Translations under genes and position numbers: made by a program | DNA from: Actinomycetota bacterium | GTDB taxonomy: Bacteria > Actinomycetota > UBA4738 > HRBIN12 | Direction of reading: 5' to 3' | Assembly: GCA_035288045.1 (NCBI GenBank) | Contig: DATEBA010000023.1 | Coordinates: forward strand, 3,356 to 67,355 | DNA length: 64,000 nucleotides | The notes under the pieces: model-generated | The model's database searches: none | Told to the model about the DNA's origin: nothing | Seen by the model: the letters and a program-made list of their open reading frames with translations, nothing else | In this document: positions 1 through 64,000 of the stretch, piece by piece | Position numbering within the stretch: the first letter of the stretch is position 1 | How the letters are laid out: each line of letters opens with the position of its first letter

Positions 1-2243
1 CAGGAGCCCGGCGTGTATCGCCTCGACGACGAGGATGTCGCCCTCGCCGTAGATCCGCGAGAGGACCTCGCCCTTGGGAAGGATCGAGAATCCTCGCACG
101 TACCCGAGTTCCTCGAGCACCGCGAGCACCCGCTCGAACTGCCGAGCGAGCGTCTCGGTCCGCGTGCGGATCCGCCGTTCGAGGCCGCGGATCTCCTTGT
201 CGAGCAGCGAGGCCCTCCTCGCCCAGCGCTCGTGGTCGTCACGGTCGGGGCAGGCGTGGCACGGATGCTCGGCCGCCCTGCGCTCGAGCTTGGACGCATC
301 GCGCTCGGCCCTCGCATCGACCGCCGGACCGCCCGGCTTCTGGGGACGGACGTCGAGTGCCACGAGACGCGCCGCGACATCGCGACGGAACCGGGCGCTC
401 CGCGCGTTCCCGCTGCGCGGCAACGAAACCCGCGTGATCGGAGCCGGAGGGTCCTCGAAGTCCTTGGCCGAGACGCGGAAGAAGCGCCGGTCCTGCGTGA
501 GGATGGTGGGCCTGCCTTCGCGGACCGAGAGGACGACCGCGAGCCCTCGGCGCCTTGCGCGCGGGACCCAGATTACGTCGCCGGGGTGGAGAGCGGCGAG
601 CGCGGCTCGTACCCCCTCGAGCCTCGCCCGCTCGTGGCCCTTGCGGGCCTCGTCGCGGATCTCCTCGGCGCGCTCGCGGAGCCGCCAGTACTGCCCGAAC
701 TCGCCGAGATCGCAGGCCATCTGCTCCCGGTACCCCACGAGGTAGGCCCTGTCGCGCTCCAGCTCGCCTTCGAGCGCCACGACGCTCCGGTCCGCCATGA
801 ACTGGGCGAACGATGAGTTCAACAGGTGGTGGGCCCGCTCGCGATCGTAGTTGCGAACGAGATTCACTGCCATGTTGTACGAGGGCCGGAACGAGGACGT
901 CAGCTCGTACGTACGCGTGGCCGCGAGGCTCGCGACTCGCTCGAACGGCACCTGGCGCTGGAACACGACGACCGCGTGGCCGATCTCGTCGATCCCTCTC
1001 CTTCCGGCGCGACCGGTGAGTTGCGTGTACTCCCCGGGCGTGAGCAGCTCGTGGCGCTCGCCGGAGAACTTCCAGAGCTCCTCGATCACTACCGTCTTGG
1101 CCGGCATGTTTATGCCGAGGGAGAGCGTCTCGGTCGCGAACACGACCTTCACTAGCCCGGCCTCGAACAGCTCCTCGACCGTCTCCTTGAACACCGGCAG
1201 CATCCCGGCGTGGTGGGCCGCGATCCCGGCGGACAGGGCGTCGAGGAGCTCGAAGAAGCCGAGGGTGACTAGGTCCTCCTCGTCCATCCACGCGGCCCGC
1301 ATCTCGGCGAACTCGCGGATCCGCTCGCGCTCCTCATCTGTGGTGAGCTGGATCCCCGACGCCATCAGCCACTCAACGCTGCGGTCGCATCCCGCGCGGC
1401 TGAACACGAAGTAGATCGCCGGGAGCATCGCCTGCTCGGCGAGGACCTCGACGACCTCCTCGCGGCGGGGTACGTACACCCGCCGATGCCCCTCGCGCGG
1501 GCGCGTCATGCGCTCGACCTGCGGGGTTCCCGAGAACCGGCGCTGGTAGGGTCTGATCCGGAGCTCCCGCTCGTCGAGCGACACGATGTAGGGGTTGGGG
1601 ACGGCGCGGCCGTCCTGCTCTACGTGCATCGGGTGGAGTCCGTGCCCTATCAGGTAGTGGTGCTCGAGGGGCACGGGGCGGCGCTCCTCGATCACGACGC
1701 GGGTCGGGCCACGGAGCGTGCCGATCCACTCGCCGAAGGTCTCCGCGTTCGAGATCGTCGCCGACAGGCACACGACCGACACCGAGAGGGGAAGGTGGAT
1801 GAGCACCTCCTCCCAGACCGCCCCGCGGTACGGGTCCTGCAGGTAGTGGACCTCGTCCATGACAACCGAGACGAGCCCACCTAGGGTCGTGCTGCGCTCG
1901 TAGAGCATGTTGCGGAGGACCTCGGTCGTCATGACGACGATCGGCGCCTCGGAGTTGATCGAGTTGTCCCCGGTGAGGAGCCCAACGCGCGCGGCGCCGT
2001 AGCGGGCGACGAAATCGCCGAACTTCTGGTTCGAGAGCGCCTTCAGCGGCGTCGTGTAGAAGGCCTTCCCCCCGAGATCCAGCGCTCGCTCGACCGCGAA
2101 CTCCGCTGCGACCGTCTTGCCGGACCCCGTCGGCGCGGCGACGAGCACCGACTCGCCGGCCGCGAGGGCCTCGATCGCCTCCAGCTGGAAGTCGTCGAGC
2201 GGGAACGGGTATCGCGCAGCGAAGCGCGTCGTGTCGTCCACGG
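1..2243 (-). CDS. helY: Ski2-like DEAD/DEAH-box RNA helicase (HelY family), C-terminus runs off window start
   Basis: Reverse translation from ~2243 gives VDDTTRFAARYPFPLDDFQLEAIEALAAGESVLVAAPTGSGKTVAAEF...YTTPLKALSNQK...VMDEVHYL...LSAT...FATETLSLGINMPAKTV...QLTGRAGRRG. Walker A/B and helicase motifs are present. Collinear with mycobacterial HelY upstream of tatC. Not listed in the ORF track because no stop falls inside the window. Start codon GTG is approximate. Confidence 0.8.
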
Positions 2244-2279
2244 AGGCAAGTCTACGGGCGCGGCCTCGTCCGCCCGCGG

Positions 2280-3017
2280 TCAGGCGAGACCGCAGCGCTC
2301 CACGTGCTCCTCGAGGAGTCCGTTGAACTCCTCGGGCGCCTCCAGGTTCGAGAGATGGCCGGCGCCCTCGATCACCGCGAGCTCGGCGCGGGGGATCCGC
2401 TCCGCCATCTCGGAACTCACATGTGGCGGGATCAGCGTGTCGCCCGTAGAGGTGATCACGAGCGTCGGCACGTCGATCCCGGTCAGGTCTTGAGTGGAGT
2501 CGGGGCGCTCGGCCATCCCGAGGCAAGCGGCGGCGATCGCGCCCGGCGGCTGGTCGGCGATCAATGCACGAACGCGCTCTCTCAGGTCCTCGGGGGCGGC
2601 AGCAGAGAGGAGGGGCGGCGGATCCTCCACGAAGAACGCGCTACCCTCGGCCAGCAGCCGCTCGGCCAACCCGCGGCGGGCCGCCGACCCCTCCGCCGTG
2701 TCGGGGATGGCGCGGGTGTTCGCCAGGGCCAGCCCGAGCACGCGCTCCCTGCTCCGGCGCCAGAGCTCGAAGCCGACGTAGCCTCCCATCGAGAGCCCGC
2801 ACACCACCGCCCGGTCGATCCCGGCCCGGTCCAGCTCCTTCACGCAGCGCTCGGCGGCCGCCCTCATCGTCATTACCTCAACCGCCGGCTCCGAGCCACC
2901 GAACCCCGGCAGGTGCGGCGCCGAGAGGGGCAGAGCGTCTGAGAACGCGGAGAGCTGCGGCTCCCACATCCGGGCGTCCAGCGGGAAGGCGTGGACCAGG
3001 AGCAGGCCGTCGGTCAT
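2280..3017 (-). CDS. alpha/beta-fold hydrolase
   Basis: ORF 245 aa. GLSMGG nucleophile-elbow motif and an HG... oxyanion region. Confidence 0.7.
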   Translation of the reverse strand: MTDGLLLVHAFPLDARMWEPQLSAFSDALPLSAPHLPGFGGSEPAVEVMTMRAAAERCVKELDRAGIDRAVVCGLSMGGYVGFELWRRSRERVLGLALANTRAIPDTAEGSAARRGLAERLLAEGSAFFVEDPPPLLSAAAPEDLRERVRALIADQPPGAIAAACLGMAERPDSTQDLTGIDVPTLVITSTGDTLIPPHVSSEMAERIPRAELAVIEGAGHLSNLEAPEEFNGLLEEHVERCGLA

Positions 3018-3922
3018 GGTGATCCCTCCCTCCGAGTAACGACCCGGAGCGCTCCCGGGACGACCGCGAAGACGGCCGGCAGCCGCCCGACCCGCTCACC
3101 GTCCGCGTACACCTTCACATCGCGGTCCGCGTTGAGCTCGACCCGAGCGCCGCGCAGCATCCGAACCTTCGGGTGGTCGACGTGGGTTCCGCGGAAGACC
3201 CGCGGGAAGGCGCGCAGGAACGCCCCCGTCGACATCGCCTCGACGACGCAGATCTCGAGCTTCCCGTCGGTGAGCGAGGCGTCGGGGCAGACCTTCATAC
3301 CGCCCCCGTACATCCGTCCGTTGCCCAGTACCACCAGCATCGCCTCCACGGTGTCGTCGACGCCGTCGACGCTGATCATGAACGTCGCGGGCCGGAACTT
3401 CCGCAGGGTCCTCACCACCGACACGATGTAGGTTCCCGTGGGGCCGAGGCGCAAACGCATCGCGTTCGCGGTCTCGGTGACCTCGGAGTCGAAGCCGGCT
3501 CCGGCGATGTTGACGAAGTGCCTGTCCACGTCGTCCGTGGAGACCCGAACGATGTCTATAGGCTCGACGTGCGGGTCGGCGAGCATCTCGATCGCCGCGT
3601 CGAGATCGCCGGTCGCGACCGTCTTGGCGAAGTCGTCCCCCGTCCCGCCGGGAAGGACCGCGAGGGCGGTGTCCGTCCCGACCAGCCCGTTCGCCACGAC
3701 GCCCGCCGTGCCGTCCCCGCCGAGCGCCGCCACGATGCGAGCGCCCTCCTCCGCTGCACGGCGGGCGAGCGGCTCCATCCGGTCGGGGCCGTCCGAGACG
3801 GCGATCTCGTGCGGGACGCCGAGGGTGGTGAGGGCCTCGGCGACCCTAGGTATCAGCTTCGCGCCCCTCCCCCGCCCCGAGGCGGGGTTCGCGATGACCA
3901 CGATGGCCTCCCGGGGGCTCAT
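3014..3922 (-). CDS. diacylglycerol/lipid kinase catalytic-domain protein (DagK/YegS family)
   Basis: ORF 302 aa. IANPASGRG...GGDGT motif typical of DAGK_cat. 4-nt overlap with the downstream hydrolase. Confidence 0.7.
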   Translation of the reverse strand: MSPREAIVVIANPASGRGRGAKLIPRVAEALTTLGVPHEIAVSDGPDRMEPLARRAAEEGARIVAALGGDGTAGVVANGLVGTDTALAVLPGGTGDDFAKTVATGDLDAAIEMLADPHVEPIDIVRVSTDDVDRHFVNIAGAGFDSEVTETANAMRLRLGPTGTYIVSVVRTLRKFRPATFMISVDGVDDTVEAMLVVLGNGRMYGGGMKVCPDASLTDGKLEICVVEAMSTGAFLRAFPRVFRGTHVDHPKVRMLRGARVELNADRDVKVYADGERVGRLPAVFAVVPGALRVVTRREGSP

Positions 3923-3944
3923 CGGACCCCGGCGCCTCCGCTCA

Positions 3945-4682
3945 TCAGGGCCCGGGGAACGTGGGTGGCTGGGCGAAGGGGGCCGTGGCCAGACCGGCCT
4001 TCTGGAGCGCGCGCGTGTAATCGGCGTAGCCGTCCTGGAACACGCGTTGGGCGATCTCCAGGACCGCCCCCGCGTGCTCGAGCAGCAGATCTCTTTCCGC
4101 CCCCTCGGCCTCGGCCGCCTGTCGGAGGAGCTCGCCCGCGCGCCCGTAGAGATCGAGTCCTTCGACCAGGGCGTCCTGGGAGTCGAACACGGAGTCTACG
4201 AGTTCGAACTCGAACCCCTTGCCGCCGACGAGCGAGGAGACGTCGACATCGGCGATCGCCTTCGAGGCGTCGGACGCCGTCTTCGCGACGTCGACTCCCG
4301 TCTCGGTGGCCTCCCTCGGATCACCCTTGCCCTTCTCCAGGTCGTCAAGCGTGGTCCCGAGGTTCACGAACGCGGCGAAGGCACCGGGCGAGAGCACCTG
4401 GCCCACCGGCGCCAGGGCCGATTCGATCGTGCTCTGGTACTGGCCCACGGCCTGACGGGCGCGGGCGGCGACCTTCTGCCGCTCCTCCCTGGCGCGTTCC
4501 TCGTCCAGGCCGTTCCTGGCCCAAAGGATGACGGCGGCGGTGAGCAGGCCGACGACGAAGGCGAGCGTCACCTGCACCCGCTTGCGGAGGAAGAACGGCG
4601 GCCTGACCTCGACCGGCACTGCGCGGGGCGCTCGCGCCACCTGCTTGCTCTTCTTCGGACGGCTCTTGCTCTTGATCGCCAT
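3945..4682 (-). CDS. hypothetical membrane-anchored protein
   Basis: ORF 245 aa. Basic N-terminus, one TM helix (LAFVVGLLTAAVILWA), then a helical/acidic region. Confidence 0.5.
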   Translation of the reverse strand: MAIKSKSRPKKSKQVARAPRAVPVEVRPPFFLRKRVQVTLAFVVGLLTAAVILWARNGLDEERAREERQKVAARARQAVGQYQSTIESALAPVGQVLSPGAFAAFVNLGTTLDDLEKGKGDPREATETGVDVAKTASDASKAIADVDVSSLVGGKGFEFELVDSVFDSQDALVEGLDLYGRAGELLRQAAEAEGAERDLLLEHAGAVLEIAQRVFQDGYADYTRALQKAGLATAPFAQPPTFPGP

Positions 4683-4686
4683 TGCC

Positions 4687-5457
4687 CTACTTCTTCATGA
4701 GACGGGTCACAAGGATAGCGCCCTCGTAGAGCATCACCATCGGACCCATCATCGCGAGCATCGTGTACGGGTCCTGGCTCGGTGTGATCACGGCTGCCAC
4801 GATCGCGATGATCACGACGACGTAGCGGCGCCAGGACCGCATCTGCCGGCTCGAGACTAGCCCGATCCCAGATAGGAAGATGAGAAGCAAGGGGAACTCG
4901 AACGACACCCCGAACGCGAGGATCATGATCATGATGAAGCCGATGAACTCCTTCGCGCCGAGCACCGCTTGGATGTGCTGGCCGCCGAACCCGAGCAGGA
5001 ACTCGAGTCCCCGCGGGAGCGTCACGTAGGCGATCACGGCACCGAGGGCGAACAGGATCACCGAGGACGCGACGAACGGGATCGCAAGCTTACGCTCGCG
5101 CGACGTGAGCCCGGGCACGATGAACGCCCACAACTGGTACAGCACTATCGGGAGCGCGATGAAGAGCCCGATGAACGCGACGACCTTGAGCTTGATCACG
5201 AAAGCGTCGATCGCCCCGAGGAAGATGAAGTCGCACCCGGCCGGCGGGCGCTGCGATACCGGCATCGAGTTCACCACGTCGCAGTAGGGCTCGCGGAGCA
5301 GCCGGATCACAGGGTCGTACAGGAACCACCCGCCGACGGCACCGACGGCGACTGAACCCATCGAGATGATCAGACGCGAACGAAGCTCCTCGAGGTGCTC
5401 GATCAGCGTCATCGACGCCTCGCGGCGCCTGCGTCGCAGCTTCGGGATCAGCGCCAC
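4687..5457 (-). CDS. tatC: twin-arginine translocase subunit TatC
   Basis: ORF 256 aa. MTLIEHLEELRSRLI, multiple TM helices, PLLLIFLSGIGLV: the characteristic TatC family pattern. True start may be M16 at 5412. Confidence 0.85.
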   Translation of the reverse strand: MALIPKLRRRRREASMTLIEHLEELRSRLIISMGSVAVGAVGGWFLYDPVIRLLREPYCDVVNSMPVSQRPPAGCDFIFLGAIDAFVIKLKVVAFIGLFIALPIVLYQLWAFIVPGLTSRERKLAIPFVASSVILFALGAVIAYVTLPRGLEFLLGFGGQHIQAVLGAKEFIGFIMIMILAFGVSFEFPLLLIFLSGIGLVSSRQMRSWRRYVVVIIAIVAAVITPSQDPYTMLAMMGPMVMLYEGAILVTRLMKK

Positions 5458-5475
5458 GATGGGATCCCGTTGGCC

Positions 5476-5799
5476 CTACTCCGACGGGCTCGGGTCGGCG
5501 GCCGCGGGCTCCTCGCCGGCGGACTCGCCCTTGGCGGCGGGCTCGTCCACGGTAGCTGTCTCGTCCTCACCGGCGGGCTGCGTCTTGGCCGCGGGGCGAA
5601 CCGGGGCCCGCCGGGGGCTGGCCTTCGGCTCCTCGTTCAGCTCGAGGGTGAGCGTCTCGCGCACCTCGTCCTGCGCCCTGCGGAGCTCCCGGAGACCCCT
5701 GCCGATCGACCGGCCCACCTCGGGCAGCCGCCTGGGGCCCACGACGACGAGCGCCACGAGCAAGATGAGCAGGAGCTCCATCGGGCCGATGTTGAACAT
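5476..5799 (-). CDS. tatA: twin-arginine translocase TatA/E family protein
   Basis: Internal start M39 of ORF 5476..5913. MFNIGPMELLLILLVALVVVGPRRLPEVGRSIGRGLRELRRAQDEV: TM helix plus amphipathic helix. The upstream 38 aa are Arg-rich and were treated as non-coding. Confidence 0.8.
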   Translation of the reverse strand: MFNIGPMELLLILLVALVVVGPRRLPEVGRSIGRGLRELRRAQDEVRETLTLELNEEPKASPRRAPVRPAAKTQPAGEDETATVDEPAAKGESAGEEPAAADPSPSE

Positions 5800-5830
5800 G
5801 GTCGTTGCAGGCGCAGTGCCCGACCCGATT

Positions 5831-6064
5831 CTACCCCGCGCCCCGCGGTTGCCCCTGCTCACGGATCTGGAGACCGGCCGCCCGCTCACCGGCCCGCGCC
5901 GACTCGGCCGCAAGCTCCTCTGCCAGGGGCTGGACCTCGTCCCGGAAGCGCCCGAGAGCGCGCGCGAGCAGCAGCACGTGCCGCGCGAGACCGATCAGCA
6001 CGGCCACCAGAGCGGCGAAGGTCACCAGACCGACGGTTAGCCAGACGATGCCTGGGGCAGACAC
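5831..6064 (-). CDS. small membrane protein, possibly a diverged TatA/TatB-family paralog
   Basis: 77 aa. One TM helix (IVWLTVGLVTFAALVAVLIGL) followed by ARALGRFRDEVQ, which resembles TatA SIGRGLRELRRAQDEV. Sits immediately upstream of tatA. Confidence 0.35.
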   Translation of the reverse strand: MSAPGIVWLTVGLVTFAALVAVLIGLARHVLLLARALGRFRDEVQPLAEELAAESARAGERAAGLQIREQGQPRGAG

Positions 6065-6087
6065 GCTTCAGATCGTAAGCGGAGGCG

Positions 6088-6441
6088 CTACTGCTTCGCC
6101 AGGAAATCTCGGATGAACCGGTCGTCCTGGAGCTGGAAGTGGAACTCGATCAGGTCATCGATCGTCAGGACCGGCCCGTCTCGCAGGTCGCCCCGGGGGT
6201 CCTCCGCGGCCTGGTCGAAAAGGCCTGCGGCGTCCCCGTCGACGCTAGACACGTCGACCCCGGCCGAGACCAGCAGCGCCACGATCTTGCGGTCGGCCCG
6301 CTTCTCCACGCTGTCCATGCAGGTCGGGCAGGTGAACCGGTACATACCCTCCCGACCGTCCTGGAGCACCGAGAGCAGGATGGCCTCCGGGCCCATGTCC
6401 ACTTCCCCGCAGCGGGGGCACGTCGTGCGGATGGTAGTCAT
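6088..6441 (-). CDS. DUF3039-like zinc-ribbon protein
   Basis: Internal start M90 of ORF 6088..6708. MTTIRTTCPRCG...FTCPTCMDSV: two CxxC pairs. GGGGTGAG RBS lies upstream. Confidence 0.55.
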   Translation of the reverse strand: MTTIRTTCPRCGEVDMGPEAILLSVLQDGREGMYRFTCPTCMDSVEKRADRKIVALLVSAGVDVSSVDGDAAGLFDQAAEDPRGDLRDGPVLTIDDLIEFHFQLQDDRFIRDFLAKQ

Positions 6442-6491
6442 CTCACCCCGTTTATCGGCGGGGTGCGAGACCACCTTTACCCCCGTTCGCC

Positions 6492-7508
6492 CTACCCCGG
6501 AGGAGCCCCCCGGTACCGCTCCAGAGCCCGACCGGCGAGCTCCGAGACCCTGTCCCGGAGTTCGGGGGGCGCGAGGACCTCGGCGCTCGTGCCGAGCGAC
6601 AACAGTAGCCTGGCCACCCACTCGAGACGCTTCGTTGGCAGGGCCACCTCCAGCGACCCGTCCGGGCGCTCGCTCTCCTCCGTAACCTCGTAGTACTCGG
6701 ACACCCACCGGGCCTCTGGAGCGAGCCGCAGGCGGACCTCGACGTCGTCGTGCGAGGCCGTGTAGAGTGGCCGGCCGGCGCCAGCCAGGCCGCGGCGCTC
6801 GAACCGCTCCCCCGTCGCCCGCACCGCCTTGATCCGGTCCAACCTGAACAGGCGCTCGTCGTCGACGGACATGTCCCAGGCCGCCACGTACCAGTTCCCC
6901 ATGCTCGAGAAGACCTCCTCCGCCGCGATCCGCCGGGTTGTCGTCTGTCCCGAGGAGGCCGCGAAGTAGTCGATCTCGAGGCGTTCGCCGGCCGCCGCGG
7001 CCGCCCGCACGCGGTCCAGGACCTCGGCGCCCCGGCCGGATATCGTCTCGATGCGCCCCGCCACGTCCTCGAGCGACTCCGGTCCGAGCCCTTCCCGGAG
7101 CTTGTCGAGTGCCGAGGAGAGGGCGCGTGACTCGCGCAGGCCGGGCGTCGCGGCCAGCGAGGTGCCCCGGAGATAGAGGGCGATGGCCTCGTTCCGGGTG
7201 AGGCGGAGCGGCCTGGCGAAGTAGTCGGCCATCGTTATGGTGATCCGACCGTCTTCGAGATCGACTTCGATCAGGTCGCCGGGGCCGTAAGGGGGCAGCC
7301 CCGAGACGAAGAGGAGCTGGAGGTCCTCGACGAGCTCTTCCTCGGAGACGTCGAAGAGCCTCGAAGCCTCCGAGATCTTGGTCCCGGGGTGACGGACGAG
7401 GTAGGGCACCATTACCAGGAGGCGCCGGAGACGTTCCGCGGCCTTGGCCGGCCTGCGGCGCTCAGTGGCCGCCAACGAGTTCCTCCAGACGCCGGGTCGC
7501 CTCCTCAC
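6492..7508 (-). CDS. pafC: proteasome accessory factor PafC (HTH-WYL transcriptional regulator)
   Basis: ORF 338 aa. LRRLLVMVPYLVRHPG matches the mycobacterial PafC N-terminus LVRLLNMVPYF. WYL-type C-terminal half. Start uncertain. Overlaps pafB. Confidence 0.8.
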   Translation of the reverse strand: MRRRPGVWRNSLAATERRRPAKAAERLRRLLVMVPYLVRHPGTKISEASRLFDVSEEELVEDLQLLFVSGLPPYGPGDLIEVDLEDGRITITMADYFARPLRLTRNEAIALYLRGTSLAATPGLRESRALSSALDKLREGLGPESLEDVAGRIETISGRGAEVLDRVRAAAAAGERLEIDYFAASSGQTTTRRIAAEEVFSSMGNWYVAAWDMSVDDERLFRLDRIKAVRATGERFERRGLAGAGRPLYTASHDDVEVRLRLAPEARWVSEYYEVTEESERPDGSLEVALPTKRLEWVARLLLSLGTSAEVLAPPELRDRVSELAGRALERYRGAPPG

Positions 7509-8412
7509 GAAGCTGCTGGGGACCGAGGACCTCCGCGTCGGGCCCGAATCGCAGCACCCACCCGACGAGCCCGTCCGCCTCCGCGTACGGCACGGTCGCC
7601 TCCATCCAGCCGTCGGGACGCGACGGCTTCACCTCGACCCCCGGCACCCCCGCCAGAGCCCACCATGCCGCGTTCGGCGAGAACGCGATGTGGGCGCGCT
7701 CCGCGGGCTCGCCCGGCCCCCAGGGGCCTGTCTGGATGTGGTCTGAAGCCCGGAAGCCCTTGGGCGGCTCGCTACCATTGCGGACCTCCTCCACTTCAGA
7801 GGCGAGACGCGAGAGACGGAACGAGCGCACCTCGGTCCTGTCGTGGTCGAGGCCCACCACGTACCAGTGGCCGGCCCGCCACACCAGGCCCCAGGGGTCG
7901 ATGTCTCTGTCGGAGATCGCGCCTCGCGAAGTCCGGTACCGGAAGCGGATCCGCCGCCGCCGTAGCAGGGCCTCGGCCACGGCGGTCAGGCGCCCACCGG
8001 CTGCGTCTGGCGCGGCCACCGGCGCGATCGATCGGCCGACGAGCACGCCGCCCTGGGCCCCGTAGAGGAGCTTTCGGACGCCCTGCTCGGCGGTGGTGTC
8101 CTCTCCGGGGGACAGCGCCGCCACGAACAGAGCAGAGAGCTCCTCGCCGGTGAAGGCGATCTCCGGGACGTAGTACCTGTCCTTCGGGATGATGTATCCC
8201 GACTCCACTTCCCAGGGGTCGGTCGAGACCACCTCGACCGGGATACCGTTGTCGCGGAGGAGGTCCTTGTCCCGCTCGAACATCCGTTTCGCCGAGGCAG
8301 GGTCCTCGTGCCCGTACGCGGGGAGCTTCTCGCGGATCTGGTCGAAGGTTAGGGGCCGGCGCGTCTCGAGTAGGAGAGCCACGAGGTTGATGAGGCGCTC
8401 GAGCGGCTGCAT
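7462..8412 (-). CDS. pafB: proteasome accessory factor PafB (HTH-WYL transcriptional regulator)
   Basis: ORF 316 aa. MQPLERLINLVALLLETRRPLTFDQIRE...KRMFERDKDLLRDNGIPVEV closely parallels the mycobacterial PafB N-terminus. Confidence 0.85.
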   Translation of the reverse strand: MQPLERLINLVALLLETRRPLTFDQIREKLPAYGHEDPASAKRMFERDKDLLRDNGIPVEVVSTDPWEVESGYIIPKDRYYVPEIAFTGEELSALFVAALSPGEDTTAEQGVRKLLYGAQGGVLVGRSIAPVAAPDAAGGRLTAVAEALLRRRRIRFRYRTSRGAISDRDIDPWGLVWRAGHWYVVGLDHDRTEVRSFRLSRLASEVEEVRNGSEPPKGFRASDHIQTGPWGPGEPAERAHIAFSPNAAWWALAGVPGVEVKPSRPDGWMEATVPYAEADGLVGWVLRFGPDAEVLGPQQLREEATRRLEELVGGH

Positions 8413-8451
8413 CGTGCGGCATCATACTCGGGTGCCCTGTGAGGGGATCCG

Positions 8452-9543
8452 ATGATCAGACTGCGGCAAGGCAGGGTCGTCGCCATCACCGCCGCGCGGC
8501 CCGGCGTCGTAGAGGTCAACGTCGAGGTGGACGGCGAGCGGGCCGCCGCGCTCGTCTACCCAGACCTCGTCGGCCCCGTCGCCGAGGGCGACGCGGTCGT
8601 CCTCAACACGACGGCCGTCGCTCTGGGCCTCGGTACGGGCGGGACCCATCTCGTGGTCGCGGTCGAGGGCGCCGAGGGCACAGACATCGCGCATGGGGGC
8701 CGCGTGATGAAGGCGCGCTACACCCCGCTCCAAGCGGTGGTGCGATCCGTCGAGGAGACCCACCGAGACGTGTTGGAGACCTCCTCGGGGCTGGAGGGGA
8801 CGCCGGTCGTCACCGCTCCTCTTCACTCGATGGTCGCGATGGTCGCCGCCGGTGCCAAGGCGGCCGGCGCCAAGCGGGTCGCCTACGCGATGACCGACGG
8901 GTCGGCGCTGCCGGGAGCCTTCTCCCGTCTCGTTCCCCGGCTTCGCGGCGCGGGGCTCCTGGACGGCTGGGTCACATGCGGGCAAGCCTTCGGCGGAGAG
9001 CTCGAGGCCGTGACCCTCTGGAGCGGCCTGCTGGCGGCCAAGGAGGTTCTCGCAGCGGATGTCGTGGTCGTGGCCGACGGTCCGGGGAACCTCGGGACGG
9101 ACACGAAATGGGGCGTATCGGCGCTCGCCGGTGGCCATGCCCTGAACGCGACCGAGACCCTAGGCGGGCGGCCGGTTGCCGCTCTCCGGGTGAGCTTCGC
9201 CGATCGCCGCGAGCGCCACTGGGGCTTGTCCCACCACTCCCTCACGATCCTCAAGGAGGTGGCGACGTGCCACGCGAACATTGCCGTTCCTCTGCTCGAG
9301 CGTGAGCAGCGGGAGGCGCTCTGGGACTCCCTCAGGGCGGCCAAGCTGGAGGACCGGCACCAGCTCGTGGAGGTGGTCGGCGCGCCGGCGCTCCAGGAGC
9401 TGGAGAGCCGCGGCGTCGAGATCGAGTCGATGGGCCGCCGGCCCGCCGACGACCCGGCGTTCTTCCTGGCGGCCGGTGCCGCGGGGGTGCTCGCCGGTCG
9501 GATGGCGGTCGGCTCGCGCGCGTACCGTGCGCCGGGTGCCTAG
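8452..9543 (+). CDS. DUF3866-like conserved hypothetical protein
   Basis: ORF 363 aa on the plus strand, inserted between pafB and pafA. Gly/Ala-rich soluble protein. No catalytic motif recognised. Confidence 0.5.
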   Translation: MIRLRQGRVVAITAARPGVVEVNVEVDGERAAALVYPDLVGPVAEGDAVVLNTTAVALGLGTGGTHLVVAVEGAEGTDIAHGGRVMKARYTPLQAVVRSVEETHRDVLETSSGLEGTPVVTAPLHSMVAMVAAGAKAAGAKRVAYAMTDGSALPGAFSRLVPRLRGAGLLDGWVTCGQAFGGELEAVTLWSGLLAAKEVLAADVVVVADGPGNLGTDTKWGVSALAGGHALNATETLGGRPVAALRVSFADRRERHWGLSHHSLTILKEVATCHANIAVPLLEREQREALWDSLRAAKLEDRHQLVEVVGAPALQELESRGVEIESMGRRPADDPAFFLAAGAAGVLAGRMAVGSRAYRAPGA

Positions 9544-9559
9544 AGGCGTCTGAGAGGAT

Positions 9560-9919
9560 GTGGAGGTGAGCCAGCCCGAGTTCGGCGACCCGACCAGGCG
9601 TACCTACCTTGCCGCAGAGCGCACGTTCCTGGCGTGGCTCCGCTCCGGGATGGCAGCCCTTGCGGTGGCCCTGGCCGTCGGCCGCCTGCTCCCGAGCCTG
9701 ACGGAGGGCTCCCCCACCCCCTTCCTCTTCCTGGGCATCGGCTTCGGCGTCCTGGGAGTCGCCATGGTGGTCTTCGGCTCGCTCCGGCAGCGGGAGGTCC
9801 AGCTCTCGGTAAAGAGCGGGAGCTTCCGGTTCCTCTCGCCGGGAGCTGTCCTCGGCTTCACGCTGCTCGGCACCATCCTGGGCGTCGCGACGGTGGTCCT
9901 CGTCGCGCTGGAACTCTGA
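9560..9919 (+). CDS. DUF202 (YidH-like) small membrane protein
   Basis: 119 aa. RTYLAAERTFLAWLRSGMAALAVA plus a second TM segment: the typical DUF202 pattern. Confidence 0.6.
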   Translation: MEVSQPEFGDPTRRTYLAAERTFLAWLRSGMAALAVALAVGRLLPSLTEGSPTPFLFLGIGFGVLGVAMVVFGSLRQREVQLSVKSGSFRFLSPGAVLGFTLLGTILGVATVVLVALEL

Positions 9920-9920
9920 C

Positions 9921-10739
9921 GTGGCAACCTTCGAGGGCTCCGAGGCGACGCTGCACTACGAGCAGTTCGGCGAGGGACCCGACATCGTGTGGGTCTCCGG
10001 TGGCGGCGGCCTGGGGAGCGATTGGCACCGCTACCAGATCCCGCATTTCGAACGGAGCTTTCGGAACACGACCTTCGACAACCGAGGGATCGGGAAGACG
10101 ACGTGCGACGCACCGCTTCCCTGGCCCGTCGAGGCGTTCGCGCGCGACACGGCGGAGCTGATCGAGGCGGTCTGCGACCCGCCGGTCGCGCTCGTCGGCC
10201 TCTCGATGGGGGCCCTGATCGCCCAGGAGGTCTGTCTGGACTTCCCCGACCTCGTCCGCTGCGCCGTCGTGACGGGCACGGGCGCGAACAGCGTCGGCTG
10301 GGGGTGGGACTACCAGCTGGCCGAGATCGACTTCAGGAAGGCGGGCGCCCGCCTCGATGGCATGATGGGCGTGACGCATTACGCAGCGATGCTGTATCCC
10401 GCGCGCGTGCTCGGCAACCCGGAGCTGTGGCCGAGGATCCGGGCGGAGCTCTTGGAGTGGATGGAGTCAGGCGAGAACGAGTCTTCGCTCATCCCCCAGT
10501 GGGACATGTGCCTGCGGTTCGACCAGACCGAGCGCCTGCCGCAGTGCCGGGTCCCGATGCACGTGATCGCCGGGGCCGAGGACGTGCAGGCGCCGCCACA
10601 GGACGCCAAGCTGGTGGCCGACCTGGTGCCCGGCGCCGAGTACCACCTCTTCGAGGGCATGGGGCACTGCTCGCTCTACGGTCACACGCACGATGTTCTG
10701 AACCCGTTCATCGAAGAGCTGATCCGCCGCTACCTTTGA
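9921..10739 (+). CDS. alpha/beta-fold hydrolase
   Basis: ORF 272 aa with GTG start. GLSMGA nucleophile elbow and C-terminal GHCSLYGH. Confidence 0.7.
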   Translation: MATFEGSEATLHYEQFGEGPDIVWVSGGGGLGSDWHRYQIPHFERSFRNTTFDNRGIGKTTCDAPLPWPVEAFARDTAELIEAVCDPPVALVGLSMGALIAQEVCLDFPDLVRCAVVTGTGANSVGWGWDYQLAEIDFRKAGARLDGMMGVTHYAAMLYPARVLGNPELWPRIRAELLEWMESGENESSLIPQWDMCLRFDQTERLPQCRVPMHVIAGAEDVQAPPQDAKLVADLVPGAEYHLFEGMGHCSLYGHTHDVLNPFIEELIRRYL

Positions 10740-10760
10740 CGGCGCGAGATATCTGTTCCG

Positions 10761-12119
10761 TCACATGTGGGAGATGAGCTGTTCGACTCGTTCGTCGACC
10801 GACCTGAACGGGTCCTTGCAGAGCACGGTGCGCTGCGCCTGGTCGTTCAGCTTGAGGTGGACCCAGTCGACCGTGTAGTCGCGCCGCTTCTGCTTGGCCA
10901 TCTTGATGAAGTCCCCCCGGAGCTTCGCGCGCGTGGTCTGGGGCGGCTCGCGCATCGCGGCCGAGATCTGGGCCTCGGTGCAGACGCGCTCGCTCCTTCC
11001 CGCCCTCTCCATCAGGTAGTAGAGGCCGCGACTCCGGTTGACATCGTGGTACGCGAGATCGAGGAGCGCCACCTTGGGGCTCGAGAGCGGGATCGAGTGC
11101 TTCGTCCGATACCGCTCGATCATCGCTTGCTTGGTCACCCAGTCGACCTTGCCAACCAGCCGCTCCGGCCTCTCCTCTATCAGCGCGTCCAGCGCCTCCC
11201 GCCACTCCTCGAGCAGCTGTTTCGAGGTCGGATCGGTCCCATGATGCTCGAGGAACCGGGAGGTCTTGTCGAAATACTCCTCCTGGACGTCGATCGCTGT
11301 GAGCTCGCGTCCGTTCGCGAGCTTCACGCGCTTGCGGCAGGACACGTCGTGGGAGATCTCGCGGATCGCTCGGATTGGGTTCTCCAGGGTCAGATCGCGC
11401 ATCACCGTGTTCGCCTCGACCATCCGCAGGACGAGGTCGGTGATCCCGACCTTCATGAAGGCGGTCCACTCGTTCATGTTCGAGTCACCCACTATGACGT
11501 GGAGGCGGCGGAACCGTTCGGCGTCGGCGTGCGGTTCATCGCGGGTGTTGATGATCGGGCGCGACCGCGTCGTCGCGCTGGAAACACCCTCCCAGATGTG
11601 CTCGGCGCGCTGCGCTATGCAGTACTGTGCCCCGCGCGGCCCATGGAGCACCTTTCCCGCCCCGCAGTAGATCTGCCGAGTCACGAAGAACGGGATGAGG
11701 ACGTCGGCCATCCGAGCGAACTCGCCCTGGCGAGCCACGAGGTAGTTCTCGTGGCAGCCGTAGGAGTTCCCGGCCGAGTCGGTGTTGTTCTTGAACAGGT
11801 AGACCTGCCCGGAGATGCCCTCCTCGTGCAGGCGAACCTCCGCCGCCGAAAGGAGCGCCTCGAGGATCCGCTCCCCCGCCTTGTCGTGAGCTACCAGGTC
11901 GGCGATCGTGTCGCACTCCGGCGTCGCGTACTCGGGGTGAGAGCCGACGTCGAGGTACAGCCGGGCGCCGTTCTCGAGGAAGACGTTCGAGGAGCGGCCC
12001 CAGTGCACCACCCGGCGGAACAGGTACCGCGCGACCTCATCCGGGGAGAGCCGGCGCTGCCCGCGGAAGGTGCAGGTCACGCCGTACTCGTTCTCGAGAC
12101 CGAAGATGCGCCGGTCCAC
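10761..12119 (-). CDS. pafA: Pup--protein ligase PafA
   Basis: ORF 452 aa. [38 protein letters not shown] is near-identical in pattern to the mycobacterial PafA N-terminus. Carboxylate-amine ligase fold motifs are present. Confidence 0.9.
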
Positions 12120-12141
12120 GCAGGCCAGTCTAGGCCCGTGG

Positions 12142-12831
12142 CTACCCGTTGGAGAGGATGTTCGCTACCTCGGCGGCGTCGAGGCGGTGAAACTTGCGGC
12201 GGCCCTTCGCCGTGCGGTCGAGGATCCCAGCCTCGATCTGCGTAGCCTCGATCTGGCGGCTCTCGACCGTGGAGAGCGCCTTCACGGAGCTACCGACGGC
12301 CGTCGGCAGGTCCCATCCGGCCTCCCAGGCGCCCTTGAGCGCGTTGCCGAGATCCTCCGCCTTGCCTCCCATGGCGACGAAGTGGTCCTCGTCCGTGACG
12401 CTCCCGTCGAACAGGATGTGGTACATCGCGTTCCCCTCGGGCTCCTCGCCGATCTCGGCCACGAGGAGCTCCACCTCGTAGGGCTTCATCTGTTGCGTGA
12501 AGATCGTGGAGAGCGTCTGCGAGTACGCGTTCGCGAGGTCGCGCGCCTTCACGTCCTCGCGACCGTAGGAATAGCCGCGGAGGTCCGCGTGTCGCACGCC
12601 GGCGATCCGCAGATCCTCGAACTCGCTGTACTTGCCGACGCCGGCGAACGCGATCCGATCGTAGACCTCGGAGATCTTGTGAAGCGTGACGGAGGGGTTC
12701 TCCGCGACGAACAGGATCCCGTCGACGCACTCGACCGCAACGACCGACTTCCCTCGCGCTATGCCCTTGTGCGCGTAGTCGGAGCGGTCCTTCATGAGCT
12801 GCTCGGGCGGCACGTACGGCATGAAGGACAC
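12142..12831 (-). CDS. prcA: proteasome alpha subunit
   Basis: ORF 229 aa. [33 protein letters not shown]...[11 protein letters not shown] matches actinobacterial PrcA. Confidence 0.9.
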
Positions 12832-13631
12832 TAGGCCCGCCCCCCGAGGACGGCCTCGTAGGCCGTCTTCACCTCGTCCTCCGGCACCCCGCTCACGCCC
12901 TCGGAGGCGATCGCCAAGACCGTCGGGTAGATGCCGCGTGCCGCGTCTGGCCCGCCGGTCGCGACGTCCTCCTCGCTCGCGTCTACGAGCGCCTCGACGG
13001 CAACGCGGACCGCCTCGTCCGGCGCGAGGCCGGGACGCCAGCGCTTCTTGAGCGAGCTCTTCGCGGGCCGGCCACCCGAGCCGGTCGCGTGGTAGTCCTC
13101 CTCCTCCCAGCGACCGCCGGTGGCGTCGTAGTAGAAGAGGCGGCCTTCGGCCCGTCGCTCGTCGAACCCGCCGAAGAGCGGAACAACGACGAGTCCCTGC
13201 AGCGCCAGCGGGAAGTTCCCCCGGATCATCTGTGCGAGGCGATTCGCCTTTCCCTCCAAGGACAGGCGATCACCGGTGATCTTCTCGTAGTGCTCGAGCT
13301 CGAGCTGGAAGAGCTTGACGATCTCGACGGCCTGGCCGGCCGCCCCCGCTATCGCGATCGCCGAGTACTCGTCGGCCGCGAAGACCTTCTCGATCCGGTC
13401 GTCGGCTATCGAGTAGCCCTCGGTCGCGCGCCGGTCCCCAGCCATCACGACGCCGCCGCCGAACTTGAGCCCGAGCACGGTCGTGCCGTGGGCCGCCGGA
13501 ACCTCCCCCTCCGGCTGGCGCGGTACCGGCGCGGCCTCCGGCCGAACGGACATCACGAGATCGAAGAAGCTGGGGTTGGCACCGATCGGGCGGCCTGGGG
13601 GGAGGGGGGGCTCGGGGACGTCGCCCCTCAT
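12831..13631 (-). CDS. prcB: proteasome beta subunit (with propeptide)
   Basis: ORF 266 aa. Propeptide, then the HGTTVLGLKF active-site Thr1 context. GDRRATEG and GSGG motifs are present. Confidence 0.9.
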   Translation of the reverse strand: MRGDVPEPPLPPGRPIGANPSFFDLVMSVRPEAAPVPRQPEGEVPAAHGTTVLGLKFGGGVVMAGDRRATEGYSIADDRIEKVFAADEYSAIAIAGAAGQAVEIVKLFQLELEHYEKITGDRLSLEGKANRLAQMIRGNFPLALQGLVVVPLFGGFDERRAEGRLFYYDATGGRWEEEDYHATGSGGRPAKSSLKKRWRPGLAPDEAVRVAVEALVDASEEDVATGGPDAARGIYPTVLAIASEGVSGVPEDEVKTAYEAVLGGRA

Positions 13632-13834
13632 TCGCCGCCCTTCTGGACGTAGCTCTTCACGAACTCCTCGGCGTTCTCCTCGAGGACCGAATCGATCTCG
13701 TCGAGGATCTCGTCCATCTCCTCCTTCAGCTTCTCGCCCTTGGAGGTGGTCTGGACCTCGCCCGCGTCGCTCTCCGCGGCGCCTTCGCCGCCGCCCTTCT
13801 TCTGTGTCCGCTTCTGCTCCTGCTCCTGCGGCAT
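13628..13834 (-). CDS. pup: prokaryotic ubiquitin-like protein Pup (C-terminal GGE)
   Basis: Internal start M11 of ORF 13628..13864, with a GGAGG RBS 6 nt upstream. MPQEQEQKR...DEILDEIDSVLEENAEEFVKSYVQKGGE is the classic Pup pattern. Ends in GGE rather than GGQ. Confidence 0.85.
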   Translation of the reverse strand: MPQEQEQKRTQKKGGGEGAAESDAGEVQTTSKGEKLKEEMDEILDEIDSVLEENAEEFVKSYVQKGGE

Positions 13835-13908
13835 CTCGCTCCTCCCGCGGCCCCAGAGGCTCATTCTAGCGAGCCGTCCCCCTCACAGGGGACATCGGCT
13901 CGTCCGGC

Positions 13909-15393
13909 TCACTCCTGGAGCAGCCGGATCAGGTCCGCCGGGTCGCTCGCAGCCTCGAGGAGGCCCTCGACGTGTGCCCGCGTGCCCCGCAGGGGTTCCC
14001 GCATCGGCACACGCTGGAGTGCGTCCTCGCCCGTGTCGAATATGAGCGAATCCCAGGACGCCGCCGAGATCGCGTCGTGGAACTTCGCGATGCAGCGGCC
14101 GCGGAAGAACGCCCGCGTGTCCTCGGGCGGGCTCATCACGGCCGCCTCGACCTCGTCGTCCGTCACGAGCCGCTCCACCTTCCCAGCAGCCTCGAGACGG
14201 TAGTAGAGGCCCTTGTCACGCCGGACGTCGTGGTACTGGAGGTCGACGAGGCGGAGCTTGGGGTCGTTCCACTCGACGCCGTCGCGCTCCCGGTAGCCCT
14301 CCAGCAGCCGGTGCTTCGCGACCCAGTCGAGCTCGCGGTGGAGCGAGAGCGGGTCGTCCTCCAGCGCCGCGAGCGTCCGCTCCCATCGCTCGAGGACCAT
14401 CTGATTGTCCGGTGTGTCGTCCTGCTGCTCCACGTACTTCTTGGCGTGCTCGAGGTACTCCCACTGGACCTGGATCGCCGAAAGGCGTCGCCCGTCGGCG
14501 AGTGGCACCTCGACGGTACACGTAACGTCGCGCGAGATCTCGTGGAGCGCCGCGATCGCATTGGCGAGCGACAAGTCGGGCAGGAACTCGTCCTCGATCA
14601 TCTTGAGGACGAGCGCCGTCGAGCCGAGCTTCAGGTAGGTCGCGACCTCGCACATGTTGGCGTCGCCGATGATCACGTGGAGCCTCCGGTACTTGTCCGG
14701 ATCGGCGTGCGGCTCGTCGCGGGTGTTGACGATCGGTCGCTTGAGCGTGGTCTCCAGTCCGACCTCGGCCTCGAAGAAGTCCGCTCGCTGCGTGAGCTGG
14801 TAGAAGATCCGGCCGCGCTCGTCCCACGGCGCCTCCGCCCCGAGCTTCCCGGCGCCCGTGAACACCTGCCGCGACACGAGGAACGGCGTGAGATCGCGCA
14901 CTATCTGGCCGAACGGGGTCAGCCGGTCCATCAGGTAGTTCTCGTGCGTGCCGTACGAGTTCCCCTTGCCGTCGGAGTTATTCTTGTAGATCGCCAGGCG
15001 CTCCCCCGGTGGAAGGATCCGGTGGAGCTCGTCCAGCGAGCGCTCCAGCACGCGCTCCCCGGCCTTGTCGTGGATCACGAGCTCCCGCGCCGAGGAGCAC
15101 TCGGGCGTCGAGTACTCCGGGTGCGCGTGGTCGACGTAATAGCGCGCGCCGTTAGGGAGGATCACATTGGCGAGGCCGAGGTCCTCCTCGGATGGTTCGC
15201 GAACTTGTACCGGCTCGAAACCGCGGGCGTCCCGCAGCGGCGACTCCTGCTCGTAGTCCCAGCGGATCTTCCGCAGGGCGCCGGCGTACGTGCTGATGAG
15301 CAGCGAGGAGGAAAGCACCGGGTTGAACTCAGGCGACCCGACCGCCGCGATGCCGTACTCGGTCTCGGTGCCGATGACCTTCGGGATCCCCAT
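13909..15393 (-). CDS. dop: depupylase/deamidase Dop
   Basis: ORF 494 aa. VIGTETEYGIAA...YVDHAHPEYSTPEC...NTRDEPHAD...RRLHVIIGDANM is PafA-paralog architecture. Position between arc and pup is typical of Dop. Confidence 0.9.
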   Translation of the reverse strand: MGIPKVIGTETEYGIAAVGSPEFNPVLSSSLLISTYAGALRKIRWDYEQESPLRDARGFEPVQVREPSEEDLGLANVILPNGARYYVDHAHPEYSTPECSSARELVIHDKAGERVLERSLDELHRILPPGERLAIYKNNSDGKGNSYGTHENYLMDRLTPFGQIVRDLTPFLVSRQVFTGAGKLGAEAPWDERGRIFYQLTQRADFFEAEVGLETTLKRPIVNTRDEPHADPDKYRRLHVIIGDANMCEVATYLKLGSTALVLKMIEDEFLPDLSLANAIAALHEISRDVTCTVEVPLADGRRLSAIQVQWEYLEHAKKYVEQQDDTPDNQMVLERWERTLAALEDDPLSLHRELDWVAKHRLLEGYRERDGVEWNDPKLRLVDLQYHDVRRDKGLYYRLEAAGKVERLVTDDEVEAAVMSPPEDTRAFFRGRCIAKFHDAISAASWDSLIFDTGEDALQRVPMREPLRGTRAHVEGLLEAASDPADLIRLLQE

Positions 15394-15402
15394 GCCGGAA
15401 GG

Positions 15403-17151
15403 CTACAGGTACTGGCCGGCGTTGACGCGCTCGACCTGCCGCCCCTCCTCCCCGCCGTCGCCGAGGAGCGTCCGAACGTAGACGATTCGCTCGCCCTTCT
15501 TCCCGGAGATGCGGGCCCAGTCGTCCGGGTTCGTGGTGTTTGGCAGGTCCTCGTTCTCCTTGAACTCGCGGCGGATCGCCGTCAGGAGATCTTCTTGCTT
15601 GATGCCCTTCTCGCCGGTCGAGAGGAAGCGCTTTATCGCGTCCTTCTTGGCACGGCGGACGATGTTCTCGATCATCGCGCCGGAGTTGAAGTCCCTGAAG
15701 AACAGGATCTCCTTGTCGCCGGACGCGTACGTCACCTCGAGGAACCGATTCTCCTCGCTCTCCGCGTACATCTTTTCCACCGTGCGCTCGATCATCCTGC
15801 GGGTCGTGACGGCAACGTCGCCGCCTGCCCTGTCCACGTCATCCGGATGGATCGGCACCGATGGGTGCAGGTACTTCGACATGATGTCCGCGGCCTGGGG
15901 TCCGTCGGGTCGCTCGATCTTGATCTTCACGTCGAGACGGCCCGGCCGCAGGATCGCCGGGTCGATCAGGTCCTCGCGGTTGGAGGCGCCTATCACGATC
16001 ACGTTCTTCAGCGTCTCGACGCCGTCGAGCTCGGAGAGCAGCTGCGGGACGATCGTGCTCTCGACGTCGGACGAGATGCCGGTCCCGCGCGTGCGGAATA
16101 TCGAATCCATCTCGTCGAAAAAGACGATCACCGGGAGACCTTCCTCCGACCGCTCCTTCGCGCGCTGGAAGATCTGCCGGATCTGCCGCTCGGTCTCCCC
16201 GACGTACTTGTTGAGGAGCTCCGGGCCCTTGATGTTGAGGAAGTACGAGTGCGCGTCCTGCCGTCCGGTCCGCTCCTTCACCTTGTCCGCCAGCGATTTC
16301 GCGACGGCCTTCGCGATCAGCGTTTTGCCGCAACCAGGCGGGCCGTACAGGAGCACGCCCTTGGGCGGCTCGAGCTCGTGCTCGTGGAAGAGCTCCGCGT
16401 ACAGGAACGGCAGCTCGACGGCATCACGTATCTGCTCGATCTGACCCTCGAGGCCGCCGATGTCCTCGTAGGAGATGTCGGGAACCTCCTCCAGGACGAG
16501 CTCCTCCATCTCCTCCTTCGGGAGCTTCTCCAGCGCCACTCCCGAGCGCGGGTCGAGCAGGAGCGCGTCCCCGGCGCGAACGCTCTCATCACGCAGTTTC
16601 TTGGAGAGGATGGCTACAAGCTCCTCGTCGGCCCGGCCGAACACGATCACGCGATCGTCGCCTAGGCTCTCCTTCACCTTCACGACCTCGCCCTGGCGGT
16701 CGGGGTCCAGCGCCTCGACGACGTTCAGGGCCTCGTTCAAGACGACCTCCGTGCCCTTCGCGAGGCGCTCGACGTCGATCTCGGGCGCCACGTTCACGCG
16801 CATCTTCCGGCCGGAGGTGAAAACATCTACCGAGTCGTCATCGTTGCGACGGAGGAAGACGCCGAACGACGCCGGCGGCTTGCTCAGCTTCTCGACCTCG
16901 TCCTTGAGCGCCTCGATCTTGTCCCGCTCGGACCTGAGCGTCGCGACCAGCTTCTCGTTCTGCGACAGCGCGCGCGAGAGATCGGACTTGGTCTCGAGGA
17001 GCTTCTCCTCTAGGAGCTTCACCTGTCGAGGCGCGCTCGTGAGGCGTCGGCGAAGCAGCGCGACCTCGTCCTCGAGGAACTTGACCTGGGTCTGGAGCTC
17101 GTGGATCTGTTTCTCGTAAGCCTCACGCCGCTCGGGGTCGAGCTCCGGCAT
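15403..17151 (-). CDS. arc: proteasome-associated AAA ATPase ARC/Mpa
   Basis: ORF 582 aa. N-terminal coiled coil. GPPGCGKT Walker A, DEMD Walker B, C-terminal GQYL proteasome-docking motif. Confidence 0.9.
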
Positions 17152-17159
17152 CGTGCACC

Positions 17160-17225
17160 TCCACCGCGGGGAGCCCAGTATATGCCAGGCCCTCTCGCAT
17201 CCAAGAACGCGGTTCTTAGATAGAT
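17160..17225 (-). promoter_or_regulatory. candidate arc-operon promoter with perfect palindrome AAGAACCGCGTTCTT overlapping the -35 region
   Basis: Minus-strand reading: ...AAGAACCGCGTTCTTGGATgcgagagggcctggcaTATACTgggctccccgcggtGGAGGtgcacgATG. Possible -35 TTGGAT, 17 nt, -10 TATACT, and a GGAGG RBS 6 nt before the arc start. The 6+3+6 palindrome is at ~17203-17217. Confidence 0.35.
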
Positions 17226-17280
17226 ACGTCGGCTGCGCGGGGCTCCGGCTTGCGCCCCGAATACCGTTAGTCAGTTCGGG

Positions 17281-18063
17281 TCAGCTATCGCCCCGCCGAG
17301 CCACCGTCAGGAACCCCGTATGCCCTACCATGCGGTGGTCCGGGCGTACGCTCCGACCGGAGACGTGCCAGCTACGGTGGAGCGTCTCGAACGTTTCGAC
17401 GTGGCGGAAACCGTTTTCCTCGAGGGCGAGAACGAGGGCCTGGACCTGGACCGTGGTCGGCAGGTAAGTACACAGCACCCCTCCCGGCTCCAGGACTGCC
17501 GCGGCGACCTCTAGGAGCCTCCACGGCTCGGGAAGGTCGAGTACGAGCCGGTCGAAGCGCTCGCCGGTGCCGGCGATCTCGTTCACATCGCCCTCGCGGA
17601 GGTCGAGCCACGCCGGGAGCTTGCCATGGAACTGCTCGATGTTGGCGATCGCGCGCTCGCGGTGCTCCGGGCGGATCTCGTAGGAGACCACTCGGCCCTC
17701 CGGGCCCGTCGCCCGGCAGAGCGCGATCGTGAGCGAGCCGGACCCGGTCCCGGCTTCGAGCACCCGCGCTCCCGGGAAGACGTCGGCCTCCACGAGTATC
17801 GCGCCGAGGTCCTTCGGGTAGACGACCTGAGCCCCCCGGGGCATCTTCAGGACGAAGTCGGACAGACGAGGTCGGTAGGCGACGAGCGCCATCCCGCCGC
17901 TGGTCTCGACTGTCGTTCCCTCCCCCCGTCCGATGAGCGCGCCGTGCGCAAGCGCGCCCCCGTGGGTGTGGAACGTCCCGCCGGACTGGAGCCGTACGAG
18001 GTACGTCCGACCGCGCCCGTCCACGAGGAGCGCGCGTTCACCGGGCTCGAAGGGCGCGCTCAC
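17281..18063 (-). CDS. trmI: tRNA (adenine58-N1)-methyltransferase TrmI
   Basis: GTG start at 18063, internal to ORF 17281..18219, overlapping the upstream gene's stop as GTGA. SAM-dependent methyltransferase motifs (VLEAGTGSGSLT, DLPEPW) are typical of TrmI/Gcd14. Confidence 0.75.
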   Translation of the reverse strand: MSAPFEPGERALLVDGRGRTYLVRLQSGGTFHTHGGALAHGALIGRGEGTTVETSGGMALVAYRPRLSDFVLKMPRGAQVVYPKDLGAILVEADVFPGARVLEAGTGSGSLTIALCRATGPEGRVVSYEIRPEHRERAIANIEQFHGKLPAWLDLREGDVNEIAGTGERFDRLVLDLPEPWRLLEVAAAVLEPGGVLCTYLPTTVQVQALVLALEENGFRHVETFETLHRSWHVSGRSVRPDHRMVGHTGFLTVARRGDS

Positions 18064-19241
18064 GGCATCGCGCCCCCGTAGATCTCCGCCGGGAGGACCT
18101 CCTCCGACAGCTCGACGGCCACCTCGCGGTCGGCGGGAGGCGGGCCCAGCCGCTCGCCGAGGATCTGCGCGCGCGCGCGACAGAACGCGCAGAACCGTCC
18201 GGTCGTCGGCTGGCCGCACCGCTCACACTCGCGCAGCTCGGCCCTCTCCTCGCTCCGGAACAAGGGGGCTCCGCGATCCAGGTAGCCCAGGAAGAACTGC
18301 GCCTTCGTTCCCGGGGACCCCGCCTCGAGCCCGTTCATGGCCCCCTTGTAGCGCAGCTGCGTGTTGCCCGCCACGAGCGGGCACTCCTCCACGACGTAGT
18401 CGATCCGTCGCAGGAACGCGTAGGCGGCCGTCTCGAGCTCCGAGAGACGGTGGAGCGGCTTCACCTTCCTGACCATCCCCTCCGCGGCCGGCAGAACCGG
18501 GAACTGCCGCGCGATGTACTCGGTCTGCCAACGGAGGGTGTTGCCGAGCAATGTCGCGGCTTCGTCGTCCAGGTTGTGGCCCGTAGCGACCACGTCGAAG
18601 CCGTGCTCGAGCGCCGCGCGGTTGAACACGTACCGCTTGGAGAGCCCGCACACGGCGCACGTCGAGCGCGAGCCCCTCCGCCCCGCCGTCGGCACGTCGA
18701 ACCCGTAGGCCTGCGCCAGGTCGACCTCGAGCAGGGTCGCGCGCCGGTCCTCGGCGAACCGCCTCGCGACCTCGGCCGACCCGTGTGAGTACTGCCCGAT
18801 CCCGAGGCCGAGGTAAAGGCCGGTCACCCGGTAGCCGAGGTTGAGCAGCACGTCCCAGAGCCCGAGCGAGTCCTTGCCCCCCGACACGGCGACGAGAACG
18901 CGATCCTCCGGCCCGAACATGGCGTAGGCCTTGATCGCCCTCTTCACCTGCTCGCGGACGTGATGCAGGAAGCAGCCACGGCAGAAGGCCGCGTTGTGGC
19001 GGCGGATCTCGACCACCGCGGCACCGCCGCACCGCCTGCACTTGATCGCGCCGCCGGAGATCACCGGACGGATCTCGACGAGATCGCCCTCCGTCACGTG
19101 GTCCTCGCGCATCAGCAGCTCGCGGTCTCGGATCACCAGCACCGTGTCCGGATCGAGGTCGAGCTCGCGGAGGATGTCGCGGACCTTGCGATTGCCGGAG
19201 GTCTCCACCTCGCGGTCGGGGTTGCGCAGCTTGACCTTCAC
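18060..19241 (-). CDS. ttuA: tRNA 2-thiolation protein TtuA-like (PP-loop ATPase with N- and C-terminal zinc fingers) with an N-terminal ThiS/MoaD-like beta-grasp domain ending in GG
   Basis: ORF 393 aa. Residues 1-64 MKVKLRNPDREVETSGNRKVRDILRELDL...GDLVEIRPVISGG have the ThiS/MoaD sulfur-carrier signature and terminal Gly-Gly. They are followed directly by CRRCGG...FCRGC, the VLVAVSGGKDSLGLWDVL PP-loop, CAVCGLSKR, VVATGHNLDDEAA and the C-terminal RECERCGQPTTGRFCAFCR. The TtuA part closely parallels the sequence I recall for Thermus TtuA. Confidence 0.75.
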   Translation of the reverse strand: MKVKLRNPDREVETSGNRKVRDILRELDLDPDTVLVIRDRELLMREDHVTEGDLVEIRPVISGGAIKCRRCGGAAVVEIRRHNAAFCRGCFLHHVREQVKRAIKAYAMFGPEDRVLVAVSGGKDSLGLWDVLLNLGYRVTGLYLGLGIGQYSHGSAEVARRFAEDRRATLLEVDLAQAYGFDVPTAGRRGSRSTCAVCGLSKRYVFNRAALEHGFDVVATGHNLDDEAATLLGNTLRWQTEYIARQFPVLPAAEGMVRKVKPLHRLSELETAAYAFLRRIDYVVEECPLVAGNTQLRYKGAMNGLEAGSPGTKAQFFLGYLDRGAPLFRSEERAELRECERCGQPTTGRFCAFCRARAQILGERLGPPPADREVAVELSEEVLPAEIYGGAMP

Positions 19242-19278
19242 TAGGTCACAGGCTAGCGCACGCGACGGTACGGGGTCG

Positions 19279-20382
19279 CTAGCGGGTCGGGTCCGGGTTC
19301 ACTCCGAGGGTCACGCCGACGGTCTTCTCACCGTTCAGACCGTCGACTCGAACCTCGACCTCCTCCCCGGGAGACCGGCTGCGGATCAGGTCCCCGAGCT
19401 CCTCCGACGACGCCACATCGTGCCCGTCGAAGCCCAGGACGACATCGCCTTGCTCGATCCCAGCTTCGGCTGCCGGGCCGTCCGGCGCCACGGCCACGAC
19501 GAAGGCACCCTCGCTCACCGGCAGCCCGTACTGGATCGCGAGAGGCGAGTCCACGGTTCGCGAGATGACCCCCAGGTAGGCGACCGCCGCCTCGGGGTTC
19601 TCGATGGCGTGCTCGATCGTGGGCTTGGCGGCGTCGATCGAGATCGCGAAACCGATGTTCTCCGCGAACCCGGCACCGATGCCTGCGGTGTTGATGCCGA
19701 CGACCTGCCCCGCCAGGTTCACGAGGGGCCCGCCGGAGTTCCCCGGGTTTATCGCGGCGTCGGTCTGGATCACGTGGGAGTACTCGCGCTGGCCCCCGAG
19801 GCAGACGTCCTGGGCACAGTTCGGGTCCTGAGCCTTGATCACCCTGTCCATCGACGAGACGATGCCGGTCGTCACGCTGGGGCCACCCTCAAGAGCTAGC
19901 GCGTACCCGATCGCAACGACCTGCTGCCCGAGCTCGAGGGCGTCCGAGCTGCCGAGCGACACGGTGGGCAGACCCGCGTCGTCGATCTTCAACACCGCCA
20001 GATCGGCCGCCTGATCCCCGCCGATCACCCGGGCGTCGTACTCCTCGGGTTCCTGTCCGGAGGTGATGACTCGGATCCGCTGGGCGCGCTCCACGACGTG
20101 GTAGTTCGTCACCACGACCCCGTCGGGGCGGACTATGAATCCGGTGCCGGTCCCTTGACCCGTGTCCCCGAAGGGGTCGAGCTGGTCGGTCGTCACGTTG
20201 ACGACCGCCGGGAGCACGCGCCTGACCACCTGCACCACCGGCCCGCCGCGCACCTTCGAGATGAGGGCGGGAGAAGCCTGCTCCGGACTCGCTTCGGCCC
20301 GCACCTGCGACGGCGGCTCGGTCGTGCACGCCGCGACCAGCAGCCCTAGCGCGAGCGCCGGAGCCAGGATCTTGCCGGTCAT
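19279..20382 (-). CDS. HtrA/DegP-family serine protease with PDZ domain, lipoprotein signal
   Basis: ORF 367 aa. Signal plus lipobox LVAAC. Trypsin-like fold with GNSGGPL active-site Ser. C-terminal PDZ. Confidence 0.85.
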   Translation of the reverse strand: MTGKILAPALALGLLVAACTTEPPSQVRAEASPEQASPALISKVRGGPVVQVVRRVLPAVVNVTTDQLDPFGDTGQGTGTGFIVRPDGVVVTNYHVVERAQRIRVITSGQEPEEYDARVIGGDQAADLAVLKIDDAGLPTVSLGSSDALELGQQVVAIGYALALEGGPSVTTGIVSSMDRVIKAQDPNCAQDVCLGGQREYSHVIQTDAAINPGNSGGPLVNLAGQVVGINTAGIGAGFAENIGFAISIDAAKPTIEHAIENPEAAVAYLGVISRTVDSPLAIQYGLPVSEGAFVVAVAPDGPAAEAGIEQGDVVLGFDGHDVASSEELGDLIRSRSPGEEVEVRVDGLNGEKTVGVTLGVNPDPTR

Positions 20383-20460
20383 GTCCCTCCCACGATACGG
20401 GTCCCTACCACGATACGGGCTCGCCCCGTATTCGACGTGCGCGGACCGGCCGTTCGCCGC

Positions 20461-21630
20461 TCAGGCGGAGAGCGCCGCGGCGGGGACCTTCTTGCTCGGG
20501 TCCACGAAGGGAAGCGCGGCAGTCTTTCCCGCGGTCCGCTCCCCTCCCCGCCAGAGGATCTCGACCTCGATCCCCGGATCGGCGAGCTCGATCGGAACCC
20601 AGACGTACCCGATGTTCTTCTCCAGGCGAGGCGACCAGATCAGGTCCGTCACGTAGCCGACCTCCCGGCCGTCGTGGAGCGCGGGCCGGACCTCCGAGAT
20701 CTCGAAGTCGAGCGCCTCGCCCGGAACCTCGATTCCGACGAGCTTCTTCGTCACGCCCTCGTTGCGGATCCTCGCGAGGGCGGCCTTGCCGATGTAGTCG
20801 GCTTGCTGCTCCTCGACGAGTCGTTCGAGGCCCATCACCTCGAACGGGTTGTTGCGGATGGTCATGTCCGAGCCGTAGTTGAAGATGCCCGCTTCGATCC
20901 GGCGGGCCTCAACCGGCGCGATCGGGCGGATCTGGTAGGGCTCCCCCGCCTGCATGATCCTGTCCCACATCTCGCTCCCACGCGTCGGGTCCATCAGGTA
21001 GATCTCGAACCCGACCTCGCCAGTCCAGCCCGTCCGGCTGACCACGACCGGGATGTCGTCGAGCCGCGTCTGCATCGTCCAGTAGTACTTGATCTCAAGG
21101 ACCCCGTCACCGAACAGGTCGCGCAGCACGTCCTTGGACTTCGGCCCCTGCACCTGCACCGGGTAGACGTCCGGCTCGTCGACGCGGACGTCCAGCCCCG
21201 AGTTGACCGCGACGCCACGCGCGTAGAGGCCGGCGTCGCTGTCGGCCAGAGCCAGCCAGTACCGGTTCTCCTCCAGGCGGAGAAGAACGGGGTCGTTCAC
21301 GATCCCGCCGTCCTCCGCCATGATCAACGCGTACTTGCCCTGGCCGACCGCGCACTTGTCGAGGTCCCGGCAGGTCAGCATGTTCGTGAACCGGTGGGCG
21401 TCGGAACCTGTGATCTCGACGATCCGCTCGACCGAGACGTCCCAGAGCGTCACTTGCTCGAGGAGGTGCCAGTACTCCTTCACCGGGTCGTCGTAGTAGC
21501 CCGGCAGGTACATGTGGTTGTAGATGTCGTATGCCTTGCACCCGGCCTCGAGCGTCTTCTCAAAGAACGGCGACTTCCTGTACCAGGGGCCGAAATAGAG
21601 CGTGGTCGACGTGTTGCCGAACTCGGTCAT
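20461..21630 (-). CDS. GcvT-family (aminomethyltransferase-like) THF-dependent methyltransferase/demethylase, paralog 1
   Basis: ORF 389 aa with GcvT N- and C-domain patterns. Paralogous to 23115..24269 (LWDVSVER..., VVVSRTGWTGEVG..., PFVDP). Confidence 0.7.
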   Translation of the reverse strand: MTEFGNTSTTLYFGPWYRKSPFFEKTLEAGCKAYDIYNHMYLPGYYDDPVKEYWHLLEQVTLWDVSVERIVEITGSDAHRFTNMLTCRDLDKCAVGQGKYALIMAEDGGIVNDPVLLRLEENRYWLALADSDAGLYARGVAVNSGLDVRVDEPDVYPVQVQGPKSKDVLRDLFGDGVLEIKYYWTMQTRLDDIPVVVSRTGWTGEVGFEIYLMDPTRGSEMWDRIMQAGEPYQIRPIAPVEARRIEAGIFNYGSDMTIRNNPFEVMGLERLVEEQQADYIGKAALARIRNEGVTKKLVGIEVPGEALDFEISEVRPALHDGREVGYVTDLIWSPRLEKNIGYVWVPIELADPGIEVEILWRGGERTAGKTAALPFVDPSKKVPAAALSA

Positions 21631-21712
21631 GCTGGTGCCCTCCCTGTCCGAACCCCGGGCTCTCCACCCGCGCTGATTGAATCTTCAGTCAAGCCGGCCC
21701 TCCCGTGCAAGT

Positions 21713-22669
21713 TCAGGCGGAAGTGGGCACGGCCACCTCGGGGCGCGGGAGGAGGCCCGCTTCCTCGATGAGCGCCAGGATGTCTTCGCGACCTCCGATG
21801 GACATGAGGTGGACCCCCGAGACCCCGGGTAGCTCCCTGGCCCCGTGGAGGACCTCGAGGGCGATCCTCCTACCCTCCTCCGCCTGGCGTTCGGCCGGCG
21901 TTCCCTCCATGCGCTCGATCACCCAGTCCGGGACATCGATACCGGGTACCTGATCGCGGAGGTACCGTGCTCCCCTTAGGGAACGGGGGATGAAGATGCC
22001 GACGAGCACGAACACTCGGTCGAGCGCTCCGAGCTCGCCGGCGCGAGCCATGAACTCGCGGAGCTTGGACACGTTGAAGCAGATCTGGGTCTGGATGAAC
22101 TGGGCGCCCGCCTCCACCTTCTTCTGGAGACGGATCGGGCGGAAATCGAGCGGAGGCGCGAACGGGTTCTCGACCGCGCCGATGAAGAATCGCGGAGACT
22201 CCGTGAGCCGGCGCCCGGATAGGTAGGTCCCGTCGTCGCGCAAGATCCGAGCGATCCGAATCAGGTGGAGCGAATCGAGGTCGTAGATCGCCTTTGCCTC
22301 TGGGTGGTCGCCGGCGGACACGTCGTCGCCGGTCATGAGCATCACGTTCCGCACCCCGAGCGCGGCCGTGCCGAGCAAGTCCGCCTGAAGTCCGAGGCGG
22401 TTCCGGTCGCGGCAGGTGAACTGCGCGATCGGCTCGATGCCGCGATCGACGAGCAGGTGCGCGGCCGCGACCTGCGAGATGTGGGGGTGAGCGGCGCTGT
22501 TGTCGGTGCAGTTCACGGCGTCGACCTTGCCCCGCAAGGGATCCGCGACGGCGTGGACCGACTCGGGATCAGCGCCGTCGGTCGTCTCGAGCTCGCAGGT
22601 GACGGCGAAGTGCCCGCCCCTGAGCAGCGCTTCCAGTCGACTCGCCGGTGGGCGTCCGGTCTGGCTCAT
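21713..22669 (-). CDS. metF: 5,10-methylenetetrahydrofolate reductase (MetF family)
   Basis: Internal start M140 of ORF 21713..23086, in an ATGA overlap with the upstream gene. HFAVTCELETTDGAD...FTCRDRN...LLGTAALGVRNVMLMTGD is the MTHFR TIM-barrel pattern. Confidence 0.75.
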   Translation of the reverse strand: MSQTGRPPASRLEALLRGGHFAVTCELETTDGADPESVHAVADPLRGKVDAVNCTDNSAAHPHISQVAAAHLLVDRGIEPIAQFTCRDRNRLGLQADLLGTAALGVRNVMLMTGDDVSAGDHPEAKAIYDLDSLHLIRIARILRDDGTYLSGRRLTESPRFFIGAVENPFAPPLDFRPIRLQKKVEAGAQFIQTQICFNVSKLREFMARAGELGALDRVFVLVGIFIPRSLRGARYLRDQVPGIDVPDWVIERMEGTPAERQAEEGRRIALEVLHGARELPGVSGVHLMSIGGREDILALIEEAGLLPRPEVAVPTSA

Positions 22670-23046
22670 TCGCGCTTCACTTGCTCGTCGGCCCATCCTG
22701 CCGGCACCAGCTTGTCCCGCCGGGTGAGTAGGTTCACCCAGGACGAGGTGCCCTCCAGCTGCCAATCCACCGGCGGGTTCAGGTGCTCCATATGGTCCCG
22801 CCAGAGCGGAAGCTTCCGAGAGCGCTCCCAGGCAACCACCCAGGTGCACATGCGGTCGGGTTCCACCTCGCAGTTGCCGTTCTGCAAGACGCCGCCGCAG
22901 GGACCGTTGCGGAGGTTCTTCGGGCAGGTCATTGGGCATCGGAGCCCCGTGGAGTGCAGGATGCACTGGCCGCACATCCGGCAGTCCCAGAGCGGCTCCT
23001 TCGTGACCTTCTCCACGAGGAGGATCGCTCGCGTGCCGAGCCCCAT
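22666..23046 (-). CDS. MTHFR C-terminal-domain (MetV-like) Cys-rich zinc-ribbon protein
   Basis: Internal start M138 of ORF 22666..23457. CRMCGQCILHSTGLRCPMTCPKNLRNGPCGG...NCEVEPDRMCTW gives a multi-Cys pattern, as in the stand-alone MTHFR_C partner of MetF. Confidence 0.6.
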   Translation of the reverse strand: MGLGTRAILLVEKVTKEPLWDCRMCGQCILHSTGLRCPMTCPKNLRNGPCGGVLQNGNCEVEPDRMCTWVVAWERSRKLPLWRDHMEHLNPPVDWQLEGTSSWVNLLTRRDKLVPAGWADEQVKRE

Positions 23047-23114
23047 CTTCGGGCGCCCCCTCGCATTGGCCGTCTCCACCTGCCACCTCCCGTGGGGATC
23101 TCCCCGCCCCTCGA

Positions 23115-24269
23115 CTAGGAGACGGGGATCTGCTTGTTCGGGTCGACGAACGGCATCTCGACCACGGTCGCAGTCCGCGTGCCCCACTCGCTCTCCACGA
23201 TCACCCTCGTGCCGAGCTCGGACCGAGCCGTCGGCAGCCAGGCGAAGCCGATGTTCTTCTCCAGACGCGGCGAGTAGATCGCGGAGGTCACCTTTCCGAT
23301 CTTCGCCCCATCCTCGACCACCGGCCACTTCACGTAGTTGAGCGCGGGGAACGGGGCGCCGTCGAGCTCGACCCCGTTGATCCTGCGGGTCACGCCCCGC
23401 TCCTTGATCCGTCGGAGCGCCTTGAGGGAGATGCTCGCGTCGTCCGGCACGTCCCAATCGACCAGGCGCTCCAACCCCATCTCGAGCGGATCGTTCTCGT
23501 AGGTCATGTCTGCGCCCCAGTTGAAGATCGCGCCCTCGATCCGCCTGATGTCCGAGGGGCCGGTCGGTTTGATGTTGAACTCCTCGCCGGCCTTCATGAT
23601 GGCCTCGTAGACCTCCGCGCCCCGAGACGCATCGATCGTGTAGACCTCGTAGCCAACCTCGGAGGTCCAGCCCGTCCGCGTCACGACCACCGGCACGCCT
23701 GCGATCTCCGCGTGCGTCCAGAAGTAGTACTTGAGGTCCAGGATGCTCTCGCCGAGGAGCTTCACCATCAGGTCCTTGGACTTCGGGCCCTGGACCTGGA
23801 GCGGCGCCACGTCGGCCTCGCGGATCGTGACATCGAGATCTGGGTATGCGTTCTTCAACCCGCGCGCGAACAGAAGGGCGTCGGACGACGCCAGTGCGAA
23901 CCAGAACGTGTTCTCGTCCATCCTAGTGAGGACGGGGTCGTTGATGATCCCGCCGTCGCTGTCGACGATGAGGACGTACTTGGCCTGGCCCACTGCGCAC
24001 TTCGACAGGTCCCGCGGGGTGAGGAGCTGGGCGAACGTGAAACCGTCGGGGCCGCCGATCTCCAGGCACCGCTCGACCGCGACGTCCCAGAGCGTCACGT
24101 CGTTCAGCAGAGCCTCGAACTCCGCCTCGAATGAGTCGAAGCGGATCGGGAAGTACATGTGGTTGTAGACCGTGAACCCCTTCGGCCCGTACTTCTGCGT
24201 GGCCTCGTGGTACGGCGTGCGGCGGCCCCGCGCCCCACGCTGCACCAGGCTCATGTCGAACTCGGGCAT
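23115..24269 (-). CDS. GcvT-family THF-dependent methyltransferase/demethylase, paralog 2
   Basis: ORF 384 aa. Same domain pattern as 20461..21630. Confidence 0.7.
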   Translation of the reverse strand: MPEFDMSLVQRGARGRRTPYHEATQKYGPKGFTVYNHMYFPIRFDSFEAEFEALLNDVTLWDVAVERCLEIGGPDGFTFAQLLTPRDLSKCAVGQAKYVLIVDSDGGIINDPVLTRMDENTFWFALASSDALLFARGLKNAYPDLDVTIREADVAPLQVQGPKSKDLMVKLLGESILDLKYYFWTHAEIAGVPVVVTRTGWTSEVGYEVYTIDASRGAEVYEAIMKAGEEFNIKPTGPSDIRRIEGAIFNWGADMTYENDPLEMGLERLVDWDVPDDASISLKALRRIKERGVTRRINGVELDGAPFPALNYVKWPVVEDGAKIGKVTSAIYSPRLEKNIGFAWLPTARSELGTRVIVESEWGTRTATVVEMPFVDPNKQIPVS

Positions 24270-24401
24270 GCCCTCCTCCTCGATGTCTCGGGCTACGGAG
24301 AGACCGAGGGCGCCTGCGGCCCTGCCTCCGCGCCCTTCCGGGTCGTCGGCGTATCGTGCGAGCCCCGCCCCCCCGCAGCAACACCGCGCGTTGACCCCTG
24401 G

Positions 24402-25355
24402 TCAGGAGGCCGCCCCGCCGGAGTCGTTGGCCTGCGGCGGAGGGAAGATGCGCCCCTCCAGGTAGCCGCGGCCGACGATGGCCATGAACAGGTGAACCTC
24501 GTCCTCGTTCCAGGCGAAGGGCCCTTGCCGGGCGCCACGCGAGGCTAGCCCTCGCTGGACCGACTCGCACGCGGCCCAGTCCTCCCTGTTCGTCACGTCC
24601 CAGAACTCGCTCGCGTAGGAGGGGTCGAAGTCCGCGAGCTCCGTAACCTCCGGCGGAAAGAGCCAGGAGCACTCCACCCACGTCTTTCCCGGGGTGAGCG
24701 GATCCATGCGGTGCGTCATCACGTAGTCCGGGTGCAGGCTGATCAGCAGGTTAGGGAACAGCCCGTAGTAGTAGACCTCGCGGCGTTGCTTCTCGTCCAG
24801 GCCGCGGATCGGCACGCCCCCGCCCCTGCCGGTGAACGACATGGTCTCGGCGAAGTCCATGAGCTCCATGTTCCCACCGACCCAGCATCCGTTGTGGGGG
24901 AAGTTCTCACCACTGTCCACCGGCGTCACCTTGCACAGGGCCGGATGGATGCTCGGGCAGTGGTAGCACTCGTGGTAGTTCTCCGTAATCGTCTTCCAGT
25001 TAGCGTTCACGACGTATTCGTGCTTCGCCGCTACGAAGAGACGCTCGGGCTCCCACGGCGCGACGAGCTCATCGAGGTTCCCCACGTGCTCCTCGAAGGG
25101 GAGCGCATAGCCGGAGGCATCGGCGAACGCCCACCCGTGCCACTCGCGAACGACCCCGGGGCCCGAGAGTTCCTCCGCCCGACCGAGGCACACCCAGGAC
25201 CCCTCGAAGAAGTGGGAGCGTTCCCAGGCGAGAACCTCCTCTGACAGGTAGGCCTCCGGTGGCAGGGTCCGGCTCGCGCCCAGAGTGGACCTGAGCGCGG
25301 TCCGAATGGCCTGCGCGTCGACGGGTGCGATGGGTTCGACGGCTGCCCGGCTCAT
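24402..25355 (-). CDS. ring-hydroxylating oxygenase alpha-subunit homolog lacking the Rieske [2Fe-2S] domain
   Basis: ORF 317 aa. N-terminal LAWERSHFFEGSWVCLGRAEEL and the catalytic-domain motif NWKTITENYHECYHCPSIHP (mononuclear Fe His pair) are present. Only a relic (REWHGWAF) of the second Rieske box is present, and no CxH box. Confidence 0.55.
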   Translation of the reverse strand: MSRAAVEPIAPVDAQAIRTALRSTLGASRTLPPEAYLSEEVLAWERSHFFEGSWVCLGRAEELSGPGVVREWHGWAFADASGYALPFEEHVGNLDELVAPWEPERLFVAAKHEYVVNANWKTITENYHECYHCPSIHPALCKVTPVDSGENFPHNGCWVGGNMELMDFAETMSFTGRGGGVPIRGLDEKQRREVYYYGLFPNLLISLHPDYVMTHRMDPLTPGKTWVECSWLFPPEVTELADFDPSYASEFWDVTNREDWAACESVQRGLASRGARQGPFAWNEDEVHLFMAIVGRGYLEGRIFPPPQANDSGGAAS

Positions 25356-25491
25356 TCCGATCGTCCTCCGAGGGTGACCGCGGGTTTGAACGCCCGTTCA
25401 AGTGCTGCCAGAGTCTAGCATTACTGCCAGGCCGAGGAGGAAGCACAGTGCCCCGGACCGGCGGTCATCACAGACGCGACCCCGGGTCACA

Positions 25492-27153
25492 TCAGGCGAA
25501 GGACGCGTCCTCGAATACGTTCTCGCCCTCGACCAGCGTGAGCTGCACCTTCGCGTGCCCGATCTCGGAGACCGGGTGCTCGAACAGGTTCCTGTCGACA
25601 ACGGCGAGGTCGGCGTACTTGCCCACCTCGATCGACCCGGTGACTTCCTCGATGTGGTTCACGTATGCCGAGCCCATGGTGAACGCGTGGATCGCGGTCG
25701 GCAGATCGATCCGCTCCTCAGGGAGGAAGACCCCCTCGGTTCCCCTCGCGTAGGGGTAGTCGGGCGCCGGGAGGCGGTTCACCGCGACGTGTATCTCCCA
25801 GAGCGGGTTCGGGCTCGAGACCGACCAGTCGCTCCCGAAGGCCAGCATCGCGCCGTGCCGCACGAGGCTTGCGAATGGGTACTGCCACGTCGAGCGCTGG
25901 GCGCCGAGGAACGGGACCGTGAGGTTCAGCATCTGACCCTCGTTGATCGCCCACAGGGGCTGGCCGTTGGCGACGACACCGAGCTCGCGGAACCTCGGCA
26001 GGTCGTCGGGGTGGATCACCTGTATGTGTGCGATGTGGTGGCGGTTGTCGTTCATACCGTTGGCATGTCGGGCGGCCTCGACGGCGTCGAGGGACTCCCT
26101 GACCGACCGCTCCCCGATCGCGTGGAAGTGCACCTGGAAGCCCTCGGCGTCGAGGCGGGTCACGTGCACCTTGAGCGCCTCAGGATGGACGAAGCTCTTC
26201 CCGCGGTTTTCGGTCGGGTTCCCCTCTGCGTCGAGGTACGGCTCCAGCACGCCTCCGGTGAAGTTCTCCAGGACGCCGTCCTGCATGATCTTGATCGTCG
26301 TCGCGCGGAAGCGACCTACCGTTCCTCGCGCGCGCTGATCGATGAACTCGGCGATCTGCCCGGCGTCGCGGTAGCGATCCCACCAGAGCGCCCCAACGAC
26401 CCGGGCGGTCAGGTCGCCGCGCGAGGCGGCCTCCTTGTACGCCTCGTAGGAGGGGTAGTGTCCTCCGACGATCGCGTCCTGCCAGGCGGTGATGCCCAGC
26501 GAGTGCAGGTATTCCTGCGCGACCAGGAGACCGTCGATCCAGTCCTTGACGGTGATCTCCGGCACCAGATCCACGACGGGCTGCATCGCCCCCTCGTGGA
26601 GGGTCCCGAACGGGGCTCCCTCGGCGTCACGCTCGATCACGCCGTCGGCCGGGTCGGGGGTCTCCTTGGTGATCCCTGCCAGCTCGAGGACCTTCGAGTT
26701 GACCCAGGCGCTGTGGCCGTCCCGGCTCGTGAGGAAGACTGGGCGGTCCGGGACGAGCGCGTCGAGCTCGGTCTTGGGGGGTGCTCCGCGGGGGAAGACG
26801 TCCATCGACCACCCGCCGCCCAGGATCCATGGCTCCTCCGGGTGCTCCTGAGCGTACGCTCGGATGATCCTTCGGTACGCGTCGAGCTCGTATTCGTCCG
26901 AGAGGTTGCAGTGCGCCATCTCCCAGCCGCCGGACGGCGGGTGGACGTGCGCGTCCTGGAACCCCGGGAGGAGCATGCGCCCGTTCAGGTCGTGCACCTC
27001 CGTTCGGGGCCCGACGAGGTCCTGGACGTCCGCGTCGGTCCCAACGGCCACGATACGACCGCGTCGGATCGCGACCGCGCCGGCCCATCTGCGCGCGGCG
27101 TCGACCGTGTAGACGGCTCCGCCCATGAAGACAAGATCCGCGTTCTCGCTCAC
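25492..27153 (-). CDS. amidohydrolase-3 (YtcJ-like) family metal-dependent hydrolase
   Basis: GTG start (V91 of ORF 25492..27423) preceded by GGAGG-tgacg. VSENADLVFMGGAVYTVD...FQDAHVHP...HFHAIGE...GSDW are the amidohydrolase metal-ligand motifs. Confidence 0.7.
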   Translation of the reverse strand: MSENADLVFMGGAVYTVDAARRWAGAVAIRRGRIVAVGTDADVQDLVGPRTEVHDLNGRMLLPGFQDAHVHPPSGGWEMAHCNLSDEYELDAYRRIIRAYAQEHPEEPWILGGGWSMDVFPRGAPPKTELDALVPDRPVFLTSRDGHSAWVNSKVLELAGITKETPDPADGVIERDAEGAPFGTLHEGAMQPVVDLVPEITVKDWIDGLLVAQEYLHSLGITAWQDAIVGGHYPSYEAYKEAASRGDLTARVVGALWWDRYRDAGQIAEFIDQRARGTVGRFRATTIKIMQDGVLENFTGGVLEPYLDAEGNPTENRGKSFVHPEALKVHVTRLDAEGFQVHFHAIGERSVRESLDAVEAARHANGMNDNRHHIAHIQVIHPDDLPRFRELGVVANGQPLWAINEGQMLNLTVPFLGAQRSTWQYPFASLVRHGAMLAFGSDWSVSSPNPLWEIHVAVNRLPAPDYPYARGTEGVFLPEERIDLPTAIHAFTMGSAYVNHIEEVTGSIEVGKYADLAVVDRNLFEHPVSEIGHAKVQLTLVEGENVFEDASFA

Positions 27154-27283
27154 CGTCACCTCCGTCGCCGGACTCGGGTGAGGATAACCGACCCAGGCAT
27201 CGGACCTTCGGCCACCCCCGGTACCCGATCCTTGGTAGTGCGATCCGGTATCCCCCGGATGACGCGAACGGGCTCTACGCCGA

Positions 27284-27679
27284 GTGGTTCGGATTGCCGA
27301 CCTTTCGTGTATGGCAGCCCGGACGCTCACCCCCGAGACCGGCAGGAGGTCGCAGCTCCTCGGTATCCCTGCCGCGGCGGCGTACTGCCGCGTGAGACCC
27401 GGGGAGATCCTCCGGGGCCTCACGAACGGCGTCTACCCCGGTGCGGTCAAGGGCGACGACGGGCACTGGCTGATCCCAATCGCGGATCTCGAGGCTGCCA
27501 TGGCAGGGGTCTTCGGGGCGCACCGCACGACCTCTGAACTAGCCGCTCTCGAGGTGTCCGTGCGGTCCGCCCCGGAGCAGTCTCCCCGCCGGCGGTTCTT
27601 CGCACCGAACGACAAGGAGTCGCTGAGCCTCCAGACAGAGCTTCAGCGCAAGGCGCGGCAGCGGACGAAGGGCCGCTAG
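27284..27679 (+). CDS. excisionase-family helix-turn-helix (HTH_17-like) DNA-binding protein
   Basis: 131 aa. LLGIPAAAAYCRVRPGEILRGLTNGVYPGAVKGDDGHWLIPIADLE resembles the Xis/MerR-type HTH_17 fold. Basic C-terminal tail. Confidence 0.45.
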   Translation: MVRIADLSCMAARTLTPETGRRSQLLGIPAAAAYCRVRPGEILRGLTNGVYPGAVKGDDGHWLIPIADLEAAMAGVFGAHRTTSELAALEVSVRSAPEQSPRRRFFAPNDKESLSLQTELQRKARQRTKGR

Positions 27680-27902
27680 GCGCCCATCCGCTAGCTTGAC
27701 GGCGCAGGGAGTGTGGGGTTTCCTGCCAACAGCTACGAGCCCTCGTGGTACCGGACGGCCGCAGGCTGGCGTTCGTCGCCGGCCGCACTTCGACCTGGAC
27801 CTCTATACGATCCACGTCGACGGCAGCGGACGGCGCAAGCTCAGCTCCGACCGGGATTCGCTCGACCGGGACCCCGACTGGCGGACGATCGCGTGACCCC
27901 GC

Positions 27903-28670
27903 TCAGCTCCCTGCGGTCGCGCCGAAGTCGATGGCCACGTTCGCTCCCGTGATCGGCTCGGCTTTGGGAGAGGCCAGGAACCAAATCAGCTCCGCCACCT
28001 CGTCCGGCCGGATGAAGCGGGCGCGCGGTCCCGTCGGGTAATTAGCGAGCAGCGCCCTCAGGTACCCGTCCGGGTCGCCGACACCGTAGCGCTCCGCCTG
28101 GTATGCCAGCATCGGCGTGTCGACATCGTTCGGGCACACGGCGTTCACCCGGACACCCCGGGGCGCGTATTCGAGCGCCAAGGCGCGCGTCAGGTTGCTC
28201 ACCCCTCCCTTGGAGGCGGAGTAGATCGCGGTTTCGGAGGAGCCCTTCAGGCCTGCATCGGAGGACAGGTTCACGATGCAGCCGCCGGTCTCGAGCAGGT
28301 GAGGGAGCGCGAAGCGGCAGGTGAAGAACACGCCCTTCAGGTTCACGTCGATCGTTCGATCCCACTCCTCCTCGGTGGCGAGCTCCGTCAGACCCTCGAC
28401 CCAGACGCCGGCGCAGCACACGAGGACATCGAGCCTTCCCCCAGCCTCGATCGTCTCGCCGATTATCCGCTCGCAGTCCTCGACCCGCGTCACATCGGCC
28501 CCGACGGTGCGGACCTCACCCTTGCCCCGCAAGGCCTTCGCGGCCCTCGCCAAACCGTCTTTGCTCCGGTCGGCCAGGGACACGACGTCGCCGTCGGCCA
28601 GGAACCGCTCGGCGGTCGCGAGGCCGATGCCCCCCGCCCCGCCCGTGATCAGCACCACCCGTCCGCTCAT
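27903..28670 (-). CDS. short-chain dehydrogenase/reductase (SDR)
   Basis: Internal start of ORF 27903..29114 with a GGAGAGGGG RBS. MSGRVVLITGGAGGIGLA Rossmann motif and YSASK catalytic motif. Confidence 0.8.
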   Translation of the reverse strand: MSGRVVLITGGAGGIGLATAERFLADGDVVSLADRSKDGLARAAKALRGKGEVRTVGADVTRVEDCERIIGETIEAGGRLDVLVCCAGVWVEGLTELATEEEWDRTIDVNLKGVFFTCRFALPHLLETGGCIVNLSSDAGLKGSSETAIYSASKGGVSNLTRALALEYAPRGVRVNAVCPNDVDTPMLAYQAERYGVGDPDGYLRALLANYPTGPRARFIRPDEVAELIWFLASPKAEPITGANVAIDFGATAGS

Positions 28671-28714
28671 CGTTTCCCCTCTCCACGCGGCGCGCCGCAT
28701 CCTAGCGCGGCCCG

Positions 28715-29455
28715 CTACGAGCGAAACAACACCACGAGCCCGAGGAGGTTGAAGGCCACGTGTGCCGCGAGCGGCGCCAAGAGGTTCCTCCGGCGCTCGT
28801 ATAGGAGGGCGAGCCCGGCGCCCATGACCGCGGTCGCTGCGACCACGACCAGATTGTCGAGCCCACCCTGAGGGGCGTAGTGCACGAGCGCGAACGCCGC
28901 CGTCGAGCCTGCCGCGCCGAGGCCGAAACCGTGCCGATCCCGGATCGCGCGGAAAAGGATTCCCCGGAAGAACAGCTCCTCGGCGATGGGAGCGACAGCG
29001 AGCGCGAAGACGACACCGACTGCGATCGAACCCGCCGACCGGTCGAAGAGGGGCTGTCTCGGTGCCTGCACGTCCTCCTTCGCCACGAAGGTCAGCAGCT
29101 TGCCGAGCGGCCATGCCACGCCGAGCGCAACGACGCCGTAGAGGATGAATCCGAAGACAGCCCCCTCGTGAACCTCATGCCAGGCCCGCTCCGGTCGCCC
29201 GACGGCGTCTCGCCACAGGGGATGCCGCACCCCGAGCCAGGCAACCAGCGCGATCGTCCAGAGCGACTCGACGATCGCGGGCCCGGCCTCCCGAGCAGCT
29301 GCGGACGCGTCGAGACCGGACACTTCGGCTCGGGCAAGCGCTCCCGCCGCATAGCCGGTCAGGAACACGACCAGTGCTTCCCACGGCCGCCACGTGGCGG
29401 TCGCGACCCAAGGTTCGTCGGACCTGGGTGGGAGGACCTTCATTCCGGCGACCAT
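28715..29455 (-). CDS. CPBP-family (CAAX/Abi) intramembrane metalloprotease
   Basis: EELFFRGILF, FALVHY and multiple TM helices. Start is uncertain; M72 of ORF 28715..29668 was chosen to avoid overlap with the divergent lipoprotein. Confidence 0.55.
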   Translation of the reverse strand: MVAGMKVLPPRSDEPWVATATWRPWEALVVFLTGYAAGALARAEVSGLDASAAAREAGPAIVESLWTIALVAWLGVRHPLWRDAVGRPERAWHEVHEGAVFGFILYGVVALGVAWPLGKLLTFVAKEDVQAPRQPLFDRSAGSIAVGVVFALAVAPIAEELFFRGILFRAIRDRHGFGLGAAGSTAAFALVHYAPQGGLDNLVVVAATAVMGAGLALLYERRRNLLAPLAAHVAFNLLGLVVLFRS

Positions 29456-29567
29456 CGATCCGCGGTCACGGCAAGCGGCCCGAGATGCATGTACCCGACG
29501 GTGGGGATCCACCGCGGCGGGTGACGCTTGGAGGGGCACACTGACCGGACCATCACGTCTCATCATC

Positions 29568-30008
29568 ATGACCCTCGTCGCCGCCCTCTCGTGCACCGCG
29601 GGCGAGCCTCCTCGGGAGCCCAGGACGGCATCTCCAAGGGGCGATGCCGGGCTCGCAGAGCCCGCCAACGGGTTCCTGCGGGTCGACGCCGTTCTCGGTT
29701 GCTGCTATACGGAGGGAGGATTCCTCTTCGTCCGCCTCGCCACGGAGGACGGCGATGTCGTGCTCGAGGAATCCGTCCGTTACGTAAGCCGGAGGCGGAT
29801 CGTGGCCCACTCCCTGCCCCCGGGCACCTACTCGCTCGAGACCTACGACCGTGCCTGCCTGGCAGCCTGCCCGCGCCCGTTCCGTGTGGGGGCGCTAGAT
29901 CCCCCCACGAATCGCTGCGGCGCCACGATCGTCGTCCACCCTGCTGGGAGGACGACCGTCGTCGTGGACAAGACGCCCGGGTCCGGGTGTCGAATCACCG
30001 TCGCGTGA
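29568..30008 (+). CDS. hypothetical Cys-rich lipoprotein
   Basis: Internal ATG of ORF 29394..30008. MTLVAALSCTAGEPP gives a signal plus lipobox. Six further Cys (GCCYTEGG, CLAACP, NRCG, GCRITVA). Confidence 0.45.
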   Translation: MTLVAALSCTAGEPPREPRTASPRGDAGLAEPANGFLRVDAVLGCCYTEGGFLFVRLATEDGDVVLEESVRYVSRRRIVAHSLPPGTYSLETYDRACLAACPRPFRVGALDPPTNRCGATIVVHPAGRTTVVVDKTPGSGCRITVA

Positions 30009-30015
30009 GCGGCCG

Positions 30016-31190
30016 GATGGGGCGCGGGATCTCGAGCGCCGAATATCGGACGAGCGCCTCGCGTTCCTCGACAAGCTGAAGGTCGTCCTCATCGCGGCGA
30101 TCATCGCCGCGCACGGCGTCAACAACTACACCGAGTACGGGGGCTGGGCCTACCAGGAGGTGCGTGAGGTCGGCATCTCCGACGCGGCCGACACGGTCTT
30201 CGTAGCGATTGCCGGCGTCGGCAGGTTTCCTCATGGGCCTGTTCTTCTTCATCGCGGGCCTCCTCACGCCTGGGGGCTATCGCGGAAGGGTCCCGGACGC
30301 TTCGTGCGGGACCGGCTCGTTCGCCTGGGCATCCCGCTCGCGGCGTTCACGGTCGTGCTGTGGCCTCTACTGGTCTTCGCCCTCCGCGAACCGATACAGC
30401 ATCTCGGGTCTTACTGGTACCGGTTCACGCACTCGGAGCCGTTCCTCGACAACGGACCGCTGTGGTTCCTCGGAGTGCTCCTGATCTACTCGCTCGCGTA
30501 CGCAGGCAGGTGGCAGTTGCGCTCGACGCGCCTCGAGCCGCTGGACGAGCGAGCGTCTCGGACGATCGGCCCGATGCGCGAGCTCCGCGGCCGGCACCTC
30601 ATCGTCGTCGGAGCCGGCATCGCGGCCGCGACCTTCGTCGTGCGTCTGCAGTTCCCGCTCAACACCCCGCAGGTCGGTAACCTACACATCTGGGAATGGT
30701 CCCAATGCGCGGGGATGTTCGCCCTCGGGACCGCAAGCGCCAGGTGGGGATGGCTCCAACCCATCGACGACCGCCCGCGGCGTGGAGCCGGTGTCATCGC
30801 GCTTGCGGCGGCCCTGTCGCTCGCCGCGCTGATCGTCTCGGCCGACGCGCTCGGCCTCACCGAGGAGCCGTTCCTGGGCGGATGGGGCTGGCCCGCGCTC
30901 GCGCTCGCGGCGATCGACGGTCGCCGTCGCCGCGTCCGTATGGCTCCTTGCGTTCGCTCAACGGCGACTGGATCGACAGGGCCCGTTCGCGAAGGCGCTC
31001 GCGAGGAGCTCCTACGCTGACTTCGTGCTGCAGGGTCCGGTCCTCATCGGACTCGCGCTCCTGCTGCGGACCCTCGACCTGCCCGCTGAGATCAAGGCGG
31101 TCGTTGTTGCCTCGGTGGCGTCGTCGCCTCCTTCGCGCTCGCCCGGCCGCTGGTGACCCGAACGCGTCTCGGTCGGATCCTCTGAGTAGC
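30016..31190 (+). pseudogene. acyltransferase-3 family membrane protein, disrupted by multiple frameshifts
   Basis: Family motifs are split across three reading frames. Frame A: RLAFLDKLKVVLIAAIIAAHG ... RLVRLGIPLAAFTVVLWPLLVFAL. Frame B: FLMGLFFFIAGLLTPGGY. Frame C at the 3' end: SYADFVLQGPVLIGLALLL. No valid start codon lies in frame with the N-terminal motif. Confidence 0.5.
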
Positions 31191-31377
31191 GTTGCTCGTG
31201 TCGGAGGGCGATCCGAACCCTGTGCACACGCATCCTGAGAGGGGAACTCTTGGTGCTCCGATAGCTCACGCCTTCCACGAAGAAAGGGAGCCCACTGAAG
31301 TGGGCTCCCCTCCCTGACCGGCCGCGCTTATGCAGCGCACGGGCACGGTCGGCGAACTACCGGACGGTCTTTGTCTG

Positions 31378-31683
31378 TCAAACCTTCGCGGGTATGCCCT
31401 CGTAGAAGGCGAGGTCGCCTATCTGGTTCGACCGAAGCTCGACCCGATCGTCGATGTTCTCGCGTACCCAGCTCGCGGCCACGGGGACCGACGAATCGGC
31501 GTCCTTGCGTGTCTCCCACAGGCTGAGCGACAGGCATGTCTTGTCACCAAGGTCGGCAAGGCCGTACCGGATGAACCCGGGCTGGTCCCGGAACGTCCGC
31601 AGCATGCCGTCCTGGGCAACGTCGGCGAGCTCCTGAAAGGAGCCCTTCTTGATCTCGTATGTTGCGACGCGCACGTGCTTCAT
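31378..31683 (-). CDS. ABM-domain (antibiotic biosynthesis monooxygenase/Dabb-like) protein
   Basis: Internal start M29 of ORF 31378..31767 with an AAAGGAGAA RBS. MKHVRVATYEIKKGSFQELADVAQ... is a ~100 aa ferredoxin-like fold pattern. Confidence 0.55.
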   Translation of the reverse strand: MKHVRVATYEIKKGSFQELADVAQDGMLRTFRDQPGFIRYGLADLGDKTCLSLSLWETRKDADSSVPVAASWVRENIDDRVELRSNQIGDLAFYEGIPAKV

Positions 31684-32221
31684 GCGTGTTCTCCTTTGCT
31701 CGTCGTGCCCCTGACCAACCGGGGCCAACGTGAGCCAGATTCGAGCGGAACGCGCTCGGGGTATCAAGCCTTCGCTGGAACCAGCGATGGGACTAGATCG
31801 GCGGAGGCGATTCCCCGTGAGTCCCTTCGTCTCCCCTCAGGTACGGGGTATCGCGTCTTTCTCAAGTATACGTCTTTGTCGCGTGGTCACGACGGGGTTC
31901 AGCCGCAGGGCACTTCCGGCCTGGAACACAGTCTACTCAGCCTCGCGGGAGCAGACGGTCTCAACCTAAACCGCCCACTCGAGGTGGTGCTATGCGAGTA
32001 CCACGGCCTTCAAGGGCCTTCGCCCGTCGGGCCGTCACAGAGCGAGCAAAGGGGATCCTCGCGGAGCGGCATCGGTCGACGAGAGGCAGGCGTTCCCGAT
32101 GCTGCGCGAACCAGCACGCGAACGGAATCGCAAGTTCACCGATTGGGTCTGAGCCTCACCCATCAGCCGCGCGACAGGAAGGCGCTGGTCAAAGCGGACT
32201 CGGCGGTGTACGTACGGTTCG

Positions 32222-32307
<86 letters not shown>

Positions 32308-32345
32308 GGCGCAGCACGGGATTCTACCAAGGGGGCTCGCGGACC

Positions 32346-32579
32346 CTACGGGAGCCACTGCCAGGCCAGCCAGAAGGTGCACACGGTGAAGATGACGGCG
32401 GTCGCCACGGTGATCTTGTCCAGACGCCGCTCCAGGGCGGTTCCCCCCGTAAGGGTCCCGCCGCCCCCGAACATGTCCGACAGGCCGCTCCCCTTGCCCG
32501 AGTGGAGAAGGATGAACAGCACGAGGAACAGCGCCGATACGATCTCCAGCACGATCACGATGGTGTTGACGATCCTCAC
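32346..32579 (-). CDS. secG: preprotein translocase subunit SecG
   Basis: 77 aa. Two TM helices flanking GKGSGLSDMFGGGG, the SecG hallmark. Confidence 0.85.
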   Translation of the reverse strand: MRIVNTIVIVLEIVSALFLVLFILLHSGKGSGLSDMFGGGGTLTGGTALERRLDKITVATAVIFTVCTFWLAWQWLP

Positions 32580-32594
32580 GATGGGCTCCGGTCT

Positions 32595-33640
<1,046 letters not shown>

Positions 33641-33644
<4 letters not shown>

Positions 33645-34648
33645 CGGGCGGCCACCTCCTCGCGGAAGATCCGCTCCCTCTCGGCGAAGGTGAGGTGGCA
33701 GGCCGATGCATGGCTCCCCTCGATCGGCAGCAGCTCCGGCGGGTCTGTCCGGCAGACGTCCATCACGTGCGGACACCGCGGGCTGAAGGGGCAGCCCGGC
33801 GGTACGTAGATGAGCGAGGGTGGAAGGCCCTTGATCGGGCGCAGACGTCCTCTGGGCGCGTCCAGGCGCGCGATCGAGCCGAGCAGGCCCCACGTGTAGG
33901 GATGGTGGCTCCGGTAGTAGATGTCGTCGCGCTCGCCTTCCTCGACGATCTTCCCCGCGTACATGACCATGATGTCGTCGCAGTGCTCCGCGACGACCCC
34001 GAGGTCGTGGGTGATTATCACCACCGCCGCGTTGAACTCCTGCTTCAGCCGGTCGATGAGGTCGAGGATCTGAGCCTGCACGGTGACGTCGAGAGCCGTG
34101 GTCGGCTCGTCGGCGATCAGCAGGTCGGGGTTGAGCGCGAGTGACATCGCGATCATGGCCCTCTGCCGCATCCCACCGGAGAACTCGTGCGGGTACTGTC
34201 TCGCCCGCTCTTGCGGCCTGGGGATCCCCACCAGGTCGAGCAGTCCCACGGCCCGCTCCCAGGCGTCCTTCTTGTCGACGTTGCCGTGGGCGTGAAACAC
34301 CTCGGCTACCTGGGCGCCCACACGGTGAACGGGGTTGAGCGCCGTAAGGGGATCCTGGAAGATCATGCAGATCTCCCGGCCGCGGAGCGAGCGCACCTCC
34401 TCCGTTGGGAGCGTCAGTAGATCCTGGCCCCGGAACAGGACCTGACCCTCGATCCTGGCGTCCCGAGATGCGATTAGCCCTAGCACCGTGAGGAAGGTGA
34501 CGCTCTTGCCGGAGCCCGACTCCCCGACCACGCCGAGGGTCTCGCCTGGGGTCACCTTGAAGGAGACCCCGTCGACGGCCTTCACCAGGCCGTCCTCGGT
34601 CGGGAAATGGACCTTCAGGTCCCGGACCTCGAGCAGCGCCTCAGACAT
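33641..34648 (-). CDS. oligopeptide/dipeptide ABC transporter ATP-binding protein (OppD/DppD type)
   Basis: ORF 335 aa. GESGSGKS Walker [10 protein letters not shown]-terminal Cys-containing extension. Confidence 0.85.
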
Positions 34649-35606
34649 TCGCCTCGAGCCGCTGGTGCGGGTCCAGCGCGTCCCTCAGGCCGTCCCCGAG
34701 GAAGTTCACGCACAGGGACGTGACGAGGATCATGAGGCCAGGGAACCACAGCAGCCACGGCGCGGCCGTGATCTGGTTCCGGGCCTCGGAGAGCATGTTG
34801 CCCCACGTGGGGGTAGGAGGCTGAACCCCGAAGCCCAGGAAAGACAGCGCGGACTCCGTGAGGATCGCGGCCGCCACAGCCAGGGTCACTCCCACGATTA
34901 TGGGACCCATGGCGTTCGGGAGTATGTGGCGGAAGATGATCCGACGGTTCGACGCGCCGAGCGACCTGGCGGCCTCAACGAACTCCTTCTCCTTGAGAGA
35001 CAGGAAGAGCCCTCGAACGATGCGCGCCTCCGGCATCCAGAAGAACAGAGTGAGGACGATGACGATGTCCCACGGCGTGGGGACCGCGCCCCGCAGGGCG
35101 ATCGACGCGATCACGAGGGTGACGAGGAACGGGATCGCCAGGAACAGGTCGGTCATCCGCATGAGGAGGTTGTCGATCCACCTCCCGTAGTAGCCAGCCA
35201 GGGCGCCGACGACCGTCCCGATCACGCCCGCGGACACGGCGACGGTGATGCCGACGAGGAGCGAGATCCGCCCACCGTAGAGGACCCGCGTGAACTCGTC
35301 CCGACCCAGCGTGTCCGTCCCCATCAGGTGAGGCAAGTTTGGCGACTGCGTCAGGGCGTCGAGGTTGAGCTGCGCGAACCCGAACGGTGAGATCACTCCT
35401 GCCAGGATCGTCGCGAGGGTGATCACGACCAGGATCCCGGCACACACGATCGCCAGCTTGTGTCGCTTGAACCGGCGCCAGGCGAGCTGGCGCTGGGTCA
35501 TGGTCTGGGTGGCGACCTCCGGGAGCCCCATTGGACCCGTGGCGGCCGGGGCTTCGTCGAGGTCGCCCGCCCGCCCCGGACGTTCCTCGTCCAGGTCGTC
35601 ACGCAT
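34641..35606 (-). CDS. peptide ABC transporter permease (OppC/DppC type)
   Basis: ORF 321 aa. N-terminal extension, then 6 TM helices and the EAA-like loop EAARSLGAS. Confidence 0.8.
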   Translation of the reverse strand: MRDDLDEERPGRAGDLDEAPAATGPMGLPEVATQTMTQRQLAWRRFKRHKLAIVCAGILVVITLATILAGVISPFGFAQLNLDALTQSPNLPHLMGTDTLGRDEFTRVLYGGRISLLVGITVAVSAGVIGTVVGALAGYYGRWIDNLLMRMTDLFLAIPFLVTLVIASIALRGAVPTPWDIVIVLTLFFWMPEARIVRGLFLSLKEKEFVEAARSLGASNRRIIFRHILPNAMGPIIVGVTLAVAAAILTESALSFLGFGVQPPTPTWGNMLSEARNQITAAPWLLWFPGLMILVTSLCVNFLGDGLRDALDPHQRLEANV

Positions 35607-36576
35607 AGCGGATCCTAGGGTCGAGCGCCGCGTACATGATGTCCGCGACGAGGTTGAACAGGATGACGAACGTCACCGTGACCATGACCCACGGCAGAAC
35701 GACGGTGTAGTCGCCGAGATCGATGGCGCTGATGAACAGCCGTCCCATCCCCGGCCAGGAGAAGATCGTCTCGGTGATGATCAGGCCGCCGGCGATGCTG
35801 CCGACGTCCAGGGCCACCTGGGTCGTGAGCGGGATCAGAGCATTCCGCATCCCGTGCCGGACGAGGACCCGGCGTTCCCTCACGCCCTTCGCTCGGGCCG
35901 TCCGGAGGAAGTCCGACTGGAGCACCTCCAGCATGCTGGCCCGCATGTACCGGCTGTACACGGCGATGATCTGCACAGCGAGGACGATGGTGGGGAGCGT
36001 GATGTGCTGCAGCCGGTCGACGATGTCGAACCCCTCTACCCCGGGCGTGCTCATTCCGGTCGTGTAGAAGATGGGTTTCGTCAGCCCGAACCACCTCGTC
36101 AGGTACACGCCAAGGATGAGCTGCAGCATCAGGGCGAACCAGAAGGTCGGCATCGAGAGACCGAGGAAGGCCGCGCCGGTGGCCAGGTAGTCGAAGAAGG
36201 AGTACTGCCGCAGCGCCGAGTAGATCCCGACCCCCACCCCGATCAGCAGCGAGACGCCGACCCCCGCGAGCCCGAGGAGGATCGTGTTCCCGAGCGCCTC
36301 CATCATGTCGGGGTAGACCGGTCGGTTCGTGATGATCGAATTGCCCCAGTCGCCCTGGACGAAGTCGCCGAGCCAGCTCAGGTACTGCACCACGGGAGGT
36401 CTGTCCAGACCCAAGTCGATCCGGAGCTGGACGAGGTCTTCCGGCCGGAACCGGGGGCTCAGAGACACCGCCGCCACCGGGTCGGTGGTCGCCTTGATGA
36501 CGACGAAGACCAGCACGCTCGAGATGAGGAGGACCGGGATCGAGAAGAGCGCCCTGCGAACGACGTATCGCCACAT
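35599..36576 (-). CDS. peptide ABC transporter permease (OppB/DppB type)
   Basis: ORF 325 aa. MWRYVVRRALFSIPVLLISSVLVFVV..., 6 TM helices, binding-protein-dependent permease loop. Confidence 0.85.
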   Translation of the reverse strand: MWRYVVRRALFSIPVLLISSVLVFVVIKATTDPVAAVSLSPRFRPEDLVQLRIDLGLDRPPVVQYLSWLGDFVQGDWGNSIITNRPVYPDMMEALGNTILLGLAGVGVSLLIGVGVGIYSALRQYSFFDYLATGAAFLGLSMPTFWFALMLQLILGVYLTRWFGLTKPIFYTTGMSTPGVEGFDIVDRLQHITLPTIVLAVQIIAVYSRYMRASMLEVLQSDFLRTARAKGVRERRVLVRHGMRNALIPLTTQVALDVGSIAGGLIITETIFSWPGMGRLFISAIDLGDYTVVLPWVMVTVTFVILFNLVADIMYAALDPRIRYA

Positions 36577-36706
36577 TGTTCCTGGTCAGCCCCGATCCCC
36601 GGTTGACCGCATTATAGGAGCACGCACCCAGGTTCGCGGTCAGCCCGATAAGAGGATCCGGCGGGCCCCTCTTCGGCCCGCCGGATCCCTCGATCCGTCT
36701 CCCCGT

Positions 36707-38431
36707 CTACGCCTCGACCGCGTACCAGTCGTACATGTTGAAGTACGGCGAGTAGACATGGGTCGCGTAGAGGTCGAGGGGGCCCCCCACCGTGTCGGCG
36801 CGCCAGATCATCACGCTCGGCAAGAGGTACATGGGCAGGGACACGGCGTCTTCTCGAAGTATCTCCTGGACCTGCGTCGCGAGCTCGATGCGCTTTGCGG
36901 TGTCCACCTCCGCGTCGAGCTCCTTCATGAGCGCGTCGTTCTCCGGGTTGCAGTAGTGGTTCCAGTTGCCGCCCGCGTACTCGTTCTCCTCAGTCGGGAG
37001 GTAGTCACACCCGAACGCGAAGAGGATCGTCCCCGCGGGGGTGCCGGCCGAGGCGTAGTCGCAGACGTGGACCAGACCGCGCGGACAGACCCGGCCGAAG
37101 TAGACCCCGGAGCCGTAGTTCTCGATGTCGAGCTCGAACCCGGCCGGCTTGGCGGCCTCCTTGAAGATCTGCTGCGCCGCCTCACGACGCGTGTTCCCTG
37201 TGTTCGCGGAGATCGTCAGGACGAGCGGCTGCCCGTCCTTCTCGCACGGTGCGTTGGGCACGCCCGAGCAGTCCCAGCCGGCGCCCTCGAGGAGCTCGAT
37301 CGCGTGCGCCGGATCGTAGGTCACGTCCTCGAAGACGGGCTGGCACCAGGGCCCGAGGCCGGGGATGTATTGGGGACAGTTCACGAGCTCGGCGTCCGGG
37401 TTGTTCAGCTTGATGAGGGCATCGAGCACCGCCTGGCGATCTAGTGCGAACAGCAGCGCCTCCCGCACGACAGGATCGTCGAGCGGCGGCTTGTCGTTCG
37501 TGAACCACATCATGTCGTTGTACGGGGTCGTTCCACCGACGGCGGTCACCCCCGGGTCGGCCGCGACCTGGTCGATCAAGCTCACGTCCGACGCCTGCGG
37601 GTTTATCGCCACCACCTCGCGATTGAGGAGGGCGTTGATCTCAGCCGCCTGGTCCTCGATCGGGATCATCGTGACCTGGTCGAGCAGCGGGATCCGGTCC
37701 TCGACCCAGAAACTGTCGTTGCGGACGAGGACTGCCTCCTGCTCGCTCCAGGACTCGAGGATCCAGGGCCCGCCCGAGAACGGGATCTCGTTGACCATGT
37801 CCCCGGAGAGGTCGGGCTTCTCGGGGTCCGCGTCGGGGAAGGCCGCCTTCTCCATCACGAACTCGAAAGCCCCTCCAAAGAGGGCCGGCCAGTCCGCGTA
37901 GGTCGTCTTGAAGTTGAGGACCGCCGTCAGCGGATCGGAGCAGTCGATCGACTCGATCTGGTCGTACCCCACCTTGTAGTACGTCCCCTTGGTGTTGAGG
38001 AACGCCCGCCACGTGAAGTCCCAGTCCTCACACGTGATCGGGGACCCGTCGTCCCACACCGCGTCGGGGTTCAGGTGGTACGTGACCGTGAACGGGTCCT
38101 CGGTCACCCCTCCGTTCTCGACGCTCGGCACTTCGGTCACGAGCGGTCCCACGACGAAGTTGCCATCCAGGTCGATCTCCAGCGCTCGCGGAGTGAGGTG
38201 GTAGCTGACCGACTGCGCGGCCCACGACAGCGAGGCACACGAGGTCACCACGAGGTTGATGCACTTGGGCCACTGTTCCGCGCCCACGACGAGACTGCCG
38301 CCGACCGGACCCTCGGTCCCCGTGGGCTCGGTCGTTTCCGGCGTCGTCGTGTCCGCTTTGCACGCGGCGGCCACCAAGGCAAGTACTGCGGCCAGCGCGA
38401 GGAACCTCCCTAGGAACGTATGTCTCCTCAT
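36707..38431 (-). CDS. ABC transporter substrate-binding lipoprotein, family 5 (peptide/nickel)
   Basis: ORF 574 aa. Signal plus lipobox LVAAAC. Size and placement at the head of the opp-type operon. AAGGAGGAGG RBS upstream. Confidence 0.8.
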   Translation of the reverse strand: MRRHTFLGRFLALAAVLALVAAACKADTTTPETTEPTGTEGPVGGSLVVGAEQWPKCINLVVTSCASLSWAAQSVSYHLTPRALEIDLDGNFVVGPLVTEVPSVENGGVTEDPFTVTYHLNPDAVWDDGSPITCEDWDFTWRAFLNTKGTYYKVGYDQIESIDCSDPLTAVLNFKTTYADWPALFGGAFEFVMEKAAFPDADPEKPDLSGDMVNEIPFSGGPWILESWSEQEAVLVRNDSFWVEDRIPLLDQVTMIPIEDQAAEINALLNREVVAINPQASDVSLIDQVAADPGVTAVGGTTPYNDMMWFTNDKPPLDDPVVREALLFALDRQAVLDALIKLNNPDAELVNCPQYIPGLGPWCQPVFEDVTYDPAHAIELLEGAGWDCSGVPNAPCEKDGQPLVLTISANTGNTRREAAQQIFKEAAKPAGFELDIENYGSGVYFGRVCPRGLVHVCDYASAGTPAGTILFAFGCDYLPTEENEYAGGNWNHYCNPENDALMKELDAEVDTAKRIELATQVQEILREDAVSLPMYLLPSVMIWRADTVGGPLDLYATHVYSPYFNMYDWYAVEA

Positions 38432-38468
38432 ACCCGTCCTCCTCCTTGCAGCGACGAGCGAAGCTTAT

Positions 38469-38487
38469 CCGGGGCCCGAGCCCCCGG
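38469..38487 (-). terminator. GC-rich hairpin downstream of apgM (candidate intrinsic terminator)
   Basis: Minus strand CCGGGG-GCUCGGG-CCCCGG, a 6-bp GC stem, about 55 nt after the apgM stop and before the binding-protein RBS. No U-tract. Confidence 0.25.
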
Positions 38488-38541
38488 GCAAACGCCCCAC
38501 ATGGCTTTACGCAGGAGCCGGGCGGCGCGGCTTGACCGGCC

Positions 38542-39804
38542 TCAGCCGGCCAGGATCCTCGTCACGCGTGGCAGGATCTGGGCGCCCCTGAGCTTGCCCA
38601 GCGAGCCCGACGCGCACACTCGCTCACCGAACGTTCCCGAGCCGTCCGCACCGACCCCGGCGCCGCTCACCAGGAGGGGAACGGGGTCGGCGGTGTGGGC
38701 CCTTCGGACGCACGAGGTGGCGTGGTCGGCCGTCACGGCCATGACCGTGCGCCGCGGATCTACGAGGGGCAGCACCTCACCGAAGAACGCGCGGTCGATC
38801 AGGGCGATGGCGTCGCGCTTGTCCTCGGCGCGGCCGTCGTGGGCGGGGACGTCGGGGCCCTTGATGTGCACGTAGACAGCGTCGAAGCCGTCCAGAGCCT
38901 CCGCCGCCAGGAGCGCCCACGCTGCGTAGTCCGCCTCGGCCGCGAGGCGCGGGGCCTCCACCGTCGCCATCCCCAGCAGCATCGCGATGCCTCTCTCCAC
39001 CGGCATCTCCACGAAGCACCCCCAGCTCGGCCCGAAGCGCTCTCGGATCGGCTCGAGAGCGGGAAGTCTGCTGCCGCCGTCGCGCGTGAGCACGAGGTTG
39101 GCGGGGAGCCGGCCCGCGCGACGCCTGGCCGTGTTGATCTCGGAGGCGTCCAGGATCCGCGCGGACCCTTCGACGAACGCGTTCGTCAGGTCCGCGGCAC
39201 GTCGGGCCTCCTGCGTGTCCTCGAGCGGCTCGCAGCGCGCGACCTCGCTCTCGAAGGTCTCGAGCGCCACTCCGAGGTGTCCCTCCTTGCGATACGCGGG
39301 GTCGGTGTTGCTCACCTCGCCCGAGAGCGCGCCCTCGTCGGCACGGATCACGAGCGCGCCACGGTGCTCGACGGTCGCGCGGAGCGCGAAGCCCGCGCCG
39401 GGAAGCGCAAGCTCATCGTTCACCTCGGCAGCGAGGACCGTGGCCTCATCCGACGACAGGTCGCGGCCGACCCGGCGGTCGATGATCCTCGGCCAATCCG
39501 CGGTGGCGAAGTTGATCCGGAAGGCGAGGTCGCCGTCGCCGAACTCCATCCCCGAGCCGACCGCCTCCAAGACACCCCGCCCGGGATGCTCCTCCGAAGG
39601 GTCGTAGCCGAGGATCCCGAAGACGCCGACGTCCGACTCCGGGGCTATGCCCGGACCGGCGGTGACCACCGTCCCCGTCGCGCCGCGCTCGGCCAGCCCG
39701 TCCAGGAAGGGGGTCTCCGCCGCCTCGAGCGGCGTGAGACCGTCGAGCTCGGGGATCGGGTCGTCGCCGAGCCCATCGAGACAGACGTAGAGGAGGCTGT
39801 TCAC
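38542..39804 (-). CDS. apgM: cofactor-independent phosphoglycerate mutase, archaeal/ApgM type (alkaline-phosphatase superfamily)
   Basis: GTG start V129 of ORF 38542..40188. VNSLLYVCLDGLGD...TPFLDGLA...GSD...HIKGPDVPAHDG...TADHATS are metalloenzyme-superfamily motifs. Directly follows tpiA. Confidence 0.7.
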   Translation of the reverse strand: MNSLLYVCLDGLGDDPIPELDGLTPLEAAETPFLDGLAERGATGTVVTAGPGIAPESDVGVFGILGYDPSEEHPGRGVLEAVGSGMEFGDGDLAFRINFATADWPRIIDRRVGRDLSSDEATVLAAEVNDELALPGAGFALRATVEHRGALVIRADEGALSGEVSNTDPAYRKEGHLGVALETFESEVARCEPLEDTQEARRAADLTNAFVEGSARILDASEINTARRRAGRLPANLVLTRDGGSRLPALEPIRERFGPSWGCFVEMPVERGIAMLLGMATVEAPRLAAEADYAAWALLAAEALDGFDAVYVHIKGPDVPAHDGRAEDKRDAIALIDRAFFGEVLPLVDPRRTVMAVTADHATSCVRRAHTADPVPLLVSGAGVGADGSGTFGERVCASGSLGKLRGAQILPRVTRILAG

Positions 39805-39809
39805 GCGCC

Positions 39810-40577
39810 TTACCGGTACTTCACGATGAGCGCCAGCTCTTCGGGATCCAGGCTCGCGCCCCCGACGAGCGCACCGTCGATGTCGGGGTGCGCCATGAAT
39901 CCTCGGATGTTGCCGGCCTTCACGCTGCCGCCGTACTGGATCCTCGCGGCGTCGGCAATCTCTTTCGACGACAGCTCTTCGATGGTCCCGCGGATCAGCC
40001 CCGCGACCTCCCCCGCGTCGGCCGGCTCGGCGTTCCTTCCGGTGCCGATCGCCCAGATCGGTTCGTAGGCAACCACGATGGACGTCATCTGCTCGGGCGT
40101 GAGCTTCTCGAGTCCGGCGCGGACCTGTCCCGCAACCCTCTCGTGGGTCCGGCCGGAGTCTCTCTCCTCCAGGGTCTCCCCGACGCACAGGATTGGGGTC
40201 ATCCCGTGGGCGAATACCGCGCGCACCTTCCCGTTCACGAAGTCGTCGGTCTCGCCGAACAGCTCCCGCCGTTCCGAGTGGCCGCAGATCACGTAGCGGA
40301 CCTTAAGGGCCTCGAGCATGGCCGGCGAGATCTCCCCCGTGAACGCGCCCTTCTCCTCGGGGTGCACGTTCTGCGCGCCGAGCCCGTAGAGCAGCCGGTC
40401 GGAGTCGATCAGCGTCTGCACGGCGCGGAGCGCCGTGAAAGGTGGACAGATCACGACCTCCACGCGCTCGGCGTCGTCGCGGTCGAGCAGGTACGAGAGC
40501 TTCTGCACCGCCTGGATGGCCTCCAGGTGCGTCTTGTGCATCTTCCAGTTGGCGGCGACGATCGGCCTCCGAGCCAT
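39810..40577 (-). CDS. tpiA: triosephosphate isomerase
   Basis: ORF 255 aa. IVAANWKMHKT, VICGHSERR, AYEPIWAIGTG, GGSVK are canonical TIM motifs. Confidence 0.9.
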   Translation of the reverse strand: MARRPIVAANWKMHKTHLEAIQAVQKLSYLLDRDDAERVEVVICPPFTALRAVQTLIDSDRLLYGLGAQNVHPEEKGAFTGEISPAMLEALKVRYVICGHSERRELFGETDDFVNGKVRAVFAHGMTPILCVGETLEERDSGRTHERVAGQVRAGLEKLTPEQMTSIVVAYEPIWAIGTGRNAEPADAGEVAGLIRGTIEELSSKEIADAARIQYGGSVKAGNIRGFMAHPDIDGALVGGASLDPEELALIVKYR

Positions 40578-41777
40578 CTAGGCCACTTCCAGCGCGGCGA
40601 TCCCGGGGAGCGTCCTGCCCTCCAGGAACTCGAGCGAGGCGCCGCCACCGGTGGACAGGTGGTCGAAGGAGTCCTCGAGACCGAGCCTGCGCACCGCCGC
40701 GAGGCTGTCGCCTCCGCCCACGACGCTGAAGGCTCTCGATCCGGCGATCGCCATGGCCACGCCCCGGGTACCGGCGGAGAAGGGCTCGAGCTCGAACACC
40801 CCCATGGGGCCGTTCCATAGGATCGTTCCGGCGTCGGCGAGCGTCCGGGCGAACTCCTCCACGGTGCGCGGACCGACGTCCAGCGCCATCTCCCCCCTCG
40901 GCACGTCGTGAGCGGGGACCGTCCGCCGCGGCGAGTCGACCGACATCTCCGCAGCCGCGATCGCGTCCTCTGGGAGCTGGATCAGCACGCCGCGCTCGCC
41001 CGCCCTGCGCTGTGCCGCCCTCACGTCGTCGAACCTCTCGGGCTCGCAGAGGGTGGCGCCCACCTCGCCGCCGCCGGCCGCGATGATCGTGAAGGCCATC
41101 GCGCCGCCGATCAGCAACGCGTCGACCCGCTCGACCAGCGACCCGATGGTCGCGAGCTTATCGGAGACCTTGGCTCCGCCGAGGACGGCCATGTACGGCC
41201 TCTCCGGAGCGTCCCGGAGCTTCGACAGCACCTCTACCTCCCGGTGGAGCAGCCTGCCCGCAACAGCCCGCATGTCGTTGCCGCGGAACAGCTCCGGCAG
41301 CGCCGCGACCGAGGCGTGCGCGCGATGAGCCGCACCGAACGCGTCGTTCACGTAAGCGTCCGCGAGCACCGCGAGTCGCCTCGCGAAACCCGGGTCGTTC
41401 GCCTCCTCACCCGGGTCGAATCGGAGGTTCTCGAGGAGGACGACCTCGCCGGGCCCGATGTGCTCGCACACTGCCTCGACCTCGTCGCCTACCGTCTCGT
41501 CGAGCGCCATGACGTCGGCGACAAGCAGCTCCGAGAGCCGATCCGCCACCGGCGCTAGCCGCATCCCTTCCGCGACCCTGCCCCTCGGCCTCCCGAGATG
41601 CGAGGCGAGGATCAGCGAGGCTTCGCGCTCGAGGAGCTCGGTGAGAGTGGGGAGCGTCCGGCGGATGCGAAAGTCATCGGCGACGGCCCCCCCCTCGAGC
41701 GGGACGTTCAGGTCGGCGCGGACGAAGACCCGCTTCCCGGCGACGTCGCCGAGATCGTCGAGCGTGGGCAAGCTCAC
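40578..41777 (-). CDS. pgk: phosphoglycerate kinase
   Basis: GTG start V19 of ORF 40578..41831, in a GTGA overlap with the gap stop. KRVFVRADLNVPL, SHLGRP, LLENLRF, STGGGASLEFLEG. Confidence 0.9.
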   Translation of the reverse strand: MSLPTLDDLGDVAGKRVFVRADLNVPLEGGAVADDFRIRRTLPTLTELLEREASLILASHLGRPRGRVAEGMRLAPVADRLSELLVADVMALDETVGDEVEAVCEHIGPGEVVLLENLRFDPGEEANDPGFARRLAVLADAYVNDAFGAAHRAHASVAALPELFRGNDMRAVAGRLLHREVEVLSKLRDAPERPYMAVLGGAKVSDKLATIGSLVERVDALLIGGAMAFTIIAAGGGEVGATLCEPERFDDVRAAQRRAGERGVLIQLPEDAIAAAEMSVDSPRRTVPAHDVPRGEMALDVGPRTVEEFARTLADAGTILWNGPMGVFELEPFSAGTRGVAMAIAGSRAFSVVGGGDSLAAVRRLGLEDSFDHLSTGGGASLEFLEGRTLPGIAALEVA

Positions 41778-42781
41778 AGCGAGGCGGCGACCATCTCGAC
41801 CAGCTCGACGAGCCGGTTCGAGTATCCCCACTCGTTGTCGTACCAGCCGATCACCTTGACGAGGTTGCCGATGACCATCGTCGACTGGGCGTCGAACGTG
41901 CAGGACGCCGGGCTCCCGACGACGTCGCTCGACACGATAGGGTCCTCCGTGTAGACGAGGCGGCCACGCAGGCGCTCGGTGCCGGCCGCGACCTCGAACG
42001 CCCGGTTTATCTCCTCGGCCGTGACCTCGCGTCCGAGGATCGCGACCAGGTCGGTGACCGAGCCGTCGGGCACCGGGACGCGCATGGCCGTGCCGTCCAT
42101 CTTGCCCTTGAGCTGCGGGAGCGCCAGAGACGTCGCCTTGGCGGCTCCGGTCGAGGAGGGGACGATGTTGATCGCGGCCGCGCGAGCCCGGCGTAGGTCC
42201 TTGTGGGGCAGGTCGAGCAGGTTCTGGTCGTTCGTGTAGGCGTGGATCGTGGTCATCAGCGCGCGGTCGATCCCGAACGAGTCCTCGAGCACCTTCGCCA
42301 GCGGCACGACGCAGTTCGTGGTGCAGGAGGCGTTCGAGATTATGTTGTGGGCTGCGGGATCGTAGCCGTCCTCGTTCACCCCCATCACGATCGTGATGTC
42401 CTCGCCCTTCGCGGGCGCGCTGATGATGACCTTCTCGGCGCCGGCGGCGATGTGCGCCTCGGCCTTCTCCCGATCGGTAAACAGCCCCGTCGACTCCAGG
42501 ATGATCTGGGCGCCGAGCTCCTTCCAGGGGAGATCGGCCGGGTTGCGCTCGGCCAGGACCTTGAACGCCTTGCCGTCGACCGAGATGCCTTCGTCGGTTA
42601 CTCGGATGTCCGCGTCGAGGACACCCAGGACGGAGTCGTACTTCAGCAGGTGGGCGAGGGTCTTCGAATCGGTGATGTCGTTCACCGCGACGAAGTCGAA
42701 GTCGGCGCGGGTCTTCCTAGCGGCCCGGAGGAAGTTGCGTCCGATGCGACCGAAACCGTTGATGCCGATCTTGACGCTCAT
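41774..42781 (-). CDS. gap: glyceraldehyde-3-phosphate dehydrogenase
   Basis: ORF 335 aa. INGFGRIGRNF, ASCTTNC active-site Cys, WYDNEWGYS. Confidence 0.9.
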   Translation of the reverse strand: MSVKIGINGFGRIGRNFLRAARKTRADFDFVAVNDITDSKTLAHLLKYDSVLGVLDADIRVTDEGISVDGKAFKVLAERNPADLPWKELGAQIILESTGLFTDREKAEAHIAAGAEKVIISAPAKGEDITIVMGVNEDGYDPAAHNIISNASCTTNCVVPLAKVLEDSFGIDRALMTTIHAYTNDQNLLDLPHKDLRRARAAAINIVPSSTGAAKATSLALPQLKGKMDGTAMRVPVPDGSVTDLVAILGREVTAEEINRAFEVAAGTERLRGRLVYTEDPIVSSDVVGSPASCTFDAQSTMVIGNLVKVIGWYDNEWGYSNRLVELVEMVAASL

Positions 42782-42845
42782 TTCTCCTCCTAGGGGTGAG
42801 GCCCGGGCGCTCCCATCCTAGCGAGCGCCGCTGCGGGCGTCCGGC

Positions 42846-43769
42846 CTAGCGGTCCAGGTCGCGGTGATCCACGCCGACGGGGTAGCCGCGGTCCTTCAGG
42901 AACCGCGCCAACTCGTCCACGACGACGATAGAGCGATGTCGCCCGCCGGTGCAGCCGACGGCGATCGTGAGGTAGGACTTCCCCTCGGAGACGTACGCCG
43001 GCACGAGCAGCTCCAGCAAGGACTCGAGACGCGACATGAACTCCCAGTACAGATCCTGGCCCGTCACGAACTTCCGCACGCGCTCGTCGCTCCCGGGGAG
43101 CGGCCGTAGGTCCTCGATCCAGTGCGGGTTCGGCAGGAACCGGACGTCCAGCACCAGGTCGGCGTCCCGCGGGGTGCCGAACTTGAACCCGAACGACACG
43201 AGCGAGACCTGGATGCTCTCCTCCGGAGGAGCCTCCGCGAAGGCCTCGCGGATCCGGTCCCTGAGCTCGTGCGGTGTCAGCCCGGACGTGTCCACGATCA
43301 GGTCGGCCTCGCCGCGGAGGCTCTCCATCATCAGCCGCTCGCGGCGGATGCCCTCCACCACGCGGTCGGCGGGGGCGAGCGGGTGCCTGCGACGTGTGGC
43401 CTCGTACCGGTTCACGAGATCGACGTCCGCCGCCTCCAGGTACAGGATCCGGTAGGCGATGTGGAGCTTCTTCAGCTCCTCCAGCGCCTTCGAGAGTTCG
43501 CCGAAGAACACGCCTCCCCTAGCGTCTACCACGATCGCGACGCGGTGCGGACCGCCGGGGCCGGCGGCGAGCTCCGCCATCTTCGACAGCAGCGCCGGCG
43601 GAAGATTGTCGACGACGAAGTAGCCGAGGTCCTCCAGACACCGGGCCGCCTCCGAGCGGCCGGCGCCCGAAAGGCCGGTGATTATCGTGAAGCCCGGACC
43701 TCCGCGGGCGGCGGCCACGACTTCCCTCGTCCTACCCTTCGCCCGGCCCGCGCGCGCCGGCTCCGCCAT
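42846..43769 (-). CDS. rapZ: RNase adapter protein RapZ (P-loop NTPase, YvcJ family)
   Basis: Internal ATG M222 of ORF 42846..44432, in an ATGA overlap with the uvrC stop. GLSGAGRSEA Walker A. C-terminal GCTGGRHRS. Confidence 0.8.
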   Translation of the reverse strand: MAEPARAGRAKGRTREVVAAARGGPGFTIITGLSGAGRSEAARCLEDLGYFVVDNLPPALLSKMAELAAGPGGPHRVAIVVDARGGVFFGELSKALEELKKLHIAYRILYLEAADVDLVNRYEATRRRHPLAPADRVVEGIRRERLMMESLRGEADLIVDTSGLTPHELRDRIREAFAEAPPEESIQVSLVSFGFKFGTPRDADLVLDVRFLPNPHWIEDLRPLPGSDERVRKFVTGQDLYWEFMSRLESLLELLVPAYVSEGKSYLTIAVGCTGGRHRSIVVVDELARFLKDRGYPVGVDHRDLDR

Positions 43770-45697
43770 CAGGCGCTCGCCCTCCCCTCGACACGATGGA
43801 CCCGATCGTAGACGGCGCGGGCGAGCTCGGGGCCGAATCCGGGCGTAGCTTCGATCTCTCCGAGCGAAGCCCGGCGCAGCTCGGCAAGCGACCCGAATCT
43901 CCGCAGGAGAGTCCTCTTCCTCGCCGGACCGACGCCAGGGACGTCGTCCAGCGGGGAGGCCAGCGCGCGGCGAGCCCGCTTCTTCCGGTGGTACGCGATG
44001 GCGAACCGATGAGCCTCGTCGCGGAGGTGCTGGAGGACGAAGAGGGCCTCCGAGCCCCGCGGGATCCGCAGAGGGTCGGGACGGCCGGGGAGATAGACCT
44101 CCTCGAGGCGCTTCGCGAGCCCGACGGCGGGCAGCTCGAGTCCATGCTGCGCCAATGCCCTTGACGCCGCGCCGAGCTGCCCGCGGCCACCGTCCACGAC
44201 GATCAGCGAGGGTGGGTAGGCGAACCGCCGGCGCCCTGGTTCCTCGTCCTCGCCCTCGGCCAGCTTGGCGAACCTTCGCCGGAGCATCTCCCCCATACTG
44301 GCGAAGTCGTCCTGGCCGGGTACGCCCTTGATCTCGAACCGCCGGTAGTCCGAGCGCTTCGGAATCCCGTCCTCGAACACCACCATCGAGCCGACCGTGT
44401 CCGTGGGGCCGAGGTTCGAGACGTCGTAGCACTCGATCCGGAGGGGCGCCTGTGGCAGGCCGAGCTCGTTCGCGAGCTCCGCCAGCGCCCGGGAGCGTGC
44501 GCCGAAGTCGGAGGCGCGGCGGAGCTTGTGCCGCCTGAAGGCCTCCTCGGCGTTCCTGGTCGCGGTTTCGAGCAGGCGTCGCTTGGCGCCCCGCTCAGGA
44601 ACGCCGAGCGATACCTTTCCGCCACGCCGCTCCGAGAGCCACCTCTCGAGCACCGCCCGGTCCTCCGGCATCACCGGTACGAGGAAGCGGGGCGGCACCT
44701 CCGCGTCCTCACGCTCCATCGCGAGCTCGCGGATGAAGGAGGCGAGCAGGGCGGGCGGGTCGAGGTGCTCCACCTCGTCCACGACCCAGCCCTTCTGGCC
44801 CGTCACCCGGCCGCGCCTGACGAAGAAGACCTGGAACGCGGCCTCGAGATCATCCTCGACCAGACCGACGACGTCGAGGTCCTCCGGCTGCGTGAGGACC
44901 ATCTCCTGGCTCTCCATAGCGCGCCGAGCGGCGGTGAGCTGGTCGCGGAGCTTGGCAGCCAGCTCGAACTCGCGGCGCTCGGCGGCCTGCCGCATCTCGT
45001 TTTGAAGCCGCGCGAGGACGGGTCGCTCGTTCCCGGCCAGGAAGTCCTCCAGCGCCGCGACGTGGGCGCGGTAGGAGTCCTCGGTCACGCCTGTCGTCTC
45101 GGGCACGCACGGACCCGCGCACCGGCCGATGTCGTAGTAGAGGCACGGCCGTCGCGCGCGGGCTCGCTGGTCGAAGAACGAGTTGGAGCAGGTGCGGACC
45201 GGGAAGACTCGGGTGAGCGCGTCGAGCGTGTCCCGGATCGCGTACGCGTGCCCGAACGGGCCGAAGTACCGCGCGCCCTTCCTCTTGCGTCCGCGGAGAA
45301 CCTGCGCCCGCGGCCACCGCTCCCCGACCGTGATGGCGAGGTATGGGTAGGACTTGTCGTCCTTGTACCGGATGTTGAAGCGCGGCCGGTGCTCCTTGAT
45401 CAGGTTGTACTCGAGCATCAGGGCGTCGACCTCGCCTGAGGCCACGATCCACTCGACGGACTCGGCGGCGGCGAGCATGGCCTCGGTCCGGGCGTGCTGG
45501 GGTTTGGCCCAGTAGGTCGAGACGCGCTTGCGGAGCGAGCGCGCCTTGCCGACGTAGATCACGCGCCCGTCGCCGTCGCGGAAGAGGTAGGCGCCGGGCT
45601 CGTCGGGGATCGATGATCCTTCAGGCCGCGGAGCGCTCACGCGGCCATTGTAGGAGAGGGCACCCGCCGGGGCGGGGTACCTACTTGGTCTTCGCAA
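43769..45697 (-). CDS. uvrC: excinuclease ABC subunit C
   Basis: ORF 642 aa. GIY-YIG N-terminus (GAYLFRDGDGRVIYVGKARSLRKRV), UvrBC-interaction region, RNaseH-like and C-terminal HhH (GVGPARKRTLLRRFGS). Start may be V20. Confidence 0.9.
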   Translation of the reverse strand: MRRPSRYPAPAGALSYNGRVSAPRPEGSSIPDEPGAYLFRDGDGRVIYVGKARSLRKRVSTYWAKPQHARTEAMLAAAESVEWIVASGEVDALMLEYNLIKEHRPRFNIRYKDDKSYPYLAITVGERWPRAQVLRGRKRKGARYFGPFGHAYAIRDTLDALTRVFPVRTCSNSFFDQRARARRPCLYYDIGRCAGPCVPETTGVTEDSYRAHVAALEDFLAGNERPVLARLQNEMRQAAERREFELAAKLRDQLTAARRAMESQEMVLTQPEDLDVVGLVEDDLEAAFQVFFVRRGRVTGQKGWVVDEVEHLDPPALLASFIRELAMEREDAEVPPRFLVPVMPEDRAVLERWLSERRGGKVSLGVPERGAKRRLLETATRNAEEAFRRHKLRRASDFGARSRALAELANELGLPQAPLRIECYDVSNLGPTDTVGSMVVFEDGIPKRSDYRRFEIKGVPGQDDFASMGEMLRRRFAKLAEGEDEEPGRRRFAYPPSLIVVDGGRGQLGAASRALAQHGLELPAVGLAKRLEEVYLPGRPDPLRIPRGSEALFVLQHLRDEAHRFAIAYHRKKRARRALASPLDDVPGVGPARKRTLLRRFGSLAELRRASLGEIEATPGFGPELARAVYDRVHRVEGRASA

Positions 45698-47369
45698 CGG
45701 CCGAGACGAAGGTGCCGGTCATCGTCGTCGGGTGCACGTCGCAGCGGAAGAAGAAGACCCCCTCGTCAAGGGCCTTTACCTCGTAATCGATCGAGTCGGG
45801 GCCGGCTATCAGCTCACCGACGAAGAGCTTCGCCGCGGCGGGATCGGCCAGCGGATCGGTCTCGTGGATCGCCACGTTGTGCTGGACGCCGGCATCCTGG
45901 TTGTCGAAGCCGATCGTGAGGTCCTCGCCGGCCGGCGCCGCCAGGCAGTCGGTGTCGAAGCCCGACACGGCCGCGCCGGCAGGGGCGACGATCTCGAGCT
46001 CGGTTCCCTCGGGCTCGCACGCCGCCGCCGGAGGCCCCGTCGGCAGCGCCGCGGTCTCGGTCCCCGGCCCGCCCGTCGGGCTCGGCATCGCGAGCGCCAG
46101 GCCCTCCGTGTCGCCCAGGGCTCCGAGCAGCAGGTCGCCGTTCTCTCGGTCGTACCAAGCGAGGTAGACGGTCGAGCCGTCGGGCGCGACGCCCACCGCG
46201 GGCGAGTCGCCGCCCTCGGTCCCCTGGGTCTGGACCGGGGCGAACGACGAACCGCTCCCCGATGCCAGCCCGATCGCTTCCGACGCCCGGTCGTACCAGG
46301 CCACGTACTCCGTTCCCTGATCGTCCACGGTAACGCTCGTCGTAGCCGTACCAGTGCCCTCGCCCTCACCGAGCGTGGCGGCGGTGCCGACGAACCACCC
46401 GCCCCCCGAGGAGGAAGCGACGTGTACCTCGCTCCCCCCGGCCGCGAAGTAGGCGACGTGCGCGTTCCCGTCGCCGTCGACGGCCATCGAGAGCCCGGCG
46501 CCTCCTCCTCCCGTCTCGACCGGCGCGGTGCTCCAGGAGTCCTTGGGGCCGAGCCTGGCGAACATCGGGCTTCCCGCCGCGGTGTCGACGTAGGCGACGA
46601 ACGGCTCGCCGGCCGCGTCGAATCCCACCGCGGTTCGATCGGGCTGAGGGCAGCTCGAGCACCGGGCGATCTCGGCCACGCTGGCGCTCTCCCAGCCCTT
46701 CTCGCCTGGCCTTGCCAGCGTCACCGCCTGGGACTCCCCCTCGTTCAGGGTGTAGGCGACCGCTGGGCTCCCGGACCCATCGACCGCGATCCCCGGCGCG
46801 CCCAGAGGTCCGGCTGTCGTGAGCGGCTCTTGCAGCACAACGACCTGCTCCACGGCGAAGGAGCCGCCCGCGTTCGTCCCGTACCAGAGGCCGGTGTCTG
46901 CAGCCCACGCCACGTGAAGCTTCCCCTGGTCGTCGACCGCGACCGCCGTGCCGTTCACGTTGGTCGGGGTCGCGGTCGCGAGCTCCTCTAGGATCTGTGG
47001 CCCGAAGGCGACCTCCACGTTGGCGATCTCCTCAAGCATCGCGGCGGCGCCGCGGGTCCAGATCCCGCCGGAGATAGTTGCCACGGACACCGCAGGCAGG
47101 GAGGGCGCCCCTATCGGTCGCTGCACCGGGAGCTCTCCGGCCTCGAGCTCCTTCACGAACGAGAACGACACGACGTAAGGGATCCCGTTGGAGTCGATCG
47201 CGATCGACGGGTCGGCGCCCGCATCGTCCAGGAACTCGACTACTAGGGGGACGAACCGACGCCCGTCGCCGAGGTCCACCTCGGAGGCCGTTGGTTGCGC
47301 GCAAGCCGCAGCGATGACGCCTAGCGAGCAGACGAGGACGAGCGCTCTCCTGGACAAGACGGGGCGCAT
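45681..47369 (-). CDS. secreted lipoprotein: repeat-rich (beta-propeller-like) domain fused to C-terminal cupredoxin (type-1 copper) domain
   Basis: Internal M27 start of ORF 45681..47447. MRPVLSRRALVLVCSLGVIAAACA signal plus lipobox. Repeated ...YVAW/HVAY/VAY... blades. C-terminal HNVAIH ... FFFRCDVHPTTMTG gives a His/Cys/His/Met ligand set. Confidence 0.6.
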   Translation of the reverse strand: MRPVLSRRALVLVCSLGVIAAACAQPTASEVDLGDGRRFVPLVVEFLDDAGADPSIAIDSNGIPYVVSFSFVKELEAGELPVQRPIGAPSLPAVSVATISGGIWTRGAAAMLEEIANVEVAFGPQILEELATATPTNVNGTAVAVDDQGKLHVAWAADTGLWYGTNAGGSFAVEQVVVLQEPLTTAGPLGAPGIAVDGSGSPAVAYTLNEGESQAVTLARPGEKGWESASVAEIARCSSCPQPDRTAVGFDAAGEPFVAYVDTAAGSPMFARLGPKDSWSTAPVETGGGGAGLSMAVDGDGNAHVAYFAAGGSEVHVASSSGGGWFVGTAATLGEGEGTGTATTSVTVDDQGTEYVAWYDRASEAIGLASGSGSSFAPVQTQGTEGGDSPAVGVAPDGSTVYLAWYDRENGDLLLGALGDTEGLALAMPSPTGGPGTETAALPTGPPAAACEPEGTELEIVAPAGAAVSGFDTDCLAAPAGEDLTIGFDNQDAGVQHNVAIHETDPLADPAAAKLFVGELIAGPDSIDYEVKALDEGVFFFRCDVHPTTMTGTFVSAVAKTK

Positions 47370-47382
47370 ATTAGCAAGCCTT

Positions 47383-50274
47383 CTAGGCGGGCGAGCCGCC
47401 TCCGCCGCGAGCAGAGACCGCGACGCGGGGCGCCCGCGGTGTCCCAAGGACCTCCGCCAGAAACCGCCCCGTGTGGGACCCCGGGTGCGTGGCCACCTCC
47501 TCCGGCGGACCCGCCACGACGACCTCGCCGCCCGCCGCTCCCCCCTCGGGCCCGAGGTCGACGATCCAGTCCGCCGTCTTCACGACGTCCAGGTTGTGCT
47601 CGATCACGACCACCGTGTTGCCGCTCGAAACCAGGCGCTGAAGGACCGCGAGGAGCTTGCGGATGTCCTCGAAGTGCAGGCCGGTCGTCGGCTCGTCGAG
47701 CGCATAGAGCGTGTTCCCCGTGGCCCGCTTGTGCAGCTCCGAGCCGAGCTTGATGCGCTGCGCCTCGCCGCCGGACAGCGTCGGCGCCGGCTGCCCGAGT
47801 TTGATGTAGCCGAGCCCCACGTCGGATAGCGTCTGAAGGTAGCGAGCCAGGATCGGGATGTTCCGGAAGAACTCAAGCCCCTCGTCCACGCTCATCTCCA
47901 GGACGTCCGCGATCGAGCGGCCCTTGTACCTCACCTCGAGCGTCTCGCGATTGTACCGCCTCCCCTTGCAGACCTCGCAGGTCACGTACACGTCGGGAAG
48001 GAAGTGCATCTCGATCTTGATCTGGCCGTCGCCGGCGCAGTTCTCACACCGCCCCCCGCGAACGTTGAACGAGAACCGCCCGGGCTGGTAGCCGCGCACG
48101 CGCGCCTCCGGCGTCTGCGCGAACAGCTTCCGGACGTGATCGAACATGCCGGTGTAGGTCGCGGGGTTCGACCGCGGCGTTCGTCCTATCGGCGACTGAT
48201 CGATGTCGATCACCTTGTCGATCTGCTCCCAGCCGACGAGGCGCTTGTGCTTGCCGGGCAGCATGCGGGACCGATAGACCTTCTGGTTGAGTGCCCGCAA
48301 CAGAACGTCCTGGACCAGGGTCGACTTCCCAGAGCCCGATACACCGGTCACGCACACGAACAAGCCCAGCGGGATCTGGATCGTCACGTCTTTCAGGTTG
48401 TGCTCGCGGGCGCTCTCGAGTCGAAGCGTGCGTTCCCCGGGGACGCGGCGGACCTCGGGAACCGGGATCGAGCGACGCCCGGATAGATAGGCACCGGTCA
48501 ACGAGCCCTCCTCGTCGAGAAGGCCCTTCAGCGGCCCTGAGTAGACGATCTCCCCCCCGTGCTCTCCGGCGCCGGGGCCGATGTCGACGACGTGATCCGA
48601 CGCCTCGATCGTAGCTTCGTCGTGCTCGACGACGATCAGCGTGTTCCCGAGGTCACGGAGACGCAGCAGGGTGTCGATGAGCCGCCGGTTGTCGCGCTGG
48701 TGCAACCCGATCGATGGCTCGTCGAGGATGTAGAGCACTCCGACTAGGCCGCTGCCTATCTGCGTCGCTAGCCGGATCCGCTGCGCCTCGCCGCCGGCGA
48801 GCGTCGCCGACGCGCGGTCGAGCGAGAGGTAGTCGAGGCCGACGTCGACCAGGAAGCCGAGCCGGGCGCGGATCTCCCTTAGGAGCCGCTCGGCGATCAT
48901 CCGCTCGCGGTCCGAGAGCTCGACCGCGTCGATGAAGTCGAGCGTGTCGCGTATCGACTTCGTGGTGAGCTGCCATATAGTGATCCCGCCGACGGTCACT
49001 GCCAGGCTCTCCGGCCGGAGACGCGCGCCCTTGCAAGAGCGGCAGGGAACCTCCCGCATGAACTGCTCGAGGCGCTCGCGCTGCGTGTCGGAATCGGTCT
49101 CTGCGTGCCGCCGCTCCACGTTCGGGAGCAGGCCTTCGTAGGCGGTCCAGTACGACCGGAGCCGCCCGTATCGGTTCCGATACCTGACGTAGATCTCCTC
49201 GTCGGAGCCGTAGAGGATCACGTCCCGCGCCTTCTTCGCTAGCTTCTTCCACGGCGTGCTCACACCGAACCCATGCGCATCGGCGACGGCCTCGAGCACG
49301 CGGTCCCAGTACTCGAGGCGCGAGCCTCCCCAGGGCGCGAGCGCTCCCTCGGAGATCGAAAGGTCCGGATCCGGCACTACGAGCTCGGCGTCGACCTCGA
49401 GGCGGATGCCGAGCCCGTCGCACGTCTGGCAGGCGCCGTAGGGCGAGTTGAACGAGAAGTTCCGCGGCTGGAGCTCGTCGAAGGAGATGCCGCAATGCGT
49501 GCACGCGAGGTTCTGCGAGAAGCTCTGGACCTCCTCGTGCCCGTCGGTCCGCACCGCGACGGCAGCGATGCCCTCGGCGAGCTGGAGCGCGGTCTCGATC
49601 GAGTCGGCCACCCGCCGGCGGATGTCCGGCTTGGCGACGAGCCGGTCGACGACCACCTCGATCGTGTGCTTGTAGTGGCGTTCCAGGCGGATCGACTCGG
49701 ATAGGTCGCGGACGTCGCCGTCGATCCGGGCGCGGACGAACCCCTTGCGCGCCAGGTCGCCGAGGAGCTTCTCGTACTCGCCCTTGCGACCCCGGACGAC
49801 CGGCGCGAGCACCTGGAACCTCGTGCCCTCCGGCAGCTGGAGCACCTGGTCGACGATCTGCTCCGGGGTCTGCCGGCCGATCGGGCGACCGCACTTCGGA
49901 CAGTGTGGGTGGCCGATCCGCGCGAACAGCACCCGCAGGTAGTCGTAGATCTCGGTGATCGTCCCGACGGTCGACCTTGGGTTCTTGGAGGTCGACTTCT
50001 GGTCGATCGAGATCGCCGGCGATAGCCCCTCGATGAAGTCGACGTCCGGCTTCTCCATCTGCCCGAGGAACTGGCGGGCGTAGGCGGAGAGCGACTCCAC
50101 GTAGCGCCGCTGACCCTCCGCGTAGATCGTGTCGAAGGCGAGCGAGCTCTTGCCCGAGCCGGAGAGGCCCGTGAACACGATCAGCCTGTCCCGGGGAAGC
50201 TCGAGCGTGATGTTCCTCAGGTTGTGCTCACGGGCGCCGTGGATGATTAGCTTCTCGGTGCCCACGGCGGGCAT
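47383..50274 (-). CDS. uvrA: excinuclease ABC subunit A
   Basis: ORF 963 aa. Two ABC modules ([10 protein letters not shown]; [10 protein letters not shown]), zinc fingers, LSGGEAQR signatures. N-terminus matches the GAREHNL pattern. Functional start may be the GTG at codon 4 (50265). Confidence 0.9.
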
Positions 50275-50300
50275 TGTAGTGCGGGTCCCAGACAGGACTT
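50275..50300 (-). promoter_or_regulatory. candidate leaderless promoter of uvrA with RecA-NDp-like (PafBC-type) upstream motif
   Basis: Minus strand: TGTCT-gggacccgcac(11 nt)-TACAAT, with the -10 hexamer ending 7 nt before an in-frame GTG (codon 4 of the uvrA ORF). Same architecture as upstream of uvrB. Confidence 0.35.
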
Positions 50301-50323
50301 CCTCGGGTCGCTACGCTCGCGCC

Positions 50324-51655
50324 ATGCGGCGACCCGAGGTGCCCTTCCGGGAGGCGCTCCGGTTCTGGGTCAAGCTGGGGTTCGTCAATTTCGGCGGGCC
50401 GACCGGTCAGATCGCGATCATGCACCATGAGCTCGTCGAGAAGCGCCGCTGGATGGAAGAGGACCGGTTCCTCCACGCGCTCAACTTCTGCACGCTGCTC
50501 CCTGGCCCGGAGGCGCAGCAACTCGCGATATACGTCGGGTGGCTGCTGCACAGGGCCCGGGGCGGCATCGTCGCCGGAATCGCCTTTGTGCTGCCCGCGA
50601 TGTACCTCATGCTCGGGCTCGCGTGGCTCTACGCGGTCCACGGGGAGCTCTCGTGGGTCGCGGCGGTCTTCGACGGGCTCGGGGCGGCCGTCGTGGGCAT
50701 CGTCGGCGCGGCCGTGATCCGCATCGGGGCGCGAACTCTCTCTAGCGGCGCGATGGTTGCAGTGGCCGCCGCCTCGTTCGCCGGTCTGTTCCTGTACCGG
50801 CTGCCCTTCCCCGCGGTGATCCTCGCGGCCGGCGCGCTCGGCTTCGCGGGTGGGCACCTCCGCCCGGACGTGTTCTCCACGATCCGTGACCAGAGCGATT
50901 CGAGCGAGAACCTCGACGAGGAGGTCGCGATGCACACGCGGCCGAGCTTGGGTCGGTCCGTGAGGGTCCTGGGGATCGGGCTCGCGGTCTGGTGGGCTCC
51001 GCTGGTTCTCGTCGCGCTCCTGCGCGGTCCCGGTGACGTGTTGACCGACGAGGCTCTCTTCTTCAGCAAGGCTGCTGTGGTCACGTTCGGCGGCGCCTAT
51101 GCGGTGCTCGCCTACATCGACAGGGCAGCGGTCGGCTACGGGTGGCTCACTCCGGGCGAGATGGTCACCGGCCTCGGGCTGGCCGAGTCCACGCCGGGGC
51201 CGCTCATCATGGTCACCCAGTTCGTCGGGTTCGTCGCGGCGTACCGCTCACCCGGCGGCCTGGATCCGCTGGTGGCCGGTGTCATCGGCGCGCTCGTGAC
51301 CGTATGGGCGACGTTCGCGCCGAGCTTCCTCTGGGTGTTCCTGGGAGCTCCGTACGTGGAGCGACTGCGCGGGAACGTGCGACTGCGGGGCACGCTCGCC
51401 ACGATCACCGCGGCGGTCGTCGGCGTGGTGCTCAGCCTCGCCGTCTCGTTCGCCCTCCGTGTGCTGTTCGAGGACGTTCGCGTGTTCCATCTTCTCGGCG
51501 CGACGATCCCCGTCCCGACCCCGTCCTCGCTCGATCCGTTCGCAACGGCGGTCGCGCTCATCGCCTTCCTCGGCATCTGGCGTAGCCGCTGGAACGTGGT
51601 ACCTGTGGTCATAGCGAGCGCGGCCGCGGGATGGCTGCGTTCGCTGATCTCCTGA
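50324..51655 (+). CDS. chrA: chromate transporter ChrA (two CHR domains)
   Basis: Internal ATG of ORF 50129..51655. [31 protein letters not shown] and the repeated second half ([12 protein letters not shown]) are the ChrA duplicated-domain pattern. Confidence 0.8.
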
Positions 51656-51703
51656 GCCCTCGGGGGAACTACCTACTGGTCTGCCGCCCAGCGTGGACAT
51701 ATC

Positions 51704-52120
51704 GTGGCTGTGATGCGATGGAGCCACCTCGCGACGCTGGCCCTGGTCTTGGCGGGCCTTACTCTGGGGGGGATCGGCGCGGGTGCTCGGCCCGCCGATC
51801 CACCCAACGACGCGCCCAAGGGAACCTCGTGCTTCTCAGGGGCAACGACGTTCCTCGGTGGGGACCCCTTCCCCACGCCGCAGGAAGCAGTTCAGCACTT
51901 CGTCGACATCTCGGCGGAGCAGATGGCCGAGCACGAGAAGATCTACGACTACGAGACGGTGCCGGTCGAGGAAGCCACCGTGAACGAATCGACGGTCGAG
52001 GACACCGTGACGGTGGTTCACCTAGGTCGGCTGACCACGTACACCCTCAGGGAGACCGAGAAGGGGTACGTGGTCGAGTCGATCGAGTGGCACCACGTCT
52101 GCCCGAAGGCAGATGCCTGA
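51704..52120 (+). CDS. hypothetical secreted protein
   Basis: 138 aa. Signal-like N-terminus (LATLALVLAGLTLGGIGAGA). Acidic mature part. Confidence 0.4.
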   Translation: MAVMRWSHLATLALVLAGLTLGGIGAGARPADPPNDAPKGTSCFSGATTFLGGDPFPTPQEAVQHFVDISAEQMAEHEKIYDYETVPVEEATVNESTVEDTVTVVHLGRLTTYTLRETEKGYVVESIEWHHVCPKADA

Positions 52121-52221
52121 CTGATCCCCTCCGGGGAAGACGCTCGCCGTGGAGGGTGGATCCTCTCCTCGACGGGTCCTCAGCTCGATACGATGCGACC
52201 GGCTCGAGGAAGGAGAACCGC

Positions 52222-52710
52222 ATGAAGGAGCCGTGGGACGACTGGGGTGTGGACAGGAAGCCCGGGCTGACCCGGGAGGAGATGGCCGAACGCGCCAAGC
52301 GCTCGACAGAAGCGTTCATCGCCGAGATCGAGACAATGCCCGAGGAGGCTCTCGCACGCCCGGCTGCCGTGGGTATCTGGTCGGGCCACGAGGTCGTCGC
52401 CCACTGCGTCGTGTGGCACGACTACGCGGTCGAGGTCCTTCGCAGGAGCCTCGACGGCACCTTCCGGGTCGAGGACTTCGAGTACCCGGACGAGGACGAG
52501 TACAACGAGCGCACCGCCGCGGAGCTGGCACCACTCGCGACCACCGAGCTCCTCGGCCGGCTGCGCTCCGCGGCCGACATGGTCGGTGAGCTACTGGAGC
52601 GCCTTCCCGAGGATGAATGGCGCGCGCGCGATCGCTACGAGGTCGTCGTCACCGGGGAGCTGGTCGACCATCTCGACGAGCACATGGAGGACCTCCGCAA
52701 GCTGGGCTAG
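52222..52710 (+). CDS. DinB_2/mycothiol-maleylpyruvate-isomerase-N-like (DinB/YfiT superfamily) protein
   Basis: ATG inside ORF 51631..52710 with an AAGGAG RBS. ...WSGHEVVAHCVVWHDYAVEVLRR... His-rich four-helix-bundle pattern. Confidence 0.5.
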   Translation: MKEPWDDWGVDRKPGLTREEMAERAKRSTEAFIAEIETMPEEALARPAAVGIWSGHEVVAHCVVWHDYAVEVLRRSLDGTFRVEDFEYPDEDEYNERTAAELAPLATTELLGRLRSAADMVGELLERLPEDEWRARDRYEVVVTGELVDHLDEHMEDLRKLG

Positions 52711-53675
52711 ACGCCGCGCACGACCCGGCCGGTCCTGACGACGATCCTCACGTCGGCGAGCGCGTCCAGGCCTTCCAGCGGATCGCTCCCGACCGCCACC
52801 AGATCGGCGGGGCTGCCCGGTTCGAGCGGGCCGGGCGTCATGGCCTCGAGCACCTCCTCGGGCGACATGCCGATCGCCTCGTGCAGCAGCAGCGCCTCCC
52901 GAACGTCGATCCCCGGTGGTATCGGCCCGTTGCCCAGGTCGGTGCCGTAGACGATGGGTCCGCCGGCGGCGCGGAACCGGACGAGGTTGTCCGCGGCCGT
53001 GCGCAGCTCCGGCGTGACCTCGCCGTAGGAGAGGATGTCCAGCGTCGACACGATCCGCAGTGTGCGCGCGGCCGCCTCGAGCACCCGATCTTCCACGCGC
53101 TCGCCCCAAGGCGCGTGCGCGAGCTCGTCGACGCCGGCCCCGACCGCGCGCTCGACCTGACCCTCGCCCTGCGCGTGGGCGGTCACCGGCAACCCGCGTC
53201 CGTGCGCAGCCTCGCAGATTCCCGATAGCTCCGAGTCCGACAGGGTCGGCCCTGCCTCGGCGTTCAGAGAGACCTTGATCGCGGTCGCCCCCCGGTCGGC
53301 CAGTTTCCCCACCTCGGCCGCGGCTTCGTCGCTGCCGGAGACCTCGAGGCCCGTCCCGGCGGGTCCCCAGCCCGCCCGGGTCGGGTACCCTCCGGGCGCC
53401 GTCAGCATCGGCCCGGTGGCGCGCACGAGCGGCCCGTTGAACGAGGGCAGCTCGGACGCCTCGGCGAGCGCGAAGATCTCGTCGGCCGGCCACGCCAGGT
53501 CGCGCACGGCCGTGACGCCGCCCAGGAGGACGGCCGCAGGGTCCGAGAGCAGAACGTGCACGTGCCGATCGGCCACCGCCGGCATCAGGAACCCGTCGAC
53601 CTCCAGCCGCTCGTCGACCGGCGGGGCACCCGCCGACGGTCCCGCGTATGCAACAACGCCATCCTCTGCGACCAC
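52707..53675 (-). CDS. amidohydrolase-family metal-dependent hydrolase
   Basis: ORF 322 aa. ADRHVHV, VTAHAQG, YGTDLGN are partial amidohydrolase metal-ligand motifs. The N-terminus may extend upstream. Confidence 0.5.
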   Translation of the reverse strand: MVAEDGVVAYAGPSAGAPPVDERLEVDGFLMPAVADRHVHVLLSDPAAVLLGGVTAVRDLAWPADEIFALAEASELPSFNGPLVRATGPMLTAPGGYPTRAGWGPAGTGLEVSGSDEAAAEVGKLADRGATAIKVSLNAEAGPTLSDSELSGICEAAHGRGLPVTAHAQGEGQVERAVGAGVDELAHAPWGERVEDRVLEAAARTLRIVSTLDILSYGEVTPELRTAADNLVRFRAAGGPIVYGTDLGNGPIPPGIDVREALLLHEAIGMSPEEVLEAMTPGPLEPGSPADLVAVGSDPLEGLDALADVRIVVRTGRVVRGV

Positions 53676-53745
53676 GCCGCAGTGACGTACCAGGCGGCCC
53701 GCACCTAGCCAGCCGAGGGGGGCCTTTACGAGGAGGCTCCCCAGC

Positions 53746-55761
<2,016 letters not shown>

Positions 55762-55795
55762 GGACCGATTGTATGGCCCAACCGCGACACGGGAT
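55762..55795 (-). promoter_or_regulatory. candidate leaderless promoter of uvrB with RecA-NDp-like (PafBC-type) upstream motif
   Basis: Minus strand: TGTCG-cggttgggcca(11 nt)-TACAAT-cggtcc-GTG(uvrB start). The -10 hexamer is 6 nt upstream of the start codon, and the TGTCG element sits at the spacing reported for the mycobacterial RecA-independent DNA-damage promoter. Confidence 0.4.
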
Positions 55796-55811
55796 CGGCG
55801 ATCGGTGAGCT

Positions 55812-56558
55812 TCAGAGCCTGCCGGCCTCGACGATCCGCTGGAGGAACTGCTTCGTCCGCGGCTCCCGGGGCGCCGAGAAGATCTGCTCGGGTGGGCCCT
55901 CCTCCAGGATCACGCCGTCGTCCAGGAAGCACACCCTGCTCGCGATGTCCCGTGCAAATCCCATCTCGTGGGTCGCGATCAGCATCGTCATGCCGGCCGC
56001 GGCAAGCTCGCGGATGACGTTCAAGACCTCGGCGATGAGCTCCGGGTCCAGCGCGCTCGTGACCTCGTCCAGCAGCATGATGTCCGGGCGCATCGCGAGA
56101 GCCCTGACGATCGCCACGCGCTGCTGCTGGCCGCCTGAGAGCCTGTCTGGATACTCCTCCGCTTTGTCGGCAAGACCGAACCGTTCGAGCAGCTCGCGCG
56201 CCTCGTCATCCGCATCGGTGCGCTGCTTGCCGAGCACCTTCTCCGGCGCCAGTGTGACGTTCCGGAGGACCGACATGTGCGGGAACAGGTTGAACGCCTG
56301 GAACACGATGCCTATCCGCCGACGGATCCGGTCCTCGTCGACTCCGCGTGCGGTGATGTCCTCACCGTGCACGATGATCCTGCCGGCATCGACCGGCTCC
56401 AGCAGGTTCACGCATCGCAGCATCGTCGACTTCCCCGACCCGGATGCACCGATCAGGCAGACGACCTCGTGCTCCGCGAGCGAAAGGTCGACCCCCCGGA
56501 GCACGCGGTTGCCGTCGAAGGACTTGTGCACGCCCTCCAGCCGAAGCGCTTCCTTCAC
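55812..56558 (-). CDS. polar amino acid ABC transporter ATP-binding protein
   Basis: ORF 248 aa. GASGSGKST Walker [24 protein letters not shown]. Confidence 0.85.
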
Positions 56559-57445
56559 GGGGCTCCCCGCGCGGCGCGGCGCCGACGGTCCCGCTCGATG
56601 AGGTGGTCGGTGAAGCGCGCGAGCGGGATCGTGACCAGGATGAACAGGAACGCGGACACCACGAAGCTTGAGTAGTTGAACCGGTACGCCGAGTAGATCT
56701 GAGCGGCGCGCGCGGCCTCGATCACGCCGAGGACAGCCAGAAGCGCCGTGTCCTTCTGGAGGCTCACGAAGTCATTGAGGAGCGGGGGGATCACCCGCCG
56801 GATCGCCTGTGGAAGCACCACGTACCTGAGGGACTGCCACCTGGAAAGGCCGAGGGACCGAGCCGCGGCCATCTGGCTGGCGTGAACGGACTCGATCCCG
56901 GCCCGGTACACCTCCGACACGTAGGCAGCGTAGGAAAGGACCAGGGCGGCCGTTCCGTAAACCACCTCGTCCTGCGTGGAGAGCCCCCGGATCTGGAGAG
57001 CCGGGATCCCGAAACCGAAGATGTAGATGACCAGGAGCAGGGGCGTGCCGCGGAACAGGTCCGTGTACATGATCGCCACGAGCCGGAACGGGAAGAAGAC
57101 CGGACCGGGGATCTGGCGAACGACGGCGACGACGAGCGCCAGGACCAGGATCAGGACCTCGGCGACGAGGAACACCTCGACGTTCAGGAGGAAGGATGGC
57201 GCGATCCCCGGGAGCCCCTCCTCGGGCACCCCGAGCAATGAGTCCTTCATAGCCGCCCAGTCGAAGAACCCCTCCCTTACGCTCTTGAAGCCGGGCGCCA
57301 GAACGACGATCAGCGCGAGCGCCCCGAAGAAGATGACGGTGCTCGCGGTGGAGATCAGGACGCCGCGGTTCCCAAGCAGCCGCGAGCCGCCGTGCCCGGA
57401 CAGGGGGTCGGGTTCCCCCGCCTCGTCGACCGAGGGCCCGGTCAT
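56555..57445 (-). CDS. polar amino acid ABC transporter permease
   Basis: ORF 296 aa. Multi-TM with conserved EAARSLGLS loop (His/Gln/Glu/Arg/opine permease family). Confidence 0.8.
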
Positions 57446-57464
57446 CTCGAGCCCGTGCGATCCG

Positions 57465-58310
57465 TTACTGGATGACGAGGACGGCTAGGTAGTCGGCGAG
57501 CCACTCGTCCTGGAGCGTCGACAGCGTCCCGTCGCCCTTCATGTCGGCGAGCACCTCGTTCACGCAGTCTCGCAGCGGGTTGCCCTCTTCGAACAGGAGC
57601 CCCAGATGCTCCCCTGTGCTGGGGAACTGTCCGACGAGCGCGCTCCCCTTGGTGCCGATCGTCGCCTCGTAGTAGGCAGTAGGCAGGTCCAGGATCAGGC
57701 CGTCGACGCTGCCGTTCTTGAGCGCGGACTTCGCGTCGCTCGTGGTGTCGAACACCTTCGCCTGCTGGCTGGGCTGGATGACCGTGTTGATGAACGTGAG
57801 GCTCGTGGTCCCGACCTGTGCGCCGTAGACGTAGTCCTTGACCTCGGTCAGTGTGGTGGCGCCTTCCAGCGGCGAGCCCTCGAGCACTAGAAGGGCCTGG
57901 GTCAGGTCGTAGTACCCGTCGCTGAAGTCGACCGCCTGCTCCCGCTCCTCCGTCACCGATATGTTGTTGATGTCGAAGTCGAAGTCCTTCGGCCCGGGTG
58001 CGTAGGACTTGTTGAAGGGTTCGATCACCCACTCGACCTCCGACGCCGAGAACCCCAGGCGCTCGGCCACCTCGTAGGCCAACGCGCCCTCGAATCCCTT
58101 GCCGTTCGTCGGGTCGTTCTTGATGATCCACGGCGGGAACGAGGGGTCATCCGTGGCTATCGTCAGCTGCCCGCGGGTAAGCAGCGGCAGGTTCTCCTTG
58201 GCGCAGGCCTCCGAGCCGGTGGCGGTCGGCGGCGTGACCGACGGCTGATCATCGGCGCAGGCCGCGAGGAAAAGCCCCGACACCGCCAGGGTCGCGAGGA
58301 TCTTGCGCAT
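57465..58310 (-). CDS. amino acid ABC transporter substrate-binding lipoprotein (family 3)
   Basis: Internal ATG M25 of ORF 57465..58382. MRKILATLAVSGLFLAAC lipobox. Periplasmic-binding fold pattern. Confidence 0.75.
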   Translation of the reverse strand: MRKILATLAVSGLFLAACADDQPSVTPPTATGSEACAKENLPLLTRGQLTIATDDPSFPPWIIKNDPTNGKGFEGALAYEVAERLGFSASEVEWVIEPFNKSYAPGPKDFDFDINNISVTEEREQAVDFSDGYYDLTQALLVLEGSPLEGATTLTEVKDYVYGAQVGTTSLTFINTVIQPSQQAKVFDTTSDAKSALKNGSVDGLILDLPTAYYEATIGTKGSALVGQFPSTGEHLGLLFEEGNPLRDCVNEVLADMKGDGTLSTLQDEWLADYLAVLVIQ

Positions 58311-58385
58311 GGGTACTACCCCCTCTTGTCGTCTCCCACCGTGGATACGGCGCCCGCGGCGCTCGAGGTCGGAGCCTAGCACGCG

Positions 58386-59276
58386 CTAGCCGAGCGGCAG
58401 CAGCGGCACGTCCTCCCGCGACAGCAGCCAGCGATCTTCGAGCGCCTGGAGCGTCCCGTTCTCGCGAAGCCGGTCGAGCACCGCGTTCACGCACCGCACC
58501 AGGGAGCTTCCGGCCGGCATGACGAGCGCGTACTCATCGCCGGTCACCACCCGGCCGACGGTCTCGAGGTCGGGGTGGACCGATTCCGCCCACCTAGCCA
58601 TCGTGAGGTCCAGGAACAGGGCGTCCACCTCGCCGCTCTGGATCGCGGCCAGCCCCTGCTCAGGCCCCTGGAACGCGAACGGACGCTCCTTCGGCCGGAT
58701 CACCGTGTCGATCACCCGCAGCCCGGAGCGACCGACGAGCGCGCCGAGCCGGAAGGGGCGAAGGTCGGTCAGGCTGGTTGCGCCCCCGACCGGTCCGTCG
58801 CCCTTAGCCAGGATCGCCTGGTCGACCTGGTAGTAGCCCTCCGAGAGGTCGGCCTCGGTCTCGCGCTCCGGCCGAGCAAGCGCCCTGCCTAAGAAGATGT
58901 CGAATCGCTTTTCCCCCGGCGCGAATGCGTCCCAGAAGGCTACGTCTGTCCACTCGACCGCGTCTCGGTTGATGCCCAGCCCCGCGGCAACCTCGTACGC
59001 GAGAGCACCCTCGAAGCCCTCGCCGCTCGTGACGTCCCGGGAGAACCACGGCAGACGGCCGGGCAGGTCCGTCGCGAAGGTGATCGCGCCATCCCGCCGG
59101 AGCGGCGGGTCTTCGACATCGCAGGTCGGCGTTCCGTCGTCGGCGACGGGTCCGCTCGTCTCCAGTGGGGAGGAGGGACGGCCCGCGAAGTAGGCTCCCG
59201 CGCCGATCCCCCCCGCGACTGCGAGGACGAGGACCGATGCGAACAGCTTGCCGACCCGGCCAGAAAGTGCGCTCAT
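58386..59276 (-). CDS. amino acid ABC transporter substrate-binding protein (family 3), second copy
   Basis: ORF 296 aa. N-terminal TM/signal. Paralogous to 57465..58310 (EGFEGALAYEVAA..., GLGI...). Confidence 0.7.
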   Translation of the reverse strand: MSALSGRVGKLFASVLVLAVAGGIGAGAYFAGRPSSPLETSGPVADDGTPTCDVEDPPLRRDGAITFATDLPGRLPWFSRDVTSGEGFEGALAYEVAAGLGINRDAVEWTDVAFWDAFAPGEKRFDIFLGRALARPERETEADLSEGYYQVDQAILAKGDGPVGGATSLTDLRPFRLGALVGRSGLRVIDTVIRPKERPFAFQGPEQGLAAIQSGEVDALFLDLTMARWAESVHPDLETVGRVVTGDEYALVMPAGSSLVRCVNAVLDRLRENGTLQALEDRWLLSREDVPLLPLG

Positions 59277-60319
59277 CCCGAGGGAGGGTACCCGAGCCGC
59301 TTGTCGACCCGGTTGTGAAGAGGCGCTCCTCGCAAGAACCGGTCGAAGTTGTCGAGGAACAGCTCCACGAGTGCCGCTTCGTAGCCCTCGAAGTCGCCCG
59401 ACATGTGCGGCAGAACGAGCACGTTCGGCATCCCCCAGAGCGGGCTGTCGGCGGGAAGCGGCTCCTGCTCGAAGACGTCAAGGGCCGCGCCGGCGATCCT
59501 CCCCTCCCGGAGCGCGGCGACGAGCGCCGACTCGTCGACGGTCCCACCGCGCCCCACGTTCACGAACCGCGCGGTCGGTCGCATCAGCGCGAACTCGTCG
59601 GCGCCGAGGAGACGGCGCGTCTCCGACGTCAGCGGCAGGGCGTTCACGACGTAGTCGGCCCCCCCGAGCACCTCGTGGAGGCTCCCGACGCCTGCCACCT
59701 CGCCGAAGACGTCGTCCTCGCGCGCCGTTCGCGCGACCGCGGAGGCTCGCATCCCGAGCGCCTTCGCCTTTGCTCCGATCGCCCGCCCTATCGATCCCGC
59801 GCCGAGGACGAGGAGCGAGCTTCCCGCCAGCCGACCCGTGTAGCGGTGCTCCCAGAGTCGCACCCGTTGGCGATCCAGGATCCCGGGCAGGTCCACGACG
59901 ACCGCCAGCAGCAGCCCCACGACGCATTCGGCTATCGACTCGTCGAAGATCCCGCGCGCGTTCGTGAGCTCGACGTCGCTCTCGACGAGTCCGGGGAATA
60001 GCACCTCGTCGACGCCGGCCGATGACGCCTGGACCCACCGGAGCCGGGTGGCCGACGGCCAGGCCGCCTCTAGGAGCTCGCGGCCGTGGTCCCAGAGGAG
60101 CGCGACCTCGGCGCCCTCGAACGCACGGGCGGCCTGTTCGCGTGAACCCGCGTAGCGAACCTCGGCACGCCCCACCAGCGCGTCGATACCGGGAGGCGGG
60201 TCGGCCTCCGTTCCGGTTACGACGACGGCGAGCTCGCTCACGGCAGCGGTCGCCGCCCGGCGAACCCGGACTCGAGGTCGTGCCAGTGACCCACTCGCGT
60301 CTCCCCGAGCCGCCAACAC
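59273..60319 (-). CDS. D-isomer-specific 2-hydroxyacid dehydrogenase family protein
   Basis: ORF 348 aa. NAD-binding GAGSIGRAIG, catalytic His context PHMSG, ALDVFEQEP. Start uncertain. Confidence 0.75.
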   Translation of the reverse strand: MLAARGDASGSLARPRVRVRRAATAAVSELAVVVTGTEADPPPGIDALVGRAEVRYAGSREQAARAFEGAEVALLWDHGRELLEAAWPSATRLRWVQASSAGVDEVLFPGLVESDVELTNARGIFDESIAECVVGLLLAVVVDLPGILDRQRVRLWEHRYTGRLAGSSLLVLGAGSIGRAIGAKAKALGMRASAVARTAREDDVFGEVAGVGSLHEVLGGADYVVNALPLTSETRRLLGADEFALMRPTARFVNVGRGGTVDESALVAALREGRIAGAALDVFEQEPLPADSPLWGMPNVLVLPHMSGDFEGYEAALVELFLDNFDRFLRGAPLHNRVDKRLGYPPSG

Positions 60320-60609
60320 AGGTACACCCGTCGCCCGTCCAGCTCACCGGGGAAATCCACGAGCCCGGTCTCCGGATCGCGCAGCAGGATCCCGAGCTCC
60401 GCGAGGTGCTCGACGTGCCCGCGGAGGGTCCGGATGGCGTTCCAGTACTCGGTCCCCTCGTGCCCTCCCCCGTCGGAGGCGACCATCTCCTTGATCCGCT
60501 CGCCCGCGCGAAGTACCACCTGTCTCGCCTCGCGGATCGCCGGCAGGATCTCCTCCAGCTCGGAGAGCATCGCGTTGGCCTCGTCGACGGAGTACGTGCG
60601 CTCGGTCAC
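60238..60609 (-). CDS. conserved hypothetical protein (DUF2203-like)
   Basis: GTG start inside ORF 60238..61125, overlapping the HAD gene's stop as GTGA. VTERTYSVDEANAMLSELEEILPAIREARQ... ~123 aa. The longer ORF N-terminus overlaps the HAD gene in another frame and was rejected. Confidence 0.45.
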   Translation of the reverse strand: MTERTYSVDEANAMLSELEEILPAIREARQVVLRAGERIKEMVASDGGGHEGTEYWNAIRTLRGHVEHLAELGILLRDPETGLVDFPGELDGRRVYLCWRLGETRVGHWHDLESGFAGRRPLP

Positions 60610-61307
60610 GGGAGCCCGAGCACCTCCGGGAGCTCGGCCATCGACGTGATCCTCGTCCCCGGTGCGTTCGGGTACCTCCCGCGCCTGTCGATCAATACAG
60701 GGAACATGCCGAGCGCCCGTGCGGGATCGACGTCGAAGACCGGACTGTCCCCAACGTGAGCGGACTCGCCCGCCTGCACGCCGGCACGATCGAGCGCCAG
60801 CTCGAAGATGCGCGGGTCGGGCTTCTCGATCCCCTCCACGCCGGATATCACCCGCACGTCGAAGAACCTCGCCACGCCCAGAGCGTCGAGGAGCCGCTCC
60901 AGCCACTCCTCGAAGTTCGACACCACGCCCAGCGTGAGCCCGGCGCCGTGCAGCCGCTCGAGCGCCTCCGGCACGTCCTCGAACAGGCCGTAGTTCGCGA
61001 GATCGGTGAACTCGGCGTAGAGCTTCTCCGCGAGCCCGTCGTCGGTTGGGAGGCCGCACTCGCCGAGGAATATCTCGTACACCGATAGCCAGAACGCCCT
61101 CGACTTCTCCGGTGACGTGGTCCAAAGCTCGTTCTCATCCGCCGCCCGCGAGAACCGGTCGGAGACGACGTGTACTCGCTGGAGCAGGAAGGCGGGGTCG
61201 ACGTGGTGCCCCTCCCGCCGGAGGACCTCAGACATGAGCTCCGGGAAGGAGGGGTGGGGGTGCACCAAGGTCTCCCCCGCGTCGAAGAAGACGGCGCGGA
61301 ATCTCAC
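60606..61307 (-). CDS. HAD-superfamily hydrolase
   Basis: ORF 233 aa. FFDAGETLV (DxG motif I), VVSNF (motif II), GD (motif IV) at HVGDSP. Confidence 0.8.
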   Translation of the reverse strand: MRFRAVFFDAGETLVHPHPSFPELMSEVLRREGHHVDPAFLLQRVHVVSDRFSRAADENELWTTSPEKSRAFWLSVYEIFLGECGLPTDDGLAEKLYAEFTDLANYGLFEDVPEALERLHGAGLTLGVVSNFEEWLERLLDALGVARFFDVRVISGVEGIEKPDPRIFELALDRAGVQAGESAHVGDSPVFDVDPARALGMFPVLIDRRGRYPNAPGTRITSMAELPEVLGLP

Positions 61308-61921
61308 GGCCCGATGATAGGTCGGCGACCGGCTCGCGCGACGAGATCGCGCCAGAGGCGATTGACCTGAGCCTCGAGCTCGGCGGTTGTGCCGCCGTTG
61401 TCGAGGACGAAGTCCGCCTGCTCGGCCTTGTCCTCGGTGGGCATCTGAGCGGCCATCCTCGCGCGCGCCTCTTCCGCCGGCATTCCCCTCGCTTCGAGCC
61501 GAGCCACCTGCGCTTCCGCCGGCGCCGTCACCACCACCAGGACGTCGAACTCGGCCCGGCGCCCGGCCTCCACGATCAGCGGCGCGTCGTAGACGACGAT
61601 CCCACCGGTGTCCCGATGGGGCTCCACGGCTTCCTCGAACCGCCGGCGGACGTCCGGGTGCACGATGCGTTCGAGTTTCCCGCGCAGAGCCCCGTCGGCG
61701 AACACGAGTCGCGCGAGCTTCGCTCGATCGATTTCGTCGTCCGCTCCGACGATCTCGCGTCCGAACGCCCGGACGACCTCGGCATAGGTGTCGGTCCCCT
61801 GGCGCAGGGCGTCGCGCGCGAGCGCGTCGGCATCGAACACCACGGCACCGCGCTCCGCCAGCATCCCAGCCGCTGTGGACTTGCCCGAGCCGATGCCGCC
61901 GGTGAGCCCGACGAGGAGCAC
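61304..61921 (-). CDS. coaE: dephospho-CoA kinase
   Basis: ORF 205 aa. GLTGGIGSGKST P-loop. Typical CoaE length. Confidence 0.85.
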   Translation of the reverse strand: MLLVGLTGGIGSGKSTAAGMLAERGAVVFDADALARDALRQGTDTYAEVVRAFGREIVGADDEIDRAKLARLVFADGALRGKLERIVHPDVRRRFEEAVEPHRDTGGIVVYDAPLIVEAGRRAEFDVLVVVTAPAEAQVARLEARGMPAEEARARMAAQMPTEDKAEQADFVLDNGGTTAELEAQVNRLWRDLVARAGRRPIIGP

Positions 61922-61927
61922 GGACGC

Positions 61928-63337
61928 CTAGTCGCTGCGCCCCTCGCGGCGCTTCAGGTCCTGGAGGATCGCCTCGAGGGAGACGTCTTCTTCCTCCTCC
62001 GCCGGGATCGCCGGAGGGACCTCTTCCGCGGTGGGCTCTGGGCCCGCTTCGGGCTCCGAAGCCGGCTCGGGAACCGCTTCCGGGGCCTCGGCGACTTGCG
62101 CGGGCGCCTCGACTACCTCCTCGACTACCTCCTCCACTACCTCCTCCACGGCGGCCGGAGGAGCCTCCGCGACCGACGTCTCCGCGGCGGCGATCGCGGC
62201 CGCGTCCGGCTCCGGCGCCTGCGCGCCCGGCTCCTGCTCGGACGCGACCTCCGACTCCGGAGCGATCTCGGGCACGATCTCGGCTATGGGCTCGCTAACG
62301 ACCTCGGCTAGGTCCCCGGCCTGCCGCATCGACAGGCTGACGCGGCGCCGGGAGACGTCGACCTCGATCACCTTGGCCCGGACCTCGGTTCCGACCGAGA
62401 GCACCTGCTCGGGTGACTCGACGTGCTGGTCGGAGAGCTCCGAGATGTGCACCAGCCCTTCGACCCCGGGGGCCACGCGAACGAACGCGCCAAACGGAAC
62501 GAGCTTCGTGACCTGACCGGCGATGATCTCGCCGGCCTGGTACTTGCGCTCGAACTCCTTCCACGGGTCCTCCTGGGTCGCCTTCAGCGACAGCGACACG
62601 CGCTCGCGCTCCAGGTCAACGTCGAGGACCTCGACCTCGACCTCCTGGCCGACCGCGACGATCTCGCCCGGATGGTCGACGTGCTTCCACGAGAGCTCGG
62701 ACACGTGCACGAGGCCGTCGACCCCGCCGAGGTCGACGAACGCGCCGAAGTTGACGATGGAGCTCACCGTTCCCTTGCGGCGCTCGCCCTTCTGAAGCGA
62801 CTCGAGGAACTTCTTGCGGCCCTCGCTCTGCGACTCCTCGAGGAACGCGCGGCGAGACAGGACGACGTTGTTCCGGTTGCGGTCGAGCTCGATGATCTTG
62901 CACTCGAGCTCGGTCCCGACGAACGGCTGGAGATCGCGGACGCGGCGCAGGTCGACGAGGGACGCCGGCAGGAACCCGCGGAGACCGATGTCGAGGATCA
63001 GCCCGCCCTTCACGACCTCGATGACCGGACCCTTGATCGTCTGGCCCGACGCCATGACCTCCTCGATCCGGCCCCAGGCGCGCTCGTACTGCGCGCGCTT
63101 CTTGGAGAGGATCAGGCGGCCCTCCTTGTCCTCCTTCTGGAGCACGAGAGCCTCGATATGGTCGCCGACCTTCACCACCTGGGAGGGGTCGACGTCGTGG
63201 CGGATCGACAGCTCCTTCGAGGGGATCACGCCCTCGGACTTGTAGCCGATGTCCAGGAGGACCTCGTCCCGATCGATCTTGACGATCTCGCCTTCCAGGA
63301 TGTCCCCCTCCTTGAAGTCGCGGAGGGAGGCCTCCAT
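61928..63337 (-). CDS. rpsA: 30S ribosomal protein S1
   Basis: ORF 469 aa. Four S1 domains (…GDILEGEIVKIDRDEVLLDIGYKSEGVIP…) and an acidic C-terminal tail. The conserved S1 N-terminus continues in frame upstream to an ATA codon at 63392-63394, which is preceded by GGAAGGGG. The true start is probably there (see findings). Confidence 0.85.
   Translation of the reverse strand: MEASLRDFKEGDILEGEIVKIDRDEVLLDIGYKSEGVIPSKELSIRHDVDPSQVVKVGDHIEALVLQKEDKEGRLILSKKRAQYERAWGRIEEVMASGQTIKGPVIEVVKGGLILDIGLRGFLPASLVDLRRVRDLQPFVGTELECKIIELDRNRNNVVLSRRAFLEESQSEGRKKFLESLQKGERRKGTVSSIVNFGAFVDLGGVDGLVHVSELSWKHVDHPGEIVAVGQEVEVEVLDVDLERERVSLSLKATQEDPWKEFERKYQAGEIIAGQVTKLVPFGAFVRVAPGVEGLVHISELSDQHVESPEQVLSVGTEVRAKVIEVDVSRRRVSLSMRQAGDLAEVVSEPIAEIVPEIAPESEVASEQEPGAQAPEPDAAAIAAAETSVAEAPPAAVEEVVEEVVEEVVEAPAQVAEAPEAVPEPASEPEAGPEPTAEEVPPAIPAEEEEDVSLEAILQDLKRREGRSD
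62108..62143. repeat. 12-bp tandem repeat (x3) inside rpsA encoding EEVV repeats
   Basis: ctcgactacctc ctcgactacctc ctccactacctc on the plus strand, read as EEVVEEVVEEVVE in the RpsA acidic tail. Confidence 0.6.
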
Positions 63338-63525
63338 GGCTTCGATCAGCTCCTCGGGAGTGAGGTCGTCGGTCTTCTGCTCGTTGTCCGCTATGTCGGA
63401 TCAGCCCCTTCCTGCGCGCACGCCTCTCCCCACCACGCGAGGAGGTGGGCAGTGCCGTGCGGCCAGGAGATGGTAGTCGGGTGCCGGAAACTCCGTCAAT
63501 CGAACGCGCAGGTCAGAGGGGACCT

Positions 63526-64000
63526 TCAGTGCCCCTCGGGCGCGGCCTCGGCCCAGTTCGGCCCCCACCCGATGTCGGCTCGGAGGGGCACGGTGAGGTC
63601 GTACGCGTGCTCCATCCGATCGCGGACGAGCTCGGCGGCCTCCTCGACCCTTGCGGCCTCGACCTCGAAGACGAGCTCGTCGTGAACGGTGAGAAGCATC
63701 CGGCAGGCAGGCATCCGTTCCTCGAGCGCGCGGTCGACGGTGATCATCGCCAGCTTGAAGACGTCGCTCGCGCTCCCTTGGATCGGCGCGTTCAGCGCCT
63801 GGCGCCGGCCGAGGTCGCGGACGCGGGGGTTCGCGGCTTGGAGTTCGGGGATGTACCGGCGCCGGCCGAGGAGCGTCTCGGTGAAGCCCTCCGCGGCCGC
63901 CCGTGCCACCTGCCTGTCCAGGTATTCGCGGATGCTCGGGAACCCCTCGAAGTAGGCGTCCATGATCTCCTGAGCCTCGTCGGGAGCGATCTCGAGCCTC
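63526..64000 (-). CDS. polA: DNA polymerase I, C-terminal end (gene continues beyond window)
   Basis: ORF 63526..63963 plus further sequence to the window edge. RRRYIPELQAANPRVR...NAPIQGSASD...LLTVHDELVFE is polymerase motif C with the conserved QVHDEL-like region. Confidence 0.85.
   Translation of the reverse strand, partial: RLEIAPDEAQEIMDAYFEGFPSIREYLDRQVARAAAEGFTETLLGRRRYIPELQAANPRVRDLGRRQALNAPIQGSASDVFKLAMITVDRALEERMPACRMLLTVHDELVFEVEAARVEEAAELVRDRMEHAYDLTVPLRADIGWGPNWAEAAPEGH

Follow-up and report, generated by a model that had tools for sequence, protein, structure and literature searches.

A TtuB-type sulfur carrier fused at its Gly-Gly to the tRNA thiolase TtuA occurs often within one group of uncultured actinobacteria and is probably made as a precursor

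The window analysed here is a 64-kb stretch of DNA from an uncultured actinobacterium. It encodes a protein in which a ubiquitin-like sulfur carrier of the TtuB type is joined, in one reading frame, to the N-terminus of the tRNA thiolase TtuA. The gene (ttuBA) is followed by trmI and, further on, by the genes of the Pup-proteasome system. The features are listed below, with residues numbered along the fusion protein and the supporting evidence in brackets.

18060..19241, minus strand: ttuBA fusion ORF, 393 aa, GTG start, TGA stop (ORF list, GC3, Pfam, NCBIfam, PDB matches)
19050..19241, minus strand: TtuB domain, residues 1-64, a ThiS/MoaD-type β-grasp sulfur carrier (PF02597, 5ZTB_E, Foldseek)
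19050..19055, minus strand: Gly63-Gly64, equivalent to the C-terminus of free TtuB, with predicted cleavage after G64 (RP[VI]ISGG conservation)
19044..19049, minus strand: two-residue linker Ala65-Ile66 (junction alignment and DNA)
18174..19043, minus strand: TtuA module, residues 67-356, a tRNA 2-thiouridine synthetase of the PP-loop/[4Fe-4S] type (5B4E, NCBIfam, Foldseek)
18972..19040, minus strand: N-terminal zinc finger C68xxC71...C87xxC90 (Pfam TtuA_LIM_N, motif positions, invariant in alignment)
18867..18884, minus strand: PP-loop S120GGKDS125, for ATP binding and uridine adenylation (Pfam, motif, invariant in alignment)
18630..18659, minus strand: C195 and C198, two putative [4Fe-4S] ligands, and K202 (alignment to T. 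thermophilus TtuA C130/C133/K137, invariant)
18381..18383, minus strand: C287, putative third [4Fe-4S] ligand, equivalent to T. thermophilus C222 (alignment, motif)
18180..18227, minus strand: C-terminal zinc finger C339xxC342...C351xxC354 (alignment, motif, invariant)
18078..18107, minus strand: SEEVLPAEIY, a conserved short motif in the C-terminal tail (tail alignment of 120 homologues)
17281..18063, minus strand: trmI, tRNA m1A58 methyltransferase (Pfam GCD14 and TrmI-like_N, translation from 18063)
10761-17151: mpa, dop, pup, prcB, prcA and pafA (Pfam identities)

The first-pass annotation of this DNA had proposed that a TtuB-type carrier is joined in frame to its cognate TtuA; Pfam and matches to solved structures confirmed both domains. 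The composition of the ORF is of the coding type (GC3 0.93). The Pfam family ThiS (PF02597, gathering cut-off 22.5 bits) matches residues 9-64, scoring 24.6 bits within the full-length protein and 28.7 bits when the domain is taken by itself, and the match reaches the last profile position at G64. TtuA_LIM_N (residues 67-92, 36.9 bits) and the PP-loop family PF01171 (residues 115-286, 31.7 bits) both exceed their cut-off of 27 bits. When compared with PDB sequences, residues 2-64 align end-to-end with Thermus thermophilus TtuB (5ZTB_E, E=3.7e-13), ISGG terminating both, and residues 67-356 align with residues 2-291 of T. thermophilus TtuA (5B4E/5GHA, E=6e-92), residue 67 falling on TtuA residue 2. 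The AlphaFold model of the fusion (mean pLDDT 70.6) superimposes on TtuA chains with TM scores of 0.77-0.81, all top Foldseek matches being TtuA, and on the TtuB chain 5ZTB_E with a TM score of 0.90 (rmsd 1.8 Å over 65 residues). The order of strands and helices in its TtuB domain fits a β-grasp fold.

The motifs named in the earlier annotation (C68xxC71...C87xxC90, SGGKDS, C195AVC198 and C339ERC342...C351AFC354) were all found. The protein has exactly 11 cysteines, of which four belong to the first zinc finger, three are the putative cluster ligands and four belong to the second zinc finger. SGGKDS is invariant in 36 aligned homologues, and C195, C198, C287, K202 and both zinc fingers are likewise invariant in the homologue alignment. 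By alignment, C195, C198 and C287 are putative [4Fe-4S] ligands that would leave one iron free, as in T. thermophilus TtuA. Apart from SEEVLPAEIY, the C-terminal tail (residues 357-393) is variable, and its residues 372-393 are modeled with a pLDDT below 50. Both modules, TtuB and TtuA, are complete and evolve under purifying selection, and they meet exactly at the TtuB Gly-Gly.

The NCBIfam TtuA model NF049949, which is of the Pyrococcus type, scores 262.5 bits, below its equivalog cut-off of 450, and is still by far the best NCBIfam model (NcsA 111 bits, TtcA 69 bits). Thermus TtuA is also the closest solved protein to the TtuA module (311 bits, against 85 bits for NcsA). Because the equivalog cut-off is missed, we infer U54, rather than U34 or C32, as the tRNA target from the closest homologue and from the linkage to trmI.

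The closest solved homologues of both modules come from the TtuA/TtuB system of T. thermophilus (with TtuC and TtuD; product s2T54; structures 5B4E, 5GHA and 5ZTB). The fusion shares with it the zinc fingers, the PP-loop, the three cluster cysteines, the Lys137 equivalent and the ISGG end of the carrier. In Thermus, however, the two are separate proteins and the 5ZTB_E sequence ends at the Gly-Gly, whereas here they form one chain with the Gly-Gly at residues 63-64 of 393, so that the primary translation product has no free C-terminal Gly-Gly. A further difference is the coupling of the fusion gene to trmI. In the solved complex, the C-terminal carboxylate or thiocarboxylate of TtuB coordinates the unique Fe of the TtuA cluster, and Lys137 (K202 here) is needed for TtuB desulfurization (PMC7138817). 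This agrees with the earlier statement that an internal Gly-Gly cannot be thiocarboxylated.

Among these uncultured actinobacteria the fusion is common and not the rare oddity that it might have seemed: the 120 closest protein clusters are all fused, as are 41 of 80 species-level genomes of uncultured Actinomycetota. The other 39 genomes encode ttuB and ttuA separately, the ttuB stop overlapping the ttuA start as ATGA or GTGA, and at the junction no more than 1-2 nt distinguish the split from the fused form. At least eight fused clusters at 50% identity occur among the top 150 matches in a representative library; this search returned mostly fragments and gauges the reach of the fusion only roughly. 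Fused and split states interleave on a TtuA tree with at least eight state changes (the tree is neighbour-joining without support values, and gives only an approximate count of fusions and fissions), and the nearest neighbour of the window sequence, L066, is split. Junction types differ as well, with GG-A-[I/M]-[KR]-C here and GG-x(2-8)-NRM-[KR]-C elsewhere. On these two grounds a single origin was rejected; several gains or losses of the fusion seem to have occurred. We found no described TtuB-TtuA fusion in the literature.

Whatever the state of the locus, the end of the carrier hardly varies. RP[VI]ISGG is present in 120/120 homologues, in all 80 related loci, fused or split, and in more distant fused representatives. 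The 3-14 residues that separate the Gly-Gly from the first zinc-finger cysteine in the homologues are hypervariable, and the same combination of an invariant Gly-Gly and a variable linker is seen in fused representatives that are about 50% identical over the 125-residue junction region. The residue after the Gly-Gly is A, S or G in 40/41 fused and 34/39 split genes; among the fused genes it is Ala in 25, as in the window sequence, and Ser in 14. None of the 39 separate TtuB proteins ends at the Gly-Gly: all carry 1-10 further residues, and such tails are also present on stand-alone TtuB relatives in the representative library. These tails could partly be a by-product of the overlapping gene layout. 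The divergence of TtuB relative to that of TtuA is 1.22 when the pairs are fused and 1.34 when they are split. Positions conserved in at least 90% of sequences are essentially the same in both, two positions differing. The TtuB domain is therefore as constrained in fused as in split lineages, with no relaxation after fusion.

Taken together, the invariant Gly-Gly, the variable linker, the tails of split TtuB, the equal constraint and the interleaved states are best read as signs of a pro-TtuB that is always processed after its Gly-Gly. The first four also favour the proteolytic release that the first-pass annotation had put forward. With somewhat better than even confidence, we propose that the ttuBA product is such a precursor, cut after the Gly-Gly by a trans-acting peptidase and followed by a full sulfur relay to tRNA. 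TtuB and TtuA would be made as one chain in 1:1 amounts. The peptidase that cuts after Gly64 would most likely be a JAMM/MPN+ metalloprotease akin to Mec+, DRJAMM or HvJAMM1, with its gene in another part of the genome. The same peptidase would trim the 1-10-residue tails of separate TtuB in sister lineages. Once released, TtuB-GG would undergo adenylation and thiocarboxylation by a TtuC/MoeZ-type E1 together with a cysteine desulfurase. The resulting TtuB-COSH would bind to TtuA as a ligand of the free iron in the [4Fe-4S] cluster, and its sulfur would be transferred to C2 of (m5)U54 in the T-loop of the tRNA, after activation of this position by ATP, while TrmI from the overlapping downstream gene would make m1A58 and promote U54 thiolation. 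The interconversion of the two gene forms would follow from this proposal: as TtuB is processed in any case, a small indel could merge the overlapping ttuB and ttuA frames at no cost.

Several known systems share parts of this layout, in which the carrier lies N-terminal to its own partner enzyme with the Gly-Gly at the junction. MoaX (MoaD-MoaE) of Mycobacterium tuberculosis, also an actinobacterial carrier fused to the enzyme it serves, is cut at Gly82|Ser83 by a protease that was not identified and is inactive if uncut (PMC4326299). It differs from ttuBA in its molybdopterin pathway and in an acceptor without an Fe-S cluster, and it is confined to the M. tuberculosis complex, whereas ttuBA is spread over many species, in which it alternates with a split form. 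HvJAMM1 of Haloferax cuts a linear SAMP1-MoaE fusion exactly behind its Gly-Gly and thereby activates it (PMC4443979), and DRJAMM of Deinococcus cuts the natural MoaD-MoaE fusion DR2607 (PMC8832034). Both are linear fusions that stay inactive until a JAMM/MPN+ protease cuts after the Gly-Gly, which is the mechanism proposed for ttuBA; their proteases are known, whereas none is linked to the ttuBA gene in the window or in related flanks. A specialist would expect the cleavage mechanism from the MoaX and JAMM work, and in our judgement the surprise is moderate. Carriers with C-terminal extensions are also trimmed in other pathways (QbsE by QbsD, HcyS-Ala by HcyD). In ubiquitin precursors (polyubiquitin and ubiquitin-ribosomal protein fusions) a specific hydrolase exposes the Gly-Gly. 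The ribosomal protein fusions, like ttuBA, co-produce a tag and a translation-related partner 1:1, although that partner, unlike TtuA, is not an enzyme that uses the tag.

Actinobacteria commonly encode JAB proteases that are linked to ThiS/MoaD-like carriers (PMC1779556). Other catalogued carrier fusions include ThiS-ThiG, ThiS-sulfite reductase, MoaD-aldehyde oxidoreductase, Ubl-E1 and Ubl-Cgi121 (PMC1779556, PMC2948915), each, like ttuBA, a β-grasp carrier joined to a functional partner. A fusion of ThiS/TtuB to a TtuA/Ncs6-type PP-loop enzyme is in neither survey; there the connection is one of gene neighbourhood, archaeal ThiS-family genes adjoining tRNA-modifying PP-loop ATPases (PMC2948915).

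Candidates for the missing partners were searched in the 64-kb window by six-frame motif scans and by Pfam scans of nearly all predicted genes, and no JAMM/MPN+ protease, ThiF-type E1, rhodanese or cysteine desulfurase was detected. The same four were absent, by motif scan, from 1.33 Mb of flanking sequence from 80 related genomes. The JAMM and E1 motif scans returned only spurious matches, such as a GAPDH at 42695. The HtrA-like protease encoded upstream (19279-20382) was rejected as the processing enzyme since its lipoprotein signal peptide (lipobox LVAAC) places the active domain outside the cytoplasm. Distant representatives that carry additional N-terminal sequence yielded no Rosetta-stone fusion to a protease or E1; P0125, P0197, P0257 and others proved to be chimeric gene calls with tails of upstream genes (Trypsin, DinB_2, HATPase_c).

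The fusion might alternatively never be cleaved. The [4Fe-4S] cluster of TtuA would then take up sulfur straight from sulfide or persulfide, and the tethered β-grasp domain would be a non-carrier that stabilizes or shields the oxygen-sensitive cluster, docks a partner or mimics TtuB-conjugated, regulated TtuA. In vitro, free sulfide also serves TtuA as a sulfur source, and TtuA occurs in some organisms that have no TtuB (PMC7138817), so the carrier is not strictly needed for thiolation. TtuB binding stabilizes the cluster (PMC7138817), Thermus conjugates TtuB to both TtuA and TtuC (PMC11323500), and neither a protease nor an E1 was found nearby. An uncleaved fusion would nevertheless have to account for a RPVISGG that is invariant directly before hypervariable residues, and for a TtuB domain no less constrained than in lineages with separate genes. 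The free interconversion of fused and split forms would be unlikely if fusion altered the function. Moreover, judged from the inferred geometry, a peptide-bonded Gly64 with a two-residue linker towards Cys68 could not offer a cluster-ligating carboxylate. We regard this alternative as rather unlikely.

The neighbourhood of the gene invites a different explanation. The first-pass annotation had placed ttuBA directly beside the Pup-proteasome cluster: the adjacency stands (mpa to pafA, 10761-17151), but trmI lies in between. The GTG start of trmI overlaps the ttuBA stop as GTGA (18060-18063, 4 nt), and the two genes are probably co-translated. The same 4-nt overlap is present in the independent gene calls of L081, and trmI lies directly downstream on the same strand, overlapping, in 78 of 80 loci. 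The modification m1A58 is a known determinant of 2-thiolation at position 54, s2T54 (PMC7912444). Translational coupling to trmI thus explains the place of ttuBA beside the Pup-proteasome genes better than a link between ubiquitin-like systems, and the meaningful Pup connection that had been suggested is not upheld.

Two stronger versions of such a connection were considered. In this clade, TtuB maturation could be an obligatory, regulated gate on tRNA thiolation that is operated by the neighbouring Pup-proteasome machinery, or by a GG-specific peptidase of an unrecognised kind, in place of a housekeeping JAMM protease. We hold this to be very improbable; if true, carrier release and tail trimming would tie T-loop thiolation to proteostasis signals and would form a bacterial counterpart of ubiquitin-precursor processing. 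It is likewise very improbable that the position itself is functional, with the TtuB-TtuA precursor being processed or controlled by the Pup-proteasome machinery and two ubiquitin-like systems thereby coupled. The order htrA-ttuBA-trmI-mpa-dop-pup-prcB-prcA-pafA is indeed conserved, with mpa in 73 and dop in 64 of 80 loci. Yet ttuBA is physically coupled to trmI, whereas mpa sits past a 129-nt gap, and neither homology to Pup, Dop/PafA, Mpa or the 20S proteasome nor a Pup-type disordered GGQ/GGE tag was found in the fusion by Pfam and NCBIfam. What Dop and PafA attack is the side-chain carboxylate of Pup's C-terminal Glu/Gln, and not a Gly-Xaa peptide bond. M. tuberculosis H37Rv likewise has trmI (Rv2118c) close to mpa (Rv2115c) but is not known to have a ttuA, which suggests that the linkage of trmI to the proteasome genes predates ttuBA.

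Self-release of TtuB by autoproteolysis at Gly-Xaa, using the kind of N-to-O or N-to-S acyl shift known from pyruvoyl enzymes or SEA domains, would dispense with a peptidase. The Ser that follows the Gly-Gly in 14 fused genes and the Gly-Ser bond of MoaX, cut by an unidentified activity (PMC4326299), would suit it. However, the Ala found in the window and in 25 fused genes offers no nucleophile, the linker is hypervariable, and a host factor is suggested by the misprocessing of MoaX in E. coli (PMC4326299). We consider self-release highly improbable. An assembly or sequencing artefact (a lost stop or an indel), or production of free TtuA from an internal start, can practically be set aside despite the 1-2-nt difference between junctions, the in-frame Met kept just before the first zinc-finger Cys in 35 of 39 fused junctions scored, and the frameshifts in the nanopore-derived locus L051, as the fused state holds throughout the closest clusters, GG-A-I-[KR]-C recurs in the independent contigs P0001 (99% identity) and P0002 (85%), and Illumina (MEGAHIT, SPAdes) and nanopore assemblies each show both states. 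A frameshift splitting ttuB from ttuA, for which the earlier annotation had asked a check, is accordingly not found. Here Ile66 (ATC) occupies the place of the relic TtuA start Met of relatives, and with neither a Met nor GGAGG in the linker, TtuA can be translated only as part of the fusion. L051 was dropped as a lone unfused case, its additional frameshifts lying inside ttuB; the split state is still real in 38 other genomes.

TtuA/TtuB is the bacterial model for a ubiquitin-like thiocarboxylate that hands sulfur to an iron-sulfur enzyme, and work on it has so far dealt with separately encoded proteins and a carrier ending in a free Gly-Gly. On the precursor reading, a large uncultured actinobacterial clade makes TtuB tailed or fused to its own enzyme, which would add a maturation step before tRNA 2-thiolation and imply a further protease. 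The fusion would provide a simple read-out for this protease, as the 43-kDa chain is expected to yield fragments of about 7 and 36 kDa. That the two genes have fused and separated repeatedly where stop and start overlap by 4 nt also makes them a clear natural case of fusion proteins arising from overlapping genes. In addition, the trmI operon would carry the m1A58-to-s2T54 circuit of Thermus, an extreme thermophile, to uncultured actinobacteria whose relatives, judged by record names, are mostly soil-derived and presumably mesophilic. Many of the related MAG records bear isolate names that look soil-derived.

The minus-strand gene ttuBA almost certainly encodes a genuine fusion of the sulfur carrier TtuB to the tRNA thiolase TtuA. 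Its GC3 (0.93) is that of genuine genes in this ~68% GC sequence, and each of the 11 cysteines in its product could be assigned:

18060..19241, minus strand: ttuBA ORF, 393 codons, GTG start, TGA stop
Cys 68, 71, 87 and 90: zinc finger 1
Cys 195, 198 and 287: cluster ligands, equivalent to Thermus C130/C133/C222
Cys 339, 342, 351 and 354: zinc finger 2

By Pfam, residues 9-64 form a ThiS-family domain (24.6 bits with the full protein, 28.7 bits with only the N-terminus; gathering score 22.5) whose last profile column falls on Gly64, followed by the TtuA N-terminal LIM/zinc-finger domain (residues 67-92) and the PP-loop family (115-286). In NCBIfam, the TtuA equivalog scores best (residues 66-356), with a ThiS model matching residues 2-64. 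Among all PDB sequences, residues 2-64 match Thermus thermophilus TtuB (5ZTB_E, E=3.7e-13) with an ungapped core and a shared ISGG end, while residues 67-356 align with residues 2-291 of T. thermophilus TtuA (E=6e-92). The AlphaFold2 model (mean pLDDT 70.6) resembles both TtuA chains (TM 0.77-0.81) and the TtuB chain (TM 0.90, rmsd 1.8 Å over 65 residues). The protein therefore consists of an entire TtuB, the linker Ala65-Ile66 and an entire TtuA minus its initiator Met, and ORF, domain searches, PDB matches, model and motif cysteines agree with every detail of the fusion as described in the first-pass annotation. By alignment, Lys202 is the equivalent of Thermus Lys137, which is implicated in TtuB-COSH desulfurization (PMC7138817). 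Near the C-terminus, a [SA][DE]EV[LM]P[AV]E[ILV]Y motif (residues 379-388, 18078-18107) is kept in essentially all fused homologues, preceded by a spacer of variable length and surrounded by a region that the model predicts to be disordered; it resembles a peptide on which some partner docks.

The fusion had been presumed rare, which is not what the homologues indicate. The 120 top clusters taken from a word-indexed search of 5.8 billion proteins are all 386-422 aa long with 97-100% query coverage. They derive from JGI, ENA, NCBI and Logan assemblies, belong to uncultured Actinomycetota where a taxon is stated, and carry source names such as ‘ATP-binding protein’, ‘MoaD/ThiS family protein’ and ‘tRNA-5-methyluridine54 2-sulfurtransferase’. 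Domain databases implicitly include the architecture, as PF02597+PF22082+PF01171 is annotated for some of these clusters. Scanning GTDB at one genome per species identified 412 genomes encoding a relative; in the best 80 of these, taken with their flanks, the junction DNA is fused in 41 and split into separate ttuB and ttuA genes in 39. Since MEGAHIT, SPAdes and nanopore assemblies each show both states, neither can be put down to the platform, and a frameshift origin of the fusion is not borne out. Caution is nevertheless needed when calling the state from single long-read assemblies: a nanopore-derived MAG (L051:9800-10010) has two frameshifts within its ttuB part besides the stop/start overlap, which are probably homopolymer errors. 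Those distant representatives that have additional sequence at the N-terminus proved to be chimeric gene calls only and were rejected as informative fusions. Several, including P0125, P0197 and P0257, have the C-terminal part of a gene lying upstream (HtrA/Trypsin, DinB_2, HATPase_c) attached to TtuB or TtuBA; these architectures are most likely not real, but chimeras produced by gene calling or frameshifts on short contigs.

At the junction, the diglycine Gly63-Gly64 (GG) is fixed and what follows it is not. When the N-termini of the 120 homologues are aligned, E[IV]RPVISGG shows no variation, nor does [KR]C[RK]RC after a post-GG stretch of 3-14 residues (up to the first zinc-finger Cys) that varies in length and sequence. 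In the 39 split genomes of the 80, ttuB and ttuA lie in different frames with the ttuB stop and ttuA start overlapping as ATGA or GTGA, and none of the 39 TtuB proteins ends exactly at GG: each carries 1-10 extra residues (for example AR, AP, GR, ARP, AQESDRERR or ARGRGEGAGP before the stop). In the 50%-identity representative library, stand-alone relatives are tailed as well (RP, SR, ATR, DGGRR, AGEHAG), and distant fused representatives retain RPVISGG with linkers that differ again. GG is followed by Ala, Ser or Gly in 40/41 fused and 34/39 split genes. The linker common among fused genes ‘..NRM[KR]C’ matches the ‘V[SN]RM[KR]C’ N-terminus of split TtuA proteins that start at the GTG of GTGA (loci L032, L039, L041-43 and L077), and the ‘A-I-K-C’ of the window matches the ‘GG-AR-stop/ATGAAGTGC’ type minus two bases, with the Met codon changed to ATC. 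From these comparisons, fusion is a 1-2-nt event at the overlap. One fused linker (L030:10001-11227) has 24 residues, is Arg/Gly-rich and is without Met; long split-TtuB tails of 8-10 residues occur among L036, L050, L061, L074 and L078. The tolerated extension thus exceeds a few residues.

Fused and split genes interleave on a neighbour-joining tree of the TtuA part, for which parsimony gives at least 8 changes (an approximate count on a tree without support values), and the closest neighbour of the window gene, from a hot-spring MAG (L066), is split. The distinct junction types independently indicate several fusion or fission events. The divergence of TtuB relative to TtuA is similar in fused-fused (1.22) and split-split pairs (1.34), and the TtuB positions with ≥90% conservation are essentially alike in both states, with two positions differing and RPVISGG present in both. 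There is hence no decay of the β-grasp domain in fused lineages, contrary to expectation if its carrier function had been retired; fusion and fission recur and seem to be neutral.

For TtuB to act, its free C-terminal glycine is converted by the E1-like TtuC, through an acyl-adenylate, into a thiocarboxylate (PMC6225789). The crystal structure shows the C-terminus of TtuB as a ligand of the unique iron in the [4Fe-4S] cluster of TtuA, and the tRNA must be adenylated before sulfur is released (PMC7138817). With Gly64 peptide-bonded, neither thiocarboxylate formation nor iron coordination is possible. The most economical reading of the alignments is that TtuB would be made clade-wide as a precursor trimmed after GG, before either a short tail or an entire TtuA. 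Such trimming would explain the invariant GG, the unconstrained residues behind it, the unchanged selection on the domain and the neutral-looking, repeated fusion and fission. The need for processing, already proposed in the first-pass annotation, thereby gains support from the GG, the free linker, the tails and the equal constraint. In this scheme, a 43-kDa TtuB-TtuA precursor would be translated and cut after Gly64 by a trans-acting peptidase, an E1 would activate the freed TtuB, and TtuB would hand its sulfur to TtuA for 2-thiolation of U54. We consider it reasonably probable that the fusion is cut after GG and then works canonically. The peptidase would most likely be of the JAMM/MPN+ type, a class assignment that we make tentatively.

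Comparable carrier-enzyme fusions are processed in this way. MoaX (MoaD-MoaE) of M. tuberculosis is cleaved at Gly82/Ser83 by an unidentified protease, and its G81A variant is uncut and inactive (PMC4326299). HvJAMM1 cuts a linear SAMP1-MoaE fusion exactly after GG, which is needed for in vivo activity (PMC4443979), and a natural Deinococcus MoaD-MoaE fusion is activated by DRJAMM (PMC8832034). Linkage of JAB/JAMM genes to ThiS/MoaD-like carriers is widespread among Actinobacteria (PMC1779556). Two surveys of prokaryotic ubiquitin-like proteins describe the fusions ThiS-ThiG, MoaD-MoaE, ThiS-sulfite reductase, MoaD-AOR, Ubl-E1 and Ubl-Cgi121, together with cases in which ThiS genes neighbour those for PP-loop tRNA-modifying ATPases. 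Within a partial coverage of the literature that included both surveys, no report of a TtuB-TtuA fusion or a tailed TtuB was found, an absence that is not proof. TtuB-TtuA thus adds a further carrier-enzyme fusion in a system where none had been noted, along with its recurrence and the putative production of pro-TtuB by a whole clade.

No JAMM protease or ThiF-type E1 was recognisable in the 64-kb window (six-frame motif scans, and Pfam on nearly all predicted genes) or in 1.33 Mb of gene flanks from the 80 genomes (motif scan only). A protease of another type lies 37 nt upstream of ttuBA:

19279-20382, minus strand: HtrA-like serine protease with PDZ domain and lipobox LVAAC

It is expected to be extracytoplasmic because of its lipoprotein signal sequence; it is conserved in 73/80 related loci, with no apparent reason for its linkage to ttuBA-trmI. 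Alternatively, an uncleaved fusion could run on sulfide, its β-grasp domain having another role. TtuA accepts sulfide in vitro and some organisms are without TtuB (PMC7138817), yet we regard this as improbable next to cleavage after GG. Release of TtuB by autoproteolysis is unlikely, given the Ala after GG in the window and in most fused genes.

The ttuBA stop overlaps the GTG start of a TrmI/GCD14-family tRNA m1A58 methyltransferase gene (Pfam) as GTGA at 18060-18063, independent gene calls in L081, a related locus, show the identical 4-nt overlap, and trmI directly follows ttuBA or ttuA on the same strand in 78/80 loci. As m1A58 is a positive determinant for m5U54 2-thiolation by the Ttu system (PMC7912444), the two genes make functional sense as a T-loop modification operon; this coupling is the strongest argument so far that the TtuA of the fusion acts at position 54, as we infer. 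The window also encodes a tRNA:

32221-32307, minus strand: tRNA-Leu(GAG), the only RNA gene found in the window

Its T-loop GTTCAAATC has U54, C56 and A58, the reported determinants for the Ttu and TrmI reactions (PMC7912444).

Downstream of trmI lie mpa/arc, dop, pup, prcB, prcA and pafA, then pafB/pafC-like WYL regulators and tatA/tatC; the gene order ttuBA-trmI-proteasome region is conserved (mpa in 73/80 loci and dop in 64/80; L081 gene calls). The functional link to the Pup system suggested by this adjacency in the first-pass annotation has a small probability. In M. tuberculosis, which is not known to have ttuA, trmI adjoins the proteasome genes too, so the placement of trmI and its overlap with ttuBA suffice, and the carrier looks like it is hitch-hiking on trmI. 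Other genes of the window are:

8452-9543, plus strand: DUF3866 protein, divergent beside pafA
20461-27423, minus strand: two paralogous GcvT-like aminomethyltransferases, MTHFR-like protein, Rieske-type ring-hydroxylating oxygenase alpha subunit, large amidohydrolase
38542-45697 and 47383-55932, minus strand: phosphoglycerate mutase-like, tpiA, pgk, gap, rapZ-like, uvrC, uvrA, uvrB, coaE, rpsA (S1), polA 3' end

ORFs 3945-4682 (-), 45681-47447 (-), 51704-52120 (+) and 6088-6708 (-) had no Pfam match at E≤1e-4, nor had ORF 31330-32850 (+) at E≤1e-3. ORFs 3945-4682 and 45681-47447 show coding-type GC3 and probably represent real genes, the latter (588 aa) lying between uvrC and uvrA. The polA 3' end stands at the window edge after coaE and rpsA, and this arrangement of housekeeping genes is usual in Actinomycetota and fits a chromosomal, non-mobile site of the fusion gene. 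The 20461-27423 cluster resembles a tetrahydrofolate-dependent demethylation pathway and is partly present in L081. The uncharacterised DUF3866 gene has the same neighbour in L081 and is conserved alongside the Pup-proteasome locus.

Follow-up and report, generated by a model that had tools for sequence, protein, structure and literature searches.

The closest described counterpart of the locus analysed here is the Thermus system that makes m5s2U54 with TtuA, TtuB and TtuC (also TtuD and IscS), and to which TrmI is functionally linked. TrmI makes m1A58, which in Thermus is a positive determinant for 2-thiolation at position 54; the first-pass annotation of the present DNA had built on this dependence, and the literature agrees with it (PMC6313347, PMC7912444). 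Three cysteines of Thermus thermophilus TtuA (C130, C133 and C222) act as [4Fe-4S] ligands (PMC7025502), and reviews report m5s2U54 from thermophiles only (PMC6313347). Thermus TtuB is a separate protein whose crystallised chain ends at the GG. For some TtuA enzymes, in vitro activity with inorganic sulfide and no TtuB is reported (work in PNAS from 2017), so that the carrier would not be strictly required, and we know of no translational coupling of ttuA to trmI in Thermus.

Sulfur carriers that are cut after a GG have been described elsewhere. The MoaD-MoaE fusion MoaX of Mycobacterium tuberculosis requires cleavage between Gly82 and Ser83 for activity, and its protease was not yet identified as of 2015 (PMC4326299). 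The Deinococcus enzyme DRJAMM cuts a MoaD-MoaE fusion, and HvJAMM1 cuts linear SAMP1 fusions (PMC8832034). Eukaryotic ubiquitin-ribosomal protein precursors are also N-terminal fusions cut after a GG. Pseudomonas QbsE, a carrier in thioquinolobactin synthesis, is said to be made with post-GG residues that the JAMM protein QbsD trims before activation, and a JAMM protein and a sulfur carrier reportedly take part in the synthesis of chuangxinmycin, an actinomycete natural product.

The 393-residue gene and its overlap with trmI

We analysed a 64-kb stretch of DNA from a member of the Actinomycetota (the window). Two genes on its minus strand, a PP-loop gene of 393 amino acids (18060-19241) and a trmI of 260 amino acids (17281-18063), overlap by 4 nt. 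Their features are as follows.

19050 to 19241, minus strand: TtuB/ThiS-like ubiquitin-fold sulfur-carrier domain, residues 1-64, ending in RPVISGG (Pfam, PDB, AF2)
19050 to 19055, minus strand: Gly63-Gly64 of the carrier domain (sequence)
19044 to 19049, minus strand: linker Ala65-Ile66, with a candidate cleavage site between Gly64 (19050) and Ala65 (19049) (sequence GGC GGC GCG ATC AAG TGC)
18060 to 19043, minus strand: TtuA-type [4Fe-4S] PP-loop tRNA 2-sulfurtransferase domain, residues 67-393 plus stop (PDB, NCBIfam, Foldseek)
18972 to 19040, minus strand: N-terminal zinc finger C68/C71/C87/C90 (Pfam TtuA_LIM_N, E=3.8e-9)
18867 to 18884, minus strand: PP-loop SGGKDS, residues 120-125 (Pfam ATP_bind_3)
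18657 to 18659, 18648 to 18650 and 18381 to 18383, minus strand: predicted [4Fe-4S] ligands C195, C198 and C287 (alignment to T. thermophilus TtuA)
18180 to 18227, minus strand: C-terminal zinc finger C339/C342/C351/C354 (conserved cysteines)
18060 to 18063, minus strand: GTGA, in which the trmI start GTG (18063-18061) shares bases with the ttuB-ttuA stop TGA (18062-18060) (sequence)
17281 to 18063, minus strand: trmI, tRNA (adenine58-N1)-methyltransferase, 260 aa (Pfam, PDB)

The PP-loop gene starts with a GTG at 19241 and runs to the codon of Pro393 (18063-18065) and its TGA (18060-18062), while trmI ends at 17281. The overlap of the two genes as given in the first-pass annotation is thus exact in its coordinates, with both genes on the minus strand. 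A Shine-Dalgarno-like G-rich run (GGGGG) ends 9 nt ahead of the trmI GTG. We rejected a longer trmI reading frame (to 18219, 312 aa) because its 52 added residues are without homology, and residues 5-260 of M. tuberculosis TrmI (1i9g) align with residues 3-257 of the 260-aa product. Gene predictions made independently for four further assemblies reproduced the 393-aa and 260-aa genes with their 4-nt overlap. The tight coupling that had been proposed is also kept in relatives: of the 75 related loci where the two genes could be located, 62 show a 4-nt [A/G]TGA overlap, 65 have an overlap of any kind, and in 74 any gap is at most 30 nt. This overlap is not due to chance. A promoter and terminator scan of 15300-20600 gave nothing useful on the coding strand.

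The product of the downstream gene carries GCD14 (E=3.5e-32) and TrmI-like_N (E=7.4e-16) domains in Pfam. Its best solved relative is M. tuberculosis Rv2118c, which matches it over its full length (233 bits, E=3.3e-68, residues 3-257), and T. thermophilus TrmI follows with 179 bits (E=7.9e-52); its naming as TrmI therefore stands. We next considered the PP-loop protein, which the first-pass annotation had called TtuA. It aligned to T. thermophilus TtuA (PDB 5b4e) with E=6e-92 and 52% ungapped identity over 290 aa, and the two proteins have the same PP-loop, Fe-S cysteines and zinc fingers, with C130/C133/C222 matching C195/C198/C287 without gaps. In an alignment of homologues the zinc-finger and cluster cysteines were invariant, as were S120-D124 of the PP-loop, while S125 was kept in at least 90% (50 homologues). 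Searches of the PDB gave 311 bits for T. thermophilus TtuA and 241 for Pyrococcus horikoshii TtuA against 85 for NcsA and 37 for TilS; NCBIfam gave 262.5 bits for TtuA against 111 for NcsA, 69 for TtcA and 17 for MnmA, and the first 15 Foldseek ranks for the model of the window protein were all TtuA. The NCBIfam value lies below the equivalog cutoff of 450 bits, which belongs to a Pyrococcus-type TtuA model (NF049949). No Thermus-type TtuA model appeared in the NCBIfam results. By these comparisons the PP-loop gene is TtuA-like, not TtcA- or MnmA-like, which bears out the call, and homology suggests U54 as the target nucleoside and s2U54 or m5s2U54 as the product. The window contains one tRNA, a tRNA-Leu(GAG), whose T-loop is of the conventional kind (GGTTCAAATCC; U54, C56 and A58).

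The gene does not begin with TtuA. Residues 1-64 scored 24.6 bits with Pfam ThiS (gathering cutoff 22.5) and aligned end to end, including the C-terminal GG, with T. thermophilus TtuB (PDB 5ztb_E; E=3.7e-13); SAMP2 matched with E=4.5e-9. The Thermus carrier is about 50% identical to the domain, equal in length and has the same …ISGG tail. In an AF2 model of the fusion, whose confidence was moderate (mean pLDDT 66, below 50 for residues 61-64) and which does not inform docking, the carrier part showed the strand and helix order of a beta-grasp fold and reached TM-scores of 0.83-0.90 to TtuB chains (target-normalised). From its sequence, the first gene is hence a ttuB-ttuA fusion and not a plain ttuA. 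The first-pass annotation had proposed looking in the genome for ttuB, ttuC and iscS homologues; a ttuB was found, fused to ttuA, and neither ttuC nor iscS was found within the 64-kb window. The GG of the carrier is internal, at residues 63-64 of 393, with two residues between the RPVISGG tail and the first TtuA zinc finger. The TtuB C-terminus would therefore need to be cut free, and the free C-terminal GG that such carriers require for their adenylation and thiocarboxylation could arise only via proteolytic processing.

Fused and separate carriers among relatives

Relatives of the gene were found in 412 of the scanned species-representative genomes, and the closest 80 loci, all from uncultured Actinomycetota metagenome-assembled genomes (MAGs), were analysed. 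Of 79 loci that could be classified, 41 have a fused ttuB and 38 a separate ttuB gene. Complete or nearly complete relatives include both forms, for example OY969934.1 (3.45 Mb, fused) and BPGL01000001.1 (split). All of the best 120 protein clusters (120/120) are fused, and almost all other TtuA family representatives have no fused carrier. In the 38 split loci the stop codon of ttuB shares bases with the start codon of ttuA (junction GGx GGx xxx xxA TGA AGT GC), and each of the 38 separate ttuB genes encodes 1-10 residues past the GG, none (0/38) ending at it. The linker Ala65-Ile66 of the window protein is probably a relic of such an overlap between an ancestral ttuB stop and ttuA start, with the ATG now ATC, so that a separate TtuA start at this codon is impossible. 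The exact 393-aa sequence recurs in separate ENA assemblies (at least three contigs), and a JGI assembly encodes a protein with 99% identity to it.

RPVISGG was invariant in the homologue alignment and in 77 ungapped loci. In contrast, the linkers of the 120 fused clusters span 2-17 aa and are hypervariable, in sequence as in length, the residue directly after the GG being Ala, Ser or Gly. Purifying selection acts on the carrier domain with similar strength whether it is fused (median dN/dS 0.26) or split (0.30). An invariant tail beside a hypervariable linker, together with low dN/dS in fused and split genes alike, argues that the GG tail is functional and not decaying. In a neighbour-joining tree of TtuA, which has no bootstrap support, fused and split states were interleaved, and the junctions were of different types (…GG-xx-NRMKC versus GG-A-[M/I]-KC). 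Read together, the tree and the distinct junctions indicate repeated interconversion through small indels at the ATGA/GTGA overlap, with several apparently separate fusion events. Among the papers searched, none described a TtuB-TtuA fusion or TtuA in Actinobacteria. Current database labels for these proteins are 'ATP-binding protein', 'TIGR00269 family' and 'MoaD/ThiS family protein'.

Neighbourhood and habitat

The two genes lie between an HtrA-like protease gene and the Pup-proteasome genes.

19279 to 20382, minus strand: HtrA-like trypsin/PDZ serine protease, the upstream neighbour (Pfam Trypsin_2, PDZ_2)
15403 to 17151, minus strand: arc/mpa proteasome ATPase (NCBIfam pup_AAA, 786 bits)
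13909 to 15393, minus strand: dop (NCBIfam Dop, 647 bits)
13628 to 13864, minus strand: pup (Pfam Pup)
10761 to 13631: prcB, prcA and pafA, after pup (Pfam Proteasome, Pup_ligase)

The order htrA-like, ttuB/A, trmI, arc, dop, pup is kept in nearly all 80 loci. In M. tuberculosis, trmI presumably lies shortly upstream of the proteasome ATPase gene (mpa/arc-dop-pup-prcBA cluster); unlike in the window, to our knowledge ttuB and ttuA are absent upstream of trmI in Mycobacterium. A Pfam search of the window (about 46 open reading frames) found no JAMM/MPN+ protein, no ThiF/MoeB-type E1, no rhodanese, no cysteine desulfurase and no post-GG peptidase. Regular expressions for JAMM (HxH…S..D) and E1 (DxDxVxxSNLxRQ) motifs, which are less sensitive than a profile search, were applied to the window and to 10 kb around the gene in the 80 related loci and found no such protein. 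Chance matches to these expressions occurred inside Dop only. Pup was the only further small reading frame ending near a GG. Two neighbours were considered as processing enzymes and set aside. The HtrA-like protease begins with a lipoprotein-type signal sequence (…LLVAAC…) and is presumably exported to an extracytoplasmic location, which makes it an unlikely TtuB processor, and Dop was considered for its proximity alone, with no supporting evidence and a different chemistry.

The first-pass annotation had further suggested that the organism is a thermophile, and this part was not supported. Most of the closest 80 loci carry isolate labels (beginning with SMAG_ or MFD) that we take to denote soil and Danish environmental surveys; one label (KatS3mg013) we read as a hot-spring MAG and one (Centralia) as heated soil. 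The IVYWREL fraction of the window (0.439) translates to 76 °C, and that of the related loci to a median of 68 °C, but we rejected this estimate as evidence of thermophily since it is biased for these genes: TrmI of the mesophile M. tuberculosis alone gives 0.426. The window proteins also lie below their Thermus orthologues (TtuA 0.424 versus 0.493, TrmI 0.448 versus 0.482). The tRNA-Leu(GAG) has 63% GC and, as a single tRNA, is uninformative on temperature. The arrangement is thus kept in a large, mostly soil-derived group of Actinomycetota and not specifically in thermophiles; Thermus is a hot-spring thermophile, whereas the window lineage belongs to Actinomycetota recovered mostly from apparent soils.

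A carrier probably made as a precursor

We propose, with a probability of roughly 0.6, that these genes form a ttuB-ttuA-trmI operon for T-loop modification whose carrier is a precursor requiring cleavage after Gly64. Since the GG is trailed by TtuA in the fused form and by 1-10 residues in the split form, the primary product would in both cases be a precursor. We infer a cut after Gly64 by a peptidase, for which a JAMM/MPN+ metalloprotease encoded elsewhere would be the likeliest candidate, yielding free TtuB-GG and a TtuA that begins two residues ahead of its first zinc finger. An E1-like enzyme of the TtuC/MoeZ type would adenylate TtuB, which a persulfide source would then convert to the thiocarboxylate. 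The [4Fe-4S] PP-loop enzyme TtuA would adenylate C2 of U54 (or m5U54) and replace the oxygen by sulfur taken from the C-terminal thiocarboxylate of TtuB, docked as TtuB-COSH, while TrmI would provide m1A58. The 4-nt overlaps, between ttuB and ttuA in the split relatives and between ttuA and trmI in almost all, would couple translation, so that carrier, thiolase and positive-determinant enzyme are made together. Because the split forms would also need trimming after the GG, fusion would be harmless.

MoaX and the Deinococcus MoaD-MoaE protein are built like the window protein: the carrier forms the N-terminal part, its partner enzyme follows, and the GG marks the boundary between them. Like the present fusion, MoaX comes from an actinobacterium, and a small residue (Ser83) occupies its P1' position, where the clade of the window has Ala, Ser or Gly; however, it acts in molybdopterin synthesis rather than tRNA thiolation, its partner has another fold, and cleavage of TtuB-TtuA is proposed by analogy. 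In QbsE/QbsD and the actinomycete natural-product systems the JAMM gene adjoins that of the carrier, whereas no JAMM is nearby in the window or the 80 loci. The ubiquitin-ribosomal protein precursors share the logic of stoichiometric co-production as an analogy only, the window system showing no sign of protein conjugation.

We weighed this reading against three others. The fusion might never be cleaved, the TtuB-like domain being a non-carrier module (a stabilising, regulatory or tRNA-contacting beta-grasp) and TtuA obtaining its sulfur, without a carrier, from sulfide or a persulfide on the [4Fe-4S] cluster. The reported sulfide-dependent, TtuB-independent activity of TtuA in vitro would fit this, as would the absence of peptidase and E1 genes from the window and the flanks of the 80 loci, and nearly all other TtuA representatives lack a fused carrier. 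A re-purposed domain would, however, not be expected to hold RPVISGG invariant beside a hypervariable linker, its dN/dS is close to that of ttuB where sister lineages keep it as a gene of its own, and such stand-alone genes encode ordinary TtuB with a short tail. With a linker of two residues it also seems implausible that the tail would extend as far as the active site of the same molecule. We therefore consider an uncleaved fusion unlikely.

It is still less probable that the thiolated position is not 54 but, for example, U34 (as for archaeal NcsA and eukaryotic Ncs6) or C32 (TtcA), with the link to TrmI being positional only. Specificity cannot be read from sequence, the score of 262.5 bits is under the NCBIfam TtuA cutoff, and in Mycobacterium trmI adjoins arc with no known ttuA, so that the place of trmI beside arc may be inherited. 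Against this, the protein is far closer to characterised U54 thiolases (PDB 311 and 241 bits) than to NcsA (85), the NCBIfam scores show the same order (262 versus 111 for NcsA and 69 for TtcA), the best match of the carrier domain is TtuB, and co-expression is favoured by the finding that ttuA and trmI overlap by 4 nt in 62 of 75 loci. An assembly or sequencing artefact, in which an indel in a G-rich run joined adjacent genes, is hardly credible. The junction is indeed rich in G and C, many related MAGs (MFD labels) are presumably long-read assemblies prone to homopolymer indels, loci L032 and L025 contain evident frame errors, and several representatives of clusters at 50% are frameshifted chimeras. 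Yet the identical 393-aa protein is encoded in separate ENA assemblies that we take to be short-read, given their k141-style contig names, and the 99% identical one came from JGI; fused forms are also present in k141-named SMAG assemblies, the best 120 clusters are all fused, and linkers that have diverged by substitutions and in-frame indels imply evolutionary time.

On the precursor reading, carrier, thiolase and positive-determinant enzyme constitute a complete core machinery in one operon. The universal post-GG extension and the TtuB-TtuA fusion would imply a peptidase that processes a bacterial ubiquitin-like protein, and TtuB-TtuA would be a second actinobacterial case beside MoaX; comparative genomics of fused and split lineages could help to locate the protease. 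For annotation, such genes deserve the label ttuB-ttuA fusion. The fixed position of the operon beside arc-dop-pup-prcBA raises the idea that released TtuB might act as a protein modifier communicating with the Pup-proteasome system. More tentatively, and as a possibility that we consider rather unlikely, this large, mostly soil-derived clade may combine an obligate TtuB precursor (tailed or fused, and cut after the GG) with 2-thio(ribo)thymidine or s2U54 and m1A58 at ordinary temperatures. If true, this would overturn the thermophile-specific view of position-54 thiolation, and T-loop thiolation, if the system is active, would be ecologically much broader than believed.

A ttuB-ttuA fusion overlapping trmI

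Since the first-pass annotation of 17281-19241 pointed to a TtuA-like gene overlapping trmI, we examined both products and their junction. The upstream gene is in fact a fusion of ttuB and ttuA, which that annotation had overlooked. The two genes and the Pfam domains of the fused protein are as follows.

19241-18060, minus strand: ttuBA, 393 aa, first of the two genes, GTG start at 19241, TGA stop at 18062-18060
18063-17281, minus strand: trmI, 260 aa, downstream gene, GTG start at 18063-18061
Residues 9-64 of the fused protein: ThiS
Residues 67-92: TtuA_LIM_N
Residues 115-286: PP-loop

Residues 1-64 make up a complete TtuB. Both crystallised T. thermophilus TtuB (E=3.7e-13) and SAMP2 align with them over the entire segment, as far as the terminal ...ISGG of those chains. 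In the AF2 model this segment has its strands and helices arranged as in a beta-grasp fold, with target-normalised TM scores of 0.83-0.90 against TtuB chains; confidence was low at residues 61-64, as expected for a flexible tail. The junction reads ...EIRPVISGG-AI-KCRRCGG..., so that a two-residue linker (AI) separates the carrier di-glycine from the first zinc finger of TtuA. Other ENA assemblies contain the identical fused protein, and a JGI assembly has a version at 99% identity. Among the best 120 protein clusters (72-99% identity, 386-422 aa), all 120 show the order RPV[I]SGG, linker, zinc finger. Our literature search found no earlier description of a TtuB-TtuA fusion.

The TtuA assignment itself was confirmed. 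Residues 67-356 match T. thermophilus TtuA with E=6e-92 and 52% ungapped identity, and keep the PP-loop SGGKDS, two CxxC...CxxC zinc fingers and the [4Fe-4S] cysteines C195/C198/C287 (Tth C130/C133/C222); every one of these cysteines is kept throughout 50 homologues. Grouping with TtcA or MnmA, named beforehand as evidence against TtuA, was not found, because rival PP-loop families score far lower: NCBIfam gave TtuA 262, NcsA 111, TtcA 69 and MnmA 17, the TtuA score lying below an equivalog cutoff of 450 that belongs to a Pyrococcus-type model. Against the PDB, NcsA reached 85 bits and TilS 37, and Foldseek with the AF2 model placed TtuA at ranks 1-15. The C-terminal tail (residues ~378-389; 18063-18105, minus strand) has the consensus LSxEVMPAEIYG. 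E381 and P384 are invariant there, and V382, E386 and Y388 reach at least 90% conservation. This tail lies outside the region aligned to the solved Thermus chain and directly precedes the trmI overlap.

The downstream gene is TrmI, as annotated, with Pfam GCD14 and TrmI-like_N domains. Among solved structures, M. tuberculosis Rv2118c scores best (233 bits), followed by T. thermophilus TrmI (179 bits). Its longest possible ORF starts at 18219, with 52 additional residues lacking any match; residues 3-257 of the 260-aa form align to M. tuberculosis TrmI residues 5-260. The sequence bears out the shared GTGA of stop and start, and in other public assemblies that carry the identical fused protein, gene calling recovers both genes and their overlap unchanged. 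Since 62 of 75 related loci have a 4-nt [A/G]TGA overlap and 74 of 75 a gap of at most 30 nt, the proposed tight coupling is a conserved feature rather than chance.

Fused and split carriers and their proposed processing

We next considered how the fusion is distributed. When one genome per species was scanned, 412 genomes had a relative, and the best 80 loci all came from uncultured Actinomycetota MAGs. The fused form was present in 41 of 79 classifiable loci. In the other 38, a separate ttuB (65-74 aa) lies in a different frame, and its stop codon TGA shares bases with the start of ttuA (ATGA or GTGA). None of these 38 split proteins stops at GG, which a GGA-TGA overlap would have permitted; all run 1-10 residues further, usually two (GGAR*, GGSA*, GGAP*). 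Within the wider TtuA family, nearly all of the best 150 representatives (50%-identity clusters) begin at the zinc finger, and fused forms among them were confined to this clade and a more divergent set (42-51% identity). TrmI-like sequence follows ttuA in at least two of these divergent sequences and in one unfused representative. At one locus (L025, 10001-12223) an open frame of 740 aa spans ttuB, ttuA and trmI, which could be a triple fusion or result from a frameshift in the assembly; at another (L032, 10001-11212) a local frame error wipes out RPVISGG.

The seven residues RPVISGG are invariant, whereas the following linkers (2-17 residues) share almost nothing in sequence beyond a small residue (Ala, Ser or Gly) at the first position. 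By count from the linker list, ~86% of clusters retain a relic Met from a former ttuA start. Two junction types occur: GG-xx-NRMKC, derived from a V-NRMKC start, and GG-A-M/I-KC, derived from an ATGA overlap. Median dN/dS of the TtuB domain is similar in fused (0.26) and separate (0.30) forms, indicating similar purifying selection. A neighbour-joining tree built from the TtuA portion, without bootstrap, has both forms intermixed. Together these observations suggest that the two states may have interconverted repeatedly through small indels at the overlap. The window junction (GCG ATC AAG TGC) belongs to the second type; the former ATG is now ATC, so TtuA can no longer initiate separately at that codon.

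In Thermus, an E1-like enzyme adenylates the C-terminal glycine carboxylate of TtuB, which becomes a thiocarboxylate and hands its sulfur over at the TtuA cluster (PMC7025502, PMC7912444). An internal GG has this carboxylate tied up in a peptide bond, making such chemistry impossible without release. The main rival explanation, which we consider unlikely, holds that the domain has lost its carrier role and that TtuA takes sulfide directly; this leaves the invariant GG tail unexplained. Three features instead point to an obligate TtuB precursor: the tail is conserved, the domain is under ordinary selective constraint, and the chain always runs on beyond GG. In this clade TtuB would always be trimmed after GG, and the fusion would take this to its limit, with TtuA itself as the tail to be removed.

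Precedents exist for such cleavage. M. tuberculosis MoaX, a MoaD-MoaE fusion, is inactive unless cut between Gly82 and Ser83; as of 2015 the protease responsible had yet to be identified (PMC4326299). Deinococcus DRJAMM cuts a MoaD-MoaE fusion and HvJAMM1 cuts linear SAMP fusions (PMC8832034). On these grounds we propose a JAMM/MPN+ peptidase as the trimming enzyme. The cleavage step, an E1 and a sulfur source for TtuB are inferred. Neither the window nor the surroundings of the gene in the 80 relatives encode a peptidase of this kind, an E1 or a sulfur source, and the peptidase would be encoded elsewhere in the genome.

Gene neighbourhood and tRNA product

The positive effect of m1A58 on 2-thiolation at position 54, invoked in the first-pass annotation, is documented for Thermus (PMC6313347, PMC7912444) and makes the ttuA/trmI overlap functionally sensible. 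The operon would co-produce carrier, thiolase and the substrate-preparing TrmI. The surrounding features are listed below.

6492-8412: pafC-/pafB-like WYL regulators, part of the Pup-proteasome neighbourhood (6492-12119)
8452-9543: DUF3866
9560-9919: DUF202
9921-10739: alpha/beta hydrolase; like the two DUF genes, between the pafC/pafB-like and pafA genes on the opposite strand
10761-12119: pafA, part of the same neighbourhood
13628-13864, minus strand: pup, product ending ...QKGGE, not GGQ
19279-20382, minus strand: HtrA-like trypsin/PDZ protease, lipoprotein signal sequence (LLVAAC), 37 nt upstream of ttuBA
20461-25355, minus strand: two GcvT-like aminomethyltransferases, MTHFR-like protein, Rieske-type ring-hydroxylating oxygenase alpha subunit
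38542-40188: archaeal-type cofactor-independent phosphoglycerate mutase-like gene
40578-42781: gap-pgk
43769-45697: uvrC
47383-50274: uvrA
53746-55932: uvrB
61304-63337: ribosomal protein S1
within 38542-63337: coaE

The order htrA-like, ttuB/A, trmI, arc, dop, pup, prcB, prcA, pafA recurs in essentially all 80 loci, and the protease gene keeps its position upstream of ttuBA in most. This arrangement is probably inherited in part. In Mycobacterium, which is not known to have ttuA, trmI adjoins the proteasome ATPase gene too. Mycobacterial tRNA is not known to contain ribothymidine. If tRNA in this clade lacks it as well, the product may be s2U54 instead of m5s2U54. Sulfolobus acidocaldarius has TtuA/TtuB and no TrmA, and s2U54 has been reported there (PMC7912444).

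A Pup ending in GGE would need no deamidation by Dop ahead of ligation, leaving Dop as depupylase only. The cluster at 20461-25355 looks like a tetrahydrofolate-dependent demethylation module, and a GcvT-like gene is upstream in most related loci as well. The housekeeping half (38542-63337) has no gene related to sulfur transfer. Long open frames that shadow real genes on the antisense strand, including 13972-16665 (897 aa, opposite dop/arc) and 17626-18081 (both plus strand), are typical of 68% GC DNA; they were rejected as genes by high first-position and lower third-position GC.

Growth temperature and significance

Although the earlier reading held for TtuA, TrmI and their coupling, its suggestion of a thermophile was not supported. 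By our reading of assembly labels, relatives come mostly from soil or from environmental surveys in Denmark (SMAG, MFD, pasture, ContSoil), with one hot-spring-like and one heated-soil-like label among the best 80 loci. The IVYWREL fraction of 41 window proteins (0.439) converts to 76 °C, and the median for related loci to 68 °C. M. tuberculosis TrmI alone reaches 0.426, so the conserved cytosolic proteins used here bias the measure upwards; window TtuA and TrmI are both less 'thermophilic' by this measure than their Thermus orthologues. We therefore rejected the estimate as evidence of thermophily, and growth temperature cannot be read from the window.

The conserved fusion is a variant of known systems, resembling Thermus TtuABC in its chemistry and MoaX in its fusion and cleavage logic. 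The position-54 2-thio modification has been reviewed as absent in mesophiles (PMC6313347); if the hosts are mesophilic, it would be common among soil bacteria. With key steps that we infer, the fusion gives a testable handle on how bacteria process Ubl precursors and on how widely T-loop thiolation occurs across environments.

Follow-up and report, generated by a model that had tools for sequence, protein, structure and literature searches.

The two paralogous GcvT-fold genes of this locus, here termed B and A, represent, as judged from sequence, an uncharacterised subfamily with DmdA as its nearest characterised relative, and the probable role of the pair is to transfer methyl groups to folate from a compound resembling betaine. 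By analogy with DmdA, we give a probability of roughly 0.45 to the reading that B and A are DmdA-type methyltransferases, which would convert tetrahydrofolate (THF) to 5-methyl-THF at the expense of an onium- or betaine-type donor, the product then being oxidised by a neighbouring MetVF-type methylene-THF reductase. The pair constitutes an unusually conserved, unstudied module in an uncultured soil actinobacterium and its relatives. If its function is to form methyl-THF by demethylating a sulfonium or betaine-like compound, the module would represent an unrecognised route of methylated osmolyte carbon and nitrogen turnover; this would also be the first physiological setting for a MetVF-type reductase outside anaerobes.

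Gene layout and the MetVF-type reductase

The window (the whole stretch of DNA analysed, 64,000 nucleotides) carries the following features, with domains called by Pfam:

20461–21630, minus strand: A, 389 aa; GCV_T (146 bits) and GCV_T_C (52 bits); second DmdA-like paralogue, canonical "A-prime" type
21713–22669, minus strand: F, 318 aa; PF02219 (MTHFR, 90 bits); MetF subunit, methylene-THF reductase of the MetVF type
22666–23046, minus strand: V, 126 aa; PF12225 ("MTHFR C-terminal", 91 bits); MetV-like Cys-rich small subunit
23115–24269, minus strand: B, 384 aa; GCV_T (142 bits) and GCV_T_C (66 bits); DmdA-like, slow-evolving core gene
24402–25355, minus strand: O, 317 aa; Ring_hydroxyl_A (PF00848, 168 bits, residues 105–294); Rieske oxygenase remnant
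25152–25157, minus strand: Rieske-domain deletion junction in O (Gly67/Val68), from alignment with eight relatives, with coordinates counted from the O start at 25355

The initial annotation had placed five minus-strand genes here, and we confirmed their positions; an independent gene caller returned the same five products. Its two aminomethyltransferase-fold enzymes are true paralogues (49% identity between A and B over 371 aa), and the ATGA overlap that it noted between metF and the MTHFR-C gene lies at 22669–22666 (metF ATG 22669–22667, metV TGA 22668–22666). The remaining spacings are 132 bp (O–B), 68 bp (B–V) and 82 bp (F–A), and the sequence has a purine-rich, Shine-Dalgarno-like stretch 5' of each of O, B, V and A. 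V and F are present as annotated, but their longest ORFs begin too far upstream (TTG 23457 for V, GTG 23086 for F); the supported starts are ATG 23046 and ATG 22669, respectively. Because the genes surrounding the cluster form a conserved housekeeping backbone (ABC-F and amidohydrolase, then HtrA, TtuA, TrmI, Mpa and Dop), shared strand and short gaps by themselves say little, and the shared orientation is uninformative because every gene of the region lies on one strand. No transporter or regulator hinting at a substrate, of the kind that the initial annotation had suggested looking for beside the cluster, was found in the Actinomycetota loci.

In acetogens, MetVF has an NGPCGG signature, with metV upstream of and overlapping metF, and MetFV enzymes occur mainly in anaerobes (PMC8515935). 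Judged by the features given in that paper, V and F are assigned as a MetVF-type methylene-THF reductase: F carries PF02219, V carries PF12225 with NGPCGG and eight Cys residues in its translation, and metV lies directly upstream. The MTHFR and Cys-rich partner proposed earlier were thus borne out. The best NCBIfam match of F was the MTHFR half of a YitJ-type protein (209 bits), its matches to the E. coli and Thermus MetF structures were weak (E about 1e-5), and a PDB search with V found no relative. Homologues of F are approximately 70% identical within the same Actinomycetota lineage. metVF could also be simply the housekeeping reductase.

Family placement of B and A

On the NCBIfam DmdA model (NF009133), B scored 345.6 bits and A 324.8 bits, 64–85 bits short of the equivalog cut-off of 410, compared with 181–216 bits on the Tdm and GcvT models; orthologues in loci L012 and L093 reached 308–329 bits on the DmdA model against the same cut-off. 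The DmdA structure (PDB 3tfh) was matched over the full length (E = 9e-73 with 35% identity for B, and E = 1.4e-64 for A), and identity to P. ubique DmdA was 31–35%. In neighbour-joining trees, A and B formed their own clade (bootstrap 70), consisting of MAG proteins only and separate from the P. ubique DmdA clade (bootstrap 75–87); these trees were built from 50%-identity representatives, and their deep nodes are poorly supported (9–16% bootstrap). No characterised member was found in the A/B clade or the neighbouring clades.

Both B and A are stand-alone GcvT-fold proteins with the folate-site Glu/Tyr and a Trp, the W-x6-E-x-Y motif being kept as RTGWTSEVGYEVY in B, RTGWTGEVGFEIY in A and RSGWSKQGGYEVY in 3tfh. 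W171 has been described as DMSP-specific, and E178 and Y180 as folate-binding (PMC7487153); these residues correspond to W197, E204 and Y206 in 3tfh. Tyr replaces the motif Trp in GcvT and Tdm, so that B and A read RTGW where GcvT reads RTGY, and the Trp is also found in many other unassigned clades. The DmdA-type option of the initial annotation holds in part: DmdA is the nearest characterised relative, but both proteins fall below the cut-off and outside the DmdA clade, and DmdA chemistry is therefore not confidently transferable.

Two other identities were rejected. Both proteins scored 149–154 bits on TIGR00528 (cut-off 235.85) and 181 bits on PRK00389 (cut-off 300), and the trees group them away from GcvT, in line with the earlier view that they are not glycine-cleavage T proteins; clustering of both paralogues with true GcvT, which that view had named as evidence against itself, was checked by tree and not observed. 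No GCV_H or GDC-P gene call was present within approximately 10 kb of the cluster or in the further ORFs scanned, and we found no glycine riboswitch in the window; an Rfam search relaxed to E ≤ 1 gave no match in the region. The LigM/DesA option, also raised previously, was excluded by HMM score (27–62 bits vs cut-offs of 580/800) and protein length, B and A being about 80 aa too short (384–389 vs approximately 450–470 aa); the PDB LigM match to B was limited to residues 157–238 (E = 1.5e-5).

Such sequences appear in public records as "glycine cleavage T protein", as "aminomethyltransferase" and, once, as DmdA (the B orthologue of bacterium HR12). None of these names (GcvT, aminomethyltransferase, DmdA) passes a membership test.

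Oxygenase decay, conservation and proposed function

O had been described as an oxygenase homologue. Its catalytic domain is intact, with the His-rich iron motif region ENYHECYHCPSIHP conserved with relatives, but it is not an intact homologue, because the electron-transfer domain is deleted. A Pfam search gave no Rieske domain, the N-terminal CxH...CxxH motif is absent, and alignment with eight relatives revealed a clean in-frame gap of approximately 88 aa that removes the whole [2Fe-2S] domain; 29 sister-species orthologues are ORFs of 400–450 aa with a CRHRGH...CPYH Rieske motif. An identical 317-aa O occurs on 13 contigs, of which the eight listed come from eight different samples; the deletion is therefore not an assembly error. 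Alignment identifies O as a deletion derivative of an approximately 400–420 aa Rieske oxygenase alpha subunit of the GbcA/Stc2/CntA type, and after loss of the [2Fe-2S] domain it is probably inactive in the window genome. The best structures for a full-length O relative were CntA (6y8j), Stc2 (3vca) and 4qup, and the structurally solved proteins nearest to O use carnitine and proline betaine as substrates. The best NCBIfam model for O relatives was GbcA, glycine betaine monooxygenase, on which O scored 81 bits and full-length relatives 174–197 bits, all below the cut-off of 670 bits. No reductase partner gene for the oxygenase was found in any locus examined.

The five genes do not form one conserved unit; what recurs in the 80 sister species and in the Chloroflexota-type loci is the B+A pair, in most cases accompanied by a Rieske oxygenase. 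B is 81–87% identical across the 80 sister species, level with the proteasome ATPase Mpa, and 76–79% identical in the Chloroflexota-type loci, with B and A together at 75–79% to their Chloroflexota orthologues. A is only about 60% identical to sister-species A genes, and 74–79% identical to many metagenome proteins, including some named Chloroflexota or Limnocylindria. The pair has thousands of close metagenome homologues, and 393 stretches from species-representative genomes carry it. The window and 31 of the 65 sister species that could be assessed have metVF within the cluster or next to it; about half of the sister species and all four Chloroflexota-type loci have no metVF at this place. 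metVF is a lineage-specific addition to the B+A unit. Gene order in sister species is B-A-V-F, the window order B-V-F-A being unique among the 80.

The inferred ancestral Actinomycetota cluster had a GbcA-like Rieske oxygenase beside B+A, and O was lost or decayed many times in sister species while B and A were retained. This repeated decay offers a natural experiment in the replacement of oxygenase-based by folate-based demethylation. In the four Chloroflexota-type loci the oxygenase lies upstream of B+A in one and downstream in three. Identity of B to the Chloroflexota outgroup was the same with or without O (76.4% vs 76.1%, p = 0.49), and between phyla B is 76–79% identical, compared with 36–44% for the oxygenase. 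In a Gemmatimonadota MAG (L042), B was found alone. More distant clade members have as neighbours an OpuA-type betaine transporter, SoxB/SoxD, a DMGDH-like protein and ETF; one adjoins an MTHFR gene (L088), another family member a Rieske/LigXa_C oxygenase, and further ones FAD amine oxidases or a DAO protein.

By analogy with DmdA, B and A would each transfer a methyl group from an onium donor to N5 of THF, yielding 5-methyl-THF. The likeliest donors are sulfonium compounds and quaternary ammonium compounds of the betaine type; B and A may act on successive substrates, on related substrates, or as a heteromer. MetVF, working in the oxidative direction, would convert 5-methyl-THF to 5,10-methylene-THF, by which the methyl carbon would enter C1 metabolism, and the GbcA-like Rieske oxygenase found with B and A at most loci examined would contribute an oxygen-dependent N-demethylation to this pathway. 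Several observations count for this reading: DmdA, the nearest characterised relative, forms 5-methyl-THF; B/A adjoin an MTHFR, an enzyme that a methyl-THF-forming demethylase needs; and B and A outlast O with identity unchanged in its absence, which indicates independence of B from the oxygenase. The quaternary-amine relatives of O, together with the neighbours of distant members, suggest a betaine/N-methyl theme. Against it count the missing metVF at about half of the sister loci and at all four Chloroflexota-type loci, and the recurrent oxygenase pairing, in several orders and at least two phyla, because the DmmD/Tdm/DMGO formaldehyde-capture model predicts such pairing.

That model, the main rival, which we regard as unlikely but credible, would make B/A THF-binding partner modules comparable to DmmD, to the TMAO demethylase (Tdm) C-terminal domain or to the domains of DMGO and SoxA that resemble GcvT. 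They would take formaldehyde or a carbinolamine from the Rieske N-demethylase O to form 5,10-methylene-THF, with MetVF operating reductively to supply methyl-THF for methionine synthesis. The oxygenase beside B+A in the ancestral Actinomycetota cluster and in the four Chloroflexota-type loci speaks for it, as do the oxygenase, amine oxidase and DAO neighbours of other family members and the precedents of DmmD (PMC5520151) and Tdm (PMC13619132). However, conservation between phyla is much higher for B than for the oxygenase, the constraint on B is unchanged where the neighbouring O is lost, B stands alone in L042, and in the window B and A are intact beside an O that has no Rieske domain; HMM and PDB scores, moreover, favour DmdA over Tdm by 110–160 bits.

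The methyltransferase reading could also be taken further, to a version that we hold to be doubtful: B, with A, would be a widespread non-corrinoid, oxygen-independent onium/betaine-type:tetrahydrofolate methyltransferase, a GcvT-fold counterpart of MtgB/BHMT that replaces a decaying oxygenase. Its hosts would be uncultured Actinomycetota, Chloroflexota and Gemmatimonadota MAGs, the 76–87% conservation over these three phyla would reflect a central C1 role, and MetVF would run in reverse in an aerobe, feeding environmental methyl groups to folate.

Much less probable is a housekeeping origin, in which B would be a real glycine-cleavage T protein or core C1 enzyme, V/F an ordinary MTHFR, O a pseudogene and their adjacency inherited synteny. 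The conserved one-strand backbone, the Mpa-level conservation of B and the lack of nearby transporter or regulator genes would fit; the sub-cut-off GcvT scores (149–181 bits vs 236–300), RTGW in place of RTGY and the lack of a glycine riboswitch in the window and of H- or P-protein domains within approximately 10 kb or in the further ORFs do not. B+A with a Rieske oxygenase also occurs in unrelated contexts on Chloroflexota-type contigs, and one distant relative's genome has a separate canonical gcvT-gcvH-gcvP operon approximately 3 kb from the family member. Least probable of all is that one or both proteins are DmdA in function, making this a DMSP locus in a soil actinobacterium: DmdA is the top HMM and PDB match, both proteins keep the Trp that has been called DMSP-specific and the HR12 orthologue already bears the name, but the scores, identity and clade placement given above and the spread of that Trp argue against it, as do the lack of dmdBCD-like gene calls (acyl-CoA ligase, acyl-CoA dehydrogenase and enoyl-CoA hydratase domains) within approximately 10 kb, the 80 closest genomes being uncultured MAGs (two with names mentioning soil or groundwater), and an accompanying oxygenase of the quaternary-amine group.

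Comparison with known demethylase systems

B and A share with DmdA (P. ubique, 3tfh) the stand-alone GcvT fold of approximately 370–390 aa, a full-length match, and the NDPV and W-x6-E-x-Y motifs. Unlike DmdA, they are encoded as two paralogues in tandem, accompanied by a Rieske oxygenase, MetVF or both, and fall in a separate MAG-only clade whose hosts are uncultured Actinomycetota and Chloroflexota-type MAGs. In Sphingobium sp. SYK-6, the ligM-metF-ligH locus places a THF-dependent demethylase beside an MTHFR that oxidises 5-methyl-THF. The B/A cluster shares this logic of demethylase and adjoining MTHFR with LigM/DesA of SYK-6 (NF047885, NF047633), but has a two-subunit MTHFR (MetVF type) and no adjacent gene related to formyl-THF.

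V and F resemble C. ljungdahlii MetVF in the upstream, overlapping metV, the NGPCGG signature and Cys clusters, and an MTHFR-family MetF distant from that of E. coli. They differ in the size of V (126 aa vs a 23.5 kDa MetV) and in the host, an actinobacterium whose relatives carry oxygenases, with no Wood-Ljungdahl genes nearby. Full-length relatives of O match GbcA/Stc2/CntA (6y8j, 3vca) best, and the window O differs in having no Rieske domain.

Growth with DmmABC requires DmmD, a protein made up of a GcvT domain alone, for which conjugation of formaldehyde to THF has been proposed (PMC5520151); in Tdm, formaldehyde is channelled to the enzyme's own THF domain (PMC13619132). B/A may be a comparable GcvT-fold THF module: like DmmD and Tdm (9q59), they recur beside a predicted formaldehyde-releasing N-demethylase, but B is retained and conserved without this coupling. 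With the C-terminal domain of Tdm they share 32–33% identity. Their partner is neither DmmABC nor a Zn domain like that of Tdm but a Rieske oxygenase, and the module is present as two paralogues where those systems have one; the HMM scores of B/A place Tdm clearly below DmdA, DmmD being compared by description.

Gene anatomy and the oxygenase remnant

The cluster lies in a window of 65-72% G+C, a portion of contig ENA ERZ27254873 k141_2802434 from an uncultured Actinomycetota population, and comprises the following genes:

25355-24402, minus strand: O, oxygenase gene; 317 aa, Pfam Ring_hydroxyl_A 168 bits, no Rieske match
24269-23115, minus strand: B, GcvT-fold paralogue; 384 aa, Pfam GCV_T + GCV_T_C
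23046-22666, minus strand: V, metV; 126 aa, PF12225 "MTHFR C-terminal" 91 bits
22669-21713, minus strand: F, metF; 318 aa, Pfam MTHFR 90 bits
21630-20461, minus strand: A, GcvT-fold paralogue; 389 aa, Pfam GCV_T + GCV_T_C

ORF coordinates and a second, independent gene caller, which returned these five products unchanged, confirmed the initial annotation's five minus-strand genes with short gaps and an ATGA overlap; the overlap joins the metF ATG to the metV TGA at 22669-22666, and the remaining intergenic gaps measure 132 bp (O-B), 68 bp (B-V) and 82 bp (F-A). Scans in and around the cluster detected no sigma-70-like promoter, convincing terminator or riboswitch, and the repeat scan gave only the A/B paralogue similarity, with no mobile-element repeats flanking the cluster.

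A peptide-pattern scan of species-representative genomes yielded 393 stretches, the best 80 of which were used as sister species. Their orthologous oxygenase ORF spans about 400-450 aa, with the Rieske ligands CRHRGH...CPYH in 29 cases. Alignment with relatives revealed that about 88 residues are missing in frame from O between Gly67 and Val68 (junction at about 25152-25157); the deleted segment is the entire [2Fe-2S] domain, so the state of the oxygenase differs from that implied in the initial annotation. The catalytic domain aligned intact, including ENYHECYHCPSIHP. The 317-aa product and the same gene order were observed on 13 contigs, of which the 8 shown are each from a different sample, indicating that the Rieske-less allele is not an assembly artefact. 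The strains carrying it differ by less than 0.3% in DNA, and therefore permit no inference about selection on the remnant. Frameshifted or fragmentary copies of O were also found in other lineages (relatives' loci L079, L050 and L037).

The best structures for full-length relatives of O were CntA (carnitine monooxygenase), Stc2 (stachydrine demethylase) and 4qup, and their scores on the NCBIfam GbcA model were 174-197 bits (cut-off 670); on these grounds they belong to the Rieske oxygenase group attacking quaternary ammonium compounds. A gene for a reductase partner was absent from every locus examined.

Identity of the two GcvT-fold proteins

A and B share 49% identity, in agreement with their earlier description as paralogues, and full-length homology already fixes the predicted GcvT/DmdA fold of both. 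Their best NCBIfam match was the DMSP demethylase (DmdA) model (B 345.6 bits, A 324.8 bits), in both cases below its curated cut-off of 410 bits, followed by the TMAO demethylase model (187-216 bits), GcvT models (149-181 bits; cut-offs 236-300), and the DesA and LigM models (27-62 bits; cut-offs 800 and 580). Similarly, the top solved relative was P. ubique DmdA 3tfh (E=9e-73 for B, 1.4e-64 for A), ahead of the Tdm C-terminal domain and true T proteins, and the match to the LigM structure was limited to an 80-residue stretch. Identities for B and A, respectively, were 35% and 31% to DmdA, 33% and 32% to Tdm, and 31% and 29% to B. subtilis GcvT. Both proteins retain the motif RTGW-x5-(Y/F)-E-x-Y, whose Trp, Glu and Tyr correspond to W197, E204 and Y206 in 3tfh; according to a study of how DmdA evolved, the first of these residues is DMSP-specific and the other two bind folate (PMC7487153). 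GcvT and Tdm carry Tyr where B, A and DmdA have the motif Trp.

Neighbour-joining trees on 50%-identity representatives out of 1.8 billion proteins placed A and B as sister sub-clades (bootstrap 70), outside the clade with real DmdA (bootstrap 75-87), the deep nodes being unresolved. All their tree neighbours were MAG or metagenome proteins with generic source names only. By sequence, A and B form a new, uncharacterised subfamily, nearer DmdA than anything else known. A LigM/DesA-type O-demethylase was ruled out by HMM scores and length; the THF-linked demethylation module proposed in the initial annotation is partly supported, for the DmdA branch and not for the LigM branch. The literature searched contained neither a Rieske plus GcvT-like module nor a GcvT-fold betaine demethylase.

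Gene content and conservation in relatives

The best 80 of the 393 stretches, almost all of them from Actinomycetota MAGs, match B at 81-87% identity and share the order ABC-F, amidohydrolase, O, B, A, V, F, HtrA, TtuA, TrmI, Mpa and Dop, with O and V-F variably present; this housekeeping backbone extends across the window to uvrABC, gap, tpi and rpsA. In 70/80 sister loci B and A are direct neighbours, most of the others being broken by contig ends; the exceptions are L042, with B alone, and L033 and L055, where A lies about 7 kb off. Among assessable sister loci, 21 held O only, 24 metVF only, 7 both and 13 neither. These states track clades, and the negative association of O with metVF (Fisher p=0.002, raw) was discarded as independent evidence, as it reflects a few clade-level losses. 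Most likely, the ancestor had an O-B-A-V-F cluster from which genes were lost repeatedly. The conserved unit is not the five-gene cluster of the initial annotation: the recurring unit in these loci is B plus A, usually with a GbcA-like Rieske oxygenase, and metVF is an addition particular to the actinobacterial lineage. The order in relatives is always B-A-V-F, whereas that of the window, B-V-F-A, is shared by none of the 80 sister species.

Two sets of nearby genes were considered as module members and set aside. A YtcJ-like Amidohydro_3 amidohydrolase (25492 to about 27150, minus strand, ~552 aa), all of whose solved relatives are uncharacterised YtcJ-like hydrolases, lies directly upstream in 64/80 sister loci; no Chloroflexota-type locus has it, and it was taken as a syntenic neighbour. 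In some relatives O and B are separated by further genes, for a secreted repeat protein, a methyltransferase, a glycosidase-like protein and an epimerase; these look unrelated, and none resembles a reductase or transporter.

Conservation was measured as median identity to the window protein across sister species, and was 83% for B (biased somewhat upward, as loci were ranked by similarity to B), 81% for Mpa, 78% for Dop, 75% for TtuA, 73% for V, 72% for O, 68% for F, 66% for the amidohydrolase and 60% for A. The window's A stands apart: its identity to the A proteins of the sister species is 60%, against 74% among the latter, yet thousands of metagenome proteins, a few named groups being Chloroflexota and Limnocylindria, match it at 74-79%. 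The sister type carries Asn for the folate-site Tyr, RTGWTA(I/V)(P/Q)GFE(V/I)NL, whereas the window's A is canonical. This divergence, together with the B-V-F-A order, suggests replacement by horizontal transfer or differential paralogue loss.

In Chloroflexota-type loci (L092-L095), an orthologue of B (76-79% identity) precedes one of A (75-77% identity), the genes overlapping by 4 bp or lying a few bases apart, with a Rieske oxygenase (36-44% to O) upstream or downstream of the pair; a PotABCD-like ABC transporter adjoins three of these loci. A Gemmatimonadota MAG (Ca. Kutchimonas denitrificans, L042) carries its lone B at 82% identity. The 76-82% identity of the B orthologues in L092-L095 and L042 is far above between-phyla expectation, which points to horizontal transfer plus strong constraint.

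The window as a whole (1-64000) is conserved actinobacterial backbone, running from TatC, PafBC, DUF3866, PafA, Dop, Mpa, TrmI, TtuA and HtrA to an Opp-type ABC transporter, tpi, gap, uvrC, uvrA, a chromate transporter, uvrB and rpsA. The TtuA-like tRNA 2-thiolation protein (18060-19241, minus strand; LIM domain + PP-loop) bears a ubiquitin-fold domain of the ThiS/SAMP2-like kind at its N-terminus (Pfam ThiS 24.6 bits, residues 9-64), and would be a sulfur-carrier/TtuA fusion. Between uvrC and uvrA, a 632-aa ORF (45681-47579, minus strand; coding-like GC3 0.87) gave no Pfam match at E<=1e-5. The sole Rfam match in the window was a tRNA (32222-32307, minus strand).

Candidate mechanism and the MetVF reductase

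We tentatively favour, with a probability of about 0.45, a mechanism of the DmdA/LigM type, in which an onium compound would donate a methyl group that B and A transfer to THF; MetVF would then oxidise the resulting 5-methyl-THF to methylene-THF. This reading is preferred because similarity to DmdA is much stronger, because MTHFR is adjacent, and because B is both far more conserved than the oxygenase and independent of it. B is retained where O has been lost, its identity to the Chloroflexota outgroup being unchanged (76.4 vs 76.1%, p=0.49); it is intact in the window beside the Rieske-less O, and solitary in L042.

The recurrence of the B/A-oxygenase pairing in several gene arrangements argues for a mechanism of the DmmD/Tdm/DMGO type, in which B and A would capture formaldehyde from a Rieske N-demethylase as methylene-THF; this model, which has precedents, also fits the data but is considered less likely. 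A purely housekeeping or GcvT reading is very improbable, and bona fide GcvT was ruled out by the HMM cut-offs, the motif and the absence of gcvH, gcvP and riboswitches from the vicinity. The window's 64 kb hold no further GcvT or MTHFR paralogue. About as improbable is that B and/or A is a true DMSP demethylase, the best-matching model notwithstanding, with scores under its cut-off and a tree position outside real DmdA; the remaining probability is assigned to no reading.

Judged by the family of the oxygenase and the settings of the wider clade, betaine-type N-methyl compounds are the predicted substrate class. More distant clade members (44-48% to B) occur in N-methyl catabolic settings: L088 combines an OpuA-type betaine ABC transporter, DAO, SoxB and SoxD with a GcvT-like protein, a homocysteine S-methyltransferase domain and an MTHFR; L084 places a GcvT-like protein alongside a DMGDH-like protein and ETF; and L090 has a Rieske/LigXa_C oxygenase. 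In L087, two FAD amine oxidases and an ADI/DDAH-family protein are enclosed by a closer B-type member (57% to B) and a second, distant GcvT-like gene, and in L091 a separate canonical gcvT-H-P operon sits beside the family member. Loci L087, L088, L084 and L090 suggest that there are many "split" oxidase plus THF-module systems now annotated GcvT, and the B/A pair is a well-defined target for enzyme discovery.

F scored best, at 209 bits, on the model for the MTHFR half of YitJ-type proteins and showed only weak similarity to the E. coli and Thermus MetF structures; its nearest homologues, about 70% identical, are from the same actinobacterial lineage. V contains an NGPCGG signature and eight cysteines, and metV lies upstream of metF. 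In the two-subunit MetVF of acetogens, an enzyme said to occur mainly in anaerobes, MetF binds FMN and MetV binds [4Fe-4S] clusters (PMC8515935). The window's pair has in common with that enzyme the NGPCGG signature, the cysteines, the metV-metF overlap and a divergent MetF (PMC8515935), whereas its V is shorter than acetogen MetV.

Follow-up and report, generated by a model that had tools for sequence, protein, structure and literature searches.

What defines a Rieske oxygenase is that it pairs a Rieske cluster with a mononuclear iron site. The group-V family, which includes the carnitine monooxygenase CntA, the stachydrine demethylase Stc2 and the glycine-betaine monooxygenase GbcA/BmoA, carries out the demethylation or cleavage of quaternary-amine or N-methyl substrates, and its hallmark is a CxxC pair beside the iron together with the bridging carboxylate. 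These enzymes are head-to-tail alpha3 trimers with a dedicated reductase. The iron of a CntA-type subunit receives its electrons from the Rieske cluster of the subunit next to it, with a bridging Glu as the relay, and mutants of this Glu are inactive (PMC7948474). In CntA itself the bridging Glu is E205 and the Cys pair is C206/C209 (PMC7948474, PMC10952381), within the pattern Y203-x-E205-C206-x-H208-C209-xxx-H213 (PMC7948474). The sole documented exception that we found to the pairing of cluster and iron is NdmC, an oxygenase of this superfamily without a Rieske cluster, which relies instead on the Rieske domain carried by NdmD (PMC4408171). In the NdmCDE caffeine N7-demethylase of Pseudomonas putida CBB5, the cluster has moved onto the reductase, the lost Rieske domain being fused to NdmD; the GST-like NdmE is required as well, and both are encoded beside ndmC. 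Apart from this system, our literature searches on Rieske-less oxygenase alpha subunits yielded cytochrome bc1 papers only.

The window, i.e. the whole 64 kb stretch of actinobacterial DNA analysed here, holds a gene which resembles these enzymes and is, like NdmC, naturally cluster-less. The gene and its ribosome-binding site are the following:

24402..25355, minus strand: Rieske-less oxygenase alpha-subunit homologue of 317 aa, catalytic domain plus Rieske-domain stubs (ORF list, Pfam)
25364..25369, minus strand: Shine-Dalgarno-like GGAGGA, 8 nt 5' of the ATG (read off the sequence)

The ORF has an ATG start and its ribosome-binding site was rated good, while Rfam and promoter/terminator scans around the gene found nothing. 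Pfam matched the 317-aa protein to PF00848 (Ring_hydroxyl_A) alone, with an E value of 2.7e-49 over residues 105-294, and gave no match to the Rieske domain PF00355 up to E<=1. The close full-length homologue P0003, used as a control, matches both PF00355 (E 1.9e-19) and PF00848. In a homologue search that took in 5.8 billion proteins, the best 119 matches outside the protein's own cluster are 388-431 aa long and ~65-78% identical, and 119/119 of them carry PF00355 and PF00848. A first-pass annotation, made from the letters of the window, had described a demethylating-oxygenase homologue with its Rieske domain deleted. This description is borne out by the Pfam check that it had proposed (PF00848 matched, PF00355 not), by the homologues with both domains and by the presence of both peptides that it had quoted. 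Nor is the protein a member of an SRPBCC-only family that never carries a Rieske domain, since its nearest relatives all carry one.

With regard to subfamily, the NCBIfam equivalog model for GbcA (NF058607) gave a partial match of 81.2 bits in two stretches, the best of which covers residues 69-142, and the cut-off of 670 bits is not reached. By sequence, the closest solved structures are Stc2 (PDB 3vca/4qup), the 3n0q protein and CntA (6y8j). The same three are the top fold matches of an AlphaFold2 monomer model, which has a mean pLDDT of 89.5 and a pTM of 0.90. Judged from this domain content and these alignments, the 317-aa protein is a homologue of the demethylating GbcA/CntA/Stc2-type Rieske oxygenase alpha subunits from which the Rieske domain has been deleted.

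The deletion and what survives on either side of it are located as follows:

25101..25226, minus strand: surviving Rieske-domain flanks WERSHFFEGSWVCLGRAEELSGPG / VVREWHGWAFADASG, approximately residues 44-85, conserved either side of the Rieske core in full-length homologues
25152..25157, minus strand: deletion junction, GGG (G67) followed by GTC (V68); break between nt 25155 and nt 25154 (alignments, and codon view against L016, L018 and L020)

In alignments to full-length homologues, and pairwise with P0002, there is one in-frame gap of 80-85 codons between G67 and V68, and both cluster boxes (CRHRGH and CPYHAW) fall inside it. Hence the first-pass annotation was right in reporting the CxH...CxxH segment as missing, while its estimate of ~70 residues has to be raised to 80-85. 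It had also taken the peptide REWHGWAF for a remnant of the second box, and this proved mistaken: full-length homologues have CPYHAW and then, ~30 residues on, a separate conserved (V/A)EWHGW(V/L)F strand, so that both occur in the same proteins, and the weak HMMER pairing of 'rewhgw' with the 'cpyhqw' of Stc2 scores -2 bits. In the AlphaFold2 model the flanks form a small strand element joined at 'SGPG' (strands 55-59, 69-72 and 75-78), with a pLDDT of 94-97 on the flanks and of 77 at the junction block. The excision coincides with domain boundaries.

The iron site, on the other hand, is complete in the window protein. The 2-His-1-carboxylate site of the C-terminal catalytic domain is present (H132, H137, D259), as are the CxxC pair and, three residues ahead of the first His ligand, the bridging carboxylate (E129-C130-Y-H132-C133):

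24942..24983, minus strand: iron-site motif ENYHECYHCPSIHP, residues 125-138, with Y127, the bridging Glu129, C130/C133 and the ligands H132 and H137, invariant in homologues
24579..24581, minus strand: codon GAC for D259, the putative third iron ligand, aligned with Stc2 residue 360; GGC (Gly) in L011, L012 and L014

In the sequence alignment H132 and H137 pair with Stc2 residues 204 and 209, and D259 pairs with residue 360, which we take to be the third iron ligand of Stc2; the D259 column is Asp in 100% of the 119 homologues. Moreover, the ENYHECYHCPSIHP motif matches the pattern described for CntA (PMC7948474), and from the register of the motif Y127 would correspond to the pi-cation residue Y203 of that enzyme. 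The window protein thus has the His-His-Asp triad, the bridging Glu and the CxxC in common with Stc2, CntA and GbcA/BmoA. It differs from Stc2, CntA and GbcA in having no Rieske [2Fe-2S] domain and no CntB/GbcB-type reductase nearby, and when aligned by structure it is only ~18-19% identical to the solved enzymes.

The genes next to the oxygenase, as identified by Pfam, are:

25492..27153, minus strand: Amidohydro_3 amidohydrolase, the upstream neighbour and a conserved partner of the oxygenase in orthologous loci (synteny in L001-L020)
23115..24269, minus strand: GcvT-like gene, downstream
22666..23046, minus strand: DUF5981/MTHFR_C gene, downstream
21713..22669, minus strand: MTHFR gene, downstream
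20461..21630, minus strand: second GcvT-like gene, downstream

The co-directional THF genes span 20461..24269, and every contig with the deleted form has the order Amidohydro_3, oxygenase, GcvT-like, DUF5981 (MTHFR_C), MTHFR, second GcvT-like, HtrA, TtuA, TrmI, ARC and PafA. The gene had been placed by the first-pass annotation at the end of a THF demethylase cluster. Its link with the THF genes stands, as shown by synteny in L018, L019 and L020, but not its position: the oxygenase is the first gene of the co-directional minus-strand GcvT/DUF5981/MTHFR/GcvT run. In L018 and L019 a full-length gene with Rieske and catalytic domains occupies the same slot upstream of GcvT, and both loci match the window from the amidohydrolase through MTHFR and beyond, but without the second GcvT-like gene. 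In L020 a full-length gene is again found in this slot, with the amidohydrolase and with two GcvT-like genes downstream. L016 and L017 also have a full-length gene, but here the GcvT and THF genes are absent. All other window-type orthologues examined keep the Rieske domain. Since full-length genes hold the same slot in relatives, the window gene is, by synteny and predicted domain content, the positional orthologue of a group-V Rieske non-haem-iron monooxygenase minus one domain.

In contrast to the NdmCDE locus, no Rieske-bearing gene is present in the 64 kb, and the Pfam labels of the genes within +/-10 kb include no reductase, ferredoxin or GST. The stand-alone Rieske protein or ferredoxin that the first-pass annotation had proposed to look for nearby was therefore not found in these ranges. 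The window protein further differs from NdmC in belonging to a different subfamily and in the recency of its deletion.

Seventeen contigs from as many JGI and ENA assemblies carry the 317-aa form, and an 18th has a frameshifted variant. The exact window protein is encoded on at least 13 of the JGI/ENA contigs and variants of it on further ones. At the protein level the form makes up its own cluster of 10 members, i.e. eight full-length ones (317 aa, ~99% identical) and two frameshifted variants, and one member (P0121/HLB61707.1) is the NCBI protein HLB61707.1, annotated as 'RHO alpha subunit C-terminal catalytic domain-containing protein'. No relative at 78%-93% identity was found in the search of 5.8 billion proteins; given this empty interval, the deleted form appears to represent one isolated species-level population.

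This population holds disabling alleles. A D259G allele was seen in L011, L012, L014 and P0129 (protein variants P0122, P0127 and P0129), and from the alignments it would destroy the aspartate iron ligand. In L013 and P0129, the insertion of one T (+1) near codon 282 shifts the frame and puts other residues in place of the conserved C-terminal helix. Furthermore, A84V and V181M bring in residues that are absent at those positions from all 119 homologues. The amino-acid variants number seven in all, with one to three of them on conserved columns, which is too few for statistical power. Among the contigs with DNA, the oxygenase shows two synonymous and three non-synonymous changes, and the neighbouring genes are similar, the counts being too sparse to separate one gene from another.

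The allele of the window itself has no stop codon and no frameshift and keeps every catalytic residue. It departs from the homologues at only 2 of the 121 columns with a conservation of at least 97%, a number inside the family's range, and no lineage-specific substitutions clustered in the pocket of the protein were found. Its relative-rate excess is 0.00 to +0.03. The comparison of dN/dS with orthologues that the first-pass annotation had suggested was carried out by the Nei-Gojobori method and gave 0.25-0.32 for the window gene against full-length orthologues and 0.25-0.28 among the full-length genes. The relative-rate, conserved-column and dN/dS results show no clear relaxation and do not separate a recent deletion from continued constraint.

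Rieske-less homologues of the same family also occur elsewhere. A scan of species-representative genomes gave L053, L057 and L060, which are 52-54% identical to the window protein and have nearly the same boundaries, and further forms of this Rubrobacter type are L101-L103 and P0130, with the iron site intact. Of the 115 cluster representatives in the Rubrobacter-type clade, 42 are Rieske-less, with lengths of ~305-335 aa. The five Rieske-less genes with neighbours examined share their locus with the full-length 392-aa forms: at one end there is a divergently oriented gene for an amine-oxidase-like flavoprotein (in L053, an SBP gene), and at the opposite end E2-E1beta-E1alpha genes in convergent orientation. 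The deletion of this type spans 83 codons between two GCGCG repeats, as can be seen by setting CAG/CGCGCC... and ATG/CGCGTC... of L104 against the L053 junction CAG CGC GTC GCG GAG TGG. The window junction (..SGPG/VVREW..) differs from it, and the window deletion is therefore an independent event. A third type, comprising L146/L147 and P0526-P0534, shows two smaller gaps which remove both cluster-binding loops. P0526-P0534 are nine cluster representatives, 75-100% identical, all Rieske-less and invariant at the iron site, and their nearest full-length relative is at most 57% identical. The Rubrobacter type and P0526-P0534 share with the window protein the family (~50-54% identity) and the architecture. 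The Rubrobacter type, however, sits at a different locus (amine-oxidase-like, oxygenase, E2-E1) and is diversified and constrained, whereas the window lineage is a single population. Finally, P0631, P0652, P0675 and P0688 are more distant Rieske-less representatives with intact iron motifs; they come from a search of 50%-identity representatives, which yielded mostly fragments, and suggest further excisions.

A single origin of the Rubrobacter-type deletion is unsupported by neighbour-joining trees, in which bootstrap replicates gave 9-19 Rieske-less-only clades with both states interleaved. Having very short internal branches, these trees do not distinguish repeated deletion at the GCGCG microhomology from recombination or from noise, and no alignment column cleanly divides the Rieske-less from the full-length Rubrobacter-type forms. 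Clusters at '90%' that hold both forms could have been taken for very recent deletions, but this was rejected, given that the closest mixed pairs in the two clusters examined differ by at least 12%. The minimum distance between any Rieske-less and any full-length representative is 0.081.

With respect to selection, Rubrobacter-type Rieske-less pairs (n=78) and full-length pairs (n=17) agree in their median dN/dS, which is 0.20. Since the nearest full-length form is at least 0.08 away, the differences inside tight Rieske-less groups (<=4% divergence) post-date the deletion. In these groups 17.7% (41/231) of the substitutions fall on columns that are at least 95% conserved, compared with 13.2% (37/280) in tight full-length groups (p=0.17 between the two) and with a uniform expectation of 44% (binomial p=3e-17 for the Rieske-less groups). 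None of the 145 Rieske-less members has lost the bridging Glu, the Cys pair or either His ligand, and 143 of them have the Asp. Judged from these patterns, the Rubrobacter-type Rieske-less relatives are clearly kept by selection, their recent substitutions still avoiding conserved sites. Secondary lesions were nevertheless seen within this type: frameshifts are present in L112 and L116, more codons have been deleted in frame in L113, and in one abundant lineage (L186-L189) at least 24 contigs show the gene broken into two ORFs, of 162 aa and 165 aa. Frame breaks were counted in 2 of 13 Rieske-less loci versus 3 of 143 full-length loci, and the full-length-type clusters P0403 and P0405, whose longest contigs are equal in length, may also hold split genes.

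Several explanations of the window gene can be considered. An artefact of assembly or gene calling, or a Rieske part that lies in another frame or elsewhere nearby, has scarcely any probability. Indeed, 18 contigs from as many JGI/ENA assemblies share the junction, the 317-aa protein is in NCBI too, and tblastn with a full-length homologue, which gave one match only in the window, ruled out a displaced Rieske fragment; on the strength of the shared junction and of this tblastn result, an assembly artefact is excluded. In addition, the CxH...CxxH motif was found in no frame and in no ORF of at least 80 aa across the 64 kb. The first-pass annotation had left the choice between a decaying gene and a subunit that receives electrons by another route, and this choice is now narrower, with D259G and the frameshift on the side of decay and the constrained Rieske-less clades on that of a working protein. 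In our judgement, which leaves ample room for doubt, the window gene has most likely been disabled recently and has not yet decayed. Such a relic fits with the ligand-loss and frameshift alleles, with the missing partner, with the Rieske domain kept in the other orthologues and with the possibly redundant THF demethylases next door. The intact allele, the small rate acceleration, the dN/dS that is not raised, the excision at domain boundaries, the confident AlphaFold2 model and the Rieske-less relatives under selection argue in the opposite direction.

A working Rieske-less catalytic subunit, supplied with electrons in trans like NdmC, is in our view a real but less probable alternative. A separately encoded Rieske protein or ferredoxin could act as donor, as could a full-length paralogue within mixed trimers or a reductase bearing an additional Rieske domain, the part that NdmD plays for NdmC. 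Such a donor would dock at the former site of the Rieske domain, beside the bridging Glu129, whose conservation suggests that a donor still docks there. Besides the precedent of NdmC (PMC4408171), this reading would agree with the independent loss of the cluster in several clades of the same family, with Rubrobacter-type forms which share a locus with full-length ones, have equal dN/dS and avoid changes on conserved columns, with the diversified, uniformly cluster-less P0526-P0534 and their invariant iron site, and with a window allele that is intact, unaccelerated and predicted to fold. However, no donor gene was found in the 64 kb nor near the Rubrobacter-type loci, the window lineage is undiversified and confined to a single population which holds iron-ligand-loss and frameshift alleles, and some of the Rubrobacter-type genes themselves carry secondary frameshifts or deletions (L112, L116, L113, L186-L189). 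A recently disabled gene was preferred to a working subunit because this family-level precedent was weighed against two disabling alleles in one small population sample. It is improbable that the SRPBCC fold was repurposed for a role that needs no electrons, such as ligand binding or Lewis-acid chemistry, e.g. as a binding, regulatory or hydrolytic partner of the adjoining amidohydrolase and THF enzymes. The fold is predicted with high confidence to be retained, the position between amidohydrolase and GcvT is conserved, and tolerance of D259G would be easier to explain if the iron chemistry were dispensable. On the other hand, no lineage-specific substitutions are grouped in the pocket of the window protein, and the other Rieske-less clades show next to no variation at the iron ligands and the bridging Glu, a sign that iron and electron chemistry has been kept and not given up for a new role.

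Returning to the favoured reading of a recently disabled gene, a single in-frame deletion of ~85 codons in one actinobacterial population has removed the [2Fe-2S] Rieske domain. With its own cluster gone, the product is unable to activate O2 by the canonical inter-subunit route; because electrons reach the iron from the cluster of the neighbouring subunit via the Glu, a cluster-less protein is unable to work in this way alone, and the product has presumably lost its activity. The window allele, intact and predicted to fold, coexists with further disabling alleles already present in the same population. The deletion would be recent on the scale of the long branch of this lineage, and the gene is probably on its way out. 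The two THF-dependent GcvT-like genes of the cluster could make the oxygenase route redundant. If the gene is indeed a relic, it offers a dated snapshot of gene death in which an in-frame domain deletion came first and point lesions later.

More tentatively, the window gene may be one instance of an unrecognised recurrent outcome, in which the [2Fe-2S] domain of actinobacterial group-V enzymes has been excised at least three times, at clearly different breakpoints, and the products, under purifying selection and invariant in their iron ligands and even the bridging Glu, use an electron route that is unlinked or altogether different, unlike the inter-subunit or NdmCDE routes. The combination of repeated clean Rieske loss, purifying selection and no linked donor differs from NdmCDE and was not found described in the literature searched. 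If the Rieske-less proteins are active, the catalytic domain can take electrons from an unlinked or different donor, which would bear on the prediction of quaternary-amine and N-methyl turnover in soil and sediment Actinomycetota and on the engineering of minimal oxygenases. For annotation, a PF00848 match alone is insufficient to infer oxygenase capacity; cluster-less proteins of this kind at present go under the names 'Rieske 2Fe-2S family protein' and 'glycine betaine catabolism A'.

In the Rubrobacter-type sister clade, the Rieske-less and full-length forms of the oxygenase share one locus, in which an amine-oxidase-like flavoprotein gene, the oxygenase gene and E2-E1 genes follow each other, as shown by comparing the full-length locus L104 with the Rieske-less loci L053, L101 and L102. 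The oxygenase genes compared are:

L104:10001-11179, full-length oxygenase
L053:6001-6930, Rieske-less oxygenase
L101:10001-10930, Rieske-less oxygenase
L102:10001-10918, Rieske-less oxygenase

The 83-codon deletion of the Rieske-less forms is bounded by two GCGCG repeats. The two states are interleaved in the trees of this clade, which suggests recurrent deletion or recombination. In the MAG GS_EKS_MAG_00029, a Rubrobacter-type gene without the Rieske domain coexists with a full-length paralogue, the two lying at separate loci (L057 and L100). This gene pair is compatible with a paralogue that would lend its Rieske domain in mixed trimers.

A third clade devoid of the Cys/His boxes was also observed:

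L146:1468-2463, L147 and proteins P0526-P0534, oxygenases without Cys/His boxes

Here two smaller gaps took out both boxes while the first Rieske strands are retained. The nine diverged cluster representatives P0526-P0534 are all cluster-less (9/9) with an invariant iron site, and one of them, P0534, is further reduced to an architecture like that of the window oxygenase. The Rieske boxes are likewise absent from the more distant representatives P0631, P0652, P0675 and P0688 (39-52% identity), in which the ENY(H/S/L)EC(Y/L)HC...HP and TNxQD(W/Y) motifs are retained; P0652 displays in addition an unusual N-terminal extension similar to the final strand of a Rieske domain.

Some oxygenase genes are broken. 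The Rubrobacter-type Rieske-less gene at L186:2534-3498, as well as those of L187-L189, consists of two overlapping ORFs of 162 and 165 aa. This split form is present on at least 24 contigs. The lineage is thus abundant and its gene has undergone a secondary frameshift, so some Rieske-less genes do later die. An apparent two-ORF split of one gene is also seen in several samples for P0403 (150 aa) and P0405 (201 aa), both listed with a longest contig of 12,199 nt, in a cluster whose representative is full-length. This suggests that the oxygenase may be dispensable in some lineages whatever its Rieske status.

In the window oxygenase, a residue placed two positions N-terminal to the bridging Glu was compared with those of solved relatives:

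24975..24977, minus strand, codon of Y127

CntA has at this position Y203, which makes a pi-cation contact with the quaternary ammonium group, whereas Stc2 has an Asn. This hints at a CntA-like substrate binding in the actinobacterial oxygenase family of the window.

Beside this oxygenase lie the THF genes:

20461..24269, two paralogous GcvT-like genes, a DUF5981 gene (MTHFR C-terminal, zinc-ribbon-like) and an MTHFR gene

The last two overlap by 4 nt, and the group is flanked by the oxygenase on one side and by HtrA/TtuA/TrmI/Pup-proteasome genes on the other. Among relatives with a full-length orthologue, the number of THF genes differs, with none in L016, one GcvT gene in L018 and two in L020. 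In L011, one contig of the window's population, the ARC/Mpa proteasome ATPase gene (L011:18205-19953) is called as two ORFs of 260 and 317 aa instead of a single one of 582 aa, owing to a frameshift in this allele or else to faulty assembly.
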